Part shown: positions 1 to 64,000 of the stretch, piece by piece
How positions within the stretch are numbered: position 1 is the first letter of the stretch
How the letters are laid out: each line of letters starts with the position of its first letter
Assembly: GCA_963665295.1 (NCBI GenBank)
Contig: OY762209.1
Coordinates: forward strand, 1,472,001-1,536,000
DNA length: 64,000 nucleotides
Source: Syntrophorhabdaceae bacterium
Lineage (GTDB): Bacteria; Desulfobacterota; Syntrophorhabdia; Syntrophorhabdales; Syntrophorhabdaceae
Direction of reading: 5' to 3'
Notes under the pieces: generated by a model
Told to the model about the DNA's origin: nothing
Seen by the model: the letters and a program-made list of their open reading frames with translations, nothing else
Databases searched by the model: none
Made by a program: the position numbers and the translations under genes

Positions 1-2231
1 GAACAGTTGGCGCCGCAGTCTATGGAACCGTCCGAACTTACAATCTCCCCATCCCCGTTATTCTGTTTCGTCTTGCTCACGGTGAGCTTCACCGGGTTCT
101 GGAGGGCAAAGGTAGCGGCCACCGTCTTCGTCTTGTCCATGGTTACGTTACAGGTGTCGGCAGACGTGGAAGCGCACCCGGACCAGGATTTTAAGATGGA
201 GCCGGAGGAGGGGGCCGCGGTGAGCGTGACGGTTGTGCTCTGTGCAAACGGGGCGGAGCAGGCATGCCCGCAGTCGATGCCGTCGAGGTCGCTCAAGACC
301 GTTCCCGTGCCGTTACCGGTTTTGGACACGGCGAGGGCGAACGTCCTCGGCTCCACAATGGATTGACGAATGCCTCCACTTCCTCCCACCGCCACAAAGG
401 ATCCGGCGCCGTACCCGACGCCTGCGCCGAGAGACGCCGATTTTCTCAGAGTCCACCTCGTTCCGTCGGCGGAGCTAAGGGTTGTGTAGTTACCCACCGC
501 CACAAAGGTGTTGCCGCCGAAGGCGACACCGCTGTAATATCCTGATGCGGTATAAGTCCAGGTCACCCCGTCCGGAGAACTGAAGACGCCGGAAAAACCG
601 ACGGCTACGAATAAGCCGTTGCCGTACGTGATTGCAGAGGGCTGGAATAGTCCTGCAACGTTGCTCACTGTCCAGTTCAGCCCATCGGGAGAAGTGAAAG
701 TTTGACCGGCTCCTATAACCACGAACATGTCATTGCCATAGGCGACCCCCAAGAGCATCGTTGTTGCCCTGGAGTTTCCGACAGTCCATTGTATCCCGTC
801 AGGAGAGGTAATCAGCGTGCCCTGGGGGCTCACTGCCACAAACCTGTTTTTGCCCCACGCAACCCCCCGTAGCGAACCCGATAACCCTGACGTTCTTCTT
901 GTCCACCTTGTCTTGTCAGTGGATGTAAAGATTAAGGCATGTTCGTCACTTTCCGACACGCATTCAGAACCCACGGCTACAAAAATGCCGGCGCCGAAAG
1001 CGATGTCCTGGAAGGAAAAATGTCGTCCCAAATCCTTCGTGGTCCAGGTTACCCAATCTGTAGAAGTGACAATTGCTCCCTCTTCGCCTACGGCCACGAA
1101 CATATCGTTGCCGTAGGCGACTCGGGAAAGGTTCTTGCGTGTCCCCGAGGTCCTTCGACGCCACTGTTTTCCATTGGAAGAGGTCAGGATACCGCCACTG
1201 TCGGCCCATATCTCTCCCACCGCTACGAACGTGCCGTTCCCGTAACCTGTGCCGTAGACGTTGCCAAGCATGCTTCCAACGTTGTCCGAAACGTCCGTCC
1301 ATTCTACCCCGTCAGGGGAGGAGGAGGCAATATAGTTCCCAACGGCCACAAAAGTGCCGTTGCCGTAAGTGACCGCATAAAAAGGGTTATGATTATTCGA
1401 ATATGTGAGGGTCCAATCGGAGCCGTCGGGCGAGGCAAAAACAAGACGATTTGTAACGACCAGAAAAATACCGTTGCCGTAGACCACCCCCGCGGCGCAA
1501 TACCCATCGGGGCAATTAACGGTTCCTAAGTCTTCCTGGGTCCATGTCAGACCATCCGAGGAAGTGAAAACCTTGCAGGAGCCGGCATTCGTTCCCGCCG
1601 CAACAAAGGTGTTCCCGCCGTAAGCAATACTCGAAAGGTGGTACCACGGACGCTCCCTTGCCGTCCATGTTATCCCGTCGGGAGAGGTAGCGTACTTATT
1701 CGCAAAAGCTGTAAATCCCACTGCCACGAAGAGTCCGCTGCCGTAGGCAACCCCGGTAAGCCAATCGGATAGACCGGATTCCCTTGGCGTCCATGTCACC
1801 GCGTCCGGGGAAGTTACAATAGTGCCGTCCTCTCCCACCGCCACGAAAGCGCCGTTTCCGTAAGCGACGGCATGCAGGTCCGCAACCATCCCCGAAGTCC
1901 TCTGGGTCCAGGCCACTCCGTCCGGGGAGGTGAGGATGGCGCCGTCCTCTCCCACCGCCACGAAGGTGCTATTGCCATAAGCGACCGCCAAAAGCTTGCC
2001 TCCTGTGGGTAAAGGATTTCTCCACACCCAATTATCGAGAGGATCGAGAGAGGCCGTGCCGTCATCATGGTCATACCGAATTTGGGTTTTTCCCGGCTCG
2101 GTGCTGCTATCGTCGGGTCGCTCGACACTCTTGCCGGCATAGTCCGCCGAATGAGCAACGATACCCGTTGTCATGGAAAACAGGAACAGGGCGAAAAAGA
2201 GTTGCAGGGAGACCTTCATACACGTCGACAT
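1..2231 (-). CDS. Secreted beta-propeller repeat protein (Asp-box/BNR-like blades) with C-terminal divergent InlB B-repeat-like domains; runs off the left edge
   Basis: Absent from the ORF track because it has no stop in the window. Hand translation from ATG 2231 (GGAGGG SD) gives MSTCMKVSLQLFFALFLFSMTTGIVAHSA (signal-like), more than 10 repeats like VAYGNGxFVAVGEDGxIxTSPDGxxWT, then LAVSKTGNGTGTVLSDLDGIDCGHACSAPF...TVTLTAAP...SWSGC. No in-frame stop was found in the part checked. Confidence 0.88.
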   Translation of the reverse strand, partial: MSTCMKVSLQLFFALFLFSMTTGIVAHSADYAGKSVERPDDSSTEPGKTQIRYDHDDGTASLDPLDNWVWRNPLPTGGKLLAVAYGNSTFVAVGEDGAILTSPDGVAWTQRTSGMVADLHAVAYGNGAFVAVGEDGTIVTSPDAVTWTPRESGLSDWLTGVAYGSGLFVAVGFTAFANKYATSPDGITWTARERPWYHLSSIAYGGNTFVAAGTNAGSCKVFTSSDGLTWTQEDLGTVNCPDGYCAAGVVYGNGIFLVVTNRLVFASPDGSDWTLTYSNNHNPFYAVTYGNGTFVAVGNYIASSSPDGVEWTDVSDNVGSMLGNVYGTGYGNGTFVAVGEIWADSGGILTSSNGKQWRRRTSGTRKNLSRVAYGNDMFVAVGEEGAIVTSTDWVTWTTKDLGRHFSFQDIAFGAGIFVAVGSECVSESDEHALIFTSTDKTRWTRRTSGLSGSLRGVAWGKNRFVAVSPQGTLITSPDGIQWTVGNSRATTMLLGVAYGNDMFVVIGAGQTFTSPDGLNWTVSNVAGLFQPSAITYGNGLFVAVGFSGVFSSPDGVTWTYTASGYYSGVAFGGNTFVAVGNYTTLSSADGTRWTLRKSASLGAGVGYGAGSFVAVGGSGGIRQSIVEPRTFALAVSKTGNGTGTVLSDLDGIDCGHACSAPFAQSTTVTLTAAPSSGSILKSWSGCASTSADTCNVTMDKTKTVAATFALQNPVKLTVSKTKQNNGDGEIVSSDGSIDCGANC

Positions 2232-2470
2232 GACCCCTCCTTCCATTTATTGTGATCTTCGATAGTCTGCATCCGACCGTAATCCGGGGTTGTGCTTCTC
2301 CTCCTCGTGACACGAGTCCCGAGTGGCTTGGGGCTTGTGACGTTGGCATGCAATATCCGACTAACATATCGAACCTCGTAAGTCAATATCTTTGGCCGGT
2401 TTCGCTCTATTTGCCCATGGCTTTGCTGCTGTGATATACCTATTGAAACAAGAAGAGGAGGCGGATATCA

Positions 2471-3229
2471 GTGGATTTTACATTCTATGGTGATTTGCTG
2501 GGCATCTCCGGCTATTACAGACTCAACCCTCATGTGGCAAAGGATAAATTGAACCTCTTTTACGACATTACCTTTGAAAGCCTGTCGGGATATTGCCGGC
2601 AAAACGATCATGCCACGGTCACCATGTTCAGCGACAGCCTGTTGTTCCATGGCGACGATATCTACGCTGCCCTGGAACAGTTGCATTCCGTCTATATAAG
2701 GCTGATCCACAAGGGACTGCTCTTGAGGGGCGCCATCGTAAAGGGAAAGCTTCAGTATGAACCCCGCCTCACCCTCGACAACTATGAAAAGAGGCTGCCC
2801 CAGGACGATACTCTCGCAAGGGTAATGGGCCTGGAAAGCACGACAAAGGGCGCGAGACTGTTGATCGAGAACCAACTCGCCGCCGAACTGCTTGATCAAT
2901 ACCCGGAATGGCTCACCCAGGAAGGTTACGTCATGAGTTTCAACAATACACACTATGCGAGCGTCCCGGACAGCAGCATACTGCGGAAGATATCACCAAC
3001 CCCGGGACAGGACACATATGAGTATCTGTATTTCTGGATTGACCGGGATCACAGGGCTTACCTGGGTTTGGACCGTGAAGTCAGGAGCAGGGATTTGGAG
3101 ATACTGAGGTCTATGACAAGCGAGTCCATCAGTGTTCACTATAAGGAAACAATAGAACTCCTGAAACGATGCAAAATCCGTCAAAAAGTCACTGAGGAAC
3201 GGTTGAACTGCAAATCCTCGCTCCAGTAA
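2471..3229 (+). CDS. Hypothetical protein with class III nucleotidyl-cyclase-like motifs
   Basis: GTG start with GAGGAGG SD; motifs FYGDLLG, MFSDSLL, LLRGAIVKG, LARVMGLESTTKGARLLI. Confidence 0.6.
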   Translation: MDFTFYGDLLGISGYYRLNPHVAKDKLNLFYDITFESLSGYCRQNDHATVTMFSDSLLFHGDDIYAALEQLHSVYIRLIHKGLLLRGAIVKGKLQYEPRLTLDNYEKRLPQDDTLARVMGLESTTKGARLLIENQLAAELLDQYPEWLTQEGYVMSFNNTHYASVPDSSILRKISPTPGQDTYEYLYFWIDRDHRAYLGLDREVRSRDLEILRSMTSESISVHYKETIELLKRCKIRQKVTEERLNCKSSLQ

Positions 3230-3308
3230 TAACAAAGGACCCTCCTGCTTCCCCGCGGCGCCCGTCCTTTTGCGGGGACAGGCCGCCGTGAAAAAGCCGG
3301 CAGGCCCT

Positions 3309-4121
3309 TTACGGGTTCACCGGCACCCAGGCTTTGTGACCGGGCACCCATATTCCCCTTACCCATTGGCCGGGCACCTGCACCCATTCGCCGGGAGGTG
3401 CCTCCTGACCGGGGTCGGGCACGGAACTGTCCGAAACGGCCGGACTGTCGGAGACAGCGGGACCCGTTGTCGCGGACGGGTCAGGGTAAGCGAGGGGAGG
3501 AGAGGCCCCTGAGTCGACGAGAGAATCTCCCGGGGTGACGACCGCCGCCGCCCCCCAGTCACCGTAATAGCCATAGGGCACGGTATAGGGGTAATACGCG
3601 GGCCCCCACCAGTAGGCGCTCGACCAGAATGGATAATAAGGCCACCAGGAGTAGTAGGGCCACCAGGGATAAGAACGCCAGAACGGGCGGTACGGCCTCC
3701 AGTATGATCCATATCCGCGCCAGTACGGCCTGTATCCTGAGTAATACGGCCGATAGCCCTGATTGTACGGCCGATAGCCTGAGTAACCCGGCCGGTAGCC
3801 GGGCCGATAGGAGTTGTACCCGGGATTGTGAGGCCGGTACCCCGAATAGCCGGGGCGATAACCTGAATAGCCGGGGCGAAAGCTTCCGGACCCGCCATGC
3901 ATGCCGCCATAGCCCGAATAGCCTCCGTGGTAGCCTCCGGTATGACCGCCGTGGTAACCGCCTCCACCGCTGTAACCGCCGCCGCCCCTTGACCCACCGC
4001 CGTGACCGCCTCCTCCGCCATGACCTCCCCCTCCTCCGCCGCCACGGGCGTAGCTCGCGGAAGGCAGGATGAGGAATGCCGAGAGGGCGATGACCATACC
4101 GATAAACATATACTTCTTCAT
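3309..4121 (-). CDS. Secreted Gly/Tyr/Arg/Pro-rich low-complexity repeat protein
   Basis: Signal peptide ending ASYA, Gly/His tract, RPGYSGY-type heptads, C-terminal GEWVQVPGQWVRGIWVPGH (WxxGxW-like). Confidence 0.8.
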   Translation of the reverse strand: MKKYMFIGMVIALSAFLILPSASYARGGGGGGGHGGGGGHGGGSRGGGGYSGGGGYHGGHTGGYHGGYSGYGGMHGGSGSFRPGYSGYRPGYSGYRPHNPGYNSYRPGYRPGYSGYRPYNQGYRPYYSGYRPYWRGYGSYWRPYRPFWRSYPWWPYYSWWPYYPFWSSAYWWGPAYYPYTVPYGYYGDWGAAAVVTPGDSLVDSGASPPLAYPDPSATTGPAVSDSPAVSDSSVPDPGQEAPPGEWVQVPGQWVRGIWVPGHKAWVPVNP

Positions 4122-4167
4122 ATCAATGTCCTTGAAGGATAGTTATTATTCCCCTTCACCGTCTTCT

Positions 4168-4197
4168 ATTCTAGCAAAATCCGTGCCTTCCGGTCAA
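4168..4197 (-). promoter_or_regulatory. Candidate promoter of the Gly/Tyr-rich gene
   Basis: Minus strand TTGACC-18-TAGAAT with extended TG; the spacer also contains AGGCACGGATTTTGCT (GG-N10-GC, sigma54-like). Confidence 0.4.
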
Positions 4198-4370
4198 ATA
4201 TCGCAAGTTTGCGGAATATGGGAAAATTAGCCGCCACGACAGGGACCGGGAGGGGAGTTCCAGGCAATGAATGTCGAAACAGGGAGTTTCCTACGACAAA
4301 ATTGTCATGTCGCCTTCACGGGACTCGAAGGATGGCGGCGAGACGACCGGAATCTTCGGGGAGCGTGAAT

Positions 4371-4925
4371 CTAGTTTTGACCCGGGATGGCCTCTTCCAC
4401 CCTTCTTACGAACTCATCGAGGGAAGAATTGAGCAATGCCTGCCAGCGGGTCGCGGGGAGACCCGCGAACCCGACGGTCCGGTAAGACTGGATATGGTGA
4501 CGGACAGGGCCTACTTCCGCGTAACCCACGGTGGTGAGCATTTCATCGGACCCGACAAACCCGTATTTCGCGACCCTCAAATCCGTAATTACCACATTGA
4601 GGGTGTTCCTCGCCACATATGTGCGTATTACCGTATTCCGGCATAACCTGGACCTCAGTACCTCGCTCACAGGGGGGGATATGTTGTAGTTGGTGTCGCT
4701 CCCCGTGATGAGGCCCGGGTCGGCCCTCTGGTCGGTGACCGTTACGGGGCAATCGACGGGCACCGGCGCATAATAGGGACTCATGTCCACATTGACGCTG
4801 GTGCAGCCGAAAAAGAGGAGGACCAGCGAAGCCGCCGCGAGATTCCTGAGAGGGGCGTACCTTTTCGGGACAACCGTTTCCGGTGTGTCGCTGCTGGAAT
4901 GGCGGGAATATGGCATAATATACAA
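4371..4925 (-). CDS. Hypothetical lipoprotein
   Basis: Hydrophobic stretch with lipobox-like LLFFGC; start codon uncertain. Confidence 0.65.
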   Translation of the reverse strand: MYIMPYSRHSSSDTPETVVPKRYAPLRNLAAASLVLLFFGCTSVNVDMSPYYAPVPVDCPVTVTDQRADPGLITGSDTNYNISPPVSEVLRSRLCRNTVIRTYVARNTLNVVITDLRVAKYGFVGSDEMLTTVGYAEVGPVRHHIQSYRTVGFAGLPATRWQALLNSSLDEFVRRVEEAIPGQN

Positions 4926-5052
4926 ACCTTTTTATCACAATGCAGCTGTCGAGGGCAAGAGTTTCTTCGCGGAAACCGCATGTCTCCCGGCACGGGCCGG
5001 CGACCCCCGCGTGTCCCCCGGGGGTCGGATTCGCAGGAAGAGGAAAAATAGG

Positions 5053-5080
5053 TTGACAATTTTTATCCTTCAGTTATTAT
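5053..5080 (+). promoter_or_regulatory. Sigma70-type promoter upstream of the PIG-L gene
   Basis: TTGACA-16-TATTAT in an AT-rich patch. Confidence 0.5.
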
Positions 5081-5232
5081 TTTCTCCGGGATACGGGTTG
5101 AGACCCTTAATTTTCCGCCCCTTTTGACCGATAATAGAAGGGGGAATCAGTTTCTACAGCTTTCCCTTGCGTATGGCTTCGGGTACAATGCAGGGAAATA
5201 GCGTCTTCTTCAGATCCGAAGGGAGGGTCGTC

Positions 5233-8200
5233 ATGAGAAAAAAGATAGTCTTGAGCCTCGCCTGTTATATGTTCGCCATTCTTCTTGCCTGTGCCTCTTT
5301 TGCAGGCGCCACCATCCTCGTGGTCTCGCCCCACCCGGATGACGACCTGCTTGCCGCCTCGGGTGTGACCCGCCAGGCAGTGGAAAAGGGGGAGCGGGTA
5401 ATCGTGGTTTACGTGACCAACGGCGACATAAATGGTGCTCAGACCGGCTACCAGAGGCAGGCGGAAGCGGTGCAGGGGCAGGCATTCCTGTCGAACGCTG
5501 AGGACAACCTCATTTTTCTCGGGTATCCGGACGCGTATCTTGCGACCCTGTATTCGAACTATCCGGGAAAGAAAGACCAGTTCAAGACACCCCTCGGACA
5601 GTCGGTCACTTACGGCAGCCGGGGTTTGGGCCGTTCGGACTATCACTTTTACAAGTTCGGTTCCCGGGCCGCTTACAACCTGTACAACATGGTCATGGAC
5701 CTGACCCGGATCATCACGGATTACACACCCGACCACATAATCGCACCGAGCCAATTCGATCAGCATGCGGACCATTCCACCACCGCCGCGTTGGTGGGGC
5801 TCGCGGTGACGGCCGCACGGGGGAAGTTGAAGTCTTACTCCCCCACGGTGCACAAGTATGGGATTCACTGGGACAACTGGCCGGAGCCGATGGACCCCGC
5901 GCGCTACTTTACCGAACCCCCGGGACTTGTGAATACCCCGCTCCTCTGGAGCGCGAGGGAGAGTATCGATGTTCCTTCCGCCATGCAGTCCCTCAACCCC
6001 CAGGAAAACTCCAAGTACGTCGCAATCTCCGCCCATGCGACCCAGGGCGGGGCTTCGGGGTGGCTCGGCCGCTTCGTGCACAAGGATGAGGTCTTCTGGA
6101 TCGACACCACCCTGGGAGGCACGAATCATGCGCCCGTAGTGAATGCGGGCCCGGACCAGACAGTGAAACAGGGGGTCCAGGTCACCCTTGACGGCTCGGG
6201 AAGCAAGGACCCCGAAGGTAATACGGTCAAATTTATGTGGACTCAGATTGCGGGCGCCACGGTGAACCTATCGGACCCGACTGCGGCAAAACCCGTATTT
6301 TCCACCCCTACCGGCCTTGTGGCGGGCGATCGGCTGGTCTTCCAATTGGTCGCGAGCGACGGTCAGGCCCAGAGCCTCCGTGATCTCGTGACCGTGGTGG
6401 TGCAGCCCCCCGCGTGTAACAATATCGCCCCCAAAGCCACGGTCATGGCGTCATCGGAAACCCCGGGGACCGGCCAGACCGCGGTGAAAGCCGTGGACGG
6501 CGTGATAGACGGGTATCCCGGAGACTATACCCGGGAGTGGGCTACGGCAGGCCAGCGGAGCGGCGCATGGATCAACCTTACATGGGACGGCCCGTACACG
6601 GTGAACCGGGTAATCCTTTATGACAGGCCGGGTTTGAACGACCAGATTATCGCAGGGACCCTTACCTTCAGCGACGGCACCACCCTCGCGGTGGGGCCTC
6701 TCAACAACGCGGGGTCGGCAACGGATTACATATTCTCCGCAAAGACGATTACGAGTCTCACCCTCACCGTCAATCAGGTGGGAGGCTACACTCTCAACAC
6801 GGGTCTCGCGGAGATAGAGGTATGCGGCCTTGCCCCCGTCATATCAGGGGGGACGGCGTCCAACCGCGCCCCTCAGACGAATGCGGGGTCGGACCAGACA
6901 GTGAGCCAGGGCGCCATAGTCACCCTCGACGGTTCGGGGAGCAAGGACCCCGACGGCAACCCCATCACCTTCGCATGGAAGCAGATCTCGGGCACCACAG
7001 TGCAGCTGTCGAACCCCGCAGCGGTGAACCCCACGTTTACCGCCCCCGCCGGTTCCTCCCTGGACGAGAAACTGGTCTTCGAACTCGTGGCGGACGACGG
7101 GCAGCTCAGGAGCGCCGTGGATTCGGTAACGGTCACTGTGCAGCCTCCGGCAGCGGAATGTTCGAACATCGCAGGCCTTGCAAAGATAATCGCCTCCTCC
7201 GAGTCCCCCGAAGCAGGCCAGGTAGCGCCCAAGGTGGCGGACGGGGTGGTTGACGGGTGGCCCGGAGACTATACCCGCGAGTGGGCCAGTTACGGCCAGG
7301 GGAACGGCGCATGGCTCAACCTGACGTGGAGCGGTGTGTACGCGGTGAACCGGGTGATCCTCTATGACAGGCCGAACCTCGACGACCAGATCCTGGCGGG
7401 CACCATGAGTTTCAGCGACGGCACCAGCGTGGCCGTGGGCCCCCTCAACAACGCAGGGTCTGCCGTGGAATACCGCTTTTCCGATAAATACATTACGAGC
7501 CTTACCCTTGCGGTGAGTCAGGTGAGCGCCGCTACGTTAAACATAGGCCTTGCGGAGATAGAGGTCTGCGGGGTTCAGAATACAGGCGTCGATTATCCTC
7601 CCACGGCGAATGCGGGCTCGGACCAGTCAGTGAAACAGGGGACCCTCGTCACCCTCGACGCCTCGGGGAGCAGGGATCCTGAAGGCAAAGCCCTTTCCTA
7701 CGCCTGGACCCAGACCGGGGGCGCCGCGGTCCAATTGTCGAACCCTACCGCAATGAACCCCACTTTTACCGCTCCTTCGGACCTTCCCCAGGGCGACCGC
7801 CTCACCTTTCAACTGGTGGTGAACGACGGACAACTTCAGAGCGCCGCAGATTCGGCGACGGTGACCGTGGAGGCGACACCGACATGCTCGAACATCACCC
7901 CCCTTGCCATGGTGATGGCCTCCTCGGAAACGCCCGAGTACGGCCAGACCGCGGTCAAAGCGATCGACCTCGTCGTGGACGGCAGCCCGTACGATTATAC
8001 CCGCGAGTGGGTTACGGCGGGACAGGGCGCGGGCGCATGGATCTTCCTGATGTGGAACAAACCCTATAAGGTGAGCCGGGTGACCCTCTATGACAGGCTC
8101 AACACGAACGACCAGATCCTTGGAGGGGTGATAAACTTCAGCGACGGCACGAGCATCCAGGTCGGCCCCCTGAACAACAACGGGGAAGCGACGGAGTACG

Positions 8201-8307
8201 CCTTTCCCGAAAAAAGCATTACCAACATGGCCCTCATCGTAACCCAGGTGAGCGCCACCACCTATAACACGGGGCTCGCCGAAATAGGGGTGTGCGGCAC
8301 ACCCTGA
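5233..8307 (+). CDS. Secreted PIG-L/LmbE family deacetylase with three tandem [PKD/K319L-like Ig + discoidin/CBM-like] modules
   Basis: ATG 5233 after GGGAGG; signal peptide; SPHPDDD and DQHADH metal motifs; three copies of NAGxDQTV...LDGSGSKDP...CxNIA...ASSE...DGxPGDYTREW...EIEVCG. Confidence 0.88.
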   Translation: MRKKIVLSLACYMFAILLACASFAGATILVVSPHPDDDLLAASGVTRQAVEKGERVIVVYVTNGDINGAQTGYQRQAEAVQGQAFLSNAEDNLIFLGYPDAYLATLYSNYPGKKDQFKTPLGQSVTYGSRGLGRSDYHFYKFGSRAAYNLYNMVMDLTRIITDYTPDHIIAPSQFDQHADHSTTAALVGLAVTAARGKLKSYSPTVHKYGIHWDNWPEPMDPARYFTEPPGLVNTPLLWSARESIDVPSAMQSLNPQENSKYVAISAHATQGGASGWLGRFVHKDEVFWIDTTLGGTNHAPVVNAGPDQTVKQGVQVTLDGSGSKDPEGNTVKFMWTQIAGATVNLSDPTAAKPVFSTPTGLVAGDRLVFQLVASDGQAQSLRDLVTVVVQPPACNNIAPKATVMASSETPGTGQTAVKAVDGVIDGYPGDYTREWATAGQRSGAWINLTWDGPYTVNRVILYDRPGLNDQIIAGTLTFSDGTTLAVGPLNNAGSATDYIFSAKTITSLTLTVNQVGGYTLNTGLAEIEVCGLAPVISGGTASNRAPQTNAGSDQTVSQGAIVTLDGSGSKDPDGNPITFAWKQISGTTVQLSNPAAVNPTFTAPAGSSLDEKLVFELVADDGQLRSAVDSVTVTVQPPAAECSNIAGLAKIIASSESPEAGQVAPKVADGVVDGWPGDYTREWASYGQGNGAWLNLTWSGVYAVNRVILYDRPNLDDQILAGTMSFSDGTSVAVGPLNNAGSAVEYRFSDKYITSLTLAVSQVSAATLNIGLAEIEVCGVQNTGVDYPPTANAGSDQSVKQGTLVTLDASGSRDPEGKALSYAWTQTGGAAVQLSNPTAMNPTFTAPSDLPQGDRLTFQLVVNDGQLQSAADSATVTVEATPTCSNITPLAMVMASSETPEYGQTAVKAIDLVVDGSPYDYTREWVTAGQGAGAWIFLMWNKPYKVSRVTLYDRLNTNDQILGGVINFSDGTSIQVGPLNNNGEATEYAFPEKSITNMALIVTQVSATTYNTGLAEIGVCGTP
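6124..8304 (+). repeat. Three intragenic repeats of about 710 bp (approx. 6124-6828, 6862-7572, 7591-8304)
   Basis: Direct similarity at both protein and DNA level between the modules. Confidence 0.9.
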
Positions 8308-8324
8308 TCGCGAATATCTTTCCC

Positions 8325-8350
8325 ACGCCCCGGGGAACGTCCCGGGGCGT
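8325..8350. terminator. GC-rich hairpin between convergent genes
   Basis: ACGCCCCGGG-GAACGT-CCCGGGGCGT, a 10-bp stem; weak U tract. Confidence 0.55.
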
Positions 8351-8370
8351 CTCCATATCATCGCCGTCAT

Positions 8371-11300
8371 TCAGGACGGCCTTCTTCCGTCGCCGTTTTT
8401 CCTTCCGAACCTCACATAGAGCGAGGGCACCACGATCATGTTGAGGGCGGTGGAACTCAGGAGCCCCCCGAGGATCACAATAGCGAGGGGAGAAAGTATT
8501 TCATTGCCCGGTTTGTGCGAGCCCAGGGCAAAAGGGACGAGGGCGAGACCGGCGGCCAGTGCCGTCATGACCACGGGCCGGAGCCGTTCCATGGACCCCT
8601 TGCATACCGCCTCTTTGATGTCCAGGCGCTCCTCTTCGAGAAGATGAAGATAATGGGACACGAGAAGAATCCCGTTTCTCGTGGCGATGCCGAAGAGGGT
8701 GATGAAACCGACGATAGAGGCGATGCTGATGACCCTGTCGGTAAAGAGGATGATAACGATCCCCCCTATGAGGGCGAGGGGCAGGTTCACCATTACGAGC
8801 ACCGATGTCCTCAAGGACCTGAACTCCATGTAAAGAATGAGGAATATGGCGAGGAGGGAGACGATGCTCAAAAGCCCTATGGTCTTCGACGCCTCCGCCT
8901 CGCTCTGGAACTGTCCCCCGTACTCGATGAAGTACCCGGGAGGGAGGACGAGATTAGCGGTGATGCGGGATTTCACGTCATCGAAGACACCCCTCAAATC
9001 TCTGCCGGAGACGTTTGCCTGGACCACCATCTTTCTCTGCACATTTTCCCTGCTTATGCTGTTGGGGCCCTTGGCGGAATAGATGTCGGCAAGGGCCGAG
9101 AGGGGCACTTTTGCCCCGCCGGGGACATCAATGAGGGTGGAGCGTACGCTCTCCACGTCCTTTTTCGCGCTGTCATCGAACTTCACGATAATATCGAAGC
9201 CCCTGTCCCCTTCCAGTGTCCTGGAGACCACCTTTCCGAACATGGCCGCCTCTACGGCCTCGGCCACCTGCACCACGGACAGGCCGTATCTGGCAAGTTC
9301 CGACCTCTTCGGCACGACGCGCAGTTGGGGGATGTCCACCTGCTGCTCCACCGACAGGTCCGCCACACCCCCGACCCGGCTCATCTCGTACCGCACGTCC
9401 TCGGCGATGGCCCTCAGCCTGAAGAGTTCCCTGCCGAATATCTTCACCGCAATGTTCCCCGTTGATCCTGAGAGCATGTGGTCGATCCTGTGACTGATGG
9501 GCTGGCCGAAGGCTATGACCGTGCCGGGGATGGAGGCCACGGATTTTCGCAGTTCCGTGAGCACGTCCTGGAGCCGCCTTCCTTTCATGTCGAGTCTCAC
9601 CTCGATCTCCGAGGCGTTGGCGGGTTTTCCGTGTTCATCGAGTTCGCCTCTGCCCGTCTTCCGGAGCGTCTGTTTTACGTTGGGATGCCGTTTCAGGGCG
9701 AGTTCTATGAGGGTGCCTATTTCAGACGACTTTTCGAGGGACGTTCCGGGCGCGGTGGCGACCAGCACGGTCAGGGACCCTTCGTTGAAGGCGGGCAGGA
9801 ACGACCTCCCTATAAAAAGAAGGGGTATGAGAGAGGCCGCAAAGACCAGGGCCGCAGAGAGGATGACGAGGTTCGGTTTCCTTACAGCGAAGTCAAGGAC
9901 CGGCCGGTACAGCGCCTTGAGGCCCGTAACGAGCCTCCCTTCACCCCCCGCATCGAGGAACCTGCCCTTGTGGAGCAGATAGGAGCACATGGCGGGCGTG
10001 ACCGTGAGGGCGACCACGAGGGAAGCGGCGATGGAGACCATGTAGGATGTGCCGAGGGGTCTCAAGAGCCGCCCTTCTATACCGCTCAGGAAGAAGAGAG
10101 GCACAAACACGACGATGATGATCAAAGTGGCGTTGATGATGGGTCCCCTGATTTCGGAGGAAGCCTCGAAGATCACCTCTCCCGTGGGAAATCTCTCATG
10201 CCCGGCTTTGAGATGGTTCTCCTTCATCCGCCTGAATACGTTTTCCACGTAGATGATGGCGTCATCCACGATTACCCCCACGGCTATGGCCATGCCTCCC
10301 AGGGTCATGGTGTTGATGGTCACATCAAAATACTTCAGCACGAGGAGGGCGAATATGAGGGAGAGGGGCATGGCGGTCATGGAGATGACCGTCGCCCTCA
10401 GGTTTCCGAGAAAGAGGAGGATTATGGCGATCACGAGGACGCCGCCCTCCACCACCACCCGGAGCACGTTGGATATGGACCTCTCTATGAAGTCCGCCTG
10501 CCTGAAGACGTCCGTATCCATCACCATTCCCCTGGGGAGCGTCTTCTCCATCTCTTTCAAGGTGGTCTGAAGCCTTTTGGTCAGTTCCACCGTATTCGTG
10601 TCGGGGTGCTTCAGTATGGCAAGGGTGACGGCGGGCTTGCCGTCCACCGAAGAATCGCCGAACCTGAATGCAGGGGCGGCCTTGACCGCGGCGAGGTCCC
10701 TTACGAGCACGGGGATGCCGTCCCGGGTCGCCACTACCGAGGCCTCTAAGTCCCCAACGGACTTCACCCTTCCAATGCCCCTTATGAGGTAGTCCCGGCT
10801 GCCCGATTTCATGACACCGGCGGAAAAGTTTTCGTTCGATCCCTTTACCGCGGTGAGGACGTCGTTCAGGGCCAGGTTAAAGGCCGCAAGCCCGCGGGGG
10901 TCGACGAGGACCTGGTACTGCTTTGTCTCGCCGCCCACATTCACCACCTGAGACACGCCGGGTATGGAGAGAAGCCTCCTTCGCACCACGAAATCGGCCG
11001 TCTCCTTTACCTCCATGAGGGGATGGCGCTCGCTTCTCAGGCCGATGTACATGATCTCGCCCATGATGGAGGAAATGGGAGCAAGGACGGGCATGGTGCC
11101 TGCGGGAAGCGCGCCTGCAACGAGTTGCAGCTTCTCGTTCACCACCTGGCGGGCCCGGTAGATATCGGTGCCCCAGGCAAACTCGACGTATATGGTGGAC
11201 ATGCCCACCGCGGAGGTGGAACGGACCCGGCGCACCCCCGTGGCCCCGTTCATGGCGCTCTCTATGGGGAAGGTGACTACCGTCTCCACCTCTTCCGGCG

Positions 11301-11469
11301 CCATCCCGTGGGCGTCCGTCATGATGGTGACTGTGGGGGCGGTGAGGTCGGGAAAGACGTCGACCTTCATGTTCATGGCCGCATACCCTCCCGCCACAAG
11401 GAGGGCGAGGGATGCCGCCACGATTATCAGCCTGTTTCTTATGCAGAACTTTGTGAGGTTATCGAGCAT
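8371..11469 (-). CDS. CusA/CzcA family heavy-metal efflux RND permease
   Basis: VDVFPDLTAPTV, GMAPEEVE, TLGGMAIAVGVIVDDAIIYVEN, ERLRPVVMTA motifs; start reassigned to ATG 11469 (GGAG SD). Confidence 0.95.
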   Translation of the reverse strand: MLDNLTKFCIRNRLIIVAASLALLVAGGYAAMNMKVDVFPDLTAPTVTIMTDAHGMAPEEVETVVTFPIESAMNGATGVRRVRSTSAVGMSTIYVEFAWGTDIYRARQVVNEKLQLVAGALPAGTMPVLAPISSIMGEIMYIGLRSERHPLMEVKETADFVVRRRLLSIPGVSQVVNVGGETKQYQVLVDPRGLAAFNLALNDVLTAVKGSNENFSAGVMKSGSRDYLIRGIGRVKSVGDLEASVVATRDGIPVLVRDLAAVKAAPAFRFGDSSVDGKPAVTLAILKHPDTNTVELTKRLQTTLKEMEKTLPRGMVMDTDVFRQADFIERSISNVLRVVVEGGVLVIAIILLFLGNLRATVISMTAMPLSLIFALLVLKYFDVTINTMTLGGMAIAVGVIVDDAIIYVENVFRRMKENHLKAGHERFPTGEVIFEASSEIRGPIINATLIIIVVFVPLFFLSGIEGRLLRPLGTSYMVSIAASLVVALTVTPAMCSYLLHKGRFLDAGGEGRLVTGLKALYRPVLDFAVRKPNLVILSAALVFAASLIPLLFIGRSFLPAFNEGSLTVLVATAPGTSLEKSSEIGTLIELALKRHPNVKQTLRKTGRGELDEHGKPANASEIEVRLDMKGRRLQDVLTELRKSVASIPGTVIAFGQPISHRIDHMLSGSTGNIAVKIFGRELFRLRAIAEDVRYEMSRVGGVADLSVEQQVDIPQLRVVPKRSELARYGLSVVQVAEAVEAAMFGKVVSRTLEGDRGFDIIVKFDDSAKKDVESVRSTLIDVPGGAKVPLSALADIYSAKGPNSISRENVQRKMVVQANVSGRDLRGVFDDVKSRITANLVLPPGYFIEYGGQFQSEAEASKTIGLLSIVSLLAIFLILYMEFRSLRTSVLVMVNLPLALIGGIVIILFTDRVISIASIVGFITLFGIATRNGILLVSHYLHLLEEERLDIKEAVCKGSMERLRPVVMTALAAGLALVPFALGSHKPGNEILSPLAIVILGGLLSSTALNMIVVPSLYVRFGRKNGDGRRPS

Positions 11470-11485
11470 AGGGGGTCTCCTGGTA

Positions 11486-12997
11486 TCAGTGTCCGTGCCC
11501 GTCGCCCTGGGGCGCCTTCGACGACTGAGATGCAAGCCTTACGTAATAAGCGCCTTTTGTCACGACCCGCTCGCCTTCTTTCAACCCTTCCGTGACTTCA
11601 ACGAGGCCTCCGCCCCTGATGCCTGTCTTTATCTCTCTCCTCTCGAAAGAAACGCCCTCCGTCTGGACAAAGACGAAGAACTTGCCTTCGTCCTCGAGCA
11701 CGGCCTCTTCGGGGAGGGTCAATCCCTCCTTCTCGCTGCCCGTCTTTATGGACACGTCGGCGAACATGCCCGCTTTGAGGAGCCCTTTTCTGTTGTCCAC
11801 ATCGAAGATGGCCGCCACGGTCCTCGTTTTCGCGTCCACTATATCATTTATCGCTACGAGCCTGACAGGCTTGAAGGAGCCGTCCATACCGGCCACGGTA
11901 AAGGTAGCCTCACGGAGTTTCCCGAGCCTCCCCGTTTCCGTGGCGGGTATATTGGCCTTGAGCCGGAGGGTCGAGGTGTTGATGATCTTCACGAGCGCCT
12001 GTCCGACCTCCACAGCCTTCCCGTTTGAGGCAAATACCTCGACCACCGTGCCGCTCAAGGGCGATTTCACGGTTATTCCCCGGTCGGAGGTTTTGCCCTT
12101 CATGGTGTTCATTGCCTGTTCCAGGGGATCGAGGGCGGCTTTCGCGCTGTCGAGGGCGAGGTCCGCCTCGTCAACCCTCCTTTTAGCCACGGCCTTTGCC
12201 TCGTAAAGCCTCTTTGCCCGCTCCGATTCCTTTAAAGCCAGGCTGTGCCTGTTCTTCGCCTCCGCATAGGCCGAGGTCAACTGGCCTATGCCTCCCTGCT
12301 GATACACGGGCGGGTCGATCACGGCGACCACATCGCCTGCGGCCACCTTTTTCCCCACGTGAGGAAGGCTTCTCGAAACGGAGAGTATGCCCGCGAGGGG
12401 CGCCGACAGGGTAACCTCGCGGTCGGACACGGTCACAAGCTCTCCCGGTGATATAAAGGACGACGAAAGAGGCCTCCTTGCAGGAGATTCGGTCCGGAAA
12501 TCGACCATCCACTGCTGTTCCTTGGAGAAGGCGATGGCGGCCTTCGCACTGTGACCGTGATGTTCCTCCTCTTCCTTCCCCGTGTCGCCCATGACGGAGA
12601 TGTTGTCTATGCGTATCTCATCGGAGAAGGCCTGCCCCGCATAGGCGACCTTCAGTGTGTACTTGCCCTGTTTCCTGAAGGGCACTTCGGTCACGAACAT
12701 GCCCGGTCTCACGGGGGCGTCCAATTTTATCGTCAATGGTTCGCCCCCATCGGGCGTAAAGGTCAGGGTGAGGACACCCGCCTCCGGGGGCTTGAAATCC
12801 TTTAGAGCCGTGATATAGACCATAAAATCCGTCTTGCGGCCCTTCCTGGGCTCATCGTACTCGACAAGGAACTCAGCCTTTCCTGTCCAGACCGTCTGCT
12901 TCTCCGTTTCGCCCTTGTGGATATCCGCTTCCCCCGCCTTGTGGGAACATGCGCCGAGGAGCATGAGGAGCACTACCGGCAACACGAGATATTTCAT
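11486..12997 (-). CDS. RND efflux periplasmic adaptor subunit (CzcB/CusB-like), lipoprotein
   Basis: LLGAC lipobox, His patches (EEEEHHGH, GDGHGH), SPLSGTV, LKAGMFA, GLKEGERVVTKG. Confidence 0.92.
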   Translation of the reverse strand: MKYLVLPVVLLMLLGACSHKAGEADIHKGETEKQTVWTGKAEFLVEYDEPRKGRKTDFMVYITALKDFKPPEAGVLTLTFTPDGGEPLTIKLDAPVRPGMFVTEVPFRKQGKYTLKVAYAGQAFSDEIRIDNISVMGDTGKEEEEHHGHSAKAAIAFSKEQQWMVDFRTESPARRPLSSSFISPGELVTVSDREVTLSAPLAGILSVSRSLPHVGKKVAAGDVVAVIDPPVYQQGGIGQLTSAYAEAKNRHSLALKESERAKRLYEAKAVAKRRVDEADLALDSAKAALDPLEQAMNTMKGKTSDRGITVKSPLSGTVVEVFASNGKAVEVGQALVKIINTSTLRLKANIPATETGRLGKLREATFTVAGMDGSFKPVRLVAINDIVDAKTRTVAAIFDVDNRKGLLKAGMFADVSIKTGSEKEGLTLPEEAVLEDEGKFFVFVQTEGVSFERREIKTGIRGGGLVEVTEGLKEGERVVTKGAYYVRLASQSSKAPQGDGHGH

Positions 12998-14217
12998 CTT
13001 TCACCTTCCCTCGTCAGTTTGATGCCGACGGCCCTTTCCGTCTCGAAAAGGGTTGCCCAGTATTCATAGAGGGTATTGTTGTATTCCATGAGCAGTTCCT
13101 TCTCCGAGCGGACCGTGTCGAGGAGATCGATGAGGCCCATCTCCCCTTCTTCGTAAGCAATGCGTGCAATCTTTGTGATCTCCCTGGTGGAGTCGAGCTG
13201 CCCCCTCACTTCCCCAAGCCGCGTCTGGAGGTAGGACATCCTCTCCTGGAGGATGGCGATCTCGCTTGCCGCCTGTTTTTTGAGGAACTCGTAATTGAGC
13301 TTCTGCTTATCCCGTTCCGCCGTGGCAAAAGCTATCTTCCCCTGGTTCCTGTCGAATACGGGCAGAGGGACGGCAAGGCCGAATACGAACCCGTCGAACC
13401 CGCCCGCCCACCTCTTGTAGCCCGCCTCGACCCCTATAAGCGGGAAGGCCTCACGCCGGGAGAGGGACAGGGACGCATCCGCCGCATTGACGAGGGTAGA
13501 CTGACCCTTGATATCGGCCCTCCTGTCGATCGCTTTCTCCGCGGCTTCCCTGAGTTCCGGTGGAGGGGGCCTGTATTCGAAAGCGCCGTGCAACACGAAC
13601 TCGCTGTCCGGCAGGTTCAGCATGAGGGCGAGTTTTTTCCTTTCGCCCTTCAGGTCCGTCCTGAACCCGGCCAGGGCCCTGGTGAATTTCCTCTTCTCCG
13701 AAGAGAGCCTCAGGAGTTCTCCTTCCGAAGCGTCCCCTGCCTTGACCCGGGCGGAGGTCCTCCGCTCCGATTCTTCCGCCATTTCTATGATGCCTTCCAG
13801 GGCCTTCATGTTTTCCATGATGAGGAGGTTCCTGTAATAGAGCTGCTTCATTTGAGAGACCATGCCCACCGCGCCGTACTCGAAGAAGAGGGTCTGGGCC
13901 TCTTTTCGTTTCTCGGCGGTTTCGATCCTCTTTGCCCTTTTACCGGCGAAGTCTACGGGTTGTATCACCGTATAGGTGACCTCTTTGTCGTTCTGACCGC
14001 TCGACACGCTTTCGTAGACATACCTCGCTTCAGGGTTGGGCAGGAGCCGCGAACCTACGACCTCCGCCTCGGCCTGGGTCAGGTCCTTTCTTCTCATGCG
14101 GATCTCCATGTTGTTCTCGAGCAGCATCTTTTCGGCCTCCTCCACAGTGAGGGCGAAGCCCGGGCAGGGGAGCTCGATCGCCGTAAGCAGGAGAAGAAGA
14201 ATGAATATAATGCGCAT
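12994..14217 (-). CDS. TolC family outer membrane efflux protein (CzcC-like)
   Basis: LLPNP, VPLPVFDRNQG, AYEEGEMGLIDLLD motifs; operon position; AGGAGG SD. Confidence 0.92.
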   Translation of the reverse strand: MRIIFILLLLLTAIELPCPGFALTVEEAEKMLLENNMEIRMRRKDLTQAEAEVVGSRLLPNPEARYVYESVSSGQNDKEVTYTVIQPVDFAGKRAKRIETAEKRKEAQTLFFEYGAVGMVSQMKQLYYRNLLIMENMKALEGIIEMAEESERRTSARVKAGDASEGELLRLSSEKRKFTRALAGFRTDLKGERKKLALMLNLPDSEFVLHGAFEYRPPPPELREAAEKAIDRRADIKGQSTLVNAADASLSLSRREAFPLIGVEAGYKRWAGGFDGFVFGLAVPLPVFDRNQGKIAFATAERDKQKLNYEFLKKQAASEIAILQERMSYLQTRLGEVRGQLDSTREITKIARIAYEEGEMGLIDLLDTVRSEKELLMEYNNTLYEYWATLFETERAVGIKLTREGER

Positions 14218-14300
14218 GCGCCTTCCTCCTTGGTTGAATCGGGACAGTCGGAGCCGGTCTTTTTACAGACGCCCCGCTGTTGTGGGACTATGACGCGCTT

Positions 14301-14720
14301 CTAGGATAGAGGAGGAGAAAGGCCGGAATGGCGTAAAGAAAAGAACCCGTGAGGCTTCAGGGGAGATTCCCCGGAAACGGGAAAGACTGTTGCTGCGGTG
14401 TCGGGCATCCCCTCGTCCCCCGGGGTGATCGCGTAACAGGGGAGGGTCGGCAGCAGGTTCACATATGATTTATGGACCGCATTGTCTTCGTCTATAAGGA
14501 ATCGGACATCGTGAAGGTGATACGGCCTGCCGCTTCCTTCGAGAACCTCTTCACGCGGGTCCTCCCGGAAAAGGGCGGCTCGGCCCGCAGGCTCTGCCCC
14601 ATCACAGGGGCCTCTTCCCGCTGCCCCCGCCTCCGTGTGGCAGTGAAGGAAAGGCAGCAGCCCCGCGATCAGGAGGTAGAGGAGAAAGGGGACCACGTAT
14701 TTGCGACGATTAATACACAT
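14301..14720 (-). CDS. CzcI/DUF2946-like leader protein upstream of the metal efflux operon
   Basis: N-terminal hydrophobic segment followed by HCH, internal HLHD, C-terminal RHSGLSPPLS; sits directly before the czcC-like gene. Confidence 0.65.
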   Translation of the reverse strand: MCINRRKYVVPFLLYLLIAGLLPFLHCHTEAGAAGRGPCDGAEPAGRAALFREDPREEVLEGSGRPYHLHDVRFLIDEDNAVHKSYVNLLPTLPCYAITPGDEGMPDTAATVFPVSGESPLKPHGFFSLRHSGLSPPLS

Positions 14721-14728
14721 GGTAGATG

Positions 14729-14757
14729 ATTATAATGCGGAATCTCCGCAAAGGCAA
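14729..14757 (-). promoter_or_regulatory. Sigma70 promoter of the efflux operon with a palindromic operator in the spacer
   Basis: TTGCCT-17-TATAAT; TGCGGA-N3-TCCGCA at 14736-14750. Confidence 0.65.
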
Positions 14758-14825
14758 CCATACCCTGCTGCCCCGGACTTCCCCCGCTTCCTTCCGAAAG
14801 AGGAAAGGATAAAAGGGAATGCGGT

Positions 14826-15809
14826 CTAGGGGGTATTCCGGGCCTCAAAGAGGTTAAGCTTTGCCGACAGCAACTCGTCACATGCGGAATAGGGGTCCTT
14901 GGCGCCTGCGATGATGAGGTCCACGCATCTTTTGAATTCGGGACTGCCTGTTATGTGGTGCAATGCCTCCTCGATGAGCCTGCTTTTGATCATGTCCGCC
15001 AGTTCAAGGCGGGCCGCTGCTTTCTTATGACGGATCATGGTCTCGTAAGGCAAGGCCTTCCTGTTCGTGCGGTGTTTCTCGATCTCATTCAGCAGCCCGG
15101 CGGTGCCTTTGTCGGTCGCCGCCTCGGTCATAAGCACAGGCGGCTCCCAATCCTGACCGGCGGACCTCTTCCTTGCGATATGGAACATTGCCTTCAGATC
15201 GTTCAGGGTTCTTTGGGCATCGGGACGGTCTGATTTGTTGATAACGAAGATGTCCCCCGCTTCGAGGATTCCGGCCTTGATGGCCTGGATATGGTCACCC
15301 ATGCCCGGCACTACGACAACCACCGTGACATGGGCGCTTTTGACGATATCGACTTCATCCTGGCCTACCCCTACCGTCTCGACAATGATGTAGTCCTTTC
15401 CCATGGCATCCATTACATCGATCGCCGAGTGCGTGGATTGAGTGAGCCCTCCGAACTGGCCCCGCGTCGCGAGGGAACGGACAAACACGCCTTGGTCCAG
15501 GCTATGGCGCTGCATGCGGATACGGTCCCCCAATATCGCCCCTCCGCTGAAGGGGCTGGTGGGATCAACCGCGAGGACGCCCGCTGTTTTCCCGCTCTCC
15601 CTCAAATTTTGGATCATCCGGTCCACCAACGTGCTCTTGCCGACGCCGGGGGCGCCCGTGATCCCGATTACATAAGCTTTACCCGTATGCCTGTGCAGGG
15701 CCTTGAGGATTTCCCTTGTGCCCGGAGCCCCGTCGTCGATGTCACGGATCAACCTCGCCGCAGCTCTCACGTCGCCATCGACGATTCTTTCAACGATACC
15801 GTCGATCAT
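14826..15809 (-). CDS. meaB: Methylmalonyl-CoA mutase-associated GTPase MeaB/ArgK
   Basis: GITGAPGVGKST, AVDPTSPFSGGAILGDRIRM, ETVGVGQDE, NKSD. Confidence 0.95.
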   Translation of the reverse strand: MIDGIVERIVDGDVRAAARLIRDIDDGAPGTREILKALHRHTGKAYVIGITGAPGVGKSTLVDRMIQNLRESGKTAGVLAVDPTSPFSGGAILGDRIRMQRHSLDQGVFVRSLATRGQFGGLTQSTHSAIDVMDAMGKDYIIVETVGVGQDEVDIVKSAHVTVVVVVPGMGDHIQAIKAGILEAGDIFVINKSDRPDAQRTLNDLKAMFHIARKRSAGQDWEPPVLMTEAATDKGTAGLLNEIEKHRTNRKALPYETMIRHKKAAARLELADMIKSRLIEEALHHITGSPEFKRCVDLIIAGAKDPYSACDELLSAKLNLFEARNTP

Positions 15810-15812
15810 GCC

Positions 15813-16211
15813 CTATCTCTTCACGGACGAAACTATGTAGTCTACGATCGATTCCGAAGTGCTCTGAGGGGGAAAAATCCTCGATACGCCCCTTTCCCGC
15901 AAGGCCTCGGCATATTGCCTGGGGATGGCCCCCCCGCAAATCACGGGAACATCATCCAGGTCATTTTTCTTCATCAGGTCCAGCAGGATGCCTATCTGTT
16001 CGTAGTTGGAGGCGTGGCTGCTTATGCCGATCACGTCCACGCTCTCCTGGATAGCCGCGCTGACGATCATCTCGGGCGTCTGATAGATGCCGAGATATAC
16101 CACTTCCATCCCGGCGTCCATGAGAAACCTCGACACGATTTCCGCGCCCGTGAAGTGTCCGTCAAGGCCGATAACCGAGATGAGAACCTTAATTCGTTGC
16201 CTGTTGCTCAT
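15813..16211 (-). CDS. Cobalamin-binding small subunit of an acyl-CoA mutase
   Basis: GLDGHFTG (DxHxxG), GMEVVYLG, QTPE, CGGAIP. Confidence 0.92.
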   Translation of the reverse strand: MSNRQRIKVLISVIGLDGHFTGAEIVSRFLMDAGMEVVYLGIYQTPEMIVSAAIQESVDVIGISSHASNYEQIGILLDLMKKNDLDDVPVICGGAIPRQYAEALRERGVSRIFPPQSTSESIVDYIVSSVKR

Positions 16212-16262
16212 GGTGATATTCCTCCTGTCTCAAGAAATGCTCTCCCTTCCCCCTTTGCGCCC

Positions 16263-17879
16263 TTACAGATCGAAAGGGCAATCGATCATCTCCAGCGGGT
16301 CATAATGAAACCCGTGGGCCTTCCGGATGACACCCATTATCTCTCCGGCGGTGCCATAAGCCTTGACCGCCTCTATAATGGACGGCATGAGGTTGCAGCT
16401 CCCGTCCCTTGTTGCATCGGCATGAAGCCGTGCAATCTTCTCTTTCAACAAGGGCATATCTCTTGTCTTCTTCCAATCCTCCATCCGTTTCGCTATCTCT
16501 TCGCAATCGGATGTCTCCACGGACTGAATGGGGATATCGTCATCTTCCTCGGGAGGGATTACCAGTTCGTTCACCCCCACGATCAGACGCTCTCCCGATT
16601 CTATCTCCTTTTGCCGCTTCCGGGCCGACTCTTCCATCATATTGTGGATATAGCCTTTTTTCACCGCCGCGATCATGCCGCCCTGATCTTCTATCTCTTT
16701 GAGGATCTTGTATGCTTCCGCTTCGATATTGTTGGTGAGATACTCCACGTAATAGGAGCCTGCGAGAGGGTCCGTCACATCCGTCACTCCTGTTTCGTCG
16801 GAGACGATGTGCTGGGTGTTCAGGGACATCCTCGCCGCGAAAGGGGACGGCTCCGCGTGGGCATTGTCCAGGCACGCGTTGTCAATCGCGGTGCACCCCG
16901 CAATAGCTCCCGCCAGGGTTTGTATGGCGCATCGCGCGATGTTGTTGAGAGGCTGCTGATAGGTCATGGTCCGTCCCGACGTATGGACGGATATGAGAAG
17001 CTGGCATGCCTTTTCGGTTTTGGCCTTGAATACCTCTTTCGCCATCTTCGCATACATCCTCCGGAGGGCGCGGACTTTGGCTATTTCTTCGAAGAACCGG
17101 GAGCCCACGCTTACGAGTTCGTAGGGGAGAAGGCCCACGTCATCGAAATCAAGGCCCCGCTCATTGACCAGCAGTCCGAGCAGTTCTTTGAGCTGAGCCA
17201 TCTCCACGGCCAGCGCCTGTGCGTTATTTCCGCCCGACTCCTGAAAGTGCTGGCTGAGAATGCCGCAGCGCATATGTATTCTATTCCTTATGATGTATTC
17301 CGAGGAATCCATCCAGAGTTTGATATTGAGGTCCAAAGGGAGATTGTCCCCCTGCCCGAAGGTGTGGCAGAAAGGATATTCCGTCACGCTGCCGTGCACT
17401 TCCTCTAAGTCAATACCTCGCTTTTCCGCCAGGGCAACAACATAGGCCAGCCGTATGGCGGACATGGCAGCGGAACCGAGAAGGGTAATAGACTGTCCGG
17501 TCAGGGGAATGCCGTCCATGAGCTCCTCGAATTCCAGGAGCGACGCTCCATGCCAACCCAGAACCCCCGCCTCTCTTCTGCCCACGGGATGATCGGCGTC
17601 TATGGGCATCGCATTGGGCCTGTCGCAGATGACGAGCATCCCCTGTGTCTGACCCATTGCCCGGTACTGTTTAAGGGCTTCGTTGGTTCTTTTGGAAGAC
17701 CCGAGCCCGGCGGTCATTCTCCTTGTCCACACGCGGCTGCGGTAGCCTTCCGGATGATAACCCCGGACATAGGGATAGAATCCGGGGTCCCCCACATCCT
17801 TCGCATAATCCAAACCTGCAATGTCTTCGGGGGTGTATACGGGCCGAATCTCGTATCCGTAATCTGTTTCTCTTTTCAT
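16263..17879 (-). CDS. Acyl-CoA mutase large (substrate-binding) subunit, methylmalonyl-CoA mutase family, divergent
   Basis: PGFYPYVRG, FFEEIAKVRALRR, QQPLNNIAR, DPLAGSYYVEYLT, IVGVN; start reassigned to ATG 17879 (GGAGG SD). Confidence 0.92.
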   Translation of the reverse strand: MKRETDYGYEIRPVYTPEDIAGLDYAKDVGDPGFYPYVRGYHPEGYRSRVWTRRMTAGLGSSKRTNEALKQYRAMGQTQGMLVICDRPNAMPIDADHPVGRREAGVLGWHGASLLEFEELMDGIPLTGQSITLLGSAAMSAIRLAYVVALAEKRGIDLEEVHGSVTEYPFCHTFGQGDNLPLDLNIKLWMDSSEYIIRNRIHMRCGILSQHFQESGGNNAQALAVEMAQLKELLGLLVNERGLDFDDVGLLPYELVSVGSRFFEEIAKVRALRRMYAKMAKEVFKAKTEKACQLLISVHTSGRTMTYQQPLNNIARCAIQTLAGAIAGCTAIDNACLDNAHAEPSPFAARMSLNTQHIVSDETGVTDVTDPLAGSYYVEYLTNNIEAEAYKILKEIEDQGGMIAAVKKGYIHNMMEESARKRQKEIESGERLIVGVNELVIPPEEDDDIPIQSVETSDCEEIAKRMEDWKKTRDMPLLKEKIARLHADATRDGSCNLMPSIIEAVKAYGTAGEIMGVIRKAHGFHYDPLEMIDCPFDL

Positions 17880-18079
17880 TTTGCCTCCATAACCTGAAAA
17901 AGTCTTAAATAGACCGGATCGGACATCCCGAGCATGGTTAAGGCGGCACCCATCAAGGCATGCGCCCGGTTTGCGCCCGACACGCACACAGGGCCGGCGA
18001 CAACCGCACGAGTCTCTTTGCCTGATTCCCATGACGATTCGAGTAAATATTCCGGTTTCATCCCGTCTCAATGATAAAG

Positions 18080-18142
18080 CCAACCGGTTGGGTTAATCCG
18101 ACCGGTTGGATTACTGTAGCACCATGAATATCATCGTGTCAA
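18080..18142 (-). promoter_or_regulatory. Promoter of the mutase operon with two tandem palindromic operators
   Basis: Minus strand TTGACA-18-TACAGT (extended TG); palindromes CCAACCGGTTGG (18080-18091) and TAATCCGACCGGTTGGATTA (18094-18113). Confidence 0.7.
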
Positions 18143-18336
18143 GGAAAAAGAACGTAGAAGATTGTCCCCATAATCCAAGGTATAGGCCGGAAAAGGACGA
18201 ACTCCCGATACCGTGGCTTCCTGCTCCGCAGGGAGGAACACCCTTGTCCCCGGAGTTTGTTTTCGAGGGGGCATTTTGCTCTGAAAAGGTCTGACGGAGC
18301 TGGAAAGGCGGGCAGGGAAACGTTGCTTCATAGAAC

Positions 18337-18378
18337 TGTCATATGTGGCAGCAATGGAACATTCTGTCGTATGTATCA
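18337..18378 (+). promoter_or_regulatory. Candidate enhancer (UAS) boxes for a sigma54 activator
   Basis: TGTCA-TATG-TGGCA (18337-18350) and TGTCG-TATG-TATCA (18365-18378), about 75-115 bp upstream of the -24 box. Confidence 0.55.
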
Positions 18379-18421
18379 GCCTATAGCTGACGGATATTAC
18401 AGTTAGTGCTCTGGCTGTTAT

Positions 18422-18435
18422 GCAACACCTTGATA
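18422..18435 (-). promoter_or_regulatory. IHF binding site
   Basis: Minus strand TATCAAGGTGTTG matches WATCAANNNNTTR and lies between the UAS and the -24/-12 promoter. Confidence 0.6.
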
Positions 18436-18453
18436 TTAAAGAATGACCATGGC

Positions 18454-18469
18454 TGGCACGTTCCTTGCT
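18454..18469 (+). promoter_or_regulatory. Sigma54 (-24/-12) promoter
   Basis: TGGCACGTTCCTTGCT matches TGGCAC-N5-TTGCW. Confidence 0.85.
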
Positions 18470-18611
18470 TCACTAATTGACGAAACAAGAGATTTGGCCG
18501 GCAAGGTGTCAATGCCGACAGAAGTACGGTCTTAAAGAGTGTGCTGGGCAAGAAGTCCTGTAGAGTGTCTCCGGCGTGCTCTAAAAGAAGACTGCGCCGA
18601 GGGAGGGCAAC

Positions 18612-18914
18612 ATGGGAAGAATGTGGGGGTTGGAAAGCGGAGGTGTTGTAGGCGGCAAGGCCATGGAGGATATGCTCATAGAGGTATTCGGCTGCGTTTC
18701 CCTGAACAGCAGGGTAATAAGGCTCGAGCCGGGCAGGGACAAGCTATGGTTCAGAACCGACGCCGCGGTCAGTGAACACGTTATGGAGGATATGCTCATA
18801 GAGGTATTCGGCTGCGTTTCGCTGAACAACAGGGTAATAAGGCTCGAATCAGGCAGGGACAAGCTGCGGCGCCCGAGCGGACTCAGGGCGGACGCGGTAG
18901 CCTGTACCGCATGA
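18612..18914 (+). CDS. 100-aa hypothetical protein with a duplicated 28-aa motif
   Basis: GGGAGG SD; MEDMLIEVFGCVSLN(S/N)RVIRLE(P/S)GRDKL occurs twice; differences between copies are mostly at third codon positions. Confidence 0.6.
   Translation: MGRMWGLESGGVVGGKAMEDMLIEVFGCVSLNSRVIRLEPGRDKLWFRTDAAVSEHVMEDMLIEVFGCVSLNNRVIRLESGRDKLRRPSGLRADAVACTA
18663..18865 (+). repeat. Direct repeat, 2 x 83 bp with 120-bp period
   Basis: 18663-18745 vs 18783-18865, 5 mismatches. Confidence 0.95.
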
Positions 18915-19421
18915 GACGGTTTGGGTGAAGCAAAGAGATAATAGAGTTATCCGGTGCCTTCCCGGCGCCCGCCAAATGTTGCTTCGTGTAAAAGGTTTCA
19001 TTTGGGCCGGAAAGGACATCTTAAAGTAAGCGCGGGCGGGAACTTGCCCGGGTTGCTTCCCGCGCAGTTATTGAAGAACCCCTCCCCAGGGGAAAGTATC
19101 GAAGCAGGCCCGGAGATTGCGTGACCTCCTTAAGGCTGCACACGCATCCCCGGGCCGAACTTTATTCTGCAGGAAATCCCTTTCAGGAAGAGCGCGAATT
19201 CACGTCACCGGCCGCAGGCCACCGAGTCCGTTCGCGCACCATTCGCTGTGCCGGCAGGGGGCGCGACCCGTGGCACGGAGGGGTATATATCCTTAAGAAA
19301 AACAGGTACTCACGAATTGATCTGCAATATTTGACAGAACTAGTTGTATAGGCCGGCAAAATTCGGTAGACTGTCTGTAAACTGACAAGTATGACAGCGT
19401 ACGGTTGCAGAAGAGGGGCCC

Positions 19422-20978
19422 GTGAAGGTAGATGAGAACCGGTTTTTCAGAGAGATCACCCTGCGCATATGCGGGAGCCTCGAAATCGAAAAAGCCCTCT
19501 GGCATTGTTTTCTCTACACCCGCGACATTATCCCCGCCGACGAGTTGATCCTCACCGTCTACGACCCTGATGCGGGAACTCTCGACGTGGTGGCAACCGC
19601 GGGCGACCAGGGCGGCAACGCAAAGACCGACAAGATTTCCATGCCCCCCGCGCTTCAGCGGCAGTTGGCGGACCCCGTGAAGTTTCCCCGTGTAAGAGCT
19701 TCCGGCGACGTGTATGAGGACGAGATACTGGGCCCTGTCGCAAAGAAGTACGACTGGCCCGATTCCTCCATCATCGTGGGACGACTCATAATTGAAGACA
19801 AGTTTGTGGGGTCCCTCATTGTTCGCGCCGGCGGGAAGAACCGGTACACCAGGGAGGAGGCCCGGCTATGGTCCCTCATCAACGAACCGGCCGCGGTGGC
19901 CCTTGCAAACAGCAGGCGCTACCTGGAACTGATAAAGCTGAAGGAAATGCTCGCCGACGACAGCAAGTACTTCCAGAATGAACTGCGCCGGGGTTTCAGC
20001 GAGGAGATCGTAGGCGCCGAATTTGGACTGAAGGGCGTGATGGAACAGGTTCTGAAGGTCGCCCCCCAGCCTTCCCCGGTGGTGCTTTACGGGGAGACGG
20101 GGACCGGCAAGGAGCTTGTGGCCAACGCGATCCATAATTTTTCCCCCCGCCACAACGGCCCGCTCATCAAGGTGAACTGCGGGGCCATACCTGATTCCCT
20201 CATCGACAGTGAGCTTTTCGGCCATGAAAAGGGCGCTTTTACCGGCGCTGTCTCCCAGCAGAGGGGCAGGTTCGAGCGTGCTCACGGGGGCACGATCTTC
20301 CTGGACGAGGTGAGCGAGCTTCCTTCCAACGCGCAGGTGCGGCTCCTCAGGGTGCTCCAGGAAAAGGAAATAGAGCGCGTGGGCGGCACCCAGTCCGTAA
20401 AGGTCGATATCCGCATTGTTTCCGCCACCAACAAGGATCTCCGGAAGCTGGTCGCACAGAACCTGTTCAGGGACGACCTTTACTACCGCCTGTCCGTTTT
20501 TCCCATCCATATCCCTCCCCTCAGGGAGCGCAAGATGGACATCCCCGCCCTTGCCGAGTATTTCATGCGAAAGAAGGCAAAGGAGATAGGACTTCATTTC
20601 ATGCCCGGCTTTGCTCCGGGGACCGTGGAAAGACTGGTGGAATACGACTGGCCGGGCAACGTGAGGGAACTGAGCAACGCGGTGGAGCGGGCCATCATCA
20701 CCCATGAAGGCAAGCCCCTCACTTTTGAAGACATAGTGGGTGTTCAGCCGGACCAGGAAGAACACAGGGGGTATACGCCGGAAGAAGGGAACCTGACCCT
20801 CAACGGCATGGAGGCCATCCACATCCGGCGGGCCATGGAAATGGCGGGTGGAAAGGTCGAGGGGGGCAACGGCGCCGCTGCCATTCTCGGGATGAACCCC
20901 GGCACCTTGCGCCACAGGATGAGAAAACTCGGCATCCCCTTCGGCAAGACCGCGAAAACAGGATACGGGAAGCTGTAA
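19422..20978 (+). CDS. Sigma54-dependent enhancer-binding transcriptional activator (GAF-like + AAA+ + Fis HTH)
   Basis: GETGTGKE, SELFGHEKGAFTGA, FLDEV, WPGNVREL, C-terminal AAAILGMNPGTLRHRMRKLGI. Confidence 0.95.
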   Translation: MKVDENRFFREITLRICGSLEIEKALWHCFLYTRDIIPADELILTVYDPDAGTLDVVATAGDQGGNAKTDKISMPPALQRQLADPVKFPRVRASGDVYEDEILGPVAKKYDWPDSSIIVGRLIIEDKFVGSLIVRAGGKNRYTREEARLWSLINEPAAVALANSRRYLELIKLKEMLADDSKYFQNELRRGFSEEIVGAEFGLKGVMEQVLKVAPQPSPVVLYGETGTGKELVANAIHNFSPRHNGPLIKVNCGAIPDSLIDSELFGHEKGAFTGAVSQQRGRFERAHGGTIFLDEVSELPSNAQVRLLRVLQEKEIERVGGTQSVKVDIRIVSATNKDLRKLVAQNLFRDDLYYRLSVFPIHIPPLRERKMDIPALAEYFMRKKAKEIGLHFMPGFAPGTVERLVEYDWPGNVRELSNAVERAIITHEGKPLTFEDIVGVQPDQEEHRGYTPEEGNLTLNGMEAIHIRRAMEMAGGKVEGGNGAAAILGMNPGTLRHRMRKLGIPFGKTAKTGYGKL

Positions 20979-21046
20979 CAGGACTTTGTCGCGGGCCGGG
21001 TCCTTCCGGGGCGCCCGTGACGGGCTCTCACACGCGGGGGTTTGGA

Positions 21047-23239
21047 ATGAACGGAAAAGACAGAACAAAAGAGGAACTCCTTGAAGAGATAGCCCGAATG
21101 GGCCGACGCATCGAGGACCTGGAGAGATCGGAAACGGAGCAGCGGTACCGGCGCATTGTCGATACGGCGGAGGAGGGCATCTGGGTTCTCGACATGGAGT
21201 ACCTGACCCTGTTCGTCAACAGCCGGATGGCGGGAATGCTCGGCTACGAGCCTGAGGAGATGGTCGGGAAAAAGCACGAATTCTTCCTTTTCGAGGAGGA
21301 CTCCCAGGACATCAAAGAGAAGGTTTTGACCCGGAGCCGGGGTGTATCCGGACGATATGAGCGGAGGCTCCGCAGGAAAGACGGCAGCACCTTGTGGGCC
21401 CTCGTGTCGGCAACGCCCATCCTGGGCAAAGACGGACTGTTCCAGGGCTCCTTTGCCATGTTTACCGACATTACCGAGCGGAAAGAGACGGAAAAAGCCC
21501 TTGTCGAGAGCGAGGAGAAGTTCAGGAGCATCTTCGAGAACGCGGTGGAGGGCATCTTCCAGAGCACGCCCGGGGGACGGCTGATGGCGGTCAATCCTGC
21601 CATGGCCAGGATGTACCGGTATGCTTCTCCCGAGGACATGATCTCGGAGGTTACCCATATCGGGCATCAGATCTATGCCGACTTCGACGACCGGCGCAGG
21701 TTCAAGAGGCTCCTTGAAACCCACGGGACAGTGGAGGGATTCGAGGCGCAGTTCCTGAGGAAGGACGGCACCATGCTGTGGGGCTCCCTCAATGTCCGGG
21801 CAGTGAAGAACACACAGGGAAAAGTAGCCTACTATGAAGGCACCATGGAGGATATTACCGCCCGCAAGAGGGCGGAAGAGGCGCTCAGGGAGAGCGAATC
21901 GAAATACAGGACCCTCTTCAACACCGCCACGGACGCCATATACCTTCATGAGATTACCGATGAAGGCGTGCCGGGACGGTTCGTGGAAGTCAATGATGTG
22001 ATGTGTTCCCGCCTCGGCTATTCGAGGGACGAGATGCTGTCCATGACGCCCACCCGCATAAACGCGAAGGAAATGGCCGCCGAGATTCCGCTGATAATGA
22101 AAGACCTCCTCAAAAAGGGCTCGGCCCGTTTCGAAATGACCCACGTGAAGAGGTCCGGGACGAAATTTCCCGTGGAGATCAGTTCCCGCCTCCTCGCCGT
22201 CAAGGACCAGTCCATGATCCTTTCCATTGCCCGGGATATTTCCGAGCGCAAGAGGGCGGAAGAAGAGCTGCGAAGATCGGAGGAGAAGTACCGCAACATC
22301 TTCGAGAACGCGGTGGAAGGCATATATCAGGTGACCCCGGACGGAAGATACCTCAGCGTGAACCCCGCTCTCGCACGGATCCACGGGTTCAGCTCCCCGG
22401 AGGAGATGGTCGCCTCCGTGACCGATATCGCCCACCAGCTCTACGTCGATCCAAGCCGCAGGGCGCGGCTCAAATGTCTCGTGGAACAGGACGGGTTCGT
22501 GAAGAGCTTCGAGATCATGATGAGGAGGAAGGACGGGAGTCTCCACTGGGTCGCCAATACGGCCCACGCGGTCCGCGACGCAGGCGGAACCATCGTCTAT
22601 TACGAAGGCACGGTGGAGGACATCACGAGCCGCAAGTTTGCGGAGGAAGAACTCCGGCAGCTCAAGACCACCCTGGAGGCGACCCTTCTCGCCATGTCGT
22701 CCACGGTGGACGCGAGAGATCCCGGCACGGCGGGTCATCAGAAAAGGGTCTCGAACCTTGCGAAGACCATAGCCCGGGAGATGGGCTTTTCCGATGACAT
22801 GACGGAAAACATCAGGACCGCGGGCATTATCCACGATATCGGCAAGGTGGCGGTCCCCGGCGAAATCCTGAACAAACCCGTCCCACTCACGGATGCGGAA
22901 TACGGGCTTGTCAAAAGTCACTCAAAAGCAGGGTTCGACATCGTGAAAGACGCTGAACTGCCCTATCCCATCGCCGAAATGGTGCTCCAGCACCATGAGA
23001 GGCTGAACGGCTCGGGTTACCCCCAGGGACTCCGGGGGAACGAGATACTTCTCGAAGCCCGGATACTCGCGGTGGCTGACGTGGTGGAAGCGATCGCCTC
23101 GGGCCGCCCTTACCGGCCACGGAAAGGGATAGAAGGGGCACTCCAGGAAATAAGGAAGAACCAGGGGATTCTTTACGACGCCGACGTGGTGGACGTCTGC
23201 CTCCGGCTCTTCAAGGAAAAGGGATTTCACCTCGGATAG
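21047..23239 (+). CDS. Four-PAS-domain HD-GYP cyclic-dinucleotide phosphodiesterase
   Basis: Four PAS/PAC units ending D(I)T/SxRK; HDIGK, HHERLNGSGYP, RPYR. Confidence 0.92.
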   Translation: MNGKDRTKEELLEEIARMGRRIEDLERSETEQRYRRIVDTAEEGIWVLDMEYLTLFVNSRMAGMLGYEPEEMVGKKHEFFLFEEDSQDIKEKVLTRSRGVSGRYERRLRRKDGSTLWALVSATPILGKDGLFQGSFAMFTDITERKETEKALVESEEKFRSIFENAVEGIFQSTPGGRLMAVNPAMARMYRYASPEDMISEVTHIGHQIYADFDDRRRFKRLLETHGTVEGFEAQFLRKDGTMLWGSLNVRAVKNTQGKVAYYEGTMEDITARKRAEEALRESESKYRTLFNTATDAIYLHEITDEGVPGRFVEVNDVMCSRLGYSRDEMLSMTPTRINAKEMAAEIPLIMKDLLKKGSARFEMTHVKRSGTKFPVEISSRLLAVKDQSMILSIARDISERKRAEEELRRSEEKYRNIFENAVEGIYQVTPDGRYLSVNPALARIHGFSSPEEMVASVTDIAHQLYVDPSRRARLKCLVEQDGFVKSFEIMMRRKDGSLHWVANTAHAVRDAGGTIVYYEGTVEDITSRKFAEEELRQLKTTLEATLLAMSSTVDARDPGTAGHQKRVSNLAKTIAREMGFSDDMTENIRTAGIIHDIGKVAVPGEILNKPVPLTDAEYGLVKSHSKAGFDIVKDAELPYPIAEMVLQHHERLNGSGYPQGLRGNEILLEARILAVADVVEAIASGRPYRPRKGIEGALQEIRKNQGILYDADVVDVCLRLFKEKGFHLG

Positions 23240-23265
23240 GAAAGGCCCGTCCGACGGCCCGAGCT

Positions 23266-24465
23266 CTAATGCGGGGGCGTTTCCCGCAGGCGCGGAAGGC
23301 GGAATGTGAAGGTGGTGCCCGACTCCGGCTCTGAGTTGAAGGTTACCTCTCCTTTCAGATATTGCTCCCCGAAGAGTTTCATCGAATAGGTCCCCAGCCC
23401 TCTTCCCGTCTTCGCCTTGGTGCTGTAATGCCTTTGGAATATCCTGTCCCGGACATGGGAGGGGATATGTCCCGCGTTCCATGTTTCCCAGACCACGTGA
23501 TCGGGGCCGACGGTTGCTCTCAGGGATATGGTTCCCCCGGCGGGGGTGGCTTCAAGGGCGTTGAGAAGCATATTGAACAGCACCCTCGCGACCAGCATGG
23601 AATCGGTGTATATCAACACGTCTTCATGGGGCCAATCAGAGACTATGGTCTTATCCCTTGATGCGGGGTGCCCCGACAGGGCGCCGTCCACTTCTCTTTG
23701 GATATCACGGAGAGAGACATCTTTTCGTGTCGTGAGACGGAGGGCGTCTTTCCGATAGGAAAGCTCCCTTTGTATGGCGACTTCATTGCACAGCCTCGCA
23801 ACGGCGAAACGCAATTGTTGCACCTCCTCACGATCGGGCATTTTCATGTGAAGCAGCTCGGTGTTGCCCAGTATGGCGGCGAGTATATTGTTGACGTCGT
23901 GGAAGAATACGTGCTCCAGGCCTGCCCAGAACTGCTGCTGCGTAATATCCCGGGCAAATATCATTATCAACCGCTCGCCGTCGACAACCAGAGGTTGGGC
24001 CCGCACCTTGAGGCTGGTATTAAGAACAGCCCCTCCCTTCTTGACGGTAAGGGCGCACACCTGCTCTTCCGCCCTGTCTTCGGTCAAGGCGGCCATCATG
24101 GCTATTACTGCGCCGCACGTACGGCAATGAGGTGTAGTGCCGCACCCGTTGGGCGGTTCGTCGGCGTGGATGCAGCGGAGACTTTCCCCCAGTCTGAGAC
24201 CAAGCGTTTCCATGGAATCCCGCACCCCCAGCTCATGGAGGAACGCGTCGTTGAGAGCCACTATCTGCCTGTCTTCGTTCAGCACCACCAGCAGACCGCC
24301 GATCGATTTCAAGAGGGTGCTCATCAGGGGGCTGTGGCCGATGGTTTCAATCTGGTTCCTGAACCTTTCCATGTCGGTCCTCGCCGCGGGAGCGAAGAAG
24401 GTATCGGGGCTTTGAGGATTGGGTCCGGAGGTGCGCGGCCCTCTGCTATCGACGGTTGTCTTCAT
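23266..24465 (-). CDS. Cytoplasmic sensor histidine kinase with a Cys-rich PAS-like input domain
   Basis: H-box FFHDVNN, N-box NMLLNALEA, G-box GRGLGTY; CIHA..PNGCGTTPHCRTCG motif. Confidence 0.88.
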   Translation of the reverse strand: MKTTVDSRGPRTSGPNPQSPDTFFAPAARTDMERFRNQIETIGHSPLMSTLLKSIGGLLVVLNEDRQIVALNDAFLHELGVRDSMETLGLRLGESLRCIHADEPPNGCGTTPHCRTCGAVIAMMAALTEDRAEEQVCALTVKKGGAVLNTSLKVRAQPLVVDGERLIMIFARDITQQQFWAGLEHVFFHDVNNILAAILGNTELLHMKMPDREEVQQLRFAVARLCNEVAIQRELSYRKDALRLTTRKDVSLRDIQREVDGALSGHPASRDKTIVSDWPHEDVLIYTDSMLVARVLFNMLLNALEATPAGGTISLRATVGPDHVVWETWNAGHIPSHVRDRIFQRHYSTKAKTGRGLGTYSMKLFGEQYLKGEVTFNSEPESGTTFTFRLPRLRETPPH

Positions 24466-24689
24466 GTGCGTACCCCCCCCGGGAAATAGACGGGTAATCC
24501 GACCGGGGCGGGACTTGCGCCCATGGTCATCTCCCGAACATGGTTATCGCCGATTCCTGTTCAGGCTTAAGGGACGGCGACCCGGGAAGGCGATGCGGGA
24601 ATGGGGCCGTCCGCGGATCATGGCTTGCGCGGGAGACCGCTTTTCTGTTATCCTGTACCCATCAAACGCGGAGACAGGTAAAAAAGAAG

Positions 24690-25718
24690 ATGCAGAGTTT
24701 CTATGACTTTACGCTGCCCGACCTTGAAAAGGTGATCGGCGCCCTGGGTAATGAGAAGTTCAGGGCCAGGCAACTTTACAAGTGGGTCTACAACAAGGGC
24801 GTCCTCGACTTTCCGGAGATGACCAATATCTCCAAGAGCCTGAGGGCGGTCTTCGGGACCATGTTTTCCACTGCCCTTCCCGCGGTAAAGGACGCCGTCG
24901 TATCGGACGACGGGTCGATAAAATTCGGGCTCTCCATGGAGGACGGCAACGTGGTGGAGAGTGTGTTCATGCCCGACGGGGAACGGAACACCCTGTGCGT
25001 GTCGAGCCAGATAGGGTGCAGGATGGGTTGCAGGTTCTGCGTCACGGGGAAGATAGGGTTCAAACGGAACCTCACGGTTTCCGAAATCGTGGGCCAGATC
25101 ATGGCGGTGCGGCGATACCTTCCCGAGAAGCGCATCTCGAACGTGGTCTTCATGGGCATGGGCGAGCCTATCGACAACCTCGACAACGTGCTCGCGGCCC
25201 TTGACATAATGAAGAACTCCCTGGGACTCGATTTTTCTCACCGGAAGGTAACCCTTTCGTCCGTGGGTCTCATCGACGGGCTCAATATGATACACTCCAA
25301 GGTGGCGAGCCTCGCCATATCGCTCAACGCCGCGGATGACAAGAAAAGAACATACCTCATGCCCATAAACAGGCTTTACCCTATACGGGATATCGTCAAC
25401 TTCGTCAAAGGGTTCAAGGCGAGCCGCAGGGTGAGGATCACCTTCGAGTACGTGCTCCTCAAGGGCGTCAACGATTCCATGGAGGATGCGAAGCAGCTCG
25501 CGGAACTGCTTGCAGGCGTAAAATGCAAGATAAACCTGATCCCCTGCAACGAGTCCCCCTATACTGAATTCAAGTCCCCTTCTCCCGAAACGGTGGAACG
25601 GTTCCAGGCGTACCTTCACGACAAGCGCTTTATCACCATCATAAGGGATTCGCGGGGAAAGGACGTCTCGGGCGCGTGCGGTCAACTGGGCATGAAATAC
25701 CTTGAGGGGTCACAATGA
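24690..25718 (+). CDS. rlmN: 23S rRNA (adenine(2503)-C2)-methyltransferase RlmN
   Basis: FRARQLYKW, CVSSQIGCRMGCRFC, VFMGMGEP, FEYVLLKGVND, GACGQL; start at ATG 24690. Confidence 0.96.
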   Translation: MQSFYDFTLPDLEKVIGALGNEKFRARQLYKWVYNKGVLDFPEMTNISKSLRAVFGTMFSTALPAVKDAVVSDDGSIKFGLSMEDGNVVESVFMPDGERNTLCVSSQIGCRMGCRFCVTGKIGFKRNLTVSEIVGQIMAVRRYLPEKRISNVVFMGMGEPIDNLDNVLAALDIMKNSLGLDFSHRKVTLSSVGLIDGLNMIHSKVASLAISLNAADDKKRTYLMPINRLYPIRDIVNFVKGFKASRRVRITFEYVLLKGVNDSMEDAKQLAELLAGVKCKINLIPCNESPYTEFKSPSPETVERFQAYLHDKRFITIIRDSRGKDVSGACGQLGMKYLEGSQ

Positions 25719-25719
25719 T

Positions 25720-26223
25720 ATGAAAGGCAGACTGCCGGTATACAGGGATTCTTTCTTTTGCGGAACGGAACGGCCCGACGGGCTTCAGCTCACCATGACT
25801 TACGAGGACCACCTCGTGCTGTGCGACCTCTTCGTGGACAACAGGTTCGAAGGGTACACGAACGTGGCCCACGGCGGCCTCATCTTCGGGATTCTCGATG
25901 TGATGATCTGGTACGTAATCTTTATGGAGACGAAGAAGATATGCATGACCCGGAAGACGGTGTCGGAGTTCCTGAAACCCGTCATGTGCAATAGCCATTA
26001 CAGGGCCAAGGCGCAGTTCCTCTGCATTGACGACAGGGACGTGCTTTCCGCCGCGTGGGTCGAAGACGAAAACGGGGCGGTCTGCACTAAAGTGGACGCC
26101 GTCTTCAGGGAGGCGAAAGACCTGCCTGTCGAGTCCTTTATCAACCGGTTCGACTTCAGCATTACCACGCCGGAGATCAAGGCCTTTTTCCTCTCCCTCC
26201 TTGAAGGCGAGCAGCGATCATAG
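25720..26223 (+). CDS. PaaI family (hotdog-fold) thioesterase
   Basis: FEGYTNVAHGGLIFGILD, FLKPV. Confidence 0.85.
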   Translation: MKGRLPVYRDSFFCGTERPDGLQLTMTYEDHLVLCDLFVDNRFEGYTNVAHGGLIFGILDVMIWYVIFMETKKICMTRKTVSEFLKPVMCNSHYRAKAQFLCIDDRDVLSAAWVEDENGAVCTKVDAVFREAKDLPVESFINRFDFSITTPEIKAFFLSLLEGEQRS

Positions 26224-26233
26224 ACCTGTTGAA

Positions 26234-26830
26234 GCAGCGATAGAAAACGGTTGGCGGGAGAGCTTAAGTTGGTTGGAGCGGGCGATAGTTGGTAAAGTGG
26301 CCGGCCGCATGAACGAAAACTCGATATGCACCGCTCTGCAAAGGGGCGTGGGCTCTGCCGTACCTGAGTACGGCGACGCCCATCACCCCTTCACAGCCCG
26401 GCACATCTCGAGCTTCCGCCCATGCCGCCGTCCGTTCCACCGGCATCAATTGAATTTTGAAAACCAGGGATGCCGGAAAATTGGGCCCCGTGATTCACGA
26501 TTACACCGCACCTTCCGGTTTTCCTCATTCCAATCCATGTCAATAGTTGTCTGTATCTTCGTCGTATTGCCGCACGGTTGCTACCCGGTCTTATTTTCCC
26601 GGCATCCTTAATCAATAATTGAATTACGCCGGGTGGAACAGGTGGCGGCACGGGGCGGATGCTTCAGGTTCGCTGGGCTGTGAAGGGGTGATGGGCGTCG
26701 CCGTACTTGCGTACGGCAGAGCCCACGCCCCTTTGCAGAGCGGCGGAGATGGAGCATTCGTTCTGTGCCGCCACCTACATACAGTATCGTCGATCACTCC
26801 CCCACTTTCCGAACCGCCTATCTTCGCTGC
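26234..26830. repeat. Long imperfect inverted repeat made of two opposed copies of a ~250-bp hairpin-containing element (REP/MITE-like)
   Basis: Cores 26331-26399 and 26675-26743 are reverse complements at 66/69 positions; weaker similarity extends outward and inward. Confidence 0.88.
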
Positions 26831-26842
26831 GCGCCCTTGCCA

Positions 26843-26871
26843 TTGACAGACGGGCTCCAACTTGTTACATT
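26843..26871 (+). promoter_or_regulatory. Sigma70 promoter, probably for a leaderless transcript
   Basis: TTGACA-17-TACATT with extended TG; ATG follows 6 nt later. Confidence 0.6.
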
Positions 26872-26877
26872 TGGGCC

Positions 26878-27528
26878 ATGCCCGTCCATCACCATTTGCC
26901 CAAAGAAGGGATGATATACCAGAGGGAGCAGTACGCCAAGGGCGGCGCGGGAAGGCGCTACTGGGACTACAGGGACAACATTGTATTCTCCTACATTCTC
27001 CCCCGCCACAAGAGCATCGTGGACATAGGGTGCGGAGAGGGCATCGCCCTTGAAAAACTGACCGGGTTATTTCCCGGGAACGAGGTGGTGGGTGTGGACC
27101 TCGAACTGGAGAATATCGAGATCTGCCGGGAGCACGGGCTGACCGCCGTTTATTCGAATGTCTACGAACTTGCCCTGCCCACGGCTCGCTTTGACGTGGC
27201 CATCTGCATCGACGTCCTCGAGCACCTCACAAGACCCGAAGACGGGGTGAAGGAGCTTTACAGGATTTTGAGGCCCGGCGGCCGCCTCATAATCGTCATA
27301 CCCAACGACAGGAACTTCTTTCTGTCCCGTCTCGCCCTGGGGATGATAAAAGAGGCTTTCTACGACGCGGGTCACGAGAGACAGTGGAGACCCCGGGAAG
27401 TGGCGGGCCTGCTGGAAAGAACGGGGTTCGGGATCGCGGCGGGAAGGAGCATCCCCTTCCTTTTGTGGCATACGAGCCTTCACCACGTGATCGTGGCGGA
27501 AAAAAGGTCCGGAGGGGAGAAAGGATGA
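26878..27528 (+). CDS. Class I SAM-dependent methyltransferase
   Basis: VDIGCGEG, DVLEHL, RILRPGG. Confidence 0.9.
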   Translation: MPVHHHLPKEGMIYQREQYAKGGAGRRYWDYRDNIVFSYILPRHKSIVDIGCGEGIALEKLTGLFPGNEVVGVDLELENIEICREHGLTAVYSNVYELALPTARFDVAICIDVLEHLTRPEDGVKELYRILRPGGRLIIVIPNDRNFFLSRLALGMIKEAFYDAGHERQWRPREVAGLLERTGFGIAAGRSIPFLLWHTSLHHVIVAEKRSGGEKG

Positions 27529-28271
27529 AGCGCCGCCTCAACTGGCAGGTTACCTTCGCGTGCATCCTCATCGTCCTTTCCATCATTCTCTATGTGTGCC
27601 ATTATCTCATCTTCAAGGACGGTCACCGGATTTTCCTCGACCTTCTCGAATATATCGCCTTCATCCCGGTCCAGGTGCTCCTGGTCACCCTCGTGATAGA
27701 CAAGCTGCTCAGGGTGAGGGAGAAACGAACCCTCCTCAAAAAGCTGAACATGGTGATAGGCGTGTTTTTCAGCGAGGTGGGGATGGACCTGGTAAGGCGT
27801 TTCCTTGCCTTTGAATCCAACCGGGAGCGCCTGTCGGAGAATCTGATCCTCTCGCCGGAATGGACGGGCAAGCAATTTCTCCAGGCCCGGAAGGCGATAA
27901 AGGATTTCGGGCATGAACTGGACCTGAGCGGCGGCGGCCTCGTGGAACTCGGGACCTTCCTTGAGGGGAAGAAATATTTCCTCCTCCGTCTCCTCGAAAA
28001 CCCCAACCTGCTGGAACACGAGAGCTTCACCAACCTTTTGTGGGCCGTCACCCACCTGGCGGAGGAACTCTCATTCAGAGAGGGGCTTACCGGCCTTCCC
28101 CAGGAGGACCTCGGCCATCTTTCGGGGGACATAAAGCGTGTCTATACGCTTCTGATCTCGGAATGGCTCGTCTACATGAGCCATCTCCACGGCGCGTACC
28201 CTTACCTCTATTCCCTGGCGGTAAGGACCAACCCCTTTAATCCGAATGCAAAGGCCGGGTTCGGGGGATAG
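27525..28271 (+). CDS. Hypothetical membrane protein (two N-terminal TM helices)
   Basis: ATGA overlap with the upstream stop; motifs LLENPNLLEHESFT and YPYLYSLAVRTNPF. Confidence 0.8.
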   Translation: MKRRLNWQVTFACILIVLSIILYVCHYLIFKDGHRIFLDLLEYIAFIPVQVLLVTLVIDKLLRVREKRTLLKKLNMVIGVFFSEVGMDLVRRFLAFESNRERLSENLILSPEWTGKQFLQARKAIKDFGHELDLSGGGLVELGTFLEGKKYFLLRLLENPNLLEHESFTNLLWAVTHLAEELSFREGLTGLPQEDLGHLSGDIKRVYTLLISEWLVYMSHLHGAYPYLYSLAVRTNPFNPNAKAGFGG

Positions 28272-28291
28272 ATGCGGACAATGGTGAGACC

Positions 28292-29443
28292 ATGAAGATA
28301 GCGAAGAGGGCGGAGGCGATCACCCCCTTTTATGTAATGGAACTTCTCGAAAAGGCCAAAGCCATGGAGGCCCGGGGGGAAGACATAGTCCACATGGAGG
28401 TGGGAGAACCCGACTTCCCGAGCCCCCTTTCCGTGAAGGAAGAGGCGGTAAGGGCGATTATGGAGAACAGGACCTTTTATACCCACAGCCTCGGGCTTCC
28501 GGAACTGAGGGAGAAGGTCGCGGAATTCTACCTCAAATCGCACCATGTGCATGTATCGCCCGAGAGGGTAGTGATTACGAACGGGACCTCGGGCGCATTT
28601 TTGCTGCTCGCGGCCACCCTCCTCGACGGAGGGGACGTGCTCGCCCTATCCGACCCCGGATACCCCTGTTACAGGAACTTCGGTGTTTTCGTGGACGCCG
28701 CGGTCCTGCCCCTGCCCGTGTCGGAGGAGACGGGATATGCCCTCACCACCGGCCATTTCCGCAGTGTGAAGGATAAACCCCGCGTCGTGGTAATCTCCAA
28801 TCCCTCCAATCCCACGGGCGCCGTGTACAGGCAGGAGGCACTCTCGGACCTTTATGAATTCCTGGCGGCCCGGGACATAACGGTGGTGATGGACGAGATA
28901 TACTCGGGCCTTTGCTACGGCCGTGAAATGAGAACGGCTCTGGCCATATCGGACGACATCATCGTGGTGAACGGTTTTTCGAAGACCTATGCCATGACCG
29001 GCTGGAGGCTCGGCTGGATGGTGGTGCCCGAGGCCCTGGTGAGGCCGGTTCAGAAGGTCGCCCAGAACGTGTTCATATCGCCGCCCTCCATCTCGCAATA
29101 CGCCGCGCTCCAGGCCTTTGACGTGGCCGACGAACTTGCGAACATGAAGAGGACCTATGAGGAGCGGCGCGATTTCATGCTCGCGAGACTCAGGGGTCTC
29201 GGATTCCGTATACCTCTCGATCCGGAAGGGGCGTTCTACATTTACGGGGGCATTGAGCGGTGGGGCATCGACAGCATGGTGTTTGTCGAGAGGGCCCTGA
29301 GGGAAGCGAAAACGGCCATTACCCCGGGATACGACTTCGGCGCCTTCAGGGCGGGGTCCCACGTGCGTTTCTCCTATGCCAACAGCATGGAGCGGCTCAA
29401 AGAGGGCTGTGACCGGCTGGAGACGTGGCTTACGGGCCTGTGA
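28292..29443 (+). CDS. PLP-dependent aminotransferase class I/II
   Basis: EVGEPDF, SNPSNPTG, DEIY, GFSKTYAMTGWRLG. Confidence 0.95.
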   Translation: MKIAKRAEAITPFYVMELLEKAKAMEARGEDIVHMEVGEPDFPSPLSVKEEAVRAIMENRTFYTHSLGLPELREKVAEFYLKSHHVHVSPERVVITNGTSGAFLLLAATLLDGGDVLALSDPGYPCYRNFGVFVDAAVLPLPVSEETGYALTTGHFRSVKDKPRVVVISNPSNPTGAVYRQEALSDLYEFLAARDITVVMDEIYSGLCYGREMRTALAISDDIIVVNGFSKTYAMTGWRLGWMVVPEALVRPVQKVAQNVFISPPSISQYAALQAFDVADELANMKRTYEERRDFMLARLRGLGFRIPLDPEGAFYIYGGIERWGIDSMVFVERALREAKTAITPGYDFGAFRAGSHVRFSYANSMERLKEGCDRLETWLTGL

Positions 29444-29699
29444 CAATCCTGTACCTGTACCTCCATGGGAGCAACTTTTTCCTGACCCCATTTTTGTTTG
29501 ACAAAAACCCGTAAGGAAGGATAGCATTTGACGAATTACAGCCCTCACCGGGCCTCAGGCAGGCGGAGTGTCCAATGAAGAAGGGTTCAGTTTTCTTGCC
29601 TCGCCCCACCTTGTGTTGCCGGTATTCCGCCCGCGACAGGGGAAAATTGGTCCGGTGACATTCGCGTGAATTTGTGAACTTTCGAACCGGTGATGGGCA

Positions 29700-30776
29700 A
29701 TGAGAAGCGGCGTCAGTCTGAAATTCTGGATCGGGGGATTTTTTCTGTCCCTTCTGATCATCACGGGTATTTCGTTTCTTTTTGGAGACTCGGTACTTGT
29801 CTACACGTGGTCTTCCGACCTCGGGACGTGGATCAGGCCGCCCGGAACCGTTTACAGGCACCGGAGCGAGGGTTGGGGGACGGCACACTTCGGGCAGCTT
29901 GATGTTATCGGTGTTCGTGATATATCGAAGACCGGGGTTCCTGCCATAGCCATATGGGGTGATTCCCACGTCGAAGCATTTCAGGTCGAGCAGTGGGAAA
30001 AAATGCAGGAGCAACTGGTGGATATATGGAAGTCCCATGGAAGGACCGGCCTTACCGCCTTCGGGATAGGCAAGTCTGAGGCGTCGGTGGCGGATTACTA
30101 TTTTCAGATACCTCATTACGAAAAGAAGTGCCCCTCCATTCTTGCCCATGTCATAATTATTTCCGGCATGGATGATGTTTTGCCGGACCAGCCGTCCGCG
30201 GTACACGGGGCCTTTGAATCAAAACCGGAATACCGGCTTGTCGAGCATAACAGGGCTCCCGCCCACGTCCGGGTCAGGGCAGCTTTGAGAAAGTGGGGAT
30301 TGGACTTCGTATGGTTGTCGGCAGTGCCGCTCATAAAGGATACAAAGCTGCGGTTTTCACCGGGGCCCGCCGGGACAGGCCGGGAGAGGGTCGAAATTGT
30401 TCGCGAGCCGAACCCCGGCAAAGCATTTTCCTTCCTCCTGAGCGCGTTGAGGCGTCAGACCGCCAAGCCTGTCACCTTTGTTTATTGTCCGGAAGCGCCC
30501 ACGATTAAGGGCGGCAAAGTGGACTTCGCAGACCGCGATGCGGGCATTGTCCCCATATTTGCAGAGGAATGCCGGCGTAATGGCATCGGGTTCATTGATA
30601 TGACGCGGGATTTCCGGAATTACTATGAGGAAGAAGGGGCCTTTCCCCGCGGGTTTTCCAATTCCAGGCCTTCACAGGGGCATTTCAACAGCGGCGGCCA
30701 TCGTCTGGTGGCAAAGGCAATATACCGGGCGTACCGGTCCATGAACGGGATATCCGATGCTCTTCACACACATTGA
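29700..30776 (+). CDS. SGNH/GDSL hydrolase-fold periplasmic O-acyltransferase partner (AlgJ/AlgX-like)
   Basis: N-terminal TM, WGDSHVEA block I, GHFNSGGH block V; overlaps the MBOAT gene. Confidence 0.75.
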   Translation: MRSGVSLKFWIGGFFLSLLIITGISFLFGDSVLVYTWSSDLGTWIRPPGTVYRHRSEGWGTAHFGQLDVIGVRDISKTGVPAIAIWGDSHVEAFQVEQWEKMQEQLVDIWKSHGRTGLTAFGIGKSEASVADYYFQIPHYEKKCPSILAHVIIISGMDDVLPDQPSAVHGAFESKPEYRLVEHNRAPAHVRVRAALRKWGLDFVWLSAVPLIKDTKLRFSPGPAGTGRERVEIVREPNPGKAFSFLLSALRRQTAKPVTFVYCPEAPTIKGGKVDFADRDAGIVPIFAEECRRNGIGFIDMTRDFRNYYEEEGAFPRGFSNSRPSQGHFNSGGHRLVAKAIYRAYRSMNGISDALHTH

Positions 30777-32163
30777 GTTTCTGATCTTTTTCACGGCCCT
30801 TCTCGGTTGCCTGTGGGCAGTCCGGGAAAACAGGGTTCGCAAGGTCCTTATGCTGGCGGGGTGTTACTATTTCTACGCATACTGGGACTGGCGGTTTCTC
30901 GGCCTGCTGGCGATCCCCACTGTTTCGGACTACCTGATCGGGAAATACCTGTCAAGGTCAATCTCTCCCACACGACGGGGTCTGCTGGTTGCGGCGAGTC
31001 TGACCATCAACCTCGGTATCCTCGCAGCCTTCAAGTATTTCAAGTTCTTTGTTTCATCCCTGCAACACCTCTTCATTCCCCTCGGGCTTCAGACGGACAG
31101 CCTGTCCATCATCCTGCCCCTGGGCATATCTTTCTATACCCTGAGAACCTTGAGCTACACCATCGATGTGTACCGGGGCAAGCTCGAACCTTGCACGAGC
31201 CTGCTCGACTATGCGGTCTTTGTCGGTTTCTTTCCCACCATGGTTGCCGGGCCCATTGTAAGGGCCTCCGAGCTTCTTCCTCAATTGGTGCGCCCTGTGG
31301 TCATGGACTTTCAGAATATCCTGTCCGGGTTCAGATTATTCGTCATAGGGTTGTTCCTGAAGGTTTTCGTGGCGGACAGAATCGCCATGTTTACGAACTA
31401 CGTTTTCGGGAATGTGGGCGTCTTTGATTCCCTCACCGTCTGGCTGGCGGTAACGGGCTACTCGGTGCAGCTCTACTGTGATTTTGCCGGATACTCCGAA
31501 ATGGCCATAGGCGTGGCAAGAGCGATGGGGTACCAGGTCCCGGACAACTTCAATTTTCCTTATCTGTCGAGGAACATAGCCGATTTCTGGAGGCGCTGGC
31601 ACATCACCCTGTCGAACTGGATCAGGGACTACGTTTACATAAGCCTGGGGGGCAATCGAAAGGGCGAGGTTCGAACCTACCTCAACCTTATGGTTGCCAT
31701 GACCTTGTGCGGGCTGTGGCATGGCGCCGCCTGGACCTTCGTGTTCTGGGGCCTGTGGCATGGCGCGGCACTGGTTGCTCAGCGTCTTTGGGCGGCCAGG
31801 AGAGGTCGCGTGGGGACGGCCCATGACCCCGGTCCGTTCCCGGGGTTCGCGGGCCGGATCATTACGCTCCTCACCGTTGTTGTGGGATGGGTGTTCTTTC
31901 GGGCAGACGGTTTCGGTAATGCCCTGACCATACTCGGCAAGATGTTTTACCACGGCGGCGGCGTCTCATGGTACCATCCCTTTGTCCTGGGCATTCTTTT
32001 TTGTTTTATCCTGGTCCAATTGGCGGAATTGTTCCGGTGGGGCGAGTACCACAGGCTCCCCCTGTCCGCCTGGTACACACCGACCGTCATTTTCGTAATG
32101 ATCTGGCTGTGCATAGTCTTTCGTCCAAAAGAGTTTGCACCCTTCATTTACTCGCAATTCTGA
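30757..32163 (+). CDS. MBOAT family O-acyltransferase (AlgI/DltB-like)
   Basis: LPLGISFYT, AGPIVR, DFAGYS, FWRRWHITLS, GLWHGA. Confidence 0.95.
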   Translation: MLFTHIEFLIFFTALLGCLWAVRENRVRKVLMLAGCYYFYAYWDWRFLGLLAIPTVSDYLIGKYLSRSISPTRRGLLVAASLTINLGILAAFKYFKFFVSSLQHLFIPLGLQTDSLSIILPLGISFYTLRTLSYTIDVYRGKLEPCTSLLDYAVFVGFFPTMVAGPIVRASELLPQLVRPVVMDFQNILSGFRLFVIGLFLKVFVADRIAMFTNYVFGNVGVFDSLTVWLAVTGYSVQLYCDFAGYSEMAIGVARAMGYQVPDNFNFPYLSRNIADFWRRWHITLSNWIRDYVYISLGGNRKGEVRTYLNLMVAMTLCGLWHGAAWTFVFWGLWHGAALVAQRLWAARRGRVGTAHDPGPFPGFAGRIITLLTVVVGWVFFRADGFGNALTILGKMFYHGGGVSWYHPFVLGILFCFILVQLAELFRWGEYHRLPLSAWYTPTVIFVMIWLCIVFRPKEFAPFIYSQF

Positions 32164-32286
32164 CGAGAAGTTGCAGGGTAAATACAGGACTCGTCCTCTC
32201 GCGGCGCGCACGTGACGGGTCAGGGCAAAACCTTGTTCTTGACAAACGTCGGGAAGTCTTCATATAAATAATACACTTGACGCACC

Positions 32287-33504
32287 ATGAGAGATGACAG
32301 GTCCAATTCATTTAGTGTCCCCGTAAAGATAGGCATAGGTCTGATCGCCCTTTTGTTTATTCTCAACTCGGCCTTTCTCTACCTCTTCGTGAGGGAGAAG
32401 AAGAGGAACAACGACTATGTGAGGATCATGAAGGAGACGAACGAGAAGCTGCTCAGGGTGCGGGAAGCCCTGAACCGGCAGTCCGGGGCTCCTCCGGCCG
32501 ACACGGTAGTCAAGCCGTCTCCCGCGCCGGCGCAGCCCACCGTTGCCCGGTCGGAGCCGAAACAGGCGCCGCCCGCGCCTCCGGAGAAGAAGGCGGTCCA
32601 GGTCGAAGAACCAACAAAGGCTACGCCGCCCCTTGAACGGGTGGTAAAGCTCGTTGTCCCGCCCGAGTCGACCCCTGCCCCCTTTGTGTCTGCCGATGCG
32701 GGAGAAATCGTCCTGATTTGCGAGAAGGACTCAAAGACGCTCCATGTCTTTCGCTTCGGGAACGGCAGGTTTTCTCTTGTCAAATCCTACCCGTGCATTA
32801 TAGGGGCGAACAACGGGGACAAGAGGAAGGCGGGAGATGCCGCCACTCCGAAAGGGGTCTACTTCATCATGCGCTTCACCCCGGGGAGCAAGCTGCCGGG
32901 AGATTACGGCACAGGGGCTTTCGTCCTCAGCTACCCGAACCTCCTGGACCGGAAAAACGGGAAACAGGGCAACGGGATCTGGCTCCATGGCCATGATAAC
33001 AAGAAGAACCTGAACGACCTCCTGAACACCAAGGGGTGCATAGTCGTCACCAATGATGTGATCAAGGAGTTGTCGGCAATCATCGTACCCCAGAGCACCC
33101 CCATCGCCATTGTGGACACCCTGAAGTTTGTACCGCAGAAGGACCAGCGCGCCGCGGGAGAGGAGATCAAGGGATTTGTCAGCTCATGGAGACATGCGTG
33201 GGAAAGCATCAACACGAAAAAGTACCTCAGCTTCTATTCCTCTGATTTCATAAACAATGAAGGCATGAACTACGATGCTTTCAGGAACTACAAGGAAAAG
33301 GTAAACAGCAACAAGAAGTCGATCTTGATCAAAGTCGAAAGAACCGCCATCCTGCTGCCCCAGGACCACGAAAACAAGCTTGCTGTGGTCCGGTTCGATC
33401 AGAGGTACCAATCGAACAACTATAAGAGCGACAGCAGAAAACTTCTCTATCTGAAGAAGAGCAACCACGGTTGGCAGATCATCGGAGAATCAATACTGCA
33501 TTAG
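32287..33504 (+). CDS. L,D-transpeptidase (YkuD domain) with N-terminal anchor and C-terminal NTF2-like domain
   Basis: GDAATPKGVY, YPNLLD, GIWLHG, TKGCIV. Confidence 0.9.
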   Translation: MRDDRSNSFSVPVKIGIGLIALLFILNSAFLYLFVREKKRNNDYVRIMKETNEKLLRVREALNRQSGAPPADTVVKPSPAPAQPTVARSEPKQAPPAPPEKKAVQVEEPTKATPPLERVVKLVVPPESTPAPFVSADAGEIVLICEKDSKTLHVFRFGNGRFSLVKSYPCIIGANNGDKRKAGDAATPKGVYFIMRFTPGSKLPGDYGTGAFVLSYPNLLDRKNGKQGNGIWLHGHDNKKNLNDLLNTKGCIVVTNDVIKELSAIIVPQSTPIAIVDTLKFVPQKDQRAAGEEIKGFVSSWRHAWESINTKKYLSFYSSDFINNEGMNYDAFRNYKEKVNSNKKSILIKVERTAILLPQDHENKLAVVRFDQRYQSNNYKSDSRKLLYLKKSNHGWQIIGESILH

Positions 33505-33575
33505 TTTTTCACACGTCCCTATTGGAAGGAACCTATACTGGCGGCGGGCATAAGACCCAAAGTTTATATTTTCCC

Positions 33576-33604
33576 TTGACAATTATCTTTAACTAGCTGA
33601 TAAT
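33576..33604 (+). promoter_or_regulatory. Sigma70 promoter of the polysaccharide operon
   Basis: TTGACA-17-GATAAT in an AT-rich region. Confidence 0.6.
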
Positions 33605-33660
33605 AATTAATAATTCCTTGAAATGGGCTAAGAGAATACTATTCAGACGGGGTTTAGAAG

Positions 33661-33672
33661 GGCGGTAGCCTG
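33661..33672 (+). promoter_or_regulatory. ops-like antitermination element
   Basis: GGCGGTAGCCTG matches the ops consensus GGCGGTAGnnTG; lies in the 5' leader of wza. Confidence 0.65.
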
Positions 33673-33769
33673 TAAAAAGGGTCGTAATATGCAGGCGTGC
33701 GGCCCGGGATGACAGAGGGTCACTTAAGGCGGCTTGGATGGAAAATATGAAAAGAGGACAAGGTTGGAG

Positions 33770-34858
33770 ATGACGAGAATCACATATCAGCGTTTGCTTC
33801 TTTGCCTTCTCGCCCTGACGGTGCTGATCGCCGGCGGATGTGAATCAGCGCGTACCGTTGAAAGGTCGGTAGATGGGTCGGTCACTGCCATGGACGAAAT
33901 CAGCGATTCGGAGAAGGCGAAGATCCGAATGGGCATTATCAAGGACATCCGGGAGGGCTTGAACCTCTACAGGCTGTCTCCCGGCGACGTGCTGGAGGTA
34001 ATGTACCATCTGTCTCTTACCGCGGAGGCTCAGGACTATCGCATCGGCGTGAATGACGAGCTTAACGTGGATTTCTTCTATCAGCCGGGGTTCAACAGGA
34101 CCGTGGTGGTCCGCCCCGACGGGAAAATTACCCTTCCTCTCAAGGGGGATTTCGAGGCAGCGGGGTTGAAACCGGTTCAGCTCTCAGGGGTAATCGCCAA
34201 GACCTACTCGGATGTCCTCAATAACCCCGTGGTCACCGTGGTGGTCAACAAATATTCATCCAAGATCACCGAGCTTCAGAAAGCCATTACCAACGCGCCG
34301 AGGGGCCAGGCGAAACTTGTCACCGTGGGTCCCGACGGGAACGTTTACCTGCCTTTGCTGAGAGGCGTCAAGGCGGCCGGCAAAACGATCGACGAGTTCA
34401 AGGACACGGTAGTCGCCGAGTACCGGCATGACTTCAACAACCTCAATGTCTCGGTGCTCATCGAGTCATTGGCGGGCAATCGCACCTTTGTCTTCGGCGA
34501 GGTTCAGAAACCCGGGCCACTCGTAATGTCAAAACCGATGACCGTCATGCAGGCCATCGCCATGGCAGGAGGGGTTCTGACTACCGGTTCCCTGGGTAAG
34601 GTGAAGATCCTCTATTGGAATGAGAAGAATCAGCCCGTGGTGCGGACCATTAATCTCAAAAATTCTTTTTCGAGCCTCAAGATAGAAGAAGACCTCATAG
34701 TGCCGAACAACAGCATTATCTTTGTGCCGAGGACCGCGATTGCAGAGGCCGACCGTTGGGTGGATCAGTACATCAGGCAGCTCTTCCTGTGGCAGGGAGA
34801 GAATTTTGCCTTCACCTACGGCGTGTATTCTGCGCCTATCACCACCACGACGAGATGA
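33770..34858 (+). CDS. Polysaccharide export (Wza/OPX family) lipoprotein
   Basis: IAGGC lipobox, VRPDGKITLPL, FVFGEVQKPG, QAIAMAGG (SLBB). Confidence 0.9.
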   Translation: MTRITYQRLLLCLLALTVLIAGGCESARTVERSVDGSVTAMDEISDSEKAKIRMGIIKDIREGLNLYRLSPGDVLEVMYHLSLTAEAQDYRIGVNDELNVDFFYQPGFNRTVVVRPDGKITLPLKGDFEAAGLKPVQLSGVIAKTYSDVLNNPVVTVVVNKYSSKITELQKAITNAPRGQAKLVTVGPDGNVYLPLLRGVKAAGKTIDEFKDTVVAEYRHDFNNLNVSVLIESLAGNRTFVFGEVQKPGPLVMSKPMTVMQAIAMAGGVLTTGSLGKVKILYWNEKNQPVVRTINLKNSFSSLKIEEDLIVPNNSIIFVPRTAIAEADRWVDQYIRQLFLWQGENFAFTYGVYSAPITTTTR

Positions 34859-34922
34859 CCGGGGCTGCGGGACAGGCGGGGTTTATGGGACAGACACAAA
34901 TTTTCTACAGGAAGAGGTGAAA

Positions 34923-37160
34923 ATGACCGGAGAGAAGAAGTTAGTTACTTTAAGAGATGTTCTTTACGTCTTCTTCAAGAATAAGACTCTTATTTCTCTC
35001 GTCTTTCTCGTGGCGGTAATCGGCGCCCTCATCTACTGCGTGATTACACCCCCCAAGTACCGCGCCGAGACGAAGATTCTGGTGCGAATGGGGAAAGCCC
35101 AGACCTCCGGCGTTGAAAACTACCCGGAGCGATTCAATATCATGTTCCAGGAGAGGACCCAGAACATCCGTAACGAGATGGAACTTCTCAGGGGAGAGTA
35201 CCTGACCGAAAAGGTCGTTGAGAGACTCAAAGACAAGATCGCCCCGGAAAGCGCCCGGAAGTCTCTGTTAAGAAGGGCAAAGGACGAGATCAAGATGGGT
35301 CTTTACCGGCTTGGGTTGGGGAAGAAGCCCGCATACGAGAAGGAGATGGTGGCGGTCTTCATGAATTCTCTGGGCCTCGCCTACCTCGAAGATACCGATA
35401 TGATGCGACTCACCTTTGACTGGACCGATCCCAAGATTGCGGCCCTCGTGGCCAATACATACGCCGACGAATATATGGCTCAACATGCGGCGGTCTACGA
35501 TTCGCAGCGGTCTTACCGTTTCTACGTCGATCAGATCGAACAATCCGAGAAGAAACTGAAAGATGCGGAAAACGAGCTCCAGGAGTACATCTCCAAAGGG
35601 AGCATCGCCAATATAGAACTGCAGAAAGACCTTCTTCTCAGGAATATCGGAGATCTGACCACCAGGTATAACATGGTTTCCGTGGACTATGCCCAGGCCC
35701 TTACGAAGATGAAGCAAATCAGGGACATGATCGCAAGGCCCGGCGCATGGGTTGAAACACCCGAGAACACGGGAACGGCGGGGGCTATGCAGCTCGACAA
35801 GCAGGGCTACTTAAGGACCCTGGACGACGCTTATTTCAAGCTTAAAGTGGAGCGGGAGAGGATGCTCAAGAATTACACGCCCCTCTCAAACGAGATCAAG
35901 ACCCTCGACGTGCAGCTCGCCAACCTGAAAAAACAGAAAGGCGACAGCCTGCTTAATATTGTGGGTATGGAACTCGCCCTGGCGGAGAACAAAAGGAGCA
36001 GTCTTCAGAAAGAGATAAACGGTGAAAACGCAAAACTTGAAAGCATCAATTCCAAGACTATCACCCTGAAGCAACTGCAACGGCAAAAGGATATAGTCGA
36101 AGCAAATTACCAGCTGTATAAGAAGAAAGCAGAGGACTTCAGGATATCGGATGATCTCGACACCAAGAAGATTTCGGCGGTGAAGGTGGTCACACCGGCT
36201 ACTCCTCCTCTGGGGGCCGCCTATCCAAAGAAAGGTCTGACCATAGTTATGGCGGCTTTTCTCGGGCTCTTCTTCGGGTTCGGTTTTTCCGCCGTCCGGG
36301 AATTCTTCAACCATACCTTCAAAGATGAAAACAACGTGCAGGACTACCTGGGCGTTCCCCTCCTCATGACCGTTTCCCTCCGCGGAGAAAGACAGAGACG
36401 TGGATTTTTCACGAACCTCGCCCGTAGCGTCCAGGAGACGTTTACTCCAAATCGTCGCAGGCCGACAGGCGTGCCGGGCCATTTCTCGCCCCAGAGGACC
36501 AACGGTTTTGCGCTGCTTCTCGTATCGGGCACCACCATCCTCCTGTCCGGTTATTTTTACTGCAATTCCCACTATAACGCAGCGGACGAGAGGCTGGCGG
36601 CGGCAGACAGCAAGGTAGAGCAGTATCTGTCGAAGGGGGCCATAACCCCCGCCACAGCCGGAGAGGGCGTTGCCCCAGTGCCGGGGTTCCTCGTATCGGG
36701 AGAAGCAAGTAAGGCCCTGGAGAAAGTATCCCTGGAGCAGACGGAAAACGTGGTAAAAACGGCGGAAGAGCCTGCCAAAGCCAAGCCGGTGGCCGAGAAC
36801 GTACAGGCCCCGAGCCTTCCTTCCAAGGGCGATGCGCCGGATAAGGCAAAAGTTGCCGCTCCTGCAGCGGACACCGGCCGGACGGCCCCTGCCCCGGCCC
36901 TTTCCCAAATGAACACAGCCGACAAGGAACACGTCGTGGCGAAAGGGGAGAGTCTGGTGGGAATACTCCGCAATGTCTACCGCGTACCGAGCGATTTCAT
37001 TTACAATGAATCCCTCGATCTCGTGGCTGCGGCGAACCCGAAAGTGAGAAACCTGAAAAGCCTGAATGAAGGGCAGAGGATCATTATCCCGAAGGAAGTC
37101 ATCGAAAAAGGCGCGGGCCAGGGCAAAAAGACGCAATCCGATCAGGGCAAAGGGGCATGA
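34923..37160 (+). CDS. Polysaccharide co-polymerase (GumC/Wzc N-terminal type) with an extra TM segment and C-terminal LysM-like domain
   Basis: TPPKYRAETKILV, coiled coil, PATPP..YPKK, TM2, then HVVAKGESLVGI...ANP...LNEGQRIIIP; start ATG 34923 after GAGG. Confidence 0.85.
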   Translation: MTGEKKLVTLRDVLYVFFKNKTLISLVFLVAVIGALIYCVITPPKYRAETKILVRMGKAQTSGVENYPERFNIMFQERTQNIRNEMELLRGEYLTEKVVERLKDKIAPESARKSLLRRAKDEIKMGLYRLGLGKKPAYEKEMVAVFMNSLGLAYLEDTDMMRLTFDWTDPKIAALVANTYADEYMAQHAAVYDSQRSYRFYVDQIEQSEKKLKDAENELQEYISKGSIANIELQKDLLLRNIGDLTTRYNMVSVDYAQALTKMKQIRDMIARPGAWVETPENTGTAGAMQLDKQGYLRTLDDAYFKLKVERERMLKNYTPLSNEIKTLDVQLANLKKQKGDSLLNIVGMELALAENKRSSLQKEINGENAKLESINSKTITLKQLQRQKDIVEANYQLYKKKAEDFRISDDLDTKKISAVKVVTPATPPLGAAYPKKGLTIVMAAFLGLFFGFGFSAVREFFNHTFKDENNVQDYLGVPLLMTVSLRGERQRRGFFTNLARSVQETFTPNRRRPTGVPGHFSPQRTNGFALLLVSGTTILLSGYFYCNSHYNAADERLAAADSKVEQYLSKGAITPATAGEGVAPVPGFLVSGEASKALEKVSLEQTENVVKTAEEPAKAKPVAENVQAPSLPSKGDAPDKAKVAAPAADTGRTAPAPALSQMNTADKEHVVAKGESLVGILRNVYRVPSDFIYNESLDLVAAANPKVRNLKSLNEGQRIIIPKEVIEKGAGQGKKTQSDQGKGA

Positions 37161-37187
37161 GCCCCGTTTCGGTGGAGGAGCGACTAC

Positions 37188-37910
37188 ATGGATGAGCAGC
37201 GGATATTGGGGGAAGAGTATATGGGGTCGACGGGAGCCTTGTCGGGCATGTCCTTGCCGCTCATGATGGAGCACCTTTCGGACTACTATTACCGGGTCAT
37301 ATGGGATATTCTGGCGGCCCCCCGAAAGGTGAAGAAAGGGAGGAAAGGGAACTGCGCGCTGGCCATCGCCGCGTGTAACGATGGCGAAGGGGCATCCACC
37401 ATCGCTTTGAATATTGCCTCGGCCTTTTCCATAAACTCCATGAAAAGGGTCGTACTGGTAGACGGCAACCTCAGGACTCCGGTACTCCACAGCTTCTTCG
37501 GTGTGACGAGGGAGCCGGGGTTGACGGACCTCGTAAATGGGGACACGGGGATAGAAGAGACGGTCATCGAGATTACGGAACAAAGGTTTCATTTCATCTC
37601 GGCGGGACGTCAGGTCCAAAACCCCGCCCTTATTTTTGAGGGACCTAATTTTGTGGACACCGTGGACAATCTGAGAAGTTCTTATGATCTCATCATATTC
37701 GACACATCATCGCTGATTCCCTATCCCGAGACGCCTATCCTGGGGAGCGCCATGGATGGGCTTATCCTGGTGCTGGAAGCGGAAAACACCCGGTGGGAGG
37801 TAGGCCAGGCGGCAAAGACCAACCTCGAGACAGCGGGAGTCACCCTTTTCGGGGCCATCCTCAATAAGAGGGAATACTACATACCCCGCTCGATTTACAA
37901 GCTTCTCTAA
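37188..37910 (+). CDS. CpsD/CapB family BY-kinase-like protein with degenerate motifs
   Basis: GEGASTIA, VLVDGNLRTP, PGLTD, IIFDTSS, GAILNKR. Confidence 0.85.
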   Translation: MDEQRILGEEYMGSTGALSGMSLPLMMEHLSDYYYRVIWDILAAPRKVKKGRKGNCALAIAACNDGEGASTIALNIASAFSINSMKRVVLVDGNLRTPVLHSFFGVTREPGLTDLVNGDTGIEETVIEITEQRFHFISAGRQVQNPALIFEGPNFVDTVDNLRSSYDLIIFDTSSLIPYPETPILGSAMDGLILVLEAENTRWEVGQAAKTNLETAGVTLFGAILNKREYYIPRSIYKLL

Positions 37911-37934
37911 AAGGTTTACACTTTAACCGGTGAC

Positions 37935-39416
37935 ATGAATCATACCCAGTCCCACGGCGCAAATTCTCAGATATTTCTCGGCTTGTTCCTGGGGCTGGGG
38001 GCGTGTATTACCGCCGTTCTGGCGGCGGGGTTTGAGATCAAGCTCGCCATAGCGGTCATTCTGGGACTGGCCTTCCTCGTGGTGGTGCTCCATTTCTCCA
38101 CGTACCGGCACCTTGTAAACCTCGCCATCATTTTCCTTGCCCTGGGGATCCCCTTCAACCTCGATTACAACCTTTTGTACCGGGAGTACATCGGTGTGAC
38201 GAGTGTCGATATAGGGGTGAGCTTCCTTTGCGCCCTGGCCCTCTACGTGCTTTTCTTCTATCACCACGCGACGCTGCCGGGGAGGAGAGAGCCTCTTTTT
38301 CATTCCAGCAGGGCGATTTTGTGGGCCCCCTTGTTCTACATGGTCGCGGGGGTGCTGAGCATATACAACGCAGTTTCCCGTGAACTGGTCATTCTGGAAC
38401 TCGTGAGGCTGGTCACGCTGTTTCTCATACTCTTCATCGTCATGAATCTGCAAAACAGGCAGCAGGTGAGCCTCTTTGTCTTCTCCTTGTCCGTCGGCCT
38501 GGTTCTGGAAACCCTTATCGCCTTGTACCAATATTATACGGGGCAGTCCCTGGGACTGGACGTGTTCGGGGAAAAAGCGACGATCTTTCAGAACATAGGG
38601 TCCCGGGTAAGCCGTACCACAGGCACCATCGGGCACTCGAATATCCTTGCCTATTATTTTGAGATGCTCATCCCCCTCATGTTGTCCATGAGCCTTGCCG
38701 AGGAAAAAGGGCGGTTGAAGCTCTGGTATTTCATGGCCTTCGGCCTGGGCCTCGTGGGCATCCTCACCACCCTCTCCCGGGGCGGGTGGATGACCCTCCC
38801 CATTTCGTTGGGTCTGGTGCTGGTTGTCATGCTGCGCCGGAGACTGGCTGAACGGAAAACCCTGGTTACTCTCTTCGTTGCGTCCATGGCCTTTGCCGTC
38901 ACCATTTCCTTTATGTATCCTACCATTGAGAGGAGGCTGATCCATGATGACTATGGTTCCGCCCGATCGAGGATCCCTCTCGACAAGGCCGCTTTTTCAA
39001 TAGTCAAACAGTACCCCGTATTCGGTGTGGGCCTGAACAACTTTGCGAAGATTTTTCAGACCTATGACCAGACAGGGGGGTCAAGCGTGGGACGTACCGC
39101 TAAGATCATCGTGCACAACATGTATCTGGGTGTGTGGGCGGAAGTGGGAACGGTGGGACTCATCGCCTTTCTGGGGATATTCGCGGTAGCCATATTCGCG
39201 CCTTTCGGTTTGCTGTCGAAACTCGAGCGCTGGCAACGGGGGGTGGCGATTGGGGTGAGCGCGGGCCTTGCGGCTCAATTCATTCACGCCATGGGCGATC
39301 CCGGATACAGGCTGCTCATGAACACCTCCATGCTCTTCTACTCCTTGATGGGCCTTACAGGGGCCGTTCTTATCATGTATAAGAGGGGCAACCATATTGC
39401 GAAGGACACCATGTGA
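37935..39416 (+). CDS. O-antigen ligase/Wzy polymerase family membrane protein
   Basis: Many TM segments; TLSRGGW, PVFGVGLNNF, VHNMYL. Confidence 0.88.
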   Translation: MNHTQSHGANSQIFLGLFLGLGACITAVLAAGFEIKLAIAVILGLAFLVVVLHFSTYRHLVNLAIIFLALGIPFNLDYNLLYREYIGVTSVDIGVSFLCALALYVLFFYHHATLPGRREPLFHSSRAILWAPLFYMVAGVLSIYNAVSRELVILELVRLVTLFLILFIVMNLQNRQQVSLFVFSLSVGLVLETLIALYQYYTGQSLGLDVFGEKATIFQNIGSRVSRTTGTIGHSNILAYYFEMLIPLMLSMSLAEEKGRLKLWYFMAFGLGLVGILTTLSRGGWMTLPISLGLVLVVMLRRRLAERKTLVTLFVASMAFAVTISFMYPTIERRLIHDDYGSARSRIPLDKAAFSIVKQYPVFGVGLNNFAKIFQTYDQTGGSSVGRTAKIIVHNMYLGVWAEVGTVGLIAFLGIFAVAIFAPFGLLSKLERWQRGVAIGVSAGLAAQFIHAMGDPGYRLLMNTSMLFYSLMGLTGAVLIMYKRGNHIAKDTM

Positions 39417-39487
39417 TGCCCCGGGGGACGATTTTCGGGTCTCGCGTTTCGGTGTCGGTGCGATCGGCGAAGGGATAGTACGGTTAC

Positions 39488-40477
39488 GTGACGGAAGAGC
39501 CGGTCAAACTGTCGATTATTGTGGTAAACTGGAATTCAACTGAATTCCTGATCGAATGCCTGGACTCCCTTCTCCGGAAACCGATCCCGGTCAGTTCAGA
39601 GATCATCGTGGTAGACAATGCCTCGACAGATGGTAGTGCGTCCAGTCTCGACCAATACCCCGGGATCGAACTGATCCGGAATTCGGTCAATGCAGGGTTT
39701 GCAAAAGCAAATAACCAGGCCATAAAGGGGGCCAGGGGCGAATACATCCTTCTCCTCAACCCGGACACCCTGATAGAGGACAATTGTATTCTGGAAGAAT
39801 GGGTCCGGTACATGGACGAACACCCGGAGACGGGCGTAAGCGGGTGCAGACTCGTCTACCCCGACGGCAGTTATCAGGTGGGCGATGCGGGGTTCAGGCC
39901 CACTTTCATGTCTGTGTTCAATTACGCCTTCTTTCTCTCGAAGATACACCCTTCTCTGTGCAAGGGCCTCTACCTTGCCGAAGGAAAGACAGATGGGGAA
40001 ATGGAGGTAGACTGGGTGTGCGGGGCCGACCTTCTCTTGCGGCGATCGATTCTCCCAGGAACGGGTCTTCTTGATGAGACCGTATTCATGTACGCGGAAG
40101 ACGTGGAGTTCGGCTGCCGGATCAGATCTGCGGGACATAAGGTCTGTTACCTTCCCTCCCTCAGGATCACTCATCTCCAGGGGGCGAGCCTGAAGAAGGC
40201 GAGCGCCCCTGAGACGGTGTCGCTCACGTGGCTCGAGAATACCCGTCGTCTCTACAGGTTGTTCAACAAGGGGCAGCCTGTATTCTTTTACGACCTCCTC
40301 ATGACCTGCGCCTTTCTCCTCAGGACCGTAATTTATTCAATGAAGTATCTCCTTTCCCGGAACAGGGAACAGGGAAAGAAAGCGGCCCGGATGTGGGCTT
40401 ACTGCCGGGGATCGGCGCGGCATCTTGTGAGAAAACCCCCGCGCGCACCGGGGCATCCTCGTTTGGTGGTGATATAA
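39488..40477 (+). CDS. Glycosyltransferase family 2
   Basis: IIVVNWN, VVDNASTDGS, GFAKANN, LLNPD, FMYAEDVE. Confidence 0.93.
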   Translation: MTEEPVKLSIIVVNWNSTEFLIECLDSLLRKPIPVSSEIIVVDNASTDGSASSLDQYPGIELIRNSVNAGFAKANNQAIKGARGEYILLLNPDTLIEDNCILEEWVRYMDEHPETGVSGCRLVYPDGSYQVGDAGFRPTFMSVFNYAFFLSKIHPSLCKGLYLAEGKTDGEMEVDWVCGADLLLRRSILPGTGLLDETVFMYAEDVEFGCRIRSAGHKVCYLPSLRITHLQGASLKKASAPETVSLTWLENTRRLYRLFNKGQPVFFYDLLMTCAFLLRTVIYSMKYLLSRNREQGKKAARMWAYCRGSARHLVRKPPRAPGHPRLVVI

Positions 40478-40478
40478 C

Positions 40479-41597
40479 ATGCGATTGGGAATAGATTTTC
40501 ATCTCGCGGAAAGAGAAGGTACGGGAAACTGCACCTACATGAGAAACCTCGTGGAATCCCTGGTAAAGATGGACACGACACACGAGTACTTTCTCTATGT
40601 GACTGATTCCGGCTACCCGTACTTCAGGGTCTTCGACGGATATAAACGCGTCCATCTCCGCCCCATGGGTGTGAAGTCCCCTCTCCTGAGAATACCGCTC
40701 CTTGGCCTCATGACCTTCAGGGACAGGATCGACATCCTCCACGCCAACTACTACGGCCCGCCCCTTTTCAGAGGCAAGCTGATCCTTACCGTCCACGACC
40801 TGTCGTTTATCTCCATACCCGAGTGCTTCACCACCTTCGAACGCGTGAAGGATGAAGTGCTCATCCCCCGTAACATCAGGAAAGCGAGTAAGGTGTTGAC
40901 TGTATCCGAATACTCGAAGATGGACATTATCAAAAACTATCATATCGATCCCGATCACGTGGAAGTAGGATATAATGGGGCAAACCCCATTTTCGTGCCT
41001 GTGGAGGACCGGGAAGCGGCATTGAGTGTGGTAAGGGGTTACGGGGTCACCGGCGAGTTTATCCTCTATGTGGGGCGCCTCAATAAGAGGAAGAACCTTG
41101 TAAGTCTCGTCAAAGCCTTTACCATGCTCAAGGAGACCCGGAACATACCTCACCAGCTCGTGGTGTGCGGCATCAGGGACTTCCTGCCCCAGGATGAGGT
41201 CGATGCCATCAATTCGTCTCCCTACAAAGGCGACATCATCTTTACCGGTTACCTTCCGGAGGAGCACCTCCCACTCTTTTACGGAATCGCCCACGCCTTT
41301 GTCTATCCCTCCCTTTACGAGGGGTTCGGGCTGCCCTGTCTCGAGGCCATGCGCTGCGGCTGCCCGGTAGTCAGCTCCAACCTGACCTCCCTGCCGGAAG
41401 TGGTGGGCGACTCGGGCATACTGGTTAATCCCCTAGACGTAAATGAACTGGCGGAGGCCGTGTGGAGGGTCATATCGAACCCGGAGCTGCGATCGGAGAT
41501 GGTCAGGAAAGGACTCGAAAGGGCAAAGCTGTTTACCTGGGAGAACACCGCAAAAAAGATGCTTGAAGTCAGTGAAAAGGCTGTGCAAAGATCGTGA
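40479..41597 (+). CDS. Glycosyltransferase family 4
   Basis: TVHDL, RKNL, PSLYEGFGLPCLEAM. Confidence 0.93.
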   Translation: MRLGIDFHLAEREGTGNCTYMRNLVESLVKMDTTHEYFLYVTDSGYPYFRVFDGYKRVHLRPMGVKSPLLRIPLLGLMTFRDRIDILHANYYGPPLFRGKLILTVHDLSFISIPECFTTFERVKDEVLIPRNIRKASKVLTVSEYSKMDIIKNYHIDPDHVEVGYNGANPIFVPVEDREAALSVVRGYGVTGEFILYVGRLNKRKNLVSLVKAFTMLKETRNIPHQLVVCGIRDFLPQDEVDAINSSPYKGDIIFTGYLPEEHLPLFYGIAHAFVYPSLYEGFGLPCLEAMRCGCPVVSSNLTSLPEVVGDSGILVNPLDVNELAEAVWRVISNPELRSEMVRKGLERAKLFTWENTAKKMLEVSEKAVQRS

Positions 41598-41611
41598 AAA
41601 GGGACTGAACA

Positions 41612-42562
41612 ATGGCAGATACCAGAGCAAGCTTGACAGTAATCATACCTACATACAATCGCGCAGAGATCCTGGAAAAATGCCTTGAATCTCTTGCGAA
41701 GCAAACCCTCCCCCTCGATGCGTTCCAGGTCGTTGTCGCGGATGACGGCTCCCGGGATGACACGCGGAAGAGGGCGGAACGTTTTCTCAAAGATGTGTTT
41801 CCCAAAATGCGCTACCTGTGGCAGGAGAACAGCGGGCAAAACGCGGCGAGAAATCGCGCCATTCAGGAATCGGAGGGTGACATTCTCCTCTTCATCAATG
41901 ACGACACCATCGCCACGCCGACCCTGGTCGAACAGCACAAGGCCTTTCACGACCTGAACCCCGCGTCCCACCTCGCCATGTTGGGCAGGATCACTATCTC
42001 CCCGGAGATCCCTCCCACCGTCTTCGCGAAGCTCCACCTCGATGCCGCTTTCGCCCAATGGCACGAAAAAAAGGAACTCGACTGGCACGCTTTCTACACG
42101 TGCAATGTGTCGGTAAAGAAGGCCTTCCTCCTCGAATACGGTCTCTTCGATGAAAGCCTGAGGTACAATGATGACCTCGAGCTTGCCCTCCGTCTCTCGC
42201 GACACGGCTTTAAGATCTTCTACGACCCCGAAGCGCTGGGCTATCACTACCATTATCTTACCGAGAAATCCTACACGGACCTCGCCAAACTGAGCGGGAA
42301 GACGCTGGCCGTCTGGTATAAGAACGCACCTCACCTGGAACAGGAATTAGCCTCCATAGGCTTCTACCTGACGACCCCTTTTCTTGCAAGGGTCAAATAC
42401 TTCCTTGGGGACATGATAGTGAACGAGGCCACCATTCCCCTCATCCTCCGGTGCGCGCGCCGCTTCGCCGACACACATCAGGCGTTGGCTCTTACCCTTT
42501 ACCAGAAGGTTTACAGGGCCCTGGAGAGGAAGAACATAAGGGAAGAGATGAAGAGAACCTGA
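41612..42562 (+). CDS. Glycosyltransferase family 2
   Basis: VIIPTYNR, DDGSRD, ARNRAI, FINDD. Confidence 0.93.
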   Translation: MADTRASLTVIIPTYNRAEILEKCLESLAKQTLPLDAFQVVVADDGSRDDTRKRAERFLKDVFPKMRYLWQENSGQNAARNRAIQESEGDILLFINDDTIATPTLVEQHKAFHDLNPASHLAMLGRITISPEIPPTVFAKLHLDAAFAQWHEKKELDWHAFYTCNVSVKKAFLLEYGLFDESLRYNDDLELALRLSRHGFKIFYDPEALGYHYHYLTEKSYTDLAKLSGKTLAVWYKNAPHLEQELASIGFYLTTPFLARVKYFLGDMIVNEATIPLILRCARRFADTHQALALTLYQKVYRALERKNIREEMKRT

Positions 42563-42645
42563 AAGGTGAAGCGCCCGTGACCTGCGTCGTCGGGTCCGCC
42601 CCAAGACGACAACCAACGGGGTGCCGCTGTCGGAGTCTGTTTCCT

Positions 42646-43809
42646 ATGGAAAAAAAGCCCAGGCTGACCATAATCTCCTCTTCTTCGGGTACCGCCTTCG
42701 GCGGCCTGGAGACCTATGTCATCAACGAGGCGAAGTACCTTTCCGACCGTTTTGCCGTAGCCCTGCTTGTGGGCAAAGGCCCCCTCACGGAAGACTTCAA
42801 GGACATGGTCAACCTGCAGGATTCCGTAACATATCGCACCCTCCCCTTCATCGGGCGGGCTTCTTCCCTGTCTTCGCTGCCGGAGAGGATCGGCATTCAA
42901 GGGAAGATACACTCATTCGACATTGAAGCCCTCAGCATACTGCCCGCTCTTGCCCGTATGAAAAGGGTGATGAACGAGTCGGACATAGTAGAAGTCCATT
43001 ATCCCACGGAGGGCCTGATCCTGCCTTTCATCGCAAAGGGGCCCAGAAAGGTGATGCACTTTCATGGACCGTGGCTGCCGCCCCTCTACAACCGTCTGAA
43101 GAAATGGATCAACAGGCGCGTGGATCTCCTTGTCACCTGTAGTGACTGGAGCAGATCGGAGATGGAGAGACTTTACGGCGTCAAGGGACTTGAAGTGGCG
43201 TACAACGGCGTAGACGAGGAAGTCTTCAAGCCCCGGGAAGTAACCACTTTTCGGACCGACCACCCATACGACAGGGAGTTGCCGAGAATAGGGACCGTGG
43301 GTCGCCTCGGTGAAGCGAAAGGAACGGACCTTCTCTGTGATGTGGCCGGGGAGCTTCAAGGGACCGCCGAATTCTTTGCCGTGGGTCCATGTGATGAGGC
43401 GTTCCTGAAAAAGATGGGCCAGGGCGGACAACCGGGAAATTTCCATTTCCTGGGGCCATATCCCAACAGTCATCTGCCGGGGTTCTACAATTTTATCGAC
43501 TGCTTCGTCCTGCCGTCCCAACTGGAGGCCTTCGGCATAACCGTTCTTGAAGCCATGGCGTCAGGCACGCCGGTCATCGCGTCCCGCACCGGCGGGATTC
43601 CGGAAATCGTTGATGACGGGGTTAACGGAATTCTTGTGCCCCCCGGGGACAAGGGAGCGCTCCGGAACGCGGTCCTGACCGTAGTGAAAGATAAAGCCAT
43701 GAGGGACAGGATGGCGAAAGCGGCGAGAGAAAAGGTGATGTCCCGGTTCACCCATCGAAAAACGTACGACCGCCTTGCCTGTCTCTATGAAGAATTACTC
43801 GGGTCCTGA
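42646..43809 (+). CDS. Glycosyltransferase family 4
   Basis: YNGVD, PSQLEAFGITVLEAMASG, GGIPEIV; start at ATG 42646 inferred. Confidence 0.9.
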   Translation: MEKKPRLTIISSSSGTAFGGLETYVINEAKYLSDRFAVALLVGKGPLTEDFKDMVNLQDSVTYRTLPFIGRASSLSSLPERIGIQGKIHSFDIEALSILPALARMKRVMNESDIVEVHYPTEGLILPFIAKGPRKVMHFHGPWLPPLYNRLKKWINRRVDLLVTCSDWSRSEMERLYGVKGLEVAYNGVDEEVFKPREVTTFRTDHPYDRELPRIGTVGRLGEAKGTDLLCDVAGELQGTAEFFAVGPCDEAFLKKMGQGGQPGNFHFLGPYPNSHLPGFYNFIDCFVLPSQLEAFGITVLEAMASGTPVIASRTGGIPEIVDDGVNGILVPPGDKGALRNAVLTVVKDKAMRDRMAKAAREKVMSRFTHRKTYDRLACLYEELLGS

Positions 43810-43896
43810 GAAGCTCCTCACGGGGGGCTTCGGAAAGAAGACGGGTCCTGATCGGGGAAGATTAACAATTCACGAAAGTTGTGGTATAAGGTCACT

Positions 43897-44493
43897 ATGA
43901 ACCAGAAGAACATGGGGTCCATAAAAAGGGGTTCGCCCCTGCTTGCCCTGTTGAGGGTGATAGGGAAGAGGTGCGCGCCGGCGGTGGTCCTCGTGGCGGT
44001 CCTCGCCACTGCATCCTTCGGGGGCGACTGTTTTGTCGCGAAACCGAGCTTCGCGGTCCGGGAGCCCTATCTCATAGAGAAAGTCTGTTATCTTTACGCC
44101 CATGAGAAGCGGGCCTATAAACCGGGCGAACCGGAAGAATCGCAGTTCAGCCAGGTGATGGGCACGGTCGACCTTATCGGCGACCCCCTTCACCGTGATT
44201 TCCTCGAGATGTTGAGGGACGGCAAGTATCTCCCCTTAAGCAGGGGCACCCAGCTCTTCAGTTGCCAGTACGACCTCGAAACGATCAAGCGCGACCGCTC
44301 GGAAGCCCAACTGAAAGGTTATGCCATGCCGGAGTTCGCGTGCGGAGGAGTGATATTCGAGATGGTCCCCGTAAGGCTGAACAATATGAGCATCTGTTAT
44401 TGGGTTGCGGAAGCGGCGGTGAGATGTGACGAGCAAATAAAGTACAAGGTAACCCCCTTTGATCTTTTTGAAGATGAACTGAAACCGGAATAG
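43897..44493 (+). CDS. Hypothetical exported protein
   Basis: Hydrophobic signal-like segment, several Cys; own promoter-like TTAACA-17-TATAAG just upstream. Confidence 0.65.
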   Translation: MNQKNMGSIKRGSPLLALLRVIGKRCAPAVVLVAVLATASFGGDCFVAKPSFAVREPYLIEKVCYLYAHEKRAYKPGEPEESQFSQVMGTVDLIGDPLHRDFLEMLRDGKYLPLSRGTQLFSCQYDLETIKRDRSEAQLKGYAMPEFACGGVIFEMVPVRLNNMSICYWVAEAAVRCDEQIKYKVTPFDLFEDELKPE

Positions 44494-44642
44494 TCTCACC
44501 AGGTTCTGCCCGTGCAGGGAGCCGGGGGATGGGAAAAGGTTGCTTCGTCCCGGCTGTTGCGCCCCGGGCAGGAGACCCCCGATTCCGGAAAAAAAAGCGC
44601 CTGTTCCGCCCTGAAGAAGAGACCACCCGCACCGTATCACAC

Positions 44643-46118
44643 ATGACCTTAAAACATAGAGCCATCCATGCGACGATCTGGAGCGTGATCGAACGGGTAG
44701 GGGCGGAAGCAGTCCGCCTGTCGGTAACCGTAATCCTCGCGAGGCTCCTCCTGCCTGAACAGTATGGGCTTGTCGCCATGTTGTTCGTGTTTCTGGCCCT
44801 CGTCAATGCGTTTATGGACAGCGGGCTCGGCTCGGCCCTCGTGCAGAAAGAGGGAGTGACATCAGCGGATTACTCCTCGGTCTTCTATTTCAATATGTCC
44901 GTGGGCCTGGCGGCATATATCCTGTTCTTTCTCCTGGCACCGCTCATCGCGGCCTTCTACAACGAGCCTAAACTCATCGATCTTACCCGGTTCATGAGCC
45001 TCAGCCTCATCGTGATCGCCGGGGGCATGGTCCAGGGGGTAATCCTGGAAAGGGAGATCAACTTCAAGGTGTTGACGAAGGTGTCTTTCCTTTCCCTGTC
45101 TGTTTCGGGAGTACTTGCGATCTACCTTGCAAGCAGGGGGGCGGGAGTCTGGAGCATCGCCATACAATCCGTGCTCTACTATTCGGTCCGGACGATGCTG
45201 CTGTGGCTCTATGTGGGCTGGCGTCCCGGCCGGGAGTTCAGTATGTCCGCCCTCAAGCCGCTCTACAGCTACGGTTATAAAATCCTCGGATACCGGATGA
45301 TCGAGAGCGCGTTTCAGAATGTGTACACCCTGCTCATCGGGAAATATTTCGGGGCGCGGGAACTCGGGTATTTTACCCAGGCGAGAAACATCCAGGAGTC
45401 AGTGACCACCAACCTGGTGAACATAGTCGAGCGGGTGACCTTTCCTGTCATGGCGAGGATACAGGATGATGACGCCCGTATGAAGTTCGCCTATAAAAGG
45501 GTGCTCCAGTTGCTCGCATTCCTTAACTTCCCCGTAATGTTAGGTATCATGGCCATCGCTCACCCCCTGGTCCGGGTCATGTTTGGAGACAAATGGCTCT
45601 CGTCGGTGCCCTATATCCAGCTTCTCTCGGCCGCCGGGGCCATCTATGCGATTCAGGCCATAAGCACTAACGTGCTGAAGGCGAAAGGCAGGTCGGACCT
45701 TGTCCTTAAGCTGGTGATCTTCAAGAAAGCCATTGCCTTGGGCATGATATTCGCAAGCTTTCCCTGGGGGGTGAAGGGGATATTGGCCGGCTTCGTGATT
45801 GCCTCCGGTTTGGGATTTCTCGTGGACGCCCATTGGTCGGGAGCGCTCATTGCATACCCGCTGAGAGAGCAGGTGCGCGACATACTGCCGCCTGCGGTGC
45901 TGTCTCTGGCAATGGCTTCGGCAACTTATCTCCTGGGCAGCGTCCTGGATGTATCCAGCATCCTCAAGCTCGTGATCCAGATCCCCTTTGCCGTGGGAAT
46001 CTATTTCCTGGGAGTGAAGATTTTTCGCCTCGAAGCCCTGTCGCTATTCTTCGAGGTGGTGAGAACCGGCGTATTCAAGAGGGAAGAGGGCAGCCATGTG
46101 TCCACGGAGCAGGGGTAG
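44643..46118 (+). CDS. Wzx flippase (WzxC/lipopolysaccharide biosynthesis protein family)
   Basis: ILARLLLPEQYGLVAM, GLGSALVQ, LGYFTQA; many TM segments. Confidence 0.92.
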   Translation: MTLKHRAIHATIWSVIERVGAEAVRLSVTVILARLLLPEQYGLVAMLFVFLALVNAFMDSGLGSALVQKEGVTSADYSSVFYFNMSVGLAAYILFFLLAPLIAAFYNEPKLIDLTRFMSLSLIVIAGGMVQGVILEREINFKVLTKVSFLSLSVSGVLAIYLASRGAGVWSIAIQSVLYYSVRTMLLWLYVGWRPGREFSMSALKPLYSYGYKILGYRMIESAFQNVYTLLIGKYFGARELGYFTQARNIQESVTTNLVNIVERVTFPVMARIQDDDARMKFAYKRVLQLLAFLNFPVMLGIMAIAHPLVRVMFGDKWLSSVPYIQLLSAAGAIYAIQAISTNVLKAKGRSDLVLKLVIFKKAIALGMIFASFPWGVKGILAGFVIASGLGFLVDAHWSGALIAYPLREQVRDILPPAVLSLAMASATYLLGSVLDVSSILKLVIQIPFAVGIYFLGVKIFRLEALSLFFEVVRTGVFKREEGSHVSTEQG

Positions 46119-46184
46119 AGCCTCCGTGGAAACCGTAATCGGAAGGATGGCCTTGTCCGGAGACAGATTGGGGGGCAAAGGGTT

Positions 46185-47519
46185 ATGACCGGGGTGGGGC
46201 AGGGATTGAAACAGACGCTCGCAGGCCTCTTCCTGAGGCTCTCGGAAACGGGGAGAGCGCCGTTTATCGTTTCCGTTATCATCCTGGGATATGGTCTCCT
46301 TTCCTGCGTAGTCCTGGGAGACACGATCCGTTTCTGGGATGAGCAAAACTATCTGCAAATCGCGGAATCCCTTGCGAGGCGTTACAGCTTTTCCGCATTC
46401 GACAACGGGCCCACCGCTTTTCGCCCCATAGGATACCCGCTCCTGCTCGCCTGCTGCCTCAAACTCGGCGGGTCGGTGGCGGCCCTCAGGTTTTTGAACT
46501 ACATTGCCCTGGCGGCATGCGCATACATTCTTTATTTCCTCATCCTGAAGAGGACAAAGGGCCGCTACGGCGCCACGATCGCCCCCTTCCTGATCCTTTG
46601 CTACCCGGTCCTGCTCTATACGGCGGGCACGTTATATCCGCAGACCATCGCCTCCGCCATATTTCTGTTTCTTATCTTCCGCCTTACCGATTCCAAACAG
46701 ACCCTGTCGTTCCTGAATGGCGCCCTCACGGGCTTCCTTGTGCTGGTGGTGCCTTCCTTCCTCAGTTTCGTGCCGGTCCTCGGGGCGCTTCCCCTGGTTT
46801 TCACGACCCGTTTTTCGTTCAGGAAGGCCGCAATCTTTTTCGTCGGCGCGGCGCTTATCATCGGGAGTTGGGCGGTAAGAAACTATGTGGTTTTCGACCG
46901 GTTCATTCTCCTTTCGACGAACATGGGTGTCAACCTCTTGCTGGGAAACTCGGGAAACGCTTCACCCAATCGCTCCGTGCTGGTGGACATAACCCCGCAC
47001 GTGAGAGAGGTCGAGAGACTCCGGCTGGACGAAGTGGAGGCGGACCGCTATTATCGGTCCAGGGCCCTGGAATGGATGCGCGCAAACCCGGCGAAGGCTT
47101 TGACCCTCTATTTCGCCAAGGTGCTCAATTATTTCAATTTCTACAACGAACTCGCCACCGAAAACGAACGGGCCATCTGGAAGAACGTGATTATGTTCGT
47201 TACCTATTATCCCCTTCTCCTGTTGATGGTTATCCGCATGTTTCTCCGGCGCCGGGTTCCCGTAAGCAGGATAGAGGTTGTTTTCGTGGCCCTTTACATC
47301 TATAGTGCATTTCTCGCCGCCGTTTTCTTTCCGAGGATCAGGTTCCGCCTTCCCTTCGATTTTCTGGTGATCGGCGTTGCGTCGGCCTTTCTCAATGATT
47401 TTCTGAAAGCGCGCATGCTATCGGGGGATAGCCGGCCCCCCTGTTGCGGTCAAGGGATTAAGGATAGTACGGACCTTGAGGTGGAAGAAGGTCGGAAAGG
47501 GACCCGCGCCACGCCATGA
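46185..47519 (+). CDS. GT-C fold (ArnT/PMT-like) lipid-sugar-dependent glycosyltransferase
   Basis: First-loop WDEQNY..IAESL, AFRPIGYP, WAVRNY, RFRLP; multi-TM. Confidence 0.75.
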   Translation: MTGVGQGLKQTLAGLFLRLSETGRAPFIVSVIILGYGLLSCVVLGDTIRFWDEQNYLQIAESLARRYSFSAFDNGPTAFRPIGYPLLLACCLKLGGSVAALRFLNYIALAACAYILYFLILKRTKGRYGATIAPFLILCYPVLLYTAGTLYPQTIASAIFLFLIFRLTDSKQTLSFLNGALTGFLVLVVPSFLSFVPVLGALPLVFTTRFSFRKAAIFFVGAALIIGSWAVRNYVVFDRFILLSTNMGVNLLLGNSGNASPNRSVLVDITPHVREVERLRLDEVEADRYYRSRALEWMRANPAKALTLYFAKVLNYFNFYNELATENERAIWKNVIMFVTYYPLLLLMVIRMFLRRRVPVSRIEVVFVALYIYSAFLAAVFFPRIRFRLPFDFLVIGVASAFLNDFLKARMLSGDSRPPCCGQGIKDSTDLEVEEGRKGTRATP

Positions 47520-47580
47520 AGAAGGATTTCTCGCGCTTTGCAGGCGATAGTTCGATTACCGGAAAGGAAGGAGTGTAAAA

Positions 47581-48540
47581 ATGGTTTCCCACAATCCAAA
47601 GTCGTTCCCTGCCGTGGACTCCCAGTCCCGACCCATCGTATGCCCTCTTTGTCACGATGACATGATCCGGGAATCCGGGGCGTACAGGTGTGAAGGGTGC
47701 GGGAGGATGTATCCTGAAAGCAGATTCGGTTTCTACGGCTTTCCCGCCGAAGTGAATGACCTTGCCAAGGGTCAGGACCCCGAGTATGTGGAAAGCCAGA
47801 AAGGCCATTCAGCGAGGGTGTACCGCGAGTTTATCCGACCGATTATCCGGCGGGAAAGGACGGAAACTTTTCTGGATGTCGGCTGCGGGCTGGGAGTTCA
47901 GGTAAATCTGGCCGCCGAGGACGGGCACGACGCATACGGGACGGATTTGCCGAACATGGAGCCTTACTGGCATGGAAACGGCAACGACCCTTCCCATTTC
48001 TTCAGCGGTTCGGCGACCAACCTGCCCTTTCGCTCGAACCACTTCGATTTTGTAATCTCCACCGGTGTGGTGGAGCACATAGGGACCACAGAGGATACGG
48101 CGTCCCTCATTTCCACCTACAAGGAAGCCAGACGGAAATATGCGGAGGAAATAATAAGGGTAACGAAGCCGGGCGGGAGAATACTCATTTCCTGTCCGAA
48201 CAAATCATTTCCCATAGATGTTCAGCACGGACCTGCGTGCGGGAAATACCTGAAAGATCTGAGACTCTTCATATTTGACAGGACCAAGATGAATATCCAC
48301 AAAACCTGGGGAAGATATCACCTGCTCTCCTATTCGGAAATGGAGGATCTCTTTTGCCGCCGGGGCAAGGCGAGCAGTCTTGAAGTCCTTCCGCTTACGG
48401 GCTTTTTCGGATTCAAGAAGTTCCAGTCGGGATTCCTGAGGCCTGTTGACAAACTGGTGAGGTTCTACGTCGATAACCTGCCTGCCGTAATCCGGGGCTC
48501 TTGTCTCAACCCGTACACCCTGGTGCTTATAAGAAAATAA
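47581..48540 (+). CDS. Class I SAM-dependent methyltransferase with N-terminal Zn-ribbon-like motif
   Basis: CPLC...CEGC, LDVGCGLG, GVVEHI, RVTKPGG. Confidence 0.88.
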   Translation: MVSHNPKSFPAVDSQSRPIVCPLCHDDMIRESGAYRCEGCGRMYPESRFGFYGFPAEVNDLAKGQDPEYVESQKGHSARVYREFIRPIIRRERTETFLDVGCGLGVQVNLAAEDGHDAYGTDLPNMEPYWHGNGNDPSHFFSGSATNLPFRSNHFDFVISTGVVEHIGTTEDTASLISTYKEARRKYAEEIIRVTKPGGRILISCPNKSFPIDVQHGPACGKYLKDLRLFIFDRTKMNIHKTWGRYHLLSYSEMEDLFCRRGKASSLEVLPLTGFFGFKKFQSGFLRPVDKLVRFYVDNLPAVIRGSCLNPYTLVLIRK

Positions 48541-48601
48541 ACCTCTGTAGCCGCTTCGCGGGCTTCCTCACGTTCTTTAAGGACGAAGGCGGGATGCTCC
48601 A

Positions 48602-50263
48602 ATGTCCCGGTATGCCAAGGCCCTGATGATGAAGACGATGAAAAACTGCGGTCCTTCACAACACGACGTCGCCGGCAGGCTGAGTTACCATTATATGCTG
48701 CTCCTCGGGCTCACGATCTGCGCGGGAGCAGCGTGGTGGCTCTATTTCAGGTTATACACGGATATCATGCTGGAAGACGCGCTGATTACCTACAGGTATG
48801 CCTCCAATATTGCCATGGGCAAAGGGTTCGTGTATAACCAGGGGGAAAGGGTACTGGGCAGCACAACACCCCTCTTGACGCTCCTCCTTGCCCTTTTGGG
48901 GAAGGTGTTCGGTGTCGTCAACATACCGACCATATCTTTCATATTGCTATCGTCGCTGGGAATCCTGACCGGCCCCCTCAATTACCTGATTCTCCGGCAA
49001 CTCGATGTCTCCCGGTTCACTGCCATTGTGGGCGTCATACTGTTTTACGGCAACCGCGACATCATGATCACCGCCGTGGGTGGAATGGAAACACCTCTGG
49101 TCCTCTTTCTTATGGCCTTGAGTTACTATTTCCTCATGGGCAGGCGCTATACCCCCGGCCTTGTGGCCTGCGCCGCGCTGATCCTCACCCGTATCGACGG
49201 AGTTATCTGGGCTGCACTGGTTTTTGCGGTAATGTGCCTTCGGGAGAAGAGAGTGATGATAAAACCCGTCATCCTACCGGCAATTATACTGGCCCCTTGG
49301 TTTATCTTCTCCTGGGCCTATTTCGGCGCCCTTCTGCCGAACACCATCGAAGCGAAGCGGGTCATAGGGAATACGGTAGGAGGGATCTTCTCATACCACA
49401 CGGCATGCGCTTTCGGAGAGTGGTACGGTTGGACCCTGTTGCTCTATTTCGGTAAGAAGCTGGTCCTGTGCACCATTCTGCCCATTGCCGCGGGGTGCCG
49501 GCGGCTTGTGTCCGGCTGGAGAGCGCTCCCCTTCGGACTCATCCCGGTACTCTTTCCCCTTGCGTACGGGGCCTTCCTTTACCTGGGCAAGGCACCCTAT
49601 TTCCCGTGGTACCTGCTGCCCGCCATATGGTGCAGCCTTCTTCTGATCTCCATGGGCTTCGAGGAAATCATCCGCTTTTGCGTGAAAGTGTTCCCCCGCC
49701 CCTATTCGGCCCCTTTATTCAGGGGGGTCCTCCTTGCCTTTGTCGTCTTCGTCCTGTTCTTTGTGCACAACAAGGGCATCCTCGACCATTCCTACAAATA
49801 TCAGAGCAACGAGTACAGCACCCGGAAGACCATAGGCCTGTGGCTTCGCGATAACACGCCCCCCGGGAGCGCCGTTGCCATGGAGGCCATAGGCTACCAG
49901 GGGTATTACAGCAACAGGAGGATCGTGGACTTCGCCGGGCTGGTAAGCCCCCGTGTCGTGGATATCCGCAAAAGGAGCCGGTCGAACGCGGAAGCTTTCT
50001 ACGGGATACTTCGCACCCTCGAACCCGATTACCTCGTGCTCAGGTCTTTCGAGGTCGACCGGAACATGCACTTTCACGGAGGACCCCTGTTTGAAAACAG
50101 GGAACAACGCGCCTTCTTTATGGACCATTACGGTGAGATCAAAAGGTTTATCGCTCCTTACCCCGAAGTGTGGGGGGAATATGCCGGTCTCGTAATCTAC
50201 AAGAAGAAGACGGGCTCCCGCCCGGAGGCGTCCGGGTCTGTTGAGGGCCGGACAGGGCGATGA
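48602..50263 (+). CDS. GT-C fold membrane glycosyltransferase, arabinofuranosyltransferase-like
   Basis: EDALITYRYASNIAMGKGFVYNQGERVLGSTTPL, GMETPL, TRIDG, LPNTIEAK, IVDFAGLV. Confidence 0.75.
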   Translation: MSRYAKALMMKTMKNCGPSQHDVAGRLSYHYMLLLGLTICAGAAWWLYFRLYTDIMLEDALITYRYASNIAMGKGFVYNQGERVLGSTTPLLTLLLALLGKVFGVVNIPTISFILLSSLGILTGPLNYLILRQLDVSRFTAIVGVILFYGNRDIMITAVGGMETPLVLFLMALSYYFLMGRRYTPGLVACAALILTRIDGVIWAALVFAVMCLREKRVMIKPVILPAIILAPWFIFSWAYFGALLPNTIEAKRVIGNTVGGIFSYHTACAFGEWYGWTLLLYFGKKLVLCTILPIAAGCRRLVSGWRALPFGLIPVLFPLAYGAFLYLGKAPYFPWYLLPAIWCSLLLISMGFEEIIRFCVKVFPRPYSAPLFRGVLLAFVVFVLFFVHNKGILDHSYKYQSNEYSTRKTIGLWLRDNTPPGSAVAMEAIGYQGYYSNRRIVDFAGLVSPRVVDIRKRSRSNAEAFYGILRTLEPDYLVLRSFEVDRNMHFHGGPLFENREQRAFFMDHYGEIKRFIAPYPEVWGEYAGLVIYKKKTGSRPEASGSVEGRTGR

Positions 50264-50808
50264 GACCGGCGGCGACGGACATACCCTTGTGCGTGGACCT
50301 CGACGGCACCCTTGTCCGGACCGATATGCTGCGGGAAACGATGTGGTCCATGGTCAATGGCAACCCGCTCCTGGCCTTCGTCGCACCCTTCTGGTTGTTG
50401 GGCGGCAGGGCATGTCTGAAGCAGCAGGTAGCGCGCAGGGCAAAGGTCGATATGACGCGCATCCCTTTCCACGAGGATCTGTTGGCATATCTGCGGGACC
50501 AGCGCAACCGGGGGCGAAGGCTGGTGCTTGCCACCGCGTCGGACTCCCTGGTGGCGGCGCGGATAGCCGAACATACGGGGTTCTTCTCGGACGTCCTTTC
50601 CAGCGACGGCAGTGTGAACCTTAAAGGGAAGGAGAAGCTCCAGGTCCTCCTCGAAAAGTACGGGGACCGCAAGTTCGATTACGCGGGCAATTCACAGGCC
50701 GACATCCCCCTGTGGCAGCACTGCAACCGGGCCATCCTGGTGAATGTGAGCGACCGGCTTCTGGAGACGGTCCGCGCCATGGCAGTGATCGACAGGGTAT
50801 TCAAATGA
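50260..50808 (+). CDS. HAD-like phosphatase (putative polyprenyl-phosphoribose-5-phosphate phosphatase)
   Basis: PLCVDLDGTL, LVLATAS, NLKG, FDYAGNS..D. Confidence 0.85.
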   Translation: MRPAATDIPLCVDLDGTLVRTDMLRETMWSMVNGNPLLAFVAPFWLLGGRACLKQQVARRAKVDMTRIPFHEDLLAYLRDQRNRGRRLVLATASDSLVAARIAEHTGFFSDVLSSDGSVNLKGKEKLQVLLEKYGDRKFDYAGNSQADIPLWQHCNRAILVNVSDRLLETVRAMAVIDRVFK

Positions 50809-50852
50809 AGGGAAGTATCATATAATATAGTGGCTTTTCTCGGCCGGGAGGT

Positions 50853-51950
50853 ATGGCAGTGGCAAAATCTATTGTGTCGGTGATAAAAACGCGTCCCCAG
50901 AGCGTGCTTGAGGACATAGAAGGCCTCATGATCAGGGGGGGCGTGAAGGATGCATTGCAGAAGGACAGGGTAACCATCCTGAAGGACAACATTTCATGGC
51001 ATTTCCCTTACCTGAGCGCGAACACCACCCCCTGGCAACTCGAGGGCGCGATCAAAACCCTTGAGAAATGCGGCTTCGGGAAGATTACGACGGTCCACAA
51101 CAATACGGTGGTTACCGACCCGTTCAGAGGTGGAAACCTGAACAGGCTCACTCCCCTGTATAAGAAGTACGGCATAGAGGAAAGGTATAATTTCAAACCT
51201 GAAGATACGGACTGGATCGTGTACCGGCCCAAGGCGAAGATGCGGGTCCTCGACAAGATATATCCGGAAGGCATCAGGATACCGGAATATTTTGTGGGAA
51301 AGAATATCATCCACCTTCCCACGGTAAAGACCCACATCTATACCACCACCACGGGGGCGATGAAGAATGCTTTCGGCGGACTGTTGAATACGAAGAGGCA
51401 TTATACCCACAGTTGGATTCACGAGACCCTCGTGGACCTGCTGGCCATTCAAAAAGAGGTGCACTCCGGCATATTCGCCCTTATGGACGGGACGATATGC
51501 GGGAACGGCCCCGGTCCGAGGACGATGATCCCGGTAGTGAAGAATTACATGCTCGCCGGTTCGGACTGCGTTGCCATCGATGCGGTGGCGGCGAAAATGA
51601 TGGGTTTCGACCCCATGGAAATCCCCTATATCAGGATGGCCCACGAAGCGGGCCTCGGCACAGGGAAGGTCGAGGAGATCGACGTGGTGGGTGAACCGAT
51701 CGAGCACATAAATTTCAGGTTCACCGTGGGAGACAACATGGCGAGCAAGGTGGGGGACCTTATCTGGTTCAGCCCTTTCAAATCGCTTCAGAAGCTCTTT
51801 GTACGCACCCCCCTCGTCTACTTTTTCGTTTTCGGCTCATTCTTCTACCATGATTACCTGTGGTGGCCCCTTAAAGGCAAGGGCCTCCAGAAAACGGTGC
51901 GCCGGTCGGAATGGGGAAAGCTGTTCGAAAGTTATCCTGAAGGAAAGTGA
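50853..51950 (+). CDS. DUF362 domain protein
   Basis: LKDNISWH, LPTVKTH...TGAMKNAFG, DGTICGNGPGP, VAIDAVAAKMMGFDP..IPYI..A...GLG. Confidence 0.85.
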   Translation: MAVAKSIVSVIKTRPQSVLEDIEGLMIRGGVKDALQKDRVTILKDNISWHFPYLSANTTPWQLEGAIKTLEKCGFGKITTVHNNTVVTDPFRGGNLNRLTPLYKKYGIEERYNFKPEDTDWIVYRPKAKMRVLDKIYPEGIRIPEYFVGKNIIHLPTVKTHIYTTTTGAMKNAFGGLLNTKRHYTHSWIHETLVDLLAIQKEVHSGIFALMDGTICGNGPGPRTMIPVVKNYMLAGSDCVAIDAVAAKMMGFDPMEIPYIRMAHEAGLGTGKVEEIDVVGEPIEHINFRFTVGDNMASKVGDLIWFSPFKSLQKLFVRTPLVYFFVFGSFFYHDYLWWPLKGKGLQKTVRRSEWGKLFESYPEGK

Positions 51951-51997
51951 CAATTGAAGATGAATCCGGCTGAACGGTTATCCGGCAAAGGGGGCTG

Positions 51998-52864
51998 ATG
52001 TACGATACCATCCGATTGCTGAGGGTGCCCCATTATGTGAAGAACCTGTTTATCTTCATGCCCCTGTTCTTCGCGGCAAGGATCACCGAAGTCCCCACCC
52101 TGTTCAGGGCATTTCTTGCCTTCATTGCCTTCTCGGCCGTGGCGAGCGCGGTCTATATCTTTAACGATTTAAGGGATATCGCCGAAGACCGCCTGCACCC
52201 CACGAAGAAAGACCGGCCCCTCGCGTCGGGTGCCGTGGCAACCCACTTCGCCCTGGCTGTGATGGCGGCGCTGATCCTTATCGGATTGACCGCCTCATGG
52301 TTCATCCATCCGGGACTCTTTCAGATCGTTCTCTTCTATGCGGCGCTGAACGGTTTTTATGCCATCAAACTGAAACATGTGCCCATTATAGACATCTTCA
52401 TCGTGGCCCTGGGCTTCGTGATACGGGTTTTTGTGGGCGGCGTGGTTACCGATACAAGAGTATCCATGTGGATAGTCGTGATGACCTTCCTGTTGGCCCT
52501 GTTTATCGCCTTGGGCAAACGGCGGGACGACATCCTGATTCTCCTGAGAGAGGATAAGCGGACAAGAAAGGCCCTCGACGGCTACAACCTTCAATTTATC
52601 GATTCGGCCATGATAATAATGGCAGCGGTAACGATAGTGGCCTATATCATGTTTACCACGTCGACGGATGTGCTCATGAAATTCCATTCCGACAAGCTTT
52701 ATGTGACCACCCTCTTTGTGGTGCTGGGAATCATGCGCTACATGCAGATCATCTTCGTCGAAGAAAACGCCTCGTCGCCCACGACCATCCTCATCAGAGA
52801 CCGGTTCATCCAACTATCCATAGTCGGGTGGCTTTGCCTCTTCGGATTCATAATCTACCGATGA
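51998..52864 (+). CDS. UbiA-family polyprenyl-phosphate phosphoribosyltransferase (DPPR synthase-like)
   Basis: LLRVPHYVKNLFIF, YIFNDLRDIAEDRLHPTKKDRPLASG, ALGKRR. Confidence 0.9.
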   Translation: MYDTIRLLRVPHYVKNLFIFMPLFFAARITEVPTLFRAFLAFIAFSAVASAVYIFNDLRDIAEDRLHPTKKDRPLASGAVATHFALAVMAALILIGLTASWFIHPGLFQIVLFYAALNGFYAIKLKHVPIIDIFIVALGFVIRVFVGGVVTDTRVSMWIVVMTFLLALFIALGKRRDDILILLREDKRTRKALDGYNLQFIDSAMIIMAAVTIVAYIMFTTSTDVLMKFHSDKLYVTTLFVVLGIMRYMQIIFVEENASSPTTILIRDRFIQLSIVGWLCLFGFIIYR

Positions 52865-53262
52865 ACCTGGCCCTCAAGTATACCCTTTTTGCTGCCTTAT
52901 CCACTGTCGCCAATATTGGAGCCCAGTATTTCTGTCTCTATTTGTACCGCAGGAAGTTCTCCCTCTACATCGCCATGTTCGCGGGCACGGCGATAGGGCT
53001 GGTATTGAAGTACCTTCTTGACAAGAAATATATCTTTTACTATGAAGTGGTGAACAAACGCGAGGACCTGGGGAAATTTGTCCTTTATTCCATGATGGGC
53101 GTGTTGACCACCTTTATCTTCTGGTGTTTCGAGATCACCTTCCATGCTCTGTTCAACTTCCCGTCAGCGAAATTCATCGGGGCTGTCGTGGGTCTCTCCA
53201 TCGGATATATTTCCAAATACAACCTCGATAAGCGGTTCGTTTTCGTCAAAACGAGACAGTGA
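52861..53262 (+). CDS. GtrA family small membrane protein (lipid-sugar flippase-like)
   Basis: Four TM segments, KYLLDKKYIF, KYNLDKRFVF; ATGA overlap. Confidence 0.85.
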   Translation: MNLALKYTLFAALSTVANIGAQYFCLYLYRRKFSLYIAMFAGTAIGLVLKYLLDKKYIFYYEVVNKREDLGKFVLYSMMGVLTTFIFWCFEITFHALFNFPSAKFIGAVVGLSIGYISKYNLDKRFVFVKTRQ

Positions 53263-53291
53263 AATGGGCGGCTCTGAGAAAGGAGATTAGT

Positions 53292-55667
53292 GTGAAACTG
53301 CGCGAATGGTGTATGGTTTTCATTACAGCCCTCGCAATGGTGTTCCCTTCATGCGGCGACGCGACCCAGGGGACGGCCCAACCCTCCGAGCCCATTACCG
53401 TGGTCCATATCGGTCCCGTGGCGCCGGACATCATAGGGGTGACCATCAAGGCGGGCCGTGTCGAACACGGGCAACAGGTCCCCTATCAGAAGGAAAAAAC
53501 CGATGTGGTTCAGAAAGACAACCTGGACATCGCGTGGGTCCTGAGAGGGGGTAAACGTATCGGGGCCCTGGTGGGGGACGGTTCCCTCATCTATACGGCG
53601 GACCGGTTGGTAGGGGAGAAACTCGATACGGATTTGGCGGACAGACCGGAGACGTACACCCTCAAGTCGGCTGAAGACCCCGGGATGGTGAACGGCGCTT
53701 CCCCCAAAGCGGTATTCAGAAAGAGCAAACCCACGGACCTGGCGCGGGGCGCAGGTTTTGAGGCGTCCCTGCAACATATCGTCTACCTCAAGCTTGCCGC
53801 GCCCCTCAAAGCGGGAAAGAAATACACCCTGGCCTTCAAGTCCATCGGAATTCCTGAACAGAGTTTCACCTACGATCCAACGGCCATGAGGAGCGAGGCG
53901 GTCCACGTGAGCCACATCGGATTCAGGCCGGACGACCCGTCCAAGGTCGCATTCCTCTCCCTCTGGATGGGCAGCGGCAATGGCGTCGATTTTCAGAATA
54001 ACAAGAAGTTCCTTCTCCTGGAGGATAAGAGCGGAACGAAGGTCTTCGAAGGGGATGTAAGACTGTCGAAGCGGGCCTCGGACGTCAACGAGGACGCCTA
54101 CAACCGGAATTTCAATGGAGTCGATGTATACATGATGGACTTCAGCGCCTTTCGCACGCCGGGGACCTATCGTGTCTGTGCGGAAGGAGTAGGCTGCTCC
54201 TATGCCTTTGAGATCGCCGAAGATGTGTGGAGGAAGGCGTTCTACGTCTCTGTCCGGGGGCTCTACCACCAGCGAAGCGGTATCGAGATCGGACCTCCCT
54301 TCACCACCTTCAAGCGGCCGCGGAACTTTTATCCTGGCGACGGGGTGAAGGTATACGCGTCGAAAACGACCCTCATGGAGACCTCGAACGGTCTCAGCAA
54401 ATCTCCGGAACACGGCGGGGCCATGCTGATGGCTAAAAGGACCCGGGAGATCGTGCCCGACGCATGGGGCGGGTACTGCGATGCGGGCGATTGGGACCGC
54501 CGTATCCAGCACCTTGACGCGGCGAGGCTGCTATTGGACCTCATGTATGAGTTTCCTTCATATTTCGACAAGATGAGCCTCAACATACCGAAGTCCTATG
54601 CCATCGCCGCGGACGTGGCGAACGAAGCATTGTGGGGTGTCGATTTTTACAAGCGCCTTCAGATGCCCGATGGTGGAGTGAGAGGCGGCATAGAGACCGA
54701 GGATCACCCGAGGTATGGTGAAACGAGCTGGCAGCAATCACACACGGTAATGGCATACGCCCCCGATGTCTGGAGCACCAGCCTCTATGCGGGAGTGGCC
54801 GCCAAAGCGGCATTCGTGATGAGTAAGGTTGACAAAAAGATGTCGGCCCAATATGAAGAAAGCGCGGTCCGGGCAATGAGGTGGGCTGAAAAAGAGTTCA
54901 AGAGCCACCCGTCTTCTTTCTATCCGCAGGAAGCGAGAGATGCGCGAAACCTTGCCGCAGCGGAGTTGTTCCGGGCGACAGGGGCAAAGGAATGGCATGA
55001 CCTGTTTCTCGCCACCACCCAGCTAAAGAACCCCGACGCACCCCTGCGCCGGCATGAGAGCTATGACCACAGCGAGGGCGCATGGGTCTATTACAGAACG
55101 GAAAGACCGGGAATGGATATGTCGGTGAAACGGAATTGCAGGAATGGTCTGGTCACGGACGCGGAGGAACGCATCATGGCGCAGAAGAAGACGGGTTTCC
55201 GTATCGCCAAGAGCCAATGGAGACCGGCATTCGGAGGGGTCTTTTCCACTCCGGACTGCATACCGGTCATCAGGGCCCACTCCATTACGGGGGATCAGCG
55301 GTACCTTCAGGCCGCGGTGCTTTCGGCACAGACGGGCGCAGGCGCGAACCCGCTCAATGTGTCGTACACCACGGGAGTGGGGCACGTCTACCCCCAAAAT
55401 GTCTTTCACTATGATTCGAGGATTACGGGGCAGCCCTGTCCTCCCGGCATCACCGTGGAGGGGCCTTTGGACCCTGAATTTGTCGGCGGATGGAAGTCGC
55501 CTCTTCACGAGGCCGTGGGGCGCTTCTGCTATCCCAATGCCAGGGAATGGCCCATAATCGAGGACTACTGGGATGTATTCTGGTACGCCATGATGGACGA
55601 ATTCACCATCTTTCAGACTATAGGGCCCAACGCCTATGTGTGGGGATACCTGGCCGCGAGGAAATAG
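53292..55667 (+). CDS. Glycoside hydrolase family 9 with N-terminal Ig-like domain, probable lipoprotein
   Basis: VHVSHIGFRPDDPSK, GLYHQRSG, GGYCDAGD, GANPLNVSYTTGVG, C-terminal DEFT; GTG start after AAGGAG (alternative start 53259). Confidence 0.88.
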   Translation: MKLREWCMVFITALAMVFPSCGDATQGTAQPSEPITVVHIGPVAPDIIGVTIKAGRVEHGQQVPYQKEKTDVVQKDNLDIAWVLRGGKRIGALVGDGSLIYTADRLVGEKLDTDLADRPETYTLKSAEDPGMVNGASPKAVFRKSKPTDLARGAGFEASLQHIVYLKLAAPLKAGKKYTLAFKSIGIPEQSFTYDPTAMRSEAVHVSHIGFRPDDPSKVAFLSLWMGSGNGVDFQNNKKFLLLEDKSGTKVFEGDVRLSKRASDVNEDAYNRNFNGVDVYMMDFSAFRTPGTYRVCAEGVGCSYAFEIAEDVWRKAFYVSVRGLYHQRSGIEIGPPFTTFKRPRNFYPGDGVKVYASKTTLMETSNGLSKSPEHGGAMLMAKRTREIVPDAWGGYCDAGDWDRRIQHLDAARLLLDLMYEFPSYFDKMSLNIPKSYAIAADVANEALWGVDFYKRLQMPDGGVRGGIETEDHPRYGETSWQQSHTVMAYAPDVWSTSLYAGVAAKAAFVMSKVDKKMSAQYEESAVRAMRWAEKEFKSHPSSFYPQEARDARNLAAAELFRATGAKEWHDLFLATTQLKNPDAPLRRHESYDHSEGAWVYYRTERPGMDMSVKRNCRNGLVTDAEERIMAQKKTGFRIAKSQWRPAFGGVFSTPDCIPVIRAHSITGDQRYLQAAVLSAQTGAGANPLNVSYTTGVGHVYPQNVFHYDSRITGQPCPPGITVEGPLDPEFVGGWKSPLHEAVGRFCYPNAREWPIIEDYWDVFWYAMMDEFTIFQTIGPNAYVWGYLAARK

Positions 55668-55679
55668 CTGTCGGGGCGA

Positions 55680-56666
55680 TCACCCCGCCTCCTTCCGGGA
55701 CCGGACCAGCCCGCTGAAGAGGAGGGAGAGGAGCCTGGCATGGGGGAACACATAGAAGACGAGGAGAAGGGGTCCGAAGGAACCTGCGAGAAACGTGCAG
55801 GGAACGATCAGGTATCCTGCCGCTCCGAGGCGGTGGAGCAGGAAATACGTGGGAAAAATGAAGAAGTACTGGAGTAGGTAAATCGAGAAGGAATACTTCC
55901 CGAGGGTCTCGAGCGTACGGACGGGGAAGTATCTCATATAAGAGAAGCAGATCGAGATTACGAAGGCTATTCCCGGGAGGGCGGTAAAGAAACCCAGGAA
56001 TTGGATGCCCGTCTTTTTGCGGACCAGATAAGCGATAAGGAAAATGAGGAAGGCGACGAGGGAGACTTCCTTTCTTTTCATGAAGGAGAGGAACCTGTCC
56101 TGTACGGTGAAAGCCTTGAGCCCGAGGTAATAGTACATTGAATAGTAGAGGACGAGGCCGATACCGAAAGCCTCTATATCCGGTCGGAAAAACTGAAATA
56201 CGAGGAGAAGGCCGAAAAGCGGATAGGGGTTGACCTTCGACAGAAGGGGGCTTATCGCCTGGATCATGATGATCGTATAAAGGAACCAGAGGAAAAGGGC
56301 GGGGTTTCTTGAAGGGTAGACCAGTATATCAAAGGGAAGTTCCCCCGGAACTACAGGCCTCAACGCGAACTGGGGGACGAAATACTTGATGAGCCCATAG
56401 GCTGCGCTCACCGTAAGATAGGGGATTATCAGGTAGACCAGTCTTGAGGGAACAACCGCCACCCACTCCCGGAGAGATCCGATCCGGGCAAGTTTCGAAG
56501 AGAAGAACCCGGAAAGGAAGAAGAACAAAGGCATATGGAACGCATAAATGAGACTGAAAAGGTGTGGGAAGACGGTCCCCACCGGCTCGCTGTGACCGAT
56601 GGTCACGAGAAGTATGCCGATGCCCCGGGCTACCTGCATTTCCTGTATATATCTATTCTCCGCCAT
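55680..56666 (-). CDS. Acyltransferase family 3 (OafA-like) membrane O-acyltransferase
   Basis: ARGIGILLVTIGH, FHMPLFFFLSGF, LWFL, LGKYSFSIYL. Confidence 0.9.
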   Translation of the reverse strand: MAENRYIQEMQVARGIGILLVTIGHSEPVGTVFPHLFSLIYAFHMPLFFFLSGFFSSKLARIGSLREWVAVVPSRLVYLIIPYLTVSAAYGLIKYFVPQFALRPVVPGELPFDILVYPSRNPALFLWFLYTIIMIQAISPLLSKVNPYPLFGLLLVFQFFRPDIEAFGIGLVLYYSMYYYLGLKAFTVQDRFLSFMKRKEVSLVAFLIFLIAYLVRKKTGIQFLGFFTALPGIAFVISICFSYMRYFPVRTLETLGKYSFSIYLLQYFFIFPTYFLLHRLGAAGYLIVPCTFLAGSFGPLLLVFYVFPHARLLSLLFSGLVRSRKEAG

Positions 56667-56752
56667 GGTATGTTGTATACTTCATTACAAAGAATTCATA
56701 TTTGTCAAGGCAAACCTGATTTGACTCCCCGGTGGAGGGGGTGTGAGGCGAC

Positions 56753-57496
56753 ATGAATATCGGCAAACTGAAGACGGTATGGGACAGGGTGGGCCGGGAA
56801 GACCCGCTGTGGGCGATCCTGGGCGACCCTCTGAAGAAGGGCGGCAAATGGGACCTCGATGGATTTTTCGAGACGGGTATTGTTGCAGTCGACCGGGTCA
56901 TGGATCATCTCGGATCTCTGGGGGTGAAGACAGGGAACGGGAAGGCCCTCGATTTCGGCTGCGGCGTGGGACGGCTGACCAGGTCTCTGCTGAGGTACTT
57001 CGACCAGGTGTATGGCGTGGATCTCGCTCCCTCCATGATCGACCTCGCGGTGAAGTATAACGGGCACCTGCCGGGGTGCAGGTTTTACGCCAATGCGGAG
57101 GATAATCTCGGGGCCTTCGGGGACGGAACCTTCGATTTCATCTATTCGAGTATTACCCTCCAGCACATCGCTCCCCGCTATGCGGAGAATTATATAAGGG
57201 AATTCCTCAGGCTCCTCGTTCCGGGAGGGGGACTGGTCTTTCAGATACCAAGTGAGCCATCGGGCCCGTTAGAGAAAGTAAAATTATTCCTGAGAGGAGT
57301 GCTGCCCGTGTCCGCGCTCCGCGGGTGCCTTCTGTCCGGGCGCGATGGCGGCGCAGCCATAGAGATGCACGGTATAAAGAGAGACAAAGTGGTAAAGATA
57401 GTCGAAGGCGAAGGAGGAAGGGTCGTTGATATCCAAGAGGACCAAAGCGCCGGAAGCCGATGGATAAGCTTGGTGTACTATGTTGTCAAGGGTTGA
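56753..57496 (+). CDS. Class I SAM-dependent methyltransferase
   Basis: ALDFGCGVGRL, ITLQHI, RLLVPGG. Confidence 0.9.
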   Translation: MNIGKLKTVWDRVGREDPLWAILGDPLKKGGKWDLDGFFETGIVAVDRVMDHLGSLGVKTGNGKALDFGCGVGRLTRSLLRYFDQVYGVDLAPSMIDLAVKYNGHLPGCRFYANAEDNLGAFGDGTFDFIYSSITLQHIAPRYAENYIREFLRLLVPGGGLVFQIPSEPSGPLEKVKLFLRGVLPVSALRGCLLSGRDGGAAIEMHGIKRDKVVKIVEGEGGRVVDIQEDQSAGSRWISLVYYVVKG

Positions 57497-57532
57497 CATA
57501 TTGACCGGACCGCCGGATTAGGAGATTGCACT

Positions 57533-59080
57533 ATGGCAGTATTTGCTTTCATATCACTATATGACCAGTCGGCATACGGGATCAAGATATTGTCTTCCTG
57601 CCTGAAACAGGCGGGGCACAAGAGACATATTATTTTCCTGAAGGCCTACGCTACGGGAAAACCGACGGAAAGAGTGCGGGTGTACGAGGGGGAAACCCCC
57701 TGGCAGGGCGTGGGGCCCCACGGCACCCCCTTTGTCTACGCGGTGAGCAATGACATTACGGACACGGAGAAAAAGATTCTCACAGAAACGTTGAGGACCT
57801 TGAAGCCCGACATGATAGGCCTGACCGTCAACTCGCCCCTCAAACAGAGGGCCATAGCGGTGACGGAACACATCAAGGCGGAACTGCCGGGCGTGCCGGT
57901 TATCTGGGGAGGTTTTGAACCGACCTTGCATCCGGAGGATTCGTTGGGATACTGTGATATTGCGTGCAGAGGGGAAGCGGAGCGAACCGTGGTAGAGTTG
58001 GCGGACGCTATCGACGCGGGACGTGATTACCGGTCCATCGGGAACCTTTGCTTCAAGAACGGCGGGTCCTATATAAAGAACGACCTCTACCCTCCGGCGG
58101 ACGTCCTCGACGCCTTGCCGTTCCAGGATTTCGATCACTCGGGCAATTTTCTCATAGAAGGCGATAAGGTGGTGGAGAGCCCGACTATTCTGTCCCATAT
58201 CGAGGGCTTCTACAACACCATATCGGGCCGCGGCTGCGTGTATCAATGCTCGTACTGCTGCGAGCGGTATCTGAAAGAAATCTATAGCCCGCACCCGTTC
58301 CTGCGAAGGCGCAGCCCGGAAGACGTGATCAGGGAACTGACGGAAGTGAAGGAGAAGAATGACCTGAAATACATCATCTTTCAGGATGAAGTTTTTTCCC
58401 ATCAGATGGAATGGCTCGAGAAGTTCGTGCCCCTGTATAAGGAGAAGATAGGCTTGCCTTTCACATGCTATGTAGTACCCTCCACCGATTTTGATTATAA
58501 GATAAGACTTCTCAAGGACGCGGGGCTGAGCAGCACGTGCCTTGCCATCCAGTCCGGATCCAAAAGGATAAACAGGCTCTACAAGAGGAGCTTCAACGAA
58601 GGGCTGACGCTCAAAGCGGCCGCATCCATAACGTCCCTCGGCCTTTCCTTCTATACCGATGTGATAACCTACAATCCGGCGGAAGACGTGGACGACCTGG
58701 AGGATACGTTGAGCACACTGTTGAAGCTTCCCCAGCCTTACGATATCTGTGTGAACAAACTGTATCTCATGCCGGGGACCGAACTGAGCGAGAAGATAAA
58801 GCGCATACAGTTGGACAAGGCTAAAACCAGGTTATTCGACTACTATTCATCTTTATTCTGGATCGCAAGCTATTTCCGGTGCTCAAGGAAGATTGTCGCC
58901 GGAATGAAATCAATTCCCTTGCTTAGAAAACGCCCTGCCTTGCTCAAGCCCGCCCTGCATGTCCTTTCCGTGGTCAGTTGTATGAGCAAGGTAACAAAGA
59001 AAGTGCACAGGCTCAAAGAGACAGGAAGACTGAACTTCACCTTTATAAACGCTTATGTGAGGGCAAAATTGAAGGTTTGA
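57533..59080 (+). CDS. Cobalamin-binding radical SAM protein
   Basis: VIWGGFEPTL, GEAE, SGRGCVYQCSYC, FQDEVF, IQSGS. Confidence 0.9.
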   Translation: MAVFAFISLYDQSAYGIKILSSCLKQAGHKRHIIFLKAYATGKPTERVRVYEGETPWQGVGPHGTPFVYAVSNDITDTEKKILTETLRTLKPDMIGLTVNSPLKQRAIAVTEHIKAELPGVPVIWGGFEPTLHPEDSLGYCDIACRGEAERTVVELADAIDAGRDYRSIGNLCFKNGGSYIKNDLYPPADVLDALPFQDFDHSGNFLIEGDKVVESPTILSHIEGFYNTISGRGCVYQCSYCCERYLKEIYSPHPFLRRRSPEDVIRELTEVKEKNDLKYIIFQDEVFSHQMEWLEKFVPLYKEKIGLPFTCYVVPSTDFDYKIRLLKDAGLSSTCLAIQSGSKRINRLYKRSFNEGLTLKAAASITSLGLSFYTDVITYNPAEDVDDLEDTLSTLLKLPQPYDICVNKLYLMPGTELSEKIKRIQLDKAKTRLFDYYSSLFWIASYFRCSRKIVAGMKSIPLLRKRPALLKPALHVLSVVSCMSKVTKKVHRLKETGRLNFTFINAYVRAKLKV

Positions 59081-59157
59081 GAAAACGGCCCGGCTTGGCC
59101 CGGCAACAGACGCTTCCCGGGGTATGTCTCCGGCAGGCAGGAGGTTATACACGTTGT

Positions 59158-60063
59158 ATGGATATTATGGAGACAGATGATCGCAGCGCCGGAGGCGACG
59201 AAGCCCGCATATGGGACAAGGTCTATCGCGACCTGAGGAGTTGCGGTCTCTATGGCACGGACGACATTCAAACCTTCCTTTCCGAATGCGAGGAACGGCA
59301 TCTCATCCCTTTTCACCTCGGAGGCCTTCCCAAGGGCTATGCGGTGGGCTCAGCGCTTCAGCGCTTATCGGGGATGATAGAAGGCAGGGCTTCCGGTGAT
59401 ATGGATGTTACCGTTCTCGATATCGGTTCCGGACTGGGAGACCTCACTGTGTATATGGCGCTCAAATACCCGGATGTAAGGTTTGTCGGTATCGACACCT
59501 CCCGGGAGGCAAAGACGTGGGGGGAGACCCTTGCAGGGAGGTTCGGCGCAGGCAATGCTTCCTTCCTGTGCGAGAACGTCAGGAACACATCCCTCCCGGA
59601 CAAAAGCATAGACTTCCTCATCGGTTTCGGTGCTCTTCATCACTTCATAGGGGAAAAGGGAACAAATCACGAGTTAAAAAGGATTCTCAGGAAGCACGGG
59701 AAAGGCGTCTTTATTGATTCCTTCCATGAGAACTATGCGTACAGGCTCTTTCATAACAAAAGACAGATGAAGGAACTTGGCGATGAGTTGATGACGAGGA
59801 AGAGAATCAGGGGTTTTTGGGGCGAAGAATTCGATACGGAAATAATCCCCACCGACTGGATGGTCATGGTTGACAAGCTGATCCTTTATTTCCGTAAACG
59901 TCTCCTGAAAGAAGAAAGGGTCCTCCGGGCACAAAGGCATCTCTCAAAACTACTGTTCTCTATCGACAGGCGCATAGACCGTTTGCCTAAGCGGATTACG
60001 ATGGGCTTTACAGGGTCTGTTCTTACCCTGGTGAAAAAGAGGGGCCGGGAACCGGCTCCTTAG
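59158..60063 (+). CDS. Class I SAM-dependent methyltransferase
   Basis: VLDIGSGLG, GALHH, RILRKHG; start ATG 59158 or 59167. Confidence 0.85.
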   Translation: MDIMETDDRSAGGDEARIWDKVYRDLRSCGLYGTDDIQTFLSECEERHLIPFHLGGLPKGYAVGSALQRLSGMIEGRASGDMDVTVLDIGSGLGDLTVYMALKYPDVRFVGIDTSREAKTWGETLAGRFGAGNASFLCENVRNTSLPDKSIDFLIGFGALHHFIGEKGTNHELKRILRKHGKGVFIDSFHENYAYRLFHNKRQMKELGDELMTRKRIRGFWGEEFDTEIIPTDWMVMVDKLILYFRKRLLKEERVLRAQRHLSKLLFSIDRRIDRLPKRITMGFTGSVLTLVKKRGREPAP

Positions 60064-60114
60064 GGAAAAGTGAGCGGGGAGGAAGAATTTCGCGGTGTTA
60101 CACACAGAAAGTTG

Positions 60115-60143
60115 TTGACATTAAAAGATTCATACAGTAAGTA
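60115..60143 (+). promoter_or_regulatory. Candidate internal sigma70 promoter
   Basis: TTGACA-17-TAAGTA in an AT-rich intergenic gap. Confidence 0.4.
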
Positions 60144-60212
60144 TTTCCTAGCATGCATATCGATGCGCATCCCGAAATGGTTCCTTATGAAAATTAAGAG
60201 TGAGGTTTATCG

Positions 60213-61325
60213 GTGAAAATTGCAATCCTGGGCACAAGGGGCATTCCTGCATGCTACGGCGGTTTCGAGACCTTTGCGGAAGAGTTGAGTATTCGCCTGG
60301 TTGAGAGGGGTCACGAGGTGACCGTCTACGGCAGGTCGAACATCATACACTACCCGGAGAGGGTCTACAAGGGCGTGCGTCTCGTAATCCTTCCCACCAT
60401 CAGTCACAAGTATTTCGACACGGTGGTCCACACCTTCATTTCTTTTCTCCATGCCCTGTTCAGGGACTACGACGTGATCCTGCTCTGCAATGCGGCAAAC
60501 AGCCTCTTTTCCTTTATCCCCCGCCTCACAGGCAAGAAGGTCATCATCAATGTGGACGGCATAGAGAGGATGAGGGCAAAATGGAATGCCCTGGGCAAAC
60601 TCTGGTACCGGATGGGAGAGATAGGGGCCTGCATTTTCCCGAATGTGGCGGTCTCCGACGCAAGGGTGATAGAGGATTATTACCTGAAGACATATAAGAA
60701 GAAGACGGTGTTCATCCCCTACGGCGCCCAGACCGAGAGGGTGGCGAGCACTGCGGTCCTCGATGCCTTCGGGATCAGACCGGACAACTACTACCTCTAC
60801 GTGAGCAGGCTGGAGCCGGAGAACAACGCCCATCTCGTGATCAAGGCCTTCGAAAAGGTGAAGACCGACATGAACCTGGTCATTGTGGGCGATGCGCCCT
60901 ACAGCAAGGAGTATATCGAGGGGCTGAAGAGTACCGTTGACCCCAGGATCATCTTTACGGGATACGTTTTCGGTGAGGGCTACAAGGAGCTTCAGTCTCA
61001 CGCCTACGTATACATCCATGCCACCTCCGTGGGGGGAACCCATCCCGCGCTCATCGAGTCCATGGGCTTCGGCAATTGCGTGATCGTAAACGGAACGCCG
61101 GAGAACAGGGAAGTGGTGAGGGACGCGGCGATCGTGTTCGACGAGAACAGCGAGGAAAGCCTCCGGGAACGGCTTGAAATGGTGATTTCGGGAAAGATTT
61201 CAGTTGAGGCCTTCAGAGAAAAGGCGCGGCGGATGATCGAGGAGAATTATACCTGGGAAAAGGTCACCCGCTCTTATGAGGACCTTTTCCTGAAATGCCT
61301 TGGAAAGAAGGGGAACCAGGTTTGA
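60213..61325 (+). CDS. Glycosyltransferase family 4 (DUF1972-type N-terminus)
   Basis: MKIAILGTRGIPACYGGFETFAEEL, NVDGIE, SRLEPENN, GGTHPALIESM. Confidence 0.92.
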   Translation: MKIAILGTRGIPACYGGFETFAEELSIRLVERGHEVTVYGRSNIIHYPERVYKGVRLVILPTISHKYFDTVVHTFISFLHALFRDYDVILLCNAANSLFSFIPRLTGKKVIINVDGIERMRAKWNALGKLWYRMGEIGACIFPNVAVSDARVIEDYYLKTYKKKTVFIPYGAQTERVASTAVLDAFGIRPDNYYLYVSRLEPENNAHLVIKAFEKVKTDMNLVIVGDAPYSKEYIEGLKSTVDPRIIFTGYVFGEGYKELQSHAYVYIHATSVGGTHPALIESMGFGNCVIVNGTPENREVVRDAAIVFDENSEESLRERLEMVISGKISVEAFREKARRMIEENYTWEKVTRSYEDLFLKCLGKKGNQV

Positions 61326-61374
61326 TTGACGAAAAGCACGCCATGTTTCCTGAAACACCCGGGGTGACCGGGCT

Positions 61375-62811
61375 ATGATAAGAGAACACGAAAGATACTT
61401 TTCCCCCATCATCTATTTTCTGGACTGCCTTTTCATACTTTTTTCCTATGCCCTGAGTGTCTCCCTTTACATGGGGATCCTGAGGTTCACCCATCCATTC
61501 GGGCTCAACGGGCCCTTCTCGTTCTATTGGGACAGGTACCTCCTCACGTTGCCCTTCTTCTTCATGATCTTTGTCTTCTTTTACCAGTTCTGGTACAAGA
61601 ACCGTGTACTACAACTCGGAAAGGTGGGGATCATGATGCTTCAGATCGCAATCCCCTGTATTCTTACGGGCGCGATCTTTGTCGCCTTCACCATGGTCAA
61701 TAAGTCCTTCACCATGGATTTCTGGTTCGTCCTGCTTTACCTCGTTCTTTCCTGGATATTCCTTCTCGCGATCAGGCTCTGCGTGCTCATGTACATCAGG
61801 ATGGAGCAAAAGAAGGGCCGGTACGTAAAGTACCTCCTCGTGGTGGGCACGGGGGAACGGGCCGTCAAGGCGGCGCGTCTCTTTGAGGACAACCCGGGTT
61901 GGGGGGTCGAGATGATCGGGTTCCTCACGAACCAGAGGAGCGAAGTGGGAAAGGAGATCTCGAAATACAGGGTTATCGGTCTGGTGGACGACCTGCCCAC
62001 GATCCTGGAAGATAACGTGGTGGATACGATCTTCTTCACGGGCGGGACGGACAGCACGACTCAGATCCGCAATCTCGCGAACCGGTGCGAGATGATAGGC
62101 ATAGATTTCGTGCTCGACGTGTCGACCCTGCTCGCAAAGACTATCGGAGTTTCCGCCGAGCCTCTTCGGGATATGTCCACCATCCTCTTCAGGCCCCTGC
62201 CGTACAGCCCGGAGAAACTTTTCCTGAAAAGGGTTTTCGATTTCATGGTTTCGGGCGCCCTTATCATCTTCTGCATACCCTTCTGGATAATCATACCCAT
62301 CCTCATCAGACGGGATTCTCCCGGGCCCGCTTTTTATGTACAGGAGAGGGTGGGCAAGCACGGCAGGCCTTTCCGGATGTACAAGTTCCGCACCATGGTT
62401 GTCAATGCCGAGCATATGCAGGAAAAGGTCATGCATCTCAACGAAATGGACGGCCCCGTGTTCAAGATAAAGGAAGACCCCCGTCTCACGAAGATAGGCA
62501 AGTTCCTGAGGCGGACCAGCCTCGACGAACTCCCCCAGTTGTTCAACGTCTTTCTGGGCAGCATGAGTCTTGTGGGCCCCCGGCCGCCCATCATGAAGGA
62601 AGTCCTGCGTTATCGCCCGTGGCAGCGAAAGAGGCTCTCCGTGACCCAGGGTGTTACCTGTCTCTGGCAGGTAACGGGGAGAAATGAGATAAAGTTCGAC
62701 GAATGGATGAAACTTGACCTGCAGTACATAGAAAACTGGTCGCTCACCCTCGACTTAAAGATCCTGTTTTTGACGGTGACCGCGGTAATTTCGAGAAGAG
62801 GGGCAGTCTGA
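61375..62811 (+). CDS. Priming polyprenyl-phosphate glycosylphosphotransferase (WcaJ/WbaP family)
   Basis: LKRVFD, YKFRTM, DPRLTKIGKFLRRTSLDELPQLFNV..GSMSLVGPRP, LDLQYIENWS. Confidence 0.95.
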   Translation: MIREHERYFSPIIYFLDCLFILFSYALSVSLYMGILRFTHPFGLNGPFSFYWDRYLLTLPFFFMIFVFFYQFWYKNRVLQLGKVGIMMLQIAIPCILTGAIFVAFTMVNKSFTMDFWFVLLYLVLSWIFLLAIRLCVLMYIRMEQKKGRYVKYLLVVGTGERAVKAARLFEDNPGWGVEMIGFLTNQRSEVGKEISKYRVIGLVDDLPTILEDNVVDTIFFTGGTDSTTQIRNLANRCEMIGIDFVLDVSTLLAKTIGVSAEPLRDMSTILFRPLPYSPEKLFLKRVFDFMVSGALIIFCIPFWIIIPILIRRDSPGPAFYVQERVGKHGRPFRMYKFRTMVVNAEHMQEKVMHLNEMDGPVFKIKEDPRLTKIGKFLRRTSLDELPQLFNVFLGSMSLVGPRPPIMKEVLRYRPWQRKRLSVTQGVTCLWQVTGRNEIKFDEWMKLDLQYIENWSLTLDLKILFLTVTAVISRRGAV

Positions 62812-62839
62812 TGGTCCGTGGTCATGGAGGGAAGGAAGA

Positions 62840-64000
62840 ATGAATTTTTTCAAACGCGTATTTTCGTTCGGCAAAGATGAGACTTATGATGAGGCCATGA
62901 ACCTCTTCAATAAGCACGAATATAAAGAGGCAATACAGAAGTTTGAAGAGATCCTGAAACGAAAGACTTCATCCACGAGCCTTCACCATAACCTTGCCCG
63001 CGTCTATTTGAGCCAGGCCCATCGGAACCTCGGCATCATTTCCTTCGCCATGGGAAACTTCTCCATAGCCCTCGGCGAGTTCCAGAAAGCGCTCCGGTTC
63101 AACCCCGATTACACCGAACTTTACCACTTTATCGGGGTGTGTCAGAATAACCTTGGGGATTTCGAGGGGGCCATAAGAAGCTTCAATATGCTCCTCGATG
63201 TGGAGCCGTCCAACCTGCCCACCAGGCTGAAGCTCGGTGTGGCCTTTCATAACCTCGGGATGTGGGATAAGGTTATTGCCCTTTACCAGAGGATACTGAA
63301 ACAGAACCCCGAATATGCCGATATCCATTACCGGCTGGGCCTCGCCTTTCTCGGCCAGGGTTCCATAACCGAGGCCGTGGACGCTTTCGCGAACGCCCTC
63401 GAGATCAACCCCAATTACCTCCAGGCCAGGGTCAAACTTTCCCTGAGCCATGCGTACCTTGGGAAGTATGAGGAAGCCCTGAACGACCTGACGGTGGTGG
63501 AGAAGAAATTTCCCGATTATGCGGACATACAGTATTATCTCGGGATCGTGTTCACGGGCCGGAACGAGACGGAAGAGGCGATAGCCCATTTCAGGCGCGC
63601 CCTGGAGATTAACCCCTCGTACAAGAGCGCAAAGGCGAAACTCGGTTTTCTTTACTGCCACCTGGGCAGGATAAAGGAAGGCATAAAGGAGCTTGAAGAG
63701 GCGCGGGCCATCGACCCGGCGGACGAGGACCTGAAGATGACCATCAATGTGCTGAAGACGGTAGGCGCGTCCAGGCCCGATGCGGAGGCGGCCTTTTCCG
63801 ATATTCTCAACAATGTCCTGGGAGGGGAAAGACAGATTGCCCAGACCATGCACGAGTTCATAAAACATATAGAGATAGGCCCTGATGTTTCGGAAATAGT
63901 CTCCATAATCATGCTTGTGTCCGAGGAGGACAGTTCCCTTTGTGAGGCCCTTGTGCCCCTCATAAACGAACATATCGCCACCCACACGGGATATCCCGAC
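62840..64000 (+). CDS. Tetratricopeptide repeat protein; runs off the right edge
   Basis: Absent from the ORF track (no stop). Hand translation gives MNFFKRVFSFGKDETYDEA..., with repeated units such as ALRFNPDY, NPEYADIHYRLG, ALEINPNY, ALEINPSY. Confidence 0.9.
   Translation, partial: MNFFKRVFSFGKDETYDEAMNLFNKHEYKEAIQKFEEILKRKTSSTSLHHNLARVYLSQAHRNLGIISFAMGNFSIALGEFQKALRFNPDYTELYHFIGVCQNNLGDFEGAIRSFNMLLDVEPSNLPTRLKLGVAFHNLGMWDKVIALYQRILKQNPEYADIHYRLGLAFLGQGSITEAVDAFANALEINPNYLQARVKLSLSHAYLGKYEEALNDLTVVEKKFPDYADIQYYLGIVFTGRNETEEAIAHFRRALEINPSYKSAKAKLGFLYCHLGRIKEGIKELEEARAIDPADEDLKMTINVLKTVGASRPDAEAAFSDILNNVLGGERQIAQTMHEFIKHIEIGPDVSEIVSIIMLVSEEDSSLCEALVPLINEHIATHTGYPD

Follow-up and report, generated by a model that had tools for sequence, protein, structure and literature searches.

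A leader ORF heads a heavy-metal efflux operon

The window analysed here is a 64,000-nt stretch of DNA from a Syntrophorhabdaceae bacterium. On its minus strand, a small leader ORF of 139 aa precedes genes for an outer-membrane efflux protein (OEP), an RND periplasmic adaptor (CzcB-like, carrying short His stretches) and a CusA/CzcA-family RND transporter (Table 1). This agrees with the original prediction of a czcC-like gene within an efflux operon. The HCH (residues 26-28), the HLHD (68-71) and the C-terminal RHSGLSPPLS described for the leader were all located as proposed, and the gap of 83 nt to the czcC-like gene is exact, the OEP start being at 14217. The contigs overlapping the locus are identical to it where they cover it, and may be its source.

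Table 1. Features of the leader and efflux locus (positions in the window)
Feature	Position	Strand	Details
Sigma70-like promoter	14729..14757	-	-35 TTGCCT (14757-14752), 17 nt, -10 TATAAT (14734-14729)
Leader ORF	14301..14720	-	His-type clade of the SGLSPP family; without Pfam or NCBIfam match
Hydrophobic signal/anchor helix	14643..14696	-	Residues 9-26; sole confident AlphaFold structure
P-x-x-H-C-H motif	14637..14645	-	H26 44/44, H28 42/44, Cys 30/44, Ser 8/44 (counts partly built in, see text)
HLHDVRFL, degenerate HHxHFL	14496..14519	-	F74 lies 62 aa before Pro136
C>G-skewed stretch, candidate Rho-loading site	14283..14360	-	C-G = 0.19, within the top 1.8% when ranked against 327 control gene ends; skew partly forced by the amino acids of the motif
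SGLSPP, candidate arrest motif	14310..14327	-	Two codons before the stop
Anti-SD arm GCCUUUCUCCU	14313..14323	-	Spans Gly codon position 2 through the last base of the first Pro codon
Intergenic hairpin	14244..14280	-	-18.9 kcal/mol, in the loop closed by the long-range helix; U-tail absent
SD arm AGGAGGAAGGC of the OEP gene	14220..14230	-	Pairs with GCCUUUCUCCU
Second, weaker anti-SD in early OEP codons	14189..14199	-	Hairpin of -9.3 kcal/mol
OEP (CzcC/CusC-like), 407 aa	12994..14217	-	PF02321, E 1e-26
RND periplasmic adaptor (CzcB-like), 503 aa	11486..12997	-	TIGR01730 over, TIGR00999 under cut-off
CusA/CzcA-family heavy-metal RND transporter, 1032 aa	8371..11469	-	TIGR00914, 811 bits (cut-off 701)

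Upstream of the leader we found a sigma70-like promoter with 10/12 consensus matches (shuffle mean 0.3), which was absent from the original prediction; position 14757 belongs to its -35 box. With 8 nt between the end of the -10 box and the leader ATG, the mRNA would start at or close to this codon, making the leader near-leaderless. A Shine-Dalgarno sequence (SD) before the ATG was found in 0/37 homologues with an assignable ATG, and a TAnnnT box (at least 4/6 positions) ending 3-16 nt before it was present in 26/37 homologous leaders vs 8/46 control (downstream) starts. No intrinsic terminator was found on the coding strand, and no leader paralogue elsewhere in the same genome, which encodes both EF-P and Rho.

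The leader begins with a basic N-region and a hydrophobic helix. In the AlphaFold model, this helix (residues 9-26) reaches a pLDDT of 96 over residues 11-20, with values of 51-72 elsewhere and a pTM of 0.25; the model thus predicts no folded domain. Pfam and NCBIfam searches left the leader unmatched. The ESM Atlas returned unnamed clusters at 0.96, with DUF6769 at rank 5 (135/256 shared features), which we take as a lead only; a paper naming this domain is apparently unrelated.

Using the OEP as query, and thus independently of the leader motif, a search of 61 related genomes identified three orthologues (53-58% identity), each preceded by a leader of ~142-143 aa ending in FSGLSPPxx and a stop. 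Genome G412 contributed a fifth operon with such a leader, and a CusA/CzcA RND transporter scored above the cut-off in 4/4 relatives with the leader. A separate related-locus search with the OEP gave three distant loci, none of them preceded by such a leader. The genes flanking two leader loci include a CDF transporter and a GDT1 transporter.

Conserved motifs and spacing of the leader family

A five-sequence profile retrieved 39 representatives at E<=0.001, and 9 matches in the 90% database. The alignment of 44 leaders had a mean column identity of 22%, and only short motifs were kept: the hydrophobic N-terminus, P-x-x-H-[CS]-H, CCELH, HHxHFL and SGLSPP. In the last of these, the Gly and both Pro were conserved in 44/44 leaders, Leu in 42, S135 in 41 and S132 in 39, which bears out the expected conservation of GLSPP among homologues, and the distance from the F74-equivalent to the first Pro was 60-64 aa in 44/44; since the search profile included SGLSPP and penalises gaps, these motif and spacing counts are partly built in. 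Two residues follow the PP in 33/44 leaders.

The P-x-x-H-C-H motif probably sits in the c-region of the signal. The idea that the leader is a lipoprotein was rejected: the position of Cys27 is a Ser in 8/44 members, so the motif is not a lipobox.

The window copy is degenerate, with EEVLE in place of CCELH, which is therefore absent, and HDVRFL in place of HHxHFL, three of whose His are placed differently. HLHD as a conserved ligand is thus not supported: the elements that the family keeps are CCELH and HHxHFL. The more general expectation, a conserved leader ORF of exported type that ends in SGLSPP ahead of a heavy-metal RND operon, was borne out by the 44 homologues and by the orthologous operons. 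Judging from this conservation, the leader ORF is a genuine gene whose family is undescribed, and the Arg-free SGLSPP is a candidate new arrest motif.

Family size, hosts and downstream genes

A DNA pattern scan for [FHYL]SGLSPPxx and a stop, two further scans that also needed GGAG 50-80 nt downstream, and the earlier loci gave at least 212 distinct motif-plus-stop matches in at least 327 loci. A filter on length and hydrophobicity was cleared by 52 of these at least 212 matches. Truncated members were added by hand and unclear downstream starts dropped, giving 56 loci, and the removal of near-duplicates left 46. These loci were gathered with motif patterns and are kin to each other, hence not independent, so the p-values given below overstate the significance. 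Among the matches listed, named records were mostly from Nitrospirota and Deltaproteobacteria/Thermodesulfobacteriota.

The next gene encoded an OEP in 14 of the 46 loci, an OmpA/Pal-type protein in 14, a spermidine-synthase-like protein in 8 and other proteins in 10 (typed by Pfam, with 45/46 loci submitted). The spermidine-synthase-like proteins have a signal-like N-terminus and are headed by His-rich leaders. The ten others comprise M23, SH3, alanine zipper, cytochrome c7, CBS and DUF6488 proteins, and four without a Pfam match.

In the clade heading heavy-metal RND operons, the His/Cys clusters are strongly retained. The Pal-linked clade is His-poor, and FLxKKxRA replaces the HFLxD of the efflux clade, at a distance to the PP of 58-62 residues in 19/20 members. 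Homology of the two clades extends along their length (HHalign probability 98.6, E 7e-16), and the Pal-clade profile recovers two efflux leaders. Going by these sequence relationships, the leader family reaches beyond metal efflux and is also found before envelope genes.

Predicted pairing between the motif codons and the downstream SD at the window locus

The codons of the motif can pair with the SD of the OEP gene through 11 contiguous pairs, one of them U-G (GCCUUUCUCCU with AGGAGGAAGGC), exactly at the coordinates originally proposed. Folding of the minus strand (14345-14190) returned this 11-bp helix in both the MFE and the centroid structure, as had been expected. The stability of the whole fold has a z-score of only -1.72, with 14/200 shuffles equally stable. 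The probability that the SD is paired to the motif codons is 0.84 in the local fold and 0.93 in the whole leader mRNA.

As controls, 327 co-directional gene pairs were called in this genome with a simple ORF heuristic. Over the same segments, the duplex energy of -18.5 kcal/mol was reached by 1/327 pairs, and with the last 45 nt used instead by 5/327. Among 300 synonymous recodings, the window helix stands at percentile 0.002. A model ribosome placed on the motif made the initiation site 6.1 kcal/mol cheaper to open (15.6 to 9.4), and after synonymous recoding of the window leader the same model gave -0.4 kcal/mol. When the leader codons are covered by a ribosome, the SD is predicted to refold with early OEP codons, forming the weaker hairpin of Table 1. 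The sequence of the intergenic hairpin was not conserved, and it had no Rfam match.

Pairing across the family

We evaluated codon usage and SD pairing in the 46 loci. Within the motif, synonymous positions are under constraint, and U/C-biased codons are used family-wide. The first Pro codon is CCT in 29/46 loci, with a background of 26-36%, 24/123 among chance hits and 33.5% for the first Pro of PP in the window's genome. Leu is CTY in 41/46 loci and Gly is GGY in 39/46, counts obtained with scan patterns that admitted CTN Leu and TCN Ser codons only.

In 22/46 loci, the SD is paired (P>0.5) with the leader's final ten codons, compared with 10.5 expected on recoding and 10/200 control gene pairs. 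Within the 14 efflux loci, the helix had P>0.5 in 5, and the recoding test was not significant (p = 0.09). Pairing with the SD of the own locus was no better than with that of other loci (p = 0.18; efflux 0.83). The 11-pair register was 72% paired over 13 efflux loci, compared with 42-65% in slid registers. The gain in opening had a median of 2.0 kcal/mol over the 46 loci and of 1.1 kcal/mol in the efflux loci, and was at least 2 kcal/mol in 23/46 and 5/14 loci, respectively.

The expectation that the anti-SD and SD would be conserved and covary was not supported. In the three closest orthologues, the helix probability was 0.04, 0.00 and 0.00, and no covariation was seen over the 13 efflux loci, where 436/500 shuffles reached the score. 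Nor was covariation found in the shifted CCUCC:GGAGG register, and RNAalifold gave no consensus pairs and no consensus structure. Only at the window locus was the SD predicted to be sequestered in a stem that the would-be stalled ribosome overlaps. Hence, of the anti-SD originally proposed, the strong predicted helix in the window stands (P 0.84-0.93), but its conservation and covariation in relatives find no support. At the window locus, an unusually good helix adds to what is otherwise a weak and generic family tendency.

Proposed mechanism and alternatives

The ORF, its conservation, the spacing of its motifs, its promoter-first position, the operon context and the predicted helix are what the analysis shows, and they are consistent with the following series of events. 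Translation of the leader would begin right where the operon mRNA starts and, given its N-terminal segment, the leader may be exported co-translationally. The ribosome would then pause at SGLSPP, two codons before the stop, for a time set by the fate of the FL/His element ~62 residues upstream. The ribosome tunnel takes ~30 residues and the membrane ~17, according to PMC9973294; as ~62 residues exceed their sum, the FL/His element would reach beyond both, and by then it should be outside the ribosome, on the periplasmic side of the translocon. The paused ribosome would cover the U/C-rich motif codons. At the window locus, this could break the 11-bp helix over the SD, so that the first efflux gene would be translated more; a C-rich Rho site would be masked at the same time, an effect possibly weightier in other members. 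In the efflux clade, the likeliest cue would be a periplasmic divalent metal bound to the His/Cys residues, so that metal, when present, would lead to more pump. The pause could be an EF-P-sensitive proline pause as in CutF, or could involve a new chemistry with the invariant Gly and Leu.

That the leader acts in cis by stalling the ribosome is, in our opinion, likely. The full reading, which adds the anti-SD output at the window locus and the metal cue, is the one we slightly favour.

The output could instead be CruR-like: the stalled ribosome would mask a C-rich rut site and block Rho termination before the efflux genes, the helix being a by-product. The pyrimidine bias would then have been selected for Rho, and C/U-rich codons would simply meet a purine-rich SD, which fits the lack of covariation between the motif and the SD. 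In 38/46 loci, C exceeds G over the 30 non-coding nt past the leader stop (mean +0.12). The two controls gave -0.04 (ends of 327 genes) and -0.05 (just past the downstream gene in these loci, paired n=39), the latter weakened wherever the downstream genes abut the next SD. C also exceeds G ahead of the motif (35/46 loci), the genome has a rho gene, and CruR offers a precedent, in which a C>G bubble goes with rare CCT codons for Pro (PMC9426467). However, the 30 nt after the stop of the window leader are unskewed (0.03, percentile 0.36), a stable hairpin lies in the gap, and the window SD is covered by an unusually strong helix. The codon choice also argues against Rho as the main output: the first Pro is CCT in 29/46 loci and CCC in 7, and it is CCT that yields CCUCC, while CCC would be the codon expected of a rut site. 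On balance we consider this alternative unlikely.

The other two alternatives question the cue and the stalling. The leader could stall but sense the state of export or of the envelope, as SecM and VemP do, with the FL element being pulled and the His residues incidental or ancestral. The homologous His-poor clade speaks for this, since it has FLxKKxRA at the same spacing (58-62 in 19/20) and precedes OmpA/Pal (14 loci), M23, SH3 and alanine-zipper genes, as does the absence of CCELH from the window copy. Against it, the His/Cys clusters are strongly kept in the heavy-metal RND clade, and CDF and GDT1 transporters lie near two loci. We regard this alternative as quite unlikely. Finally, the ORF could encode a small secreted metal-binding accessory protein that works in trans, without any translational control; its signal-like N-terminus, its His motifs and its place as first gene of a metal-efflux operon recall CzcI, which is without a C-terminal proline motif (PMC9973294). 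Such a protein would hardly explain why no folded domain is predicted, why conservation consists of motifs at a fixed distance from the terminal PP, why the synonymous sites of the motif are constrained, or why the same tail stands before unrelated genes, and we judge it very unlikely.

Returning to the stalling leader, a wider and somewhat doubtful reading, which we offer tentatively, is that of modular, near-leaderless exported leaders in Nitrospirota and Desulfobacterota, with an Arg-free SGLSPP arrest, a ruler ~60 aa before the PP and two types of sensor. The arrest codons would double as anti-SD or rut; His/Cys sensors would go with metal pumps, and basic KKxRA sensors with Pal/OmpA and other envelope genes. 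If this is true, the Pal-linked clade is possibly the first nascent-chain monitor of the state of the outer membrane or cell wall.

Comparison with known leaders and arrest peptides

The comparisons below refer to the available parts of the cited works. The original prediction had taken the leader for a variant of the CruR/CutF type (DUF2946) with a non-canonical arrest motif; membership of DUF2946 or of the RAPP class was not supported. The DUF2946 profile (PF11162) matched 0/44 members at E<=0.1 and had no match to the window protein at E<=1, and the locus lies outside the five weak DUF2946 matches of the genome. A CXXC or CxxxC ~45 aa before the arrest motif was not found, the leaders having HxH, CCELH and HHxHFL, nor was RAPP at the C-terminus: the position of the Arg is Leu in 42/44 leaders and Arg in 1/44. 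In RAP(P) arrest motifs the Arg, two residues before the P-site Pro, is irreplaceable (PMC12992588); as it is absent from SGLSPP, stalling of the RAPP type cannot be assumed.

A close likeness is to CutF of Rhodobacter capsulatus (cutFOG, DUF2946), a small exported first ORF, as the window leader is predicted to be, with putative metal ligands (PMC9973294; bioRxiv 10.1101/2025.02.05.636593), a C-terminal proline motif and a stem over the downstream SD (PMC9973294). CutF shows an EF-P-sensitive proline pause, and its own motif, EPEGPPPRL, is likewise without RAPP (PMC9973294; bioRxiv 10.1101/2025.02.05.636593). The rules used for CutF-like proteins are a length <150 aa, a PP in the last 15 residues and a co-directional next gene within 1000 nt (PMC9973294); the window leader has 139 aa, its PP at 136-137 and the OEP gene 83 nt away. 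The rules also ask for a Sec signal peptide cleaved by SPase I according to SignalP, and the list of 5,334 CutF-like proteins was gathered by jackhmmer from CutF seeds (PMC9973294). RND outer-membrane factors are the commonest genes after CutF-like ORFs (PMC9973294). Unlike CutF, the window family has no DUF2946 match (0/44) and no conserved CxxxC, its ligand-to-PP distance is ~62 aa instead of 45, it has SGLSPP instead of PPP, and its anti-SD lies within the arrest codons instead of an intergenic stem-loop. In addition, CutF-like proteins with His-only clusters precede HupE/UreJ and not RND pumps (PMC9973294).

CruR (Bp2923) of Bordetella pertussis, a DUF2946 protein, similarly heads a metal-transport operon, has its motif 2-3 residues before the stop and a fixed CXXC-RAPP spacing between sensor and arrest motif, and shares a 3' end that is rich in C over G and encodes Pro by CCT (PMC9426467). 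It differs in having CXXC and RAPP and in repressing an importer through Rho with a dispensable signal peptide (PMC9426467); the window family has neither the CXXC nor the Arg, and the window target is an exporter. CzcI of Cupriavidus metallidurans is likewise a small ORF directly upstream of czcCBA but is without a C-terminal proline motif (PMC9973294), a likeness drawn from its description.

The RAPP-like peptides (RQH, ApdA/ApdP, SecM), uA_LPPP and uA_NSP-stop are also short secretory proteins with a C-terminal xxPP and diverse downstream genes, and motifs of the uA_LPPP type show that non-Arg arrest motifs exist (PMC10987492; PMC12992588). GLSPP was neither among the named arrest motifs nor in the searched part of the supplements of PMC10987492; the table of PMC12992588 held three matches, and both of those displayed were incidental to RAPP proteins. 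In the literature searched, which covers supplements in part, we found no description of GLSPP as an arrest peptide or of this leader family.

Taken together, the leader is CutF/CruR-like in design but, by its sequence features, belongs to an undescribed family, as it lacks the tested defining features of DUF2946 and RAPP-like peptides. An exported leader, a proline stall, an SD or Rho output and an RND target are already known from CutF and CruR, which makes the design itself less surprising. If SGLSPP stalls ribosomes, it would add an arrest chemistry without Arg to a field in which RAPP cannot dispense with its Arg, and the two homologous clades, with their different sensor segments and targets, would offer a natural comparison. 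Nascent-chain sensing would then also cover the efflux of divalent metals, and perhaps envelope proteins, in two phyla that have been little studied.

SGLSPP leaders and their target genes

A His-poor sister clade of the SGLSPP leader was found at 14 loci, immediately 5′ of OmpA/Pal-type lipoprotein genes. In its alignment (A3), the clade is marked by YAxSP behind the hydrophobic segment, followed by LLKKxRA and then by SGLSPPxx*. Across the SGLSPP family, the anti-SD signal (the predicted pairing of the leader motif codons with the SD of the downstream gene) is strongest in this OmpA/Pal-linked clade, whose leaders are candidate envelope monitors.

His-rich SGLSPP leaders were also found at eight loci, 5′ of the gene for a spermidine-synthase-like protein of ~305 aa whose N-terminus is signal-like; at L080 and L141, this gene is followed by one for the membrane half of a split MFS/spermidine synthase. 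At three further loci (L081, L092, and L146), the leader precedes a ~405-aa protein with neither a Pfam match nor an obvious signal peptide, and these targets are an exception to the envelope-target pattern of SGLSPP leaders.

Genomic neighborhood

Directly upstream of the leader in the window lie the genes for methylmalonyl-CoA mutase and MeaB, and a cobalt/B12 connection of these neighbors to the pump is possible; the neighborhood is absent from the three closest orthologous efflux loci compared (L002–L004). Among the other efflux loci, L331, L072, and L328 each have a metal-related neighbor gene. Elsewhere in the window, short ORFs on both strands at 18581–18914 contain an internal repeat of ~30 residues, a pattern that suggests a tandem duplication of the DNA.

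Features and loci
Feature	Location	Strand
Methylmalonyl-CoA mutase large subunit, B12-binding subunit, MeaB GTPase	window 14826-18083	-
1046-aa protein: PIG-L deacetylase domain, then three PKD/DUF7402 repeats	window 5167-8307	+
Divergent CDF transporter	L331:8656-9678	+
GDT1 antiporter	L072:539-1219	+
EamA transporter, long His-rich tail	L328:3483-4451	+
Leader-like ORFs, window's genome (G000:C1)	5365201-5365587, 2380221-2380562	+
Leader-like ORFs, window's genome (G000:C1)	3288789-3289091, 3277263-3277547, 720147-720503, 3912569-3912868, 240521-241060	-
His-poor leaders, OmpA/Pal-type target	L039, L044, L058, L069, L070, L077, L110, L113, L114, L143, L144, L191, L228, L245	
His-rich leaders, spermidine-synthase-like target	L080, L093, L117, L141, L150, L164, L221, L265	
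~95-aa RGPP/RAPP leaders	L005, L006, L008, L010, L012, L015, L016, L018, L019, L025	

Leader-like ORFs with other proline motifs

The window's genome encodes seven more leader-like ORFs, with a hydrophobic N-terminus and a C-terminal RAPP, RGPP, or YKPP, none of which (0/7) reached the cut-off for DUF2946, the CruR/CutF family. Judged by eye, the genes that follow them resemble OEP (outer-membrane efflux protein), RND adaptor, or metal-binding lipoprotein types. Within Syntrophorhabdales, a conserved leader family of ~95 aa (xLTVE/LTIE ... RGPP/RAPP) lies 5′ of a different OEP group, and the leader of locus L009 is of the YKPP type.

Follow-up and report, generated by a model that had tools for sequence, protein, structure and literature searches.

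The window, a stretch of 64,000 nucleotides from a single-contig genome that is 98.14% complete, contains a module of five open reading frames (ORFs), all on the + strand, at 48602..53262. These encode an AftB-like GT-C membrane glycosyltransferase (48602..50263), a HAD phosphatase with a DLDGT motif (50260..50808), a DUF362 subfamily protein (50853..51950), a polyprenyl-phosphate phosphoribosyltransferase, which is a UbiA protein of the DPPR synthase type (51998..52864), and a small membrane protein of the GtrA family, a predicted flippase (52828..53262). The GT-C and HAD ORFs overlap by 4 bases. Ribosome site spacing and a 363-residue database call point to GTG 50859 as the likely start of the DUF362 gene, and the likely GtrA start, ATG 52861, overlaps the ubiA stop. 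ORF calls and family assignments bear out the co-oriented run of genes described in the original prediction, as well as its observation that the glycan locus encodes no FAD oxidoreductase or SDR (none among the 37 ORFs covered by the scan from 19.4 to 64 kb). A promoter and terminator scan gave no counts above the shuffle level.

The module lies within a Wzx/Wzy-type polysaccharide locus on the + strand (33734..62811), in which a Pfam scan identified an export protein, Wzz, Wzy_C, GT2/GT4, Wzx, methyltransferases and an initiating sugar transferase. The polysaccharide of this locus is the likely acceptor glycan. Upstream on the same strand, a second multi-membrane protein (46185..47519) has no match in the Pfam scan, is 28% identical to proteins of a PMT_2-domain cluster and is possibly another GT-C.

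The synthase scored 253 bits against the decaprenyl-phosphate phosphoribosyltransferase model NF008977 (cut-off 234), matched PDB entry 8j8j with an E-value of 2.1e-37, and is the only UbiA of the DPPR synthase type in the genome. Its sequences NDLRDIAED (position 56) and KRRDD (position 174) correspond to the ND..D...D and R..E/D motifs of polyprenyl phosphoribose synthases. The HAD protein matches PF12710 (E 2.7e-9) and positions 9–185, in the N-terminal half, of the HAD–UbiA fusion model PRK08238 (NF006088; E 3.7e-59), and shares 43% identity with the HAD portion of a synthase fusion. From these matches it is predicted to be a stand-alone version of the phosphoribose phosphatase domain in such fusions, and to remove the 5′-phosphate. 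GtrA scored 164.6 bits against NF037976 (cut-off 50) and also matches PF04138. The GT-C has no Pfam match, and NF041481 aligned to it far under its cut-off (E 3.2e-5). A profile derived from the GT-C (A5) retrieved AftB from the PDB sequences with an E-value of 5.6e-14, the second-best being 8e-5, and the best Foldseek matches of its AF2 model (pLDDT 91.9) were the GT-C structures ALG12 and AftB. On sequence grounds, AftB, a terminal arabinofuranosyltransferase, is its closest characterised relative, and pentose transfer from a lipid donor is predicted. The module holds a synthase with conserved motifs, a phosphoribose phosphatase (HAD), a small flippase and a GT-C transferase, all parts of three-component pentofuranosylation systems.

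The absence of DprE1 and DprE2 extends beyond the locus to the whole genome: the best matches reached 47.7 bits against a DprE1 model cut-off of 500 and 51.5 bits against a DprE2 model cut-off of 250, and PF04030 had no match. The search for larB, larC and larE found all three in the genome, each above its NCBIfam cut-off.

The window DUF362 protein matches PF04015 (E 9.5e-23) and belongs to a conserved subfamily in which residues H161, K171 and H186 are invariant (137/137). These residues form a His-x9-Lys-x14-His motif with the spacing of H174/K184/H200 in LarA; the register rests on this spacing, on a paralogue alignment in which a LarA profile brings the three motif residues into register, and on a weak profile alignment, rather than on residue-level superposition. 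The LarA superfamily comprises nickel-pincer nucleotide (NPN)-dependent 2-hydroxyacid racemases and epimerases, and its family PF09861 shares clan CL0471 with DUF362 (PMC11770544). The previously suggested relationship to the LarA fold was recovered by structure: the top 10 Foldseek matches to the DUF362 model were all of the LarA family, and VIA-align, which re-scored Foldseek's top 1000, gave Z-scores of 12.3–14.4 for LarA structures (rmsd 3.1–3.9 over 203–226 residues) and 5.7 for the next. Sequence identity between the two is ~10%. Pfam Lar_N (PF09861) did not match the window protein, hhalign comparisons of DUF362 alignments with 16 LarA sequences were not significant (5% probability in one run), a sequence search against the PDB returned nothing significant, and an ESM Atlas search returned DUF362 clusters only. 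At the places aligned with LarA H108 and R75, where the alignment is weak, no His or Arg is invariant, and position 82 is Gln, His or Glu. The protein is Cys-poor, as first described, with 3 Cys, and it ends without the Cys-rich, ferredoxin-like extension that three of its DUF362 paralogues have at the C terminus. An aromatic and hydrophobic helix spanning residues 320–338 may contact the membrane.

Fusion of DUF362 to the synthase was sought among 120 long homologues and none was found: 113 are intein alleles, with the insertion, where read, one residue ahead of H161, and the other 7 mostly resemble read-through or mis-joined calls. One of these 7 is joined to an LPG-synthase membrane domain.

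We propose, with a probability of about 0.6, that the DUF362 protein is an NPN-dependent, single-protein polyprenyl-phospho-ribose 2′-epimerase that replaces DprE1 and DprE2. The analysis thereby supports the earlier reading of a single, redox-neutral epimerase, with its activity predicted and a nickel-pincer nucleotide as its likely cofactor. By analogy with ORF15 of Citrobacter and Rv3806c, the UbiA protein, whose family assignment is clear, would join PRPP to polyprenyl phosphate, and the HAD protein would strip the 5′-phosphate. DUF362, loaded with NPN from LarB, LarE and LarC, would tether the cofactor at K171 and hold its nickel through H186. The cofactor would accept hydride from C2 as H161 removes the proton of the 2-hydroxyl group, a 2-keto intermediate would be held, and return of the hydride to the opposite face would yield polyprenyl-phospho-arabinose with no net redox change. 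A single catalytic His would require the sugar to turn within the active site, as in GalE-type epimerases. GtrA would then flip the donor, and the AftB-like GT-C would add arabinofuranose to the polysaccharide of the locus.

Co-occurrence across genomes supports replacement. Among 241 genomes of one phylum (that of genome G012), the DUF362 subfamily is present in 65 and DprE1 in 139, and 3 carry both where 37.5 were expected; DprE1 thus occurs in 3/65 DUF362 carriers versus 136/176 others, a nearly complete mutual exclusivity. The DPPR synthase is present in 65/65 carriers (background 225/241), and larC in 65/65 carriers versus 97/176 others. In 201 genomes of the window's own phylum, 29 of which carry DUF362, DprE1 was found in 0/29 carriers versus 10/172 others and the synthase in 24/29 (background 56/201); larC in 29/29 is uninformative there, because the background is already 90% (181/201). 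A third sample comprised 50 carrier genomes, 31 of them picked because their synthase is not near DUF362: 50/50 have the synthase, 4/50 have DprE1 and 44/50 have larC, 22 of these 44 without LarA. Of these 50 draft genomes, six lack larC; four of the five re-tested have larB or larE, and one (G041) has neither. Seven genomes contain both systems (G013, G020, G024, G027 and G437, with a partial case in G305 and a distant DprE1 in G409). Fisher p values for these associations overstate them, because kin are not independent.

At the locus level, 80 synthase-bait loci contained DprE1 in 20, DUF362 in 24 and both in 0. The linkage of DUF362 to ubiA is conserved across phyla, with DUF362 directly adjoining the synthase in at least seven. 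This adjacency argues against the very unlikely reading that shared descent or habitat produced the linkage and the exclusion, for example through anaerobes retaining nickel enzymes and lacking flavin oxidases, although the labels are clustered on trees and the synthase tree merely stands in for a species tree. Polyangiaceae and Sorangium are aerobic, and a restriction of DUF362 to anaerobes is unsupported because both are among the carriers.

On a synthase tree of 127 genomes, approximately 20 switches between DUF362 and DprE1 were observed. A first independent-pairs test (p 0.002) omitted the genomes that carry neither gene and was dropped for the circularity this introduced. In the accepted test, which includes 16 of 24 such genomes, 11–12 independent pairs showed DprE1 changing opposite to DUF362 in ~8 and in the same direction in 0 (median p 0.008), whereas the larC–DUF362 link was borderline after tree correction (median p 0.03–0.06). 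Within genus g32, DprE1 is present in one genome (G077) and DUF362 in four others; together with the pairs test, this within-genus swap leaves the ancestry or habitat reading largely disfavoured. The window synthase belongs to a branch where gtrA-dprE1-dprE2 normally come next, and its GtrA is 49–59% identical to GtrA proteins of dprE1-type operons. The module is therefore likely an in-place swap of DUF362 into a dprE1/dprE2-type operon.

It is quite unlikely that the glycan is merely ribosylated, as in Citrobacter O1, with DUF362 acting otherwise on the donor, the product or another sugar. Ribose-only systems need no epimerase (PMC11127046), 47 synthase-positive genomes have neither the DprE1 nor the DUF362 system, and in five of the 29 carriers in the window's own phylum, all of one family (f42), none of the UbiA genes (17–20 loci checked) encodes a DPPR synthase. 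The 47 genomes and family f42 also weigh against the epimerase proposal, as do the genomes with both systems, the unmatched H108 and R75 of LarA, the non-significant profile comparisons and the borderline larC link. Ribosylation would, however, leave unexplained why DUF362 is missing where dprE1 is present (3 with both versus 37.5 expected) across many independent switches.

An improbable variant is that DUF362 performs only the oxidation of lipid-ribose, or depends on another cofactor, such as NAD or simply a metal, while a further enzyme encoded at an unlinked site finishes the reaction. The missing H108 and R75 equivalents would fit this variant, as would the generic DUF362 of the control genome Bacteroides thetaiotaomicron, which lacks larC, and NPN enzymes that move hydride between molecules are described in PMC13524815. 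Against it, no conserved SDR or oxidoreductase neighbour was found in 80 loci, this genome has no DprE2, and each of the 94 carriers that the two phylum samples contain has larC.

It is similarly unlikely that the same NPN chemistry inverts C3 of the same substrate to give lipid-linked xylofuranose, with DprE1 exclusion reflecting one pentose per genome. The structure model leaves the attacked carbon unfixed, and exclusion indicates a common substrate rather than a common product. However, an SDR and flavin-oxidoreductase pair adjoins DprE1/E2 loci (L108, L117) and DUF362 loci (L045, L323) alike; other epimerase candidates thus tolerate DUF362, whereas DprE1 does not. The repeated swaps on a single-copy synthase and the AftB-like GT-C also argue against C3 inversion. 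Of the two products first envisaged, arabinose is favoured over xylose, because exclusion concerns a C2 enzyme and the GT-C is closest to AftB.

A wider claim, which we hold slightly better than even, is that the DUF362 subfamily by itself epimerises ribose on a lipid carrier, yielding arabinose at the membrane by nickel-pincer chemistry, as an analogue of DprE1/DprE2 that has been swapped repeatedly across bacteria and is present in archaea, where carriers are labelled Woesearchaeota and Nanoarchaeota. It would be a main client of larBCE where larA is missing, and the wider DUF362 family, with the same His-Lys-His motif, would form a large unrecognised nickel-pincer branch. LarA-fold pincer enzymes are known to act on soluble 2-hydroxy acids. 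Action of a pincer enzyme on a sugar bound to a lipid would add a new type of chemistry. If correct, the proposal would also provide a first function for a subfamily with >8,000 database relatives, account for larBCE where a genome has no larA, and supply the missing epimerase of many surface-glycan pathways. The number of nickel enzymes described to date is only about a dozen (PMC13524815). In the literature searched, most subscription papers and supplements aside, no publication was found that links DUF362/COG2006 or the nickel-pincer cofactor to the DprE1 role.

Four known systems bear comparison. PMC11127046 describes three-component pentofuranosylation in Citrobacter youngae O1/O2, with ORF15 (PPPRS-PRP), ORF14 (flippase), ORF12 (GT136) and ORF13, an SDR that forms lipid-linked xylofuranose; O1 is ribosylated, and GT-Cs can be donor-promiscuous. 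Like that system, the window has a UbiA-type synthase, a HAD phosphatase, a small flippase and a GT-C inside a polysaccharide locus. Its HAD and synthase are instead separate genes with DUF362 in between, the flippase is of GtrA type and the GT-C is AftB-like. It also lacks an ORF13-like SDR and DprE1/E2, the epimerases named in PMC11127046, the Figures S11–S12 of which list further candidates.

With the mycobacterial decaprenyl-phospho-arabinose pathway (Rv3806c, Rv3807c, DprE1, DprE2, Rv3789 and AftB) the module shares a DPPR synthase, a GtrA-like protein, an AftB-like transferase and the same predicted 2-keto intermediate. In contrast with mycobacteria, a HAD protein replaces the PAP2 phosphatase, and one predicted redox-neutral nickel enzyme stands in place of an FAD oxidase and SDR.

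DUF362 resembles LarA in its N-terminal fold, its His-x9-Lys-x14/15-His motif and its pattern of dependence on larC, but lacks the C-terminal substrate domain and an H108 or R75 equivalent, and it is predicted to act on a lipid-linked furanose that has no carboxylate. In the known LarA homologues with a single His, it is the H174 position that is lost (PMC12611868), whereas DUF362 keeps its counterpart, H161. NphT, an NPMN-dependent hydride transferase, shows that sugars can serve as hydride donors to a pincer cofactor, although it differs from DUF362 in its TIM-barrel aldo-keto reductase fold and intermolecular transfer (PMC13524815).

The five predicted genes were confirmed as co-oriented, tightly packed and embedded in a Wzx/Wzy-type polysaccharide locus: an AftB-like GT-C glycosyltransferase (48602–50263), a HAD phosphatase, a DUF362 protein (50853–51950), a UbiA-type DPPR synthase and GtrA (to 53262). 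The synthase scored 253 bits against the curated cut-off of 234 for decaprenyl-phosphate phosphoribosyltransferase, the HAD protein matches the N-terminal half of a HAD-UbiA fusion model and GtrA exceeds its model's cut-off. The GT-C gene had no match in a Pfam scan, and a 117-sequence profile of it retrieved AftB at E 5.6e-14. Its predicted structure is a GT-C fold, with ALG12 ranked first and AftB second, which means that the donor cannot be read from the fold alone. A GH9-family glycoside hydrolase gene (53259–55667) overlaps the preceding gtrA by 4 bases, and a 42% identical paralogue lies ~14 kb beyond it (whole-contig coordinates, G000:C1:1541479–1545654). The locus also encodes three methyltransferases and a B12-dependent radical SAM protein (47581–48540, 56753–60063), which point to a methylated glycan.

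The source genome, a single 5.5-Mb contig that is 98.14% complete, encodes one DPPR synthase. The original prediction, having seen neither DprE1 nor DprE2 in the glycan locus, proposed that the DUF362 protein may replace both; their absence extends genome-wide (best model scores 47.7 of 500 bits and 51.5 of 250 bits, respectively). The genes for synthesis of NPN (nickel-pincer nucleotide), LarA's cofactor, are present, with larB, larC and larE all above cut-offs, as are two larA homologues. Six other DUF362 genes reach at best 23–32% identity to the window protein, whose subfamily is distinct. Five of the six retain His-x9-Lys-x13/15-His (G000:C1 3646401, 3089421, 3470015, 4581691 and 3498717); three of these five have ferredoxin-like tails and one follows a possible acetyltransferase-like domain. 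Generic DUF362 proteins may, judging from this motif, also bind a pincer cofactor.

All 8,000 scored candidates were relatives (at least 8,000 exist), and the best 119 of them share 69–76% identity across phyla. The predicted DUF362–ubiA linkage is likewise kept across phyla: within the locus DNA examined, 32 of 80 GTDB loci contain the synthase, often directly adjacent, spanning Bacteroidota, Ignavibacteriota, Chlorobiota, Bacillota, Myxococcota, Planctomycetota, Omnitrophota and Actinomycetota, and none of the 80 contains dprE1 or dprE2. With the synthase as bait, 80 metagenome loci, many on short contigs, yielded DprE1 in 20 (DprE1 baits verified against solved DprE1, E 3e-83), subfamily DUF362 in 24, both in 0 and neither in 36. 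Four Bacillota loci (L028, L035, L045, L075) place an ABC1/UbiB-like atypical kinase gene beside synthase and DUF362. An NAD-dependent epimerase and PRK07233-type flavoprotein pair, possibly for further pentose modification, adjoins the synthase in DUF362 loci L045 and L323 and in DprE1/E2 loci L108 and L117.

The expected mutual exclusivity with DprE1 was nearly complete in whole genomes. Among 201 genomes of the window's phylum, the subfamily occurs in 29, the synthase in 56, DprE1 in 10 and larC in 181; no genome combines subfamily and DprE1. These 29 carriers all have larC and 24 have the synthase; the other five, all of one family (f42), showed no DPPR-synthase-like gene among the UbiA loci fetched and count against an epimerase. 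In the phylum of a Polyangiaceae genome (G012; 241 genomes), 65 have the subfamily, 139 DprE1 and three both, vs 37.5 expected; the synthase is present in 225, among them every carrier of the subfamily or of DprE1, and 24 synthase-positive genomes have neither system. larC occurs in 65/65 carriers vs 97/176 others. This near-universal, single-copy synthase suggests that the phylum may share a conserved pentose-bearing glycan not so far described. Ten genomes picked by hand from this phylum (L326–L335) have larB-larC adjoining the synthase gene or within about 11 kb of it; two of these have DprE1 and lack the subfamily gene. Across phyla, 50 of 80 carrier genomes were sampled (31 picked for no nearby synthase; completeness not given): the synthase was found in 50/50, full-length DprE1 in 4/50, larC in 44/50, a LarA domain in 25/50 and larC without LarA in 22. 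The carriers of family f42 (L270, L316–L318) have intact motifs and lack the synthase, with a WcaJ-like initiating sugar transferase nearby in two loci, and one genome without a synthase match (G182, L310) has a DprE1/DprE2-like pair.

Kinship was handled on a synthase gene tree, a proxy for the species tree, of 127 of the 241 genomes, chosen from those with listed coordinates (47 DUF362 only, 62 DprE1 only, two both, 16 neither). DUF362 changed state 20–21 times. Among 11–12 independent pairs, about eight show DprE1 moving opposite to DUF362 and none show it moving with DUF362 (median p 0.008); larC moved with DUF362 in about five and never opposite (median p 0.03–0.06). As for the window module, dprE1 follows 19 of its synthase's 32 best-ranked relatives and DUF362 none. 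In a quick tree of 121 synthases, its branch (support 98) holds 22 DprE1-linked, 15 unlinked and two DUF362-linked rows. Four same-family and two same-order genomes lack both synthase and DUF362. We infer that the module was acquired, with DUF362 in the former dprE1/dprE2 slot.

The suggested kinship with LarA was borne out by the DUF362 AlphaFold model (pLDDT 84.5, pTM 0.87): the top ten Foldseek matches are all LarA-family structures, and VIA-align gave Z 12.3–14.4 over 203–226 residues (next fold 5.7). DUF362 shares a Pfam clan with LarA according to PMC11770544, which lists the LarA residues H108 and H174 (catalytic), K184 (tether), H200 (nickel ligand) and R75. The H-x9-K-x15-H spacing of LarA structure 5HUQ compares with H161-x9-K171-x14-H186 in the subfamily. 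These three residues are invariant in 137/137 distinct locus sequences, as are K44, N46, W49, N83, K159, R182, H183, H190, D212 and R223. The spacing arises in 4% of shuffles, so the weight rests on conservation and fold. A LarA profile aligned all three residues in register with a DUF362 paralogue of the source genome (26 bits); the window protein gave the same register in a weak comparison (5% probability), and two other comparisons did not reach significance. No invariant equivalent of H108 or R75 was found in the subfamily; single-histidine LarA homologues exist, but there it is the other histidine, at the H174 position, that is lost (PMC12611868). Many divergent, full-length 50%-cluster representatives have lost H161, K171 or H186 (P0133, P0136, P0143, P0145, P0158 and others), which counts against an epimerase; keeping the fold, they are possible pseudo-enzymes or decaying copies. 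Of 120 long homologues, 113 contain an intein; in 91 the full pattern puts it between K159 and the Cys/Thr residue that precedes H161, and the other 22 have one or both flanks at this site. Inteins prefer conserved active-site motifs. This LAGLIDADG intein, mini forms included, is widespread in bacterial and archaeal members (P0122, P0391–P0508), which is unusual for a cell-surface glycan gene.

DprE1 oxidises the 2′-hydroxyl to a ketone, which DprE2 then reduces; in NPN enzymes, oxidation of a secondary alcohol and return of the hydride both take place within one site. A role as one-step substitute for DprE1/DprE2 would fit a subfamily that depends on the synthase, avoids DprE1, follows larC and retains the cofactor residues. 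Observed here are which genes are present, how they co-occur, the fold and the residue conservation; that the DUF362 protein binds NPN, acts on lipid-P-ribose, inverts C2 and yields lipid-P-arabinose is our inference. Also counted against it are seven genomes with both systems (motifs intact in seven loci checked or partly checked), a draft carrier genome (G041) in which none of larB, larC and larE was found, and a control genome that has a generic DUF362 gene and no larC. Arabinose is preferred over xylose as the product, because the exclusion is with a C2 enzyme (DprE1), the SDR and flavoprotein pair coexists with both systems and the GT-C is closest to AftB. The literature searched gave no function for DUF362. 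PMC11127046 describes pentofuranosylation with arabinose via DprE1/E2, xylose via an SDR or ribose without an epimerase, and GT-C donor promiscuity in such a system. The pathway belongs to this known type; what would be new is the epimerase.
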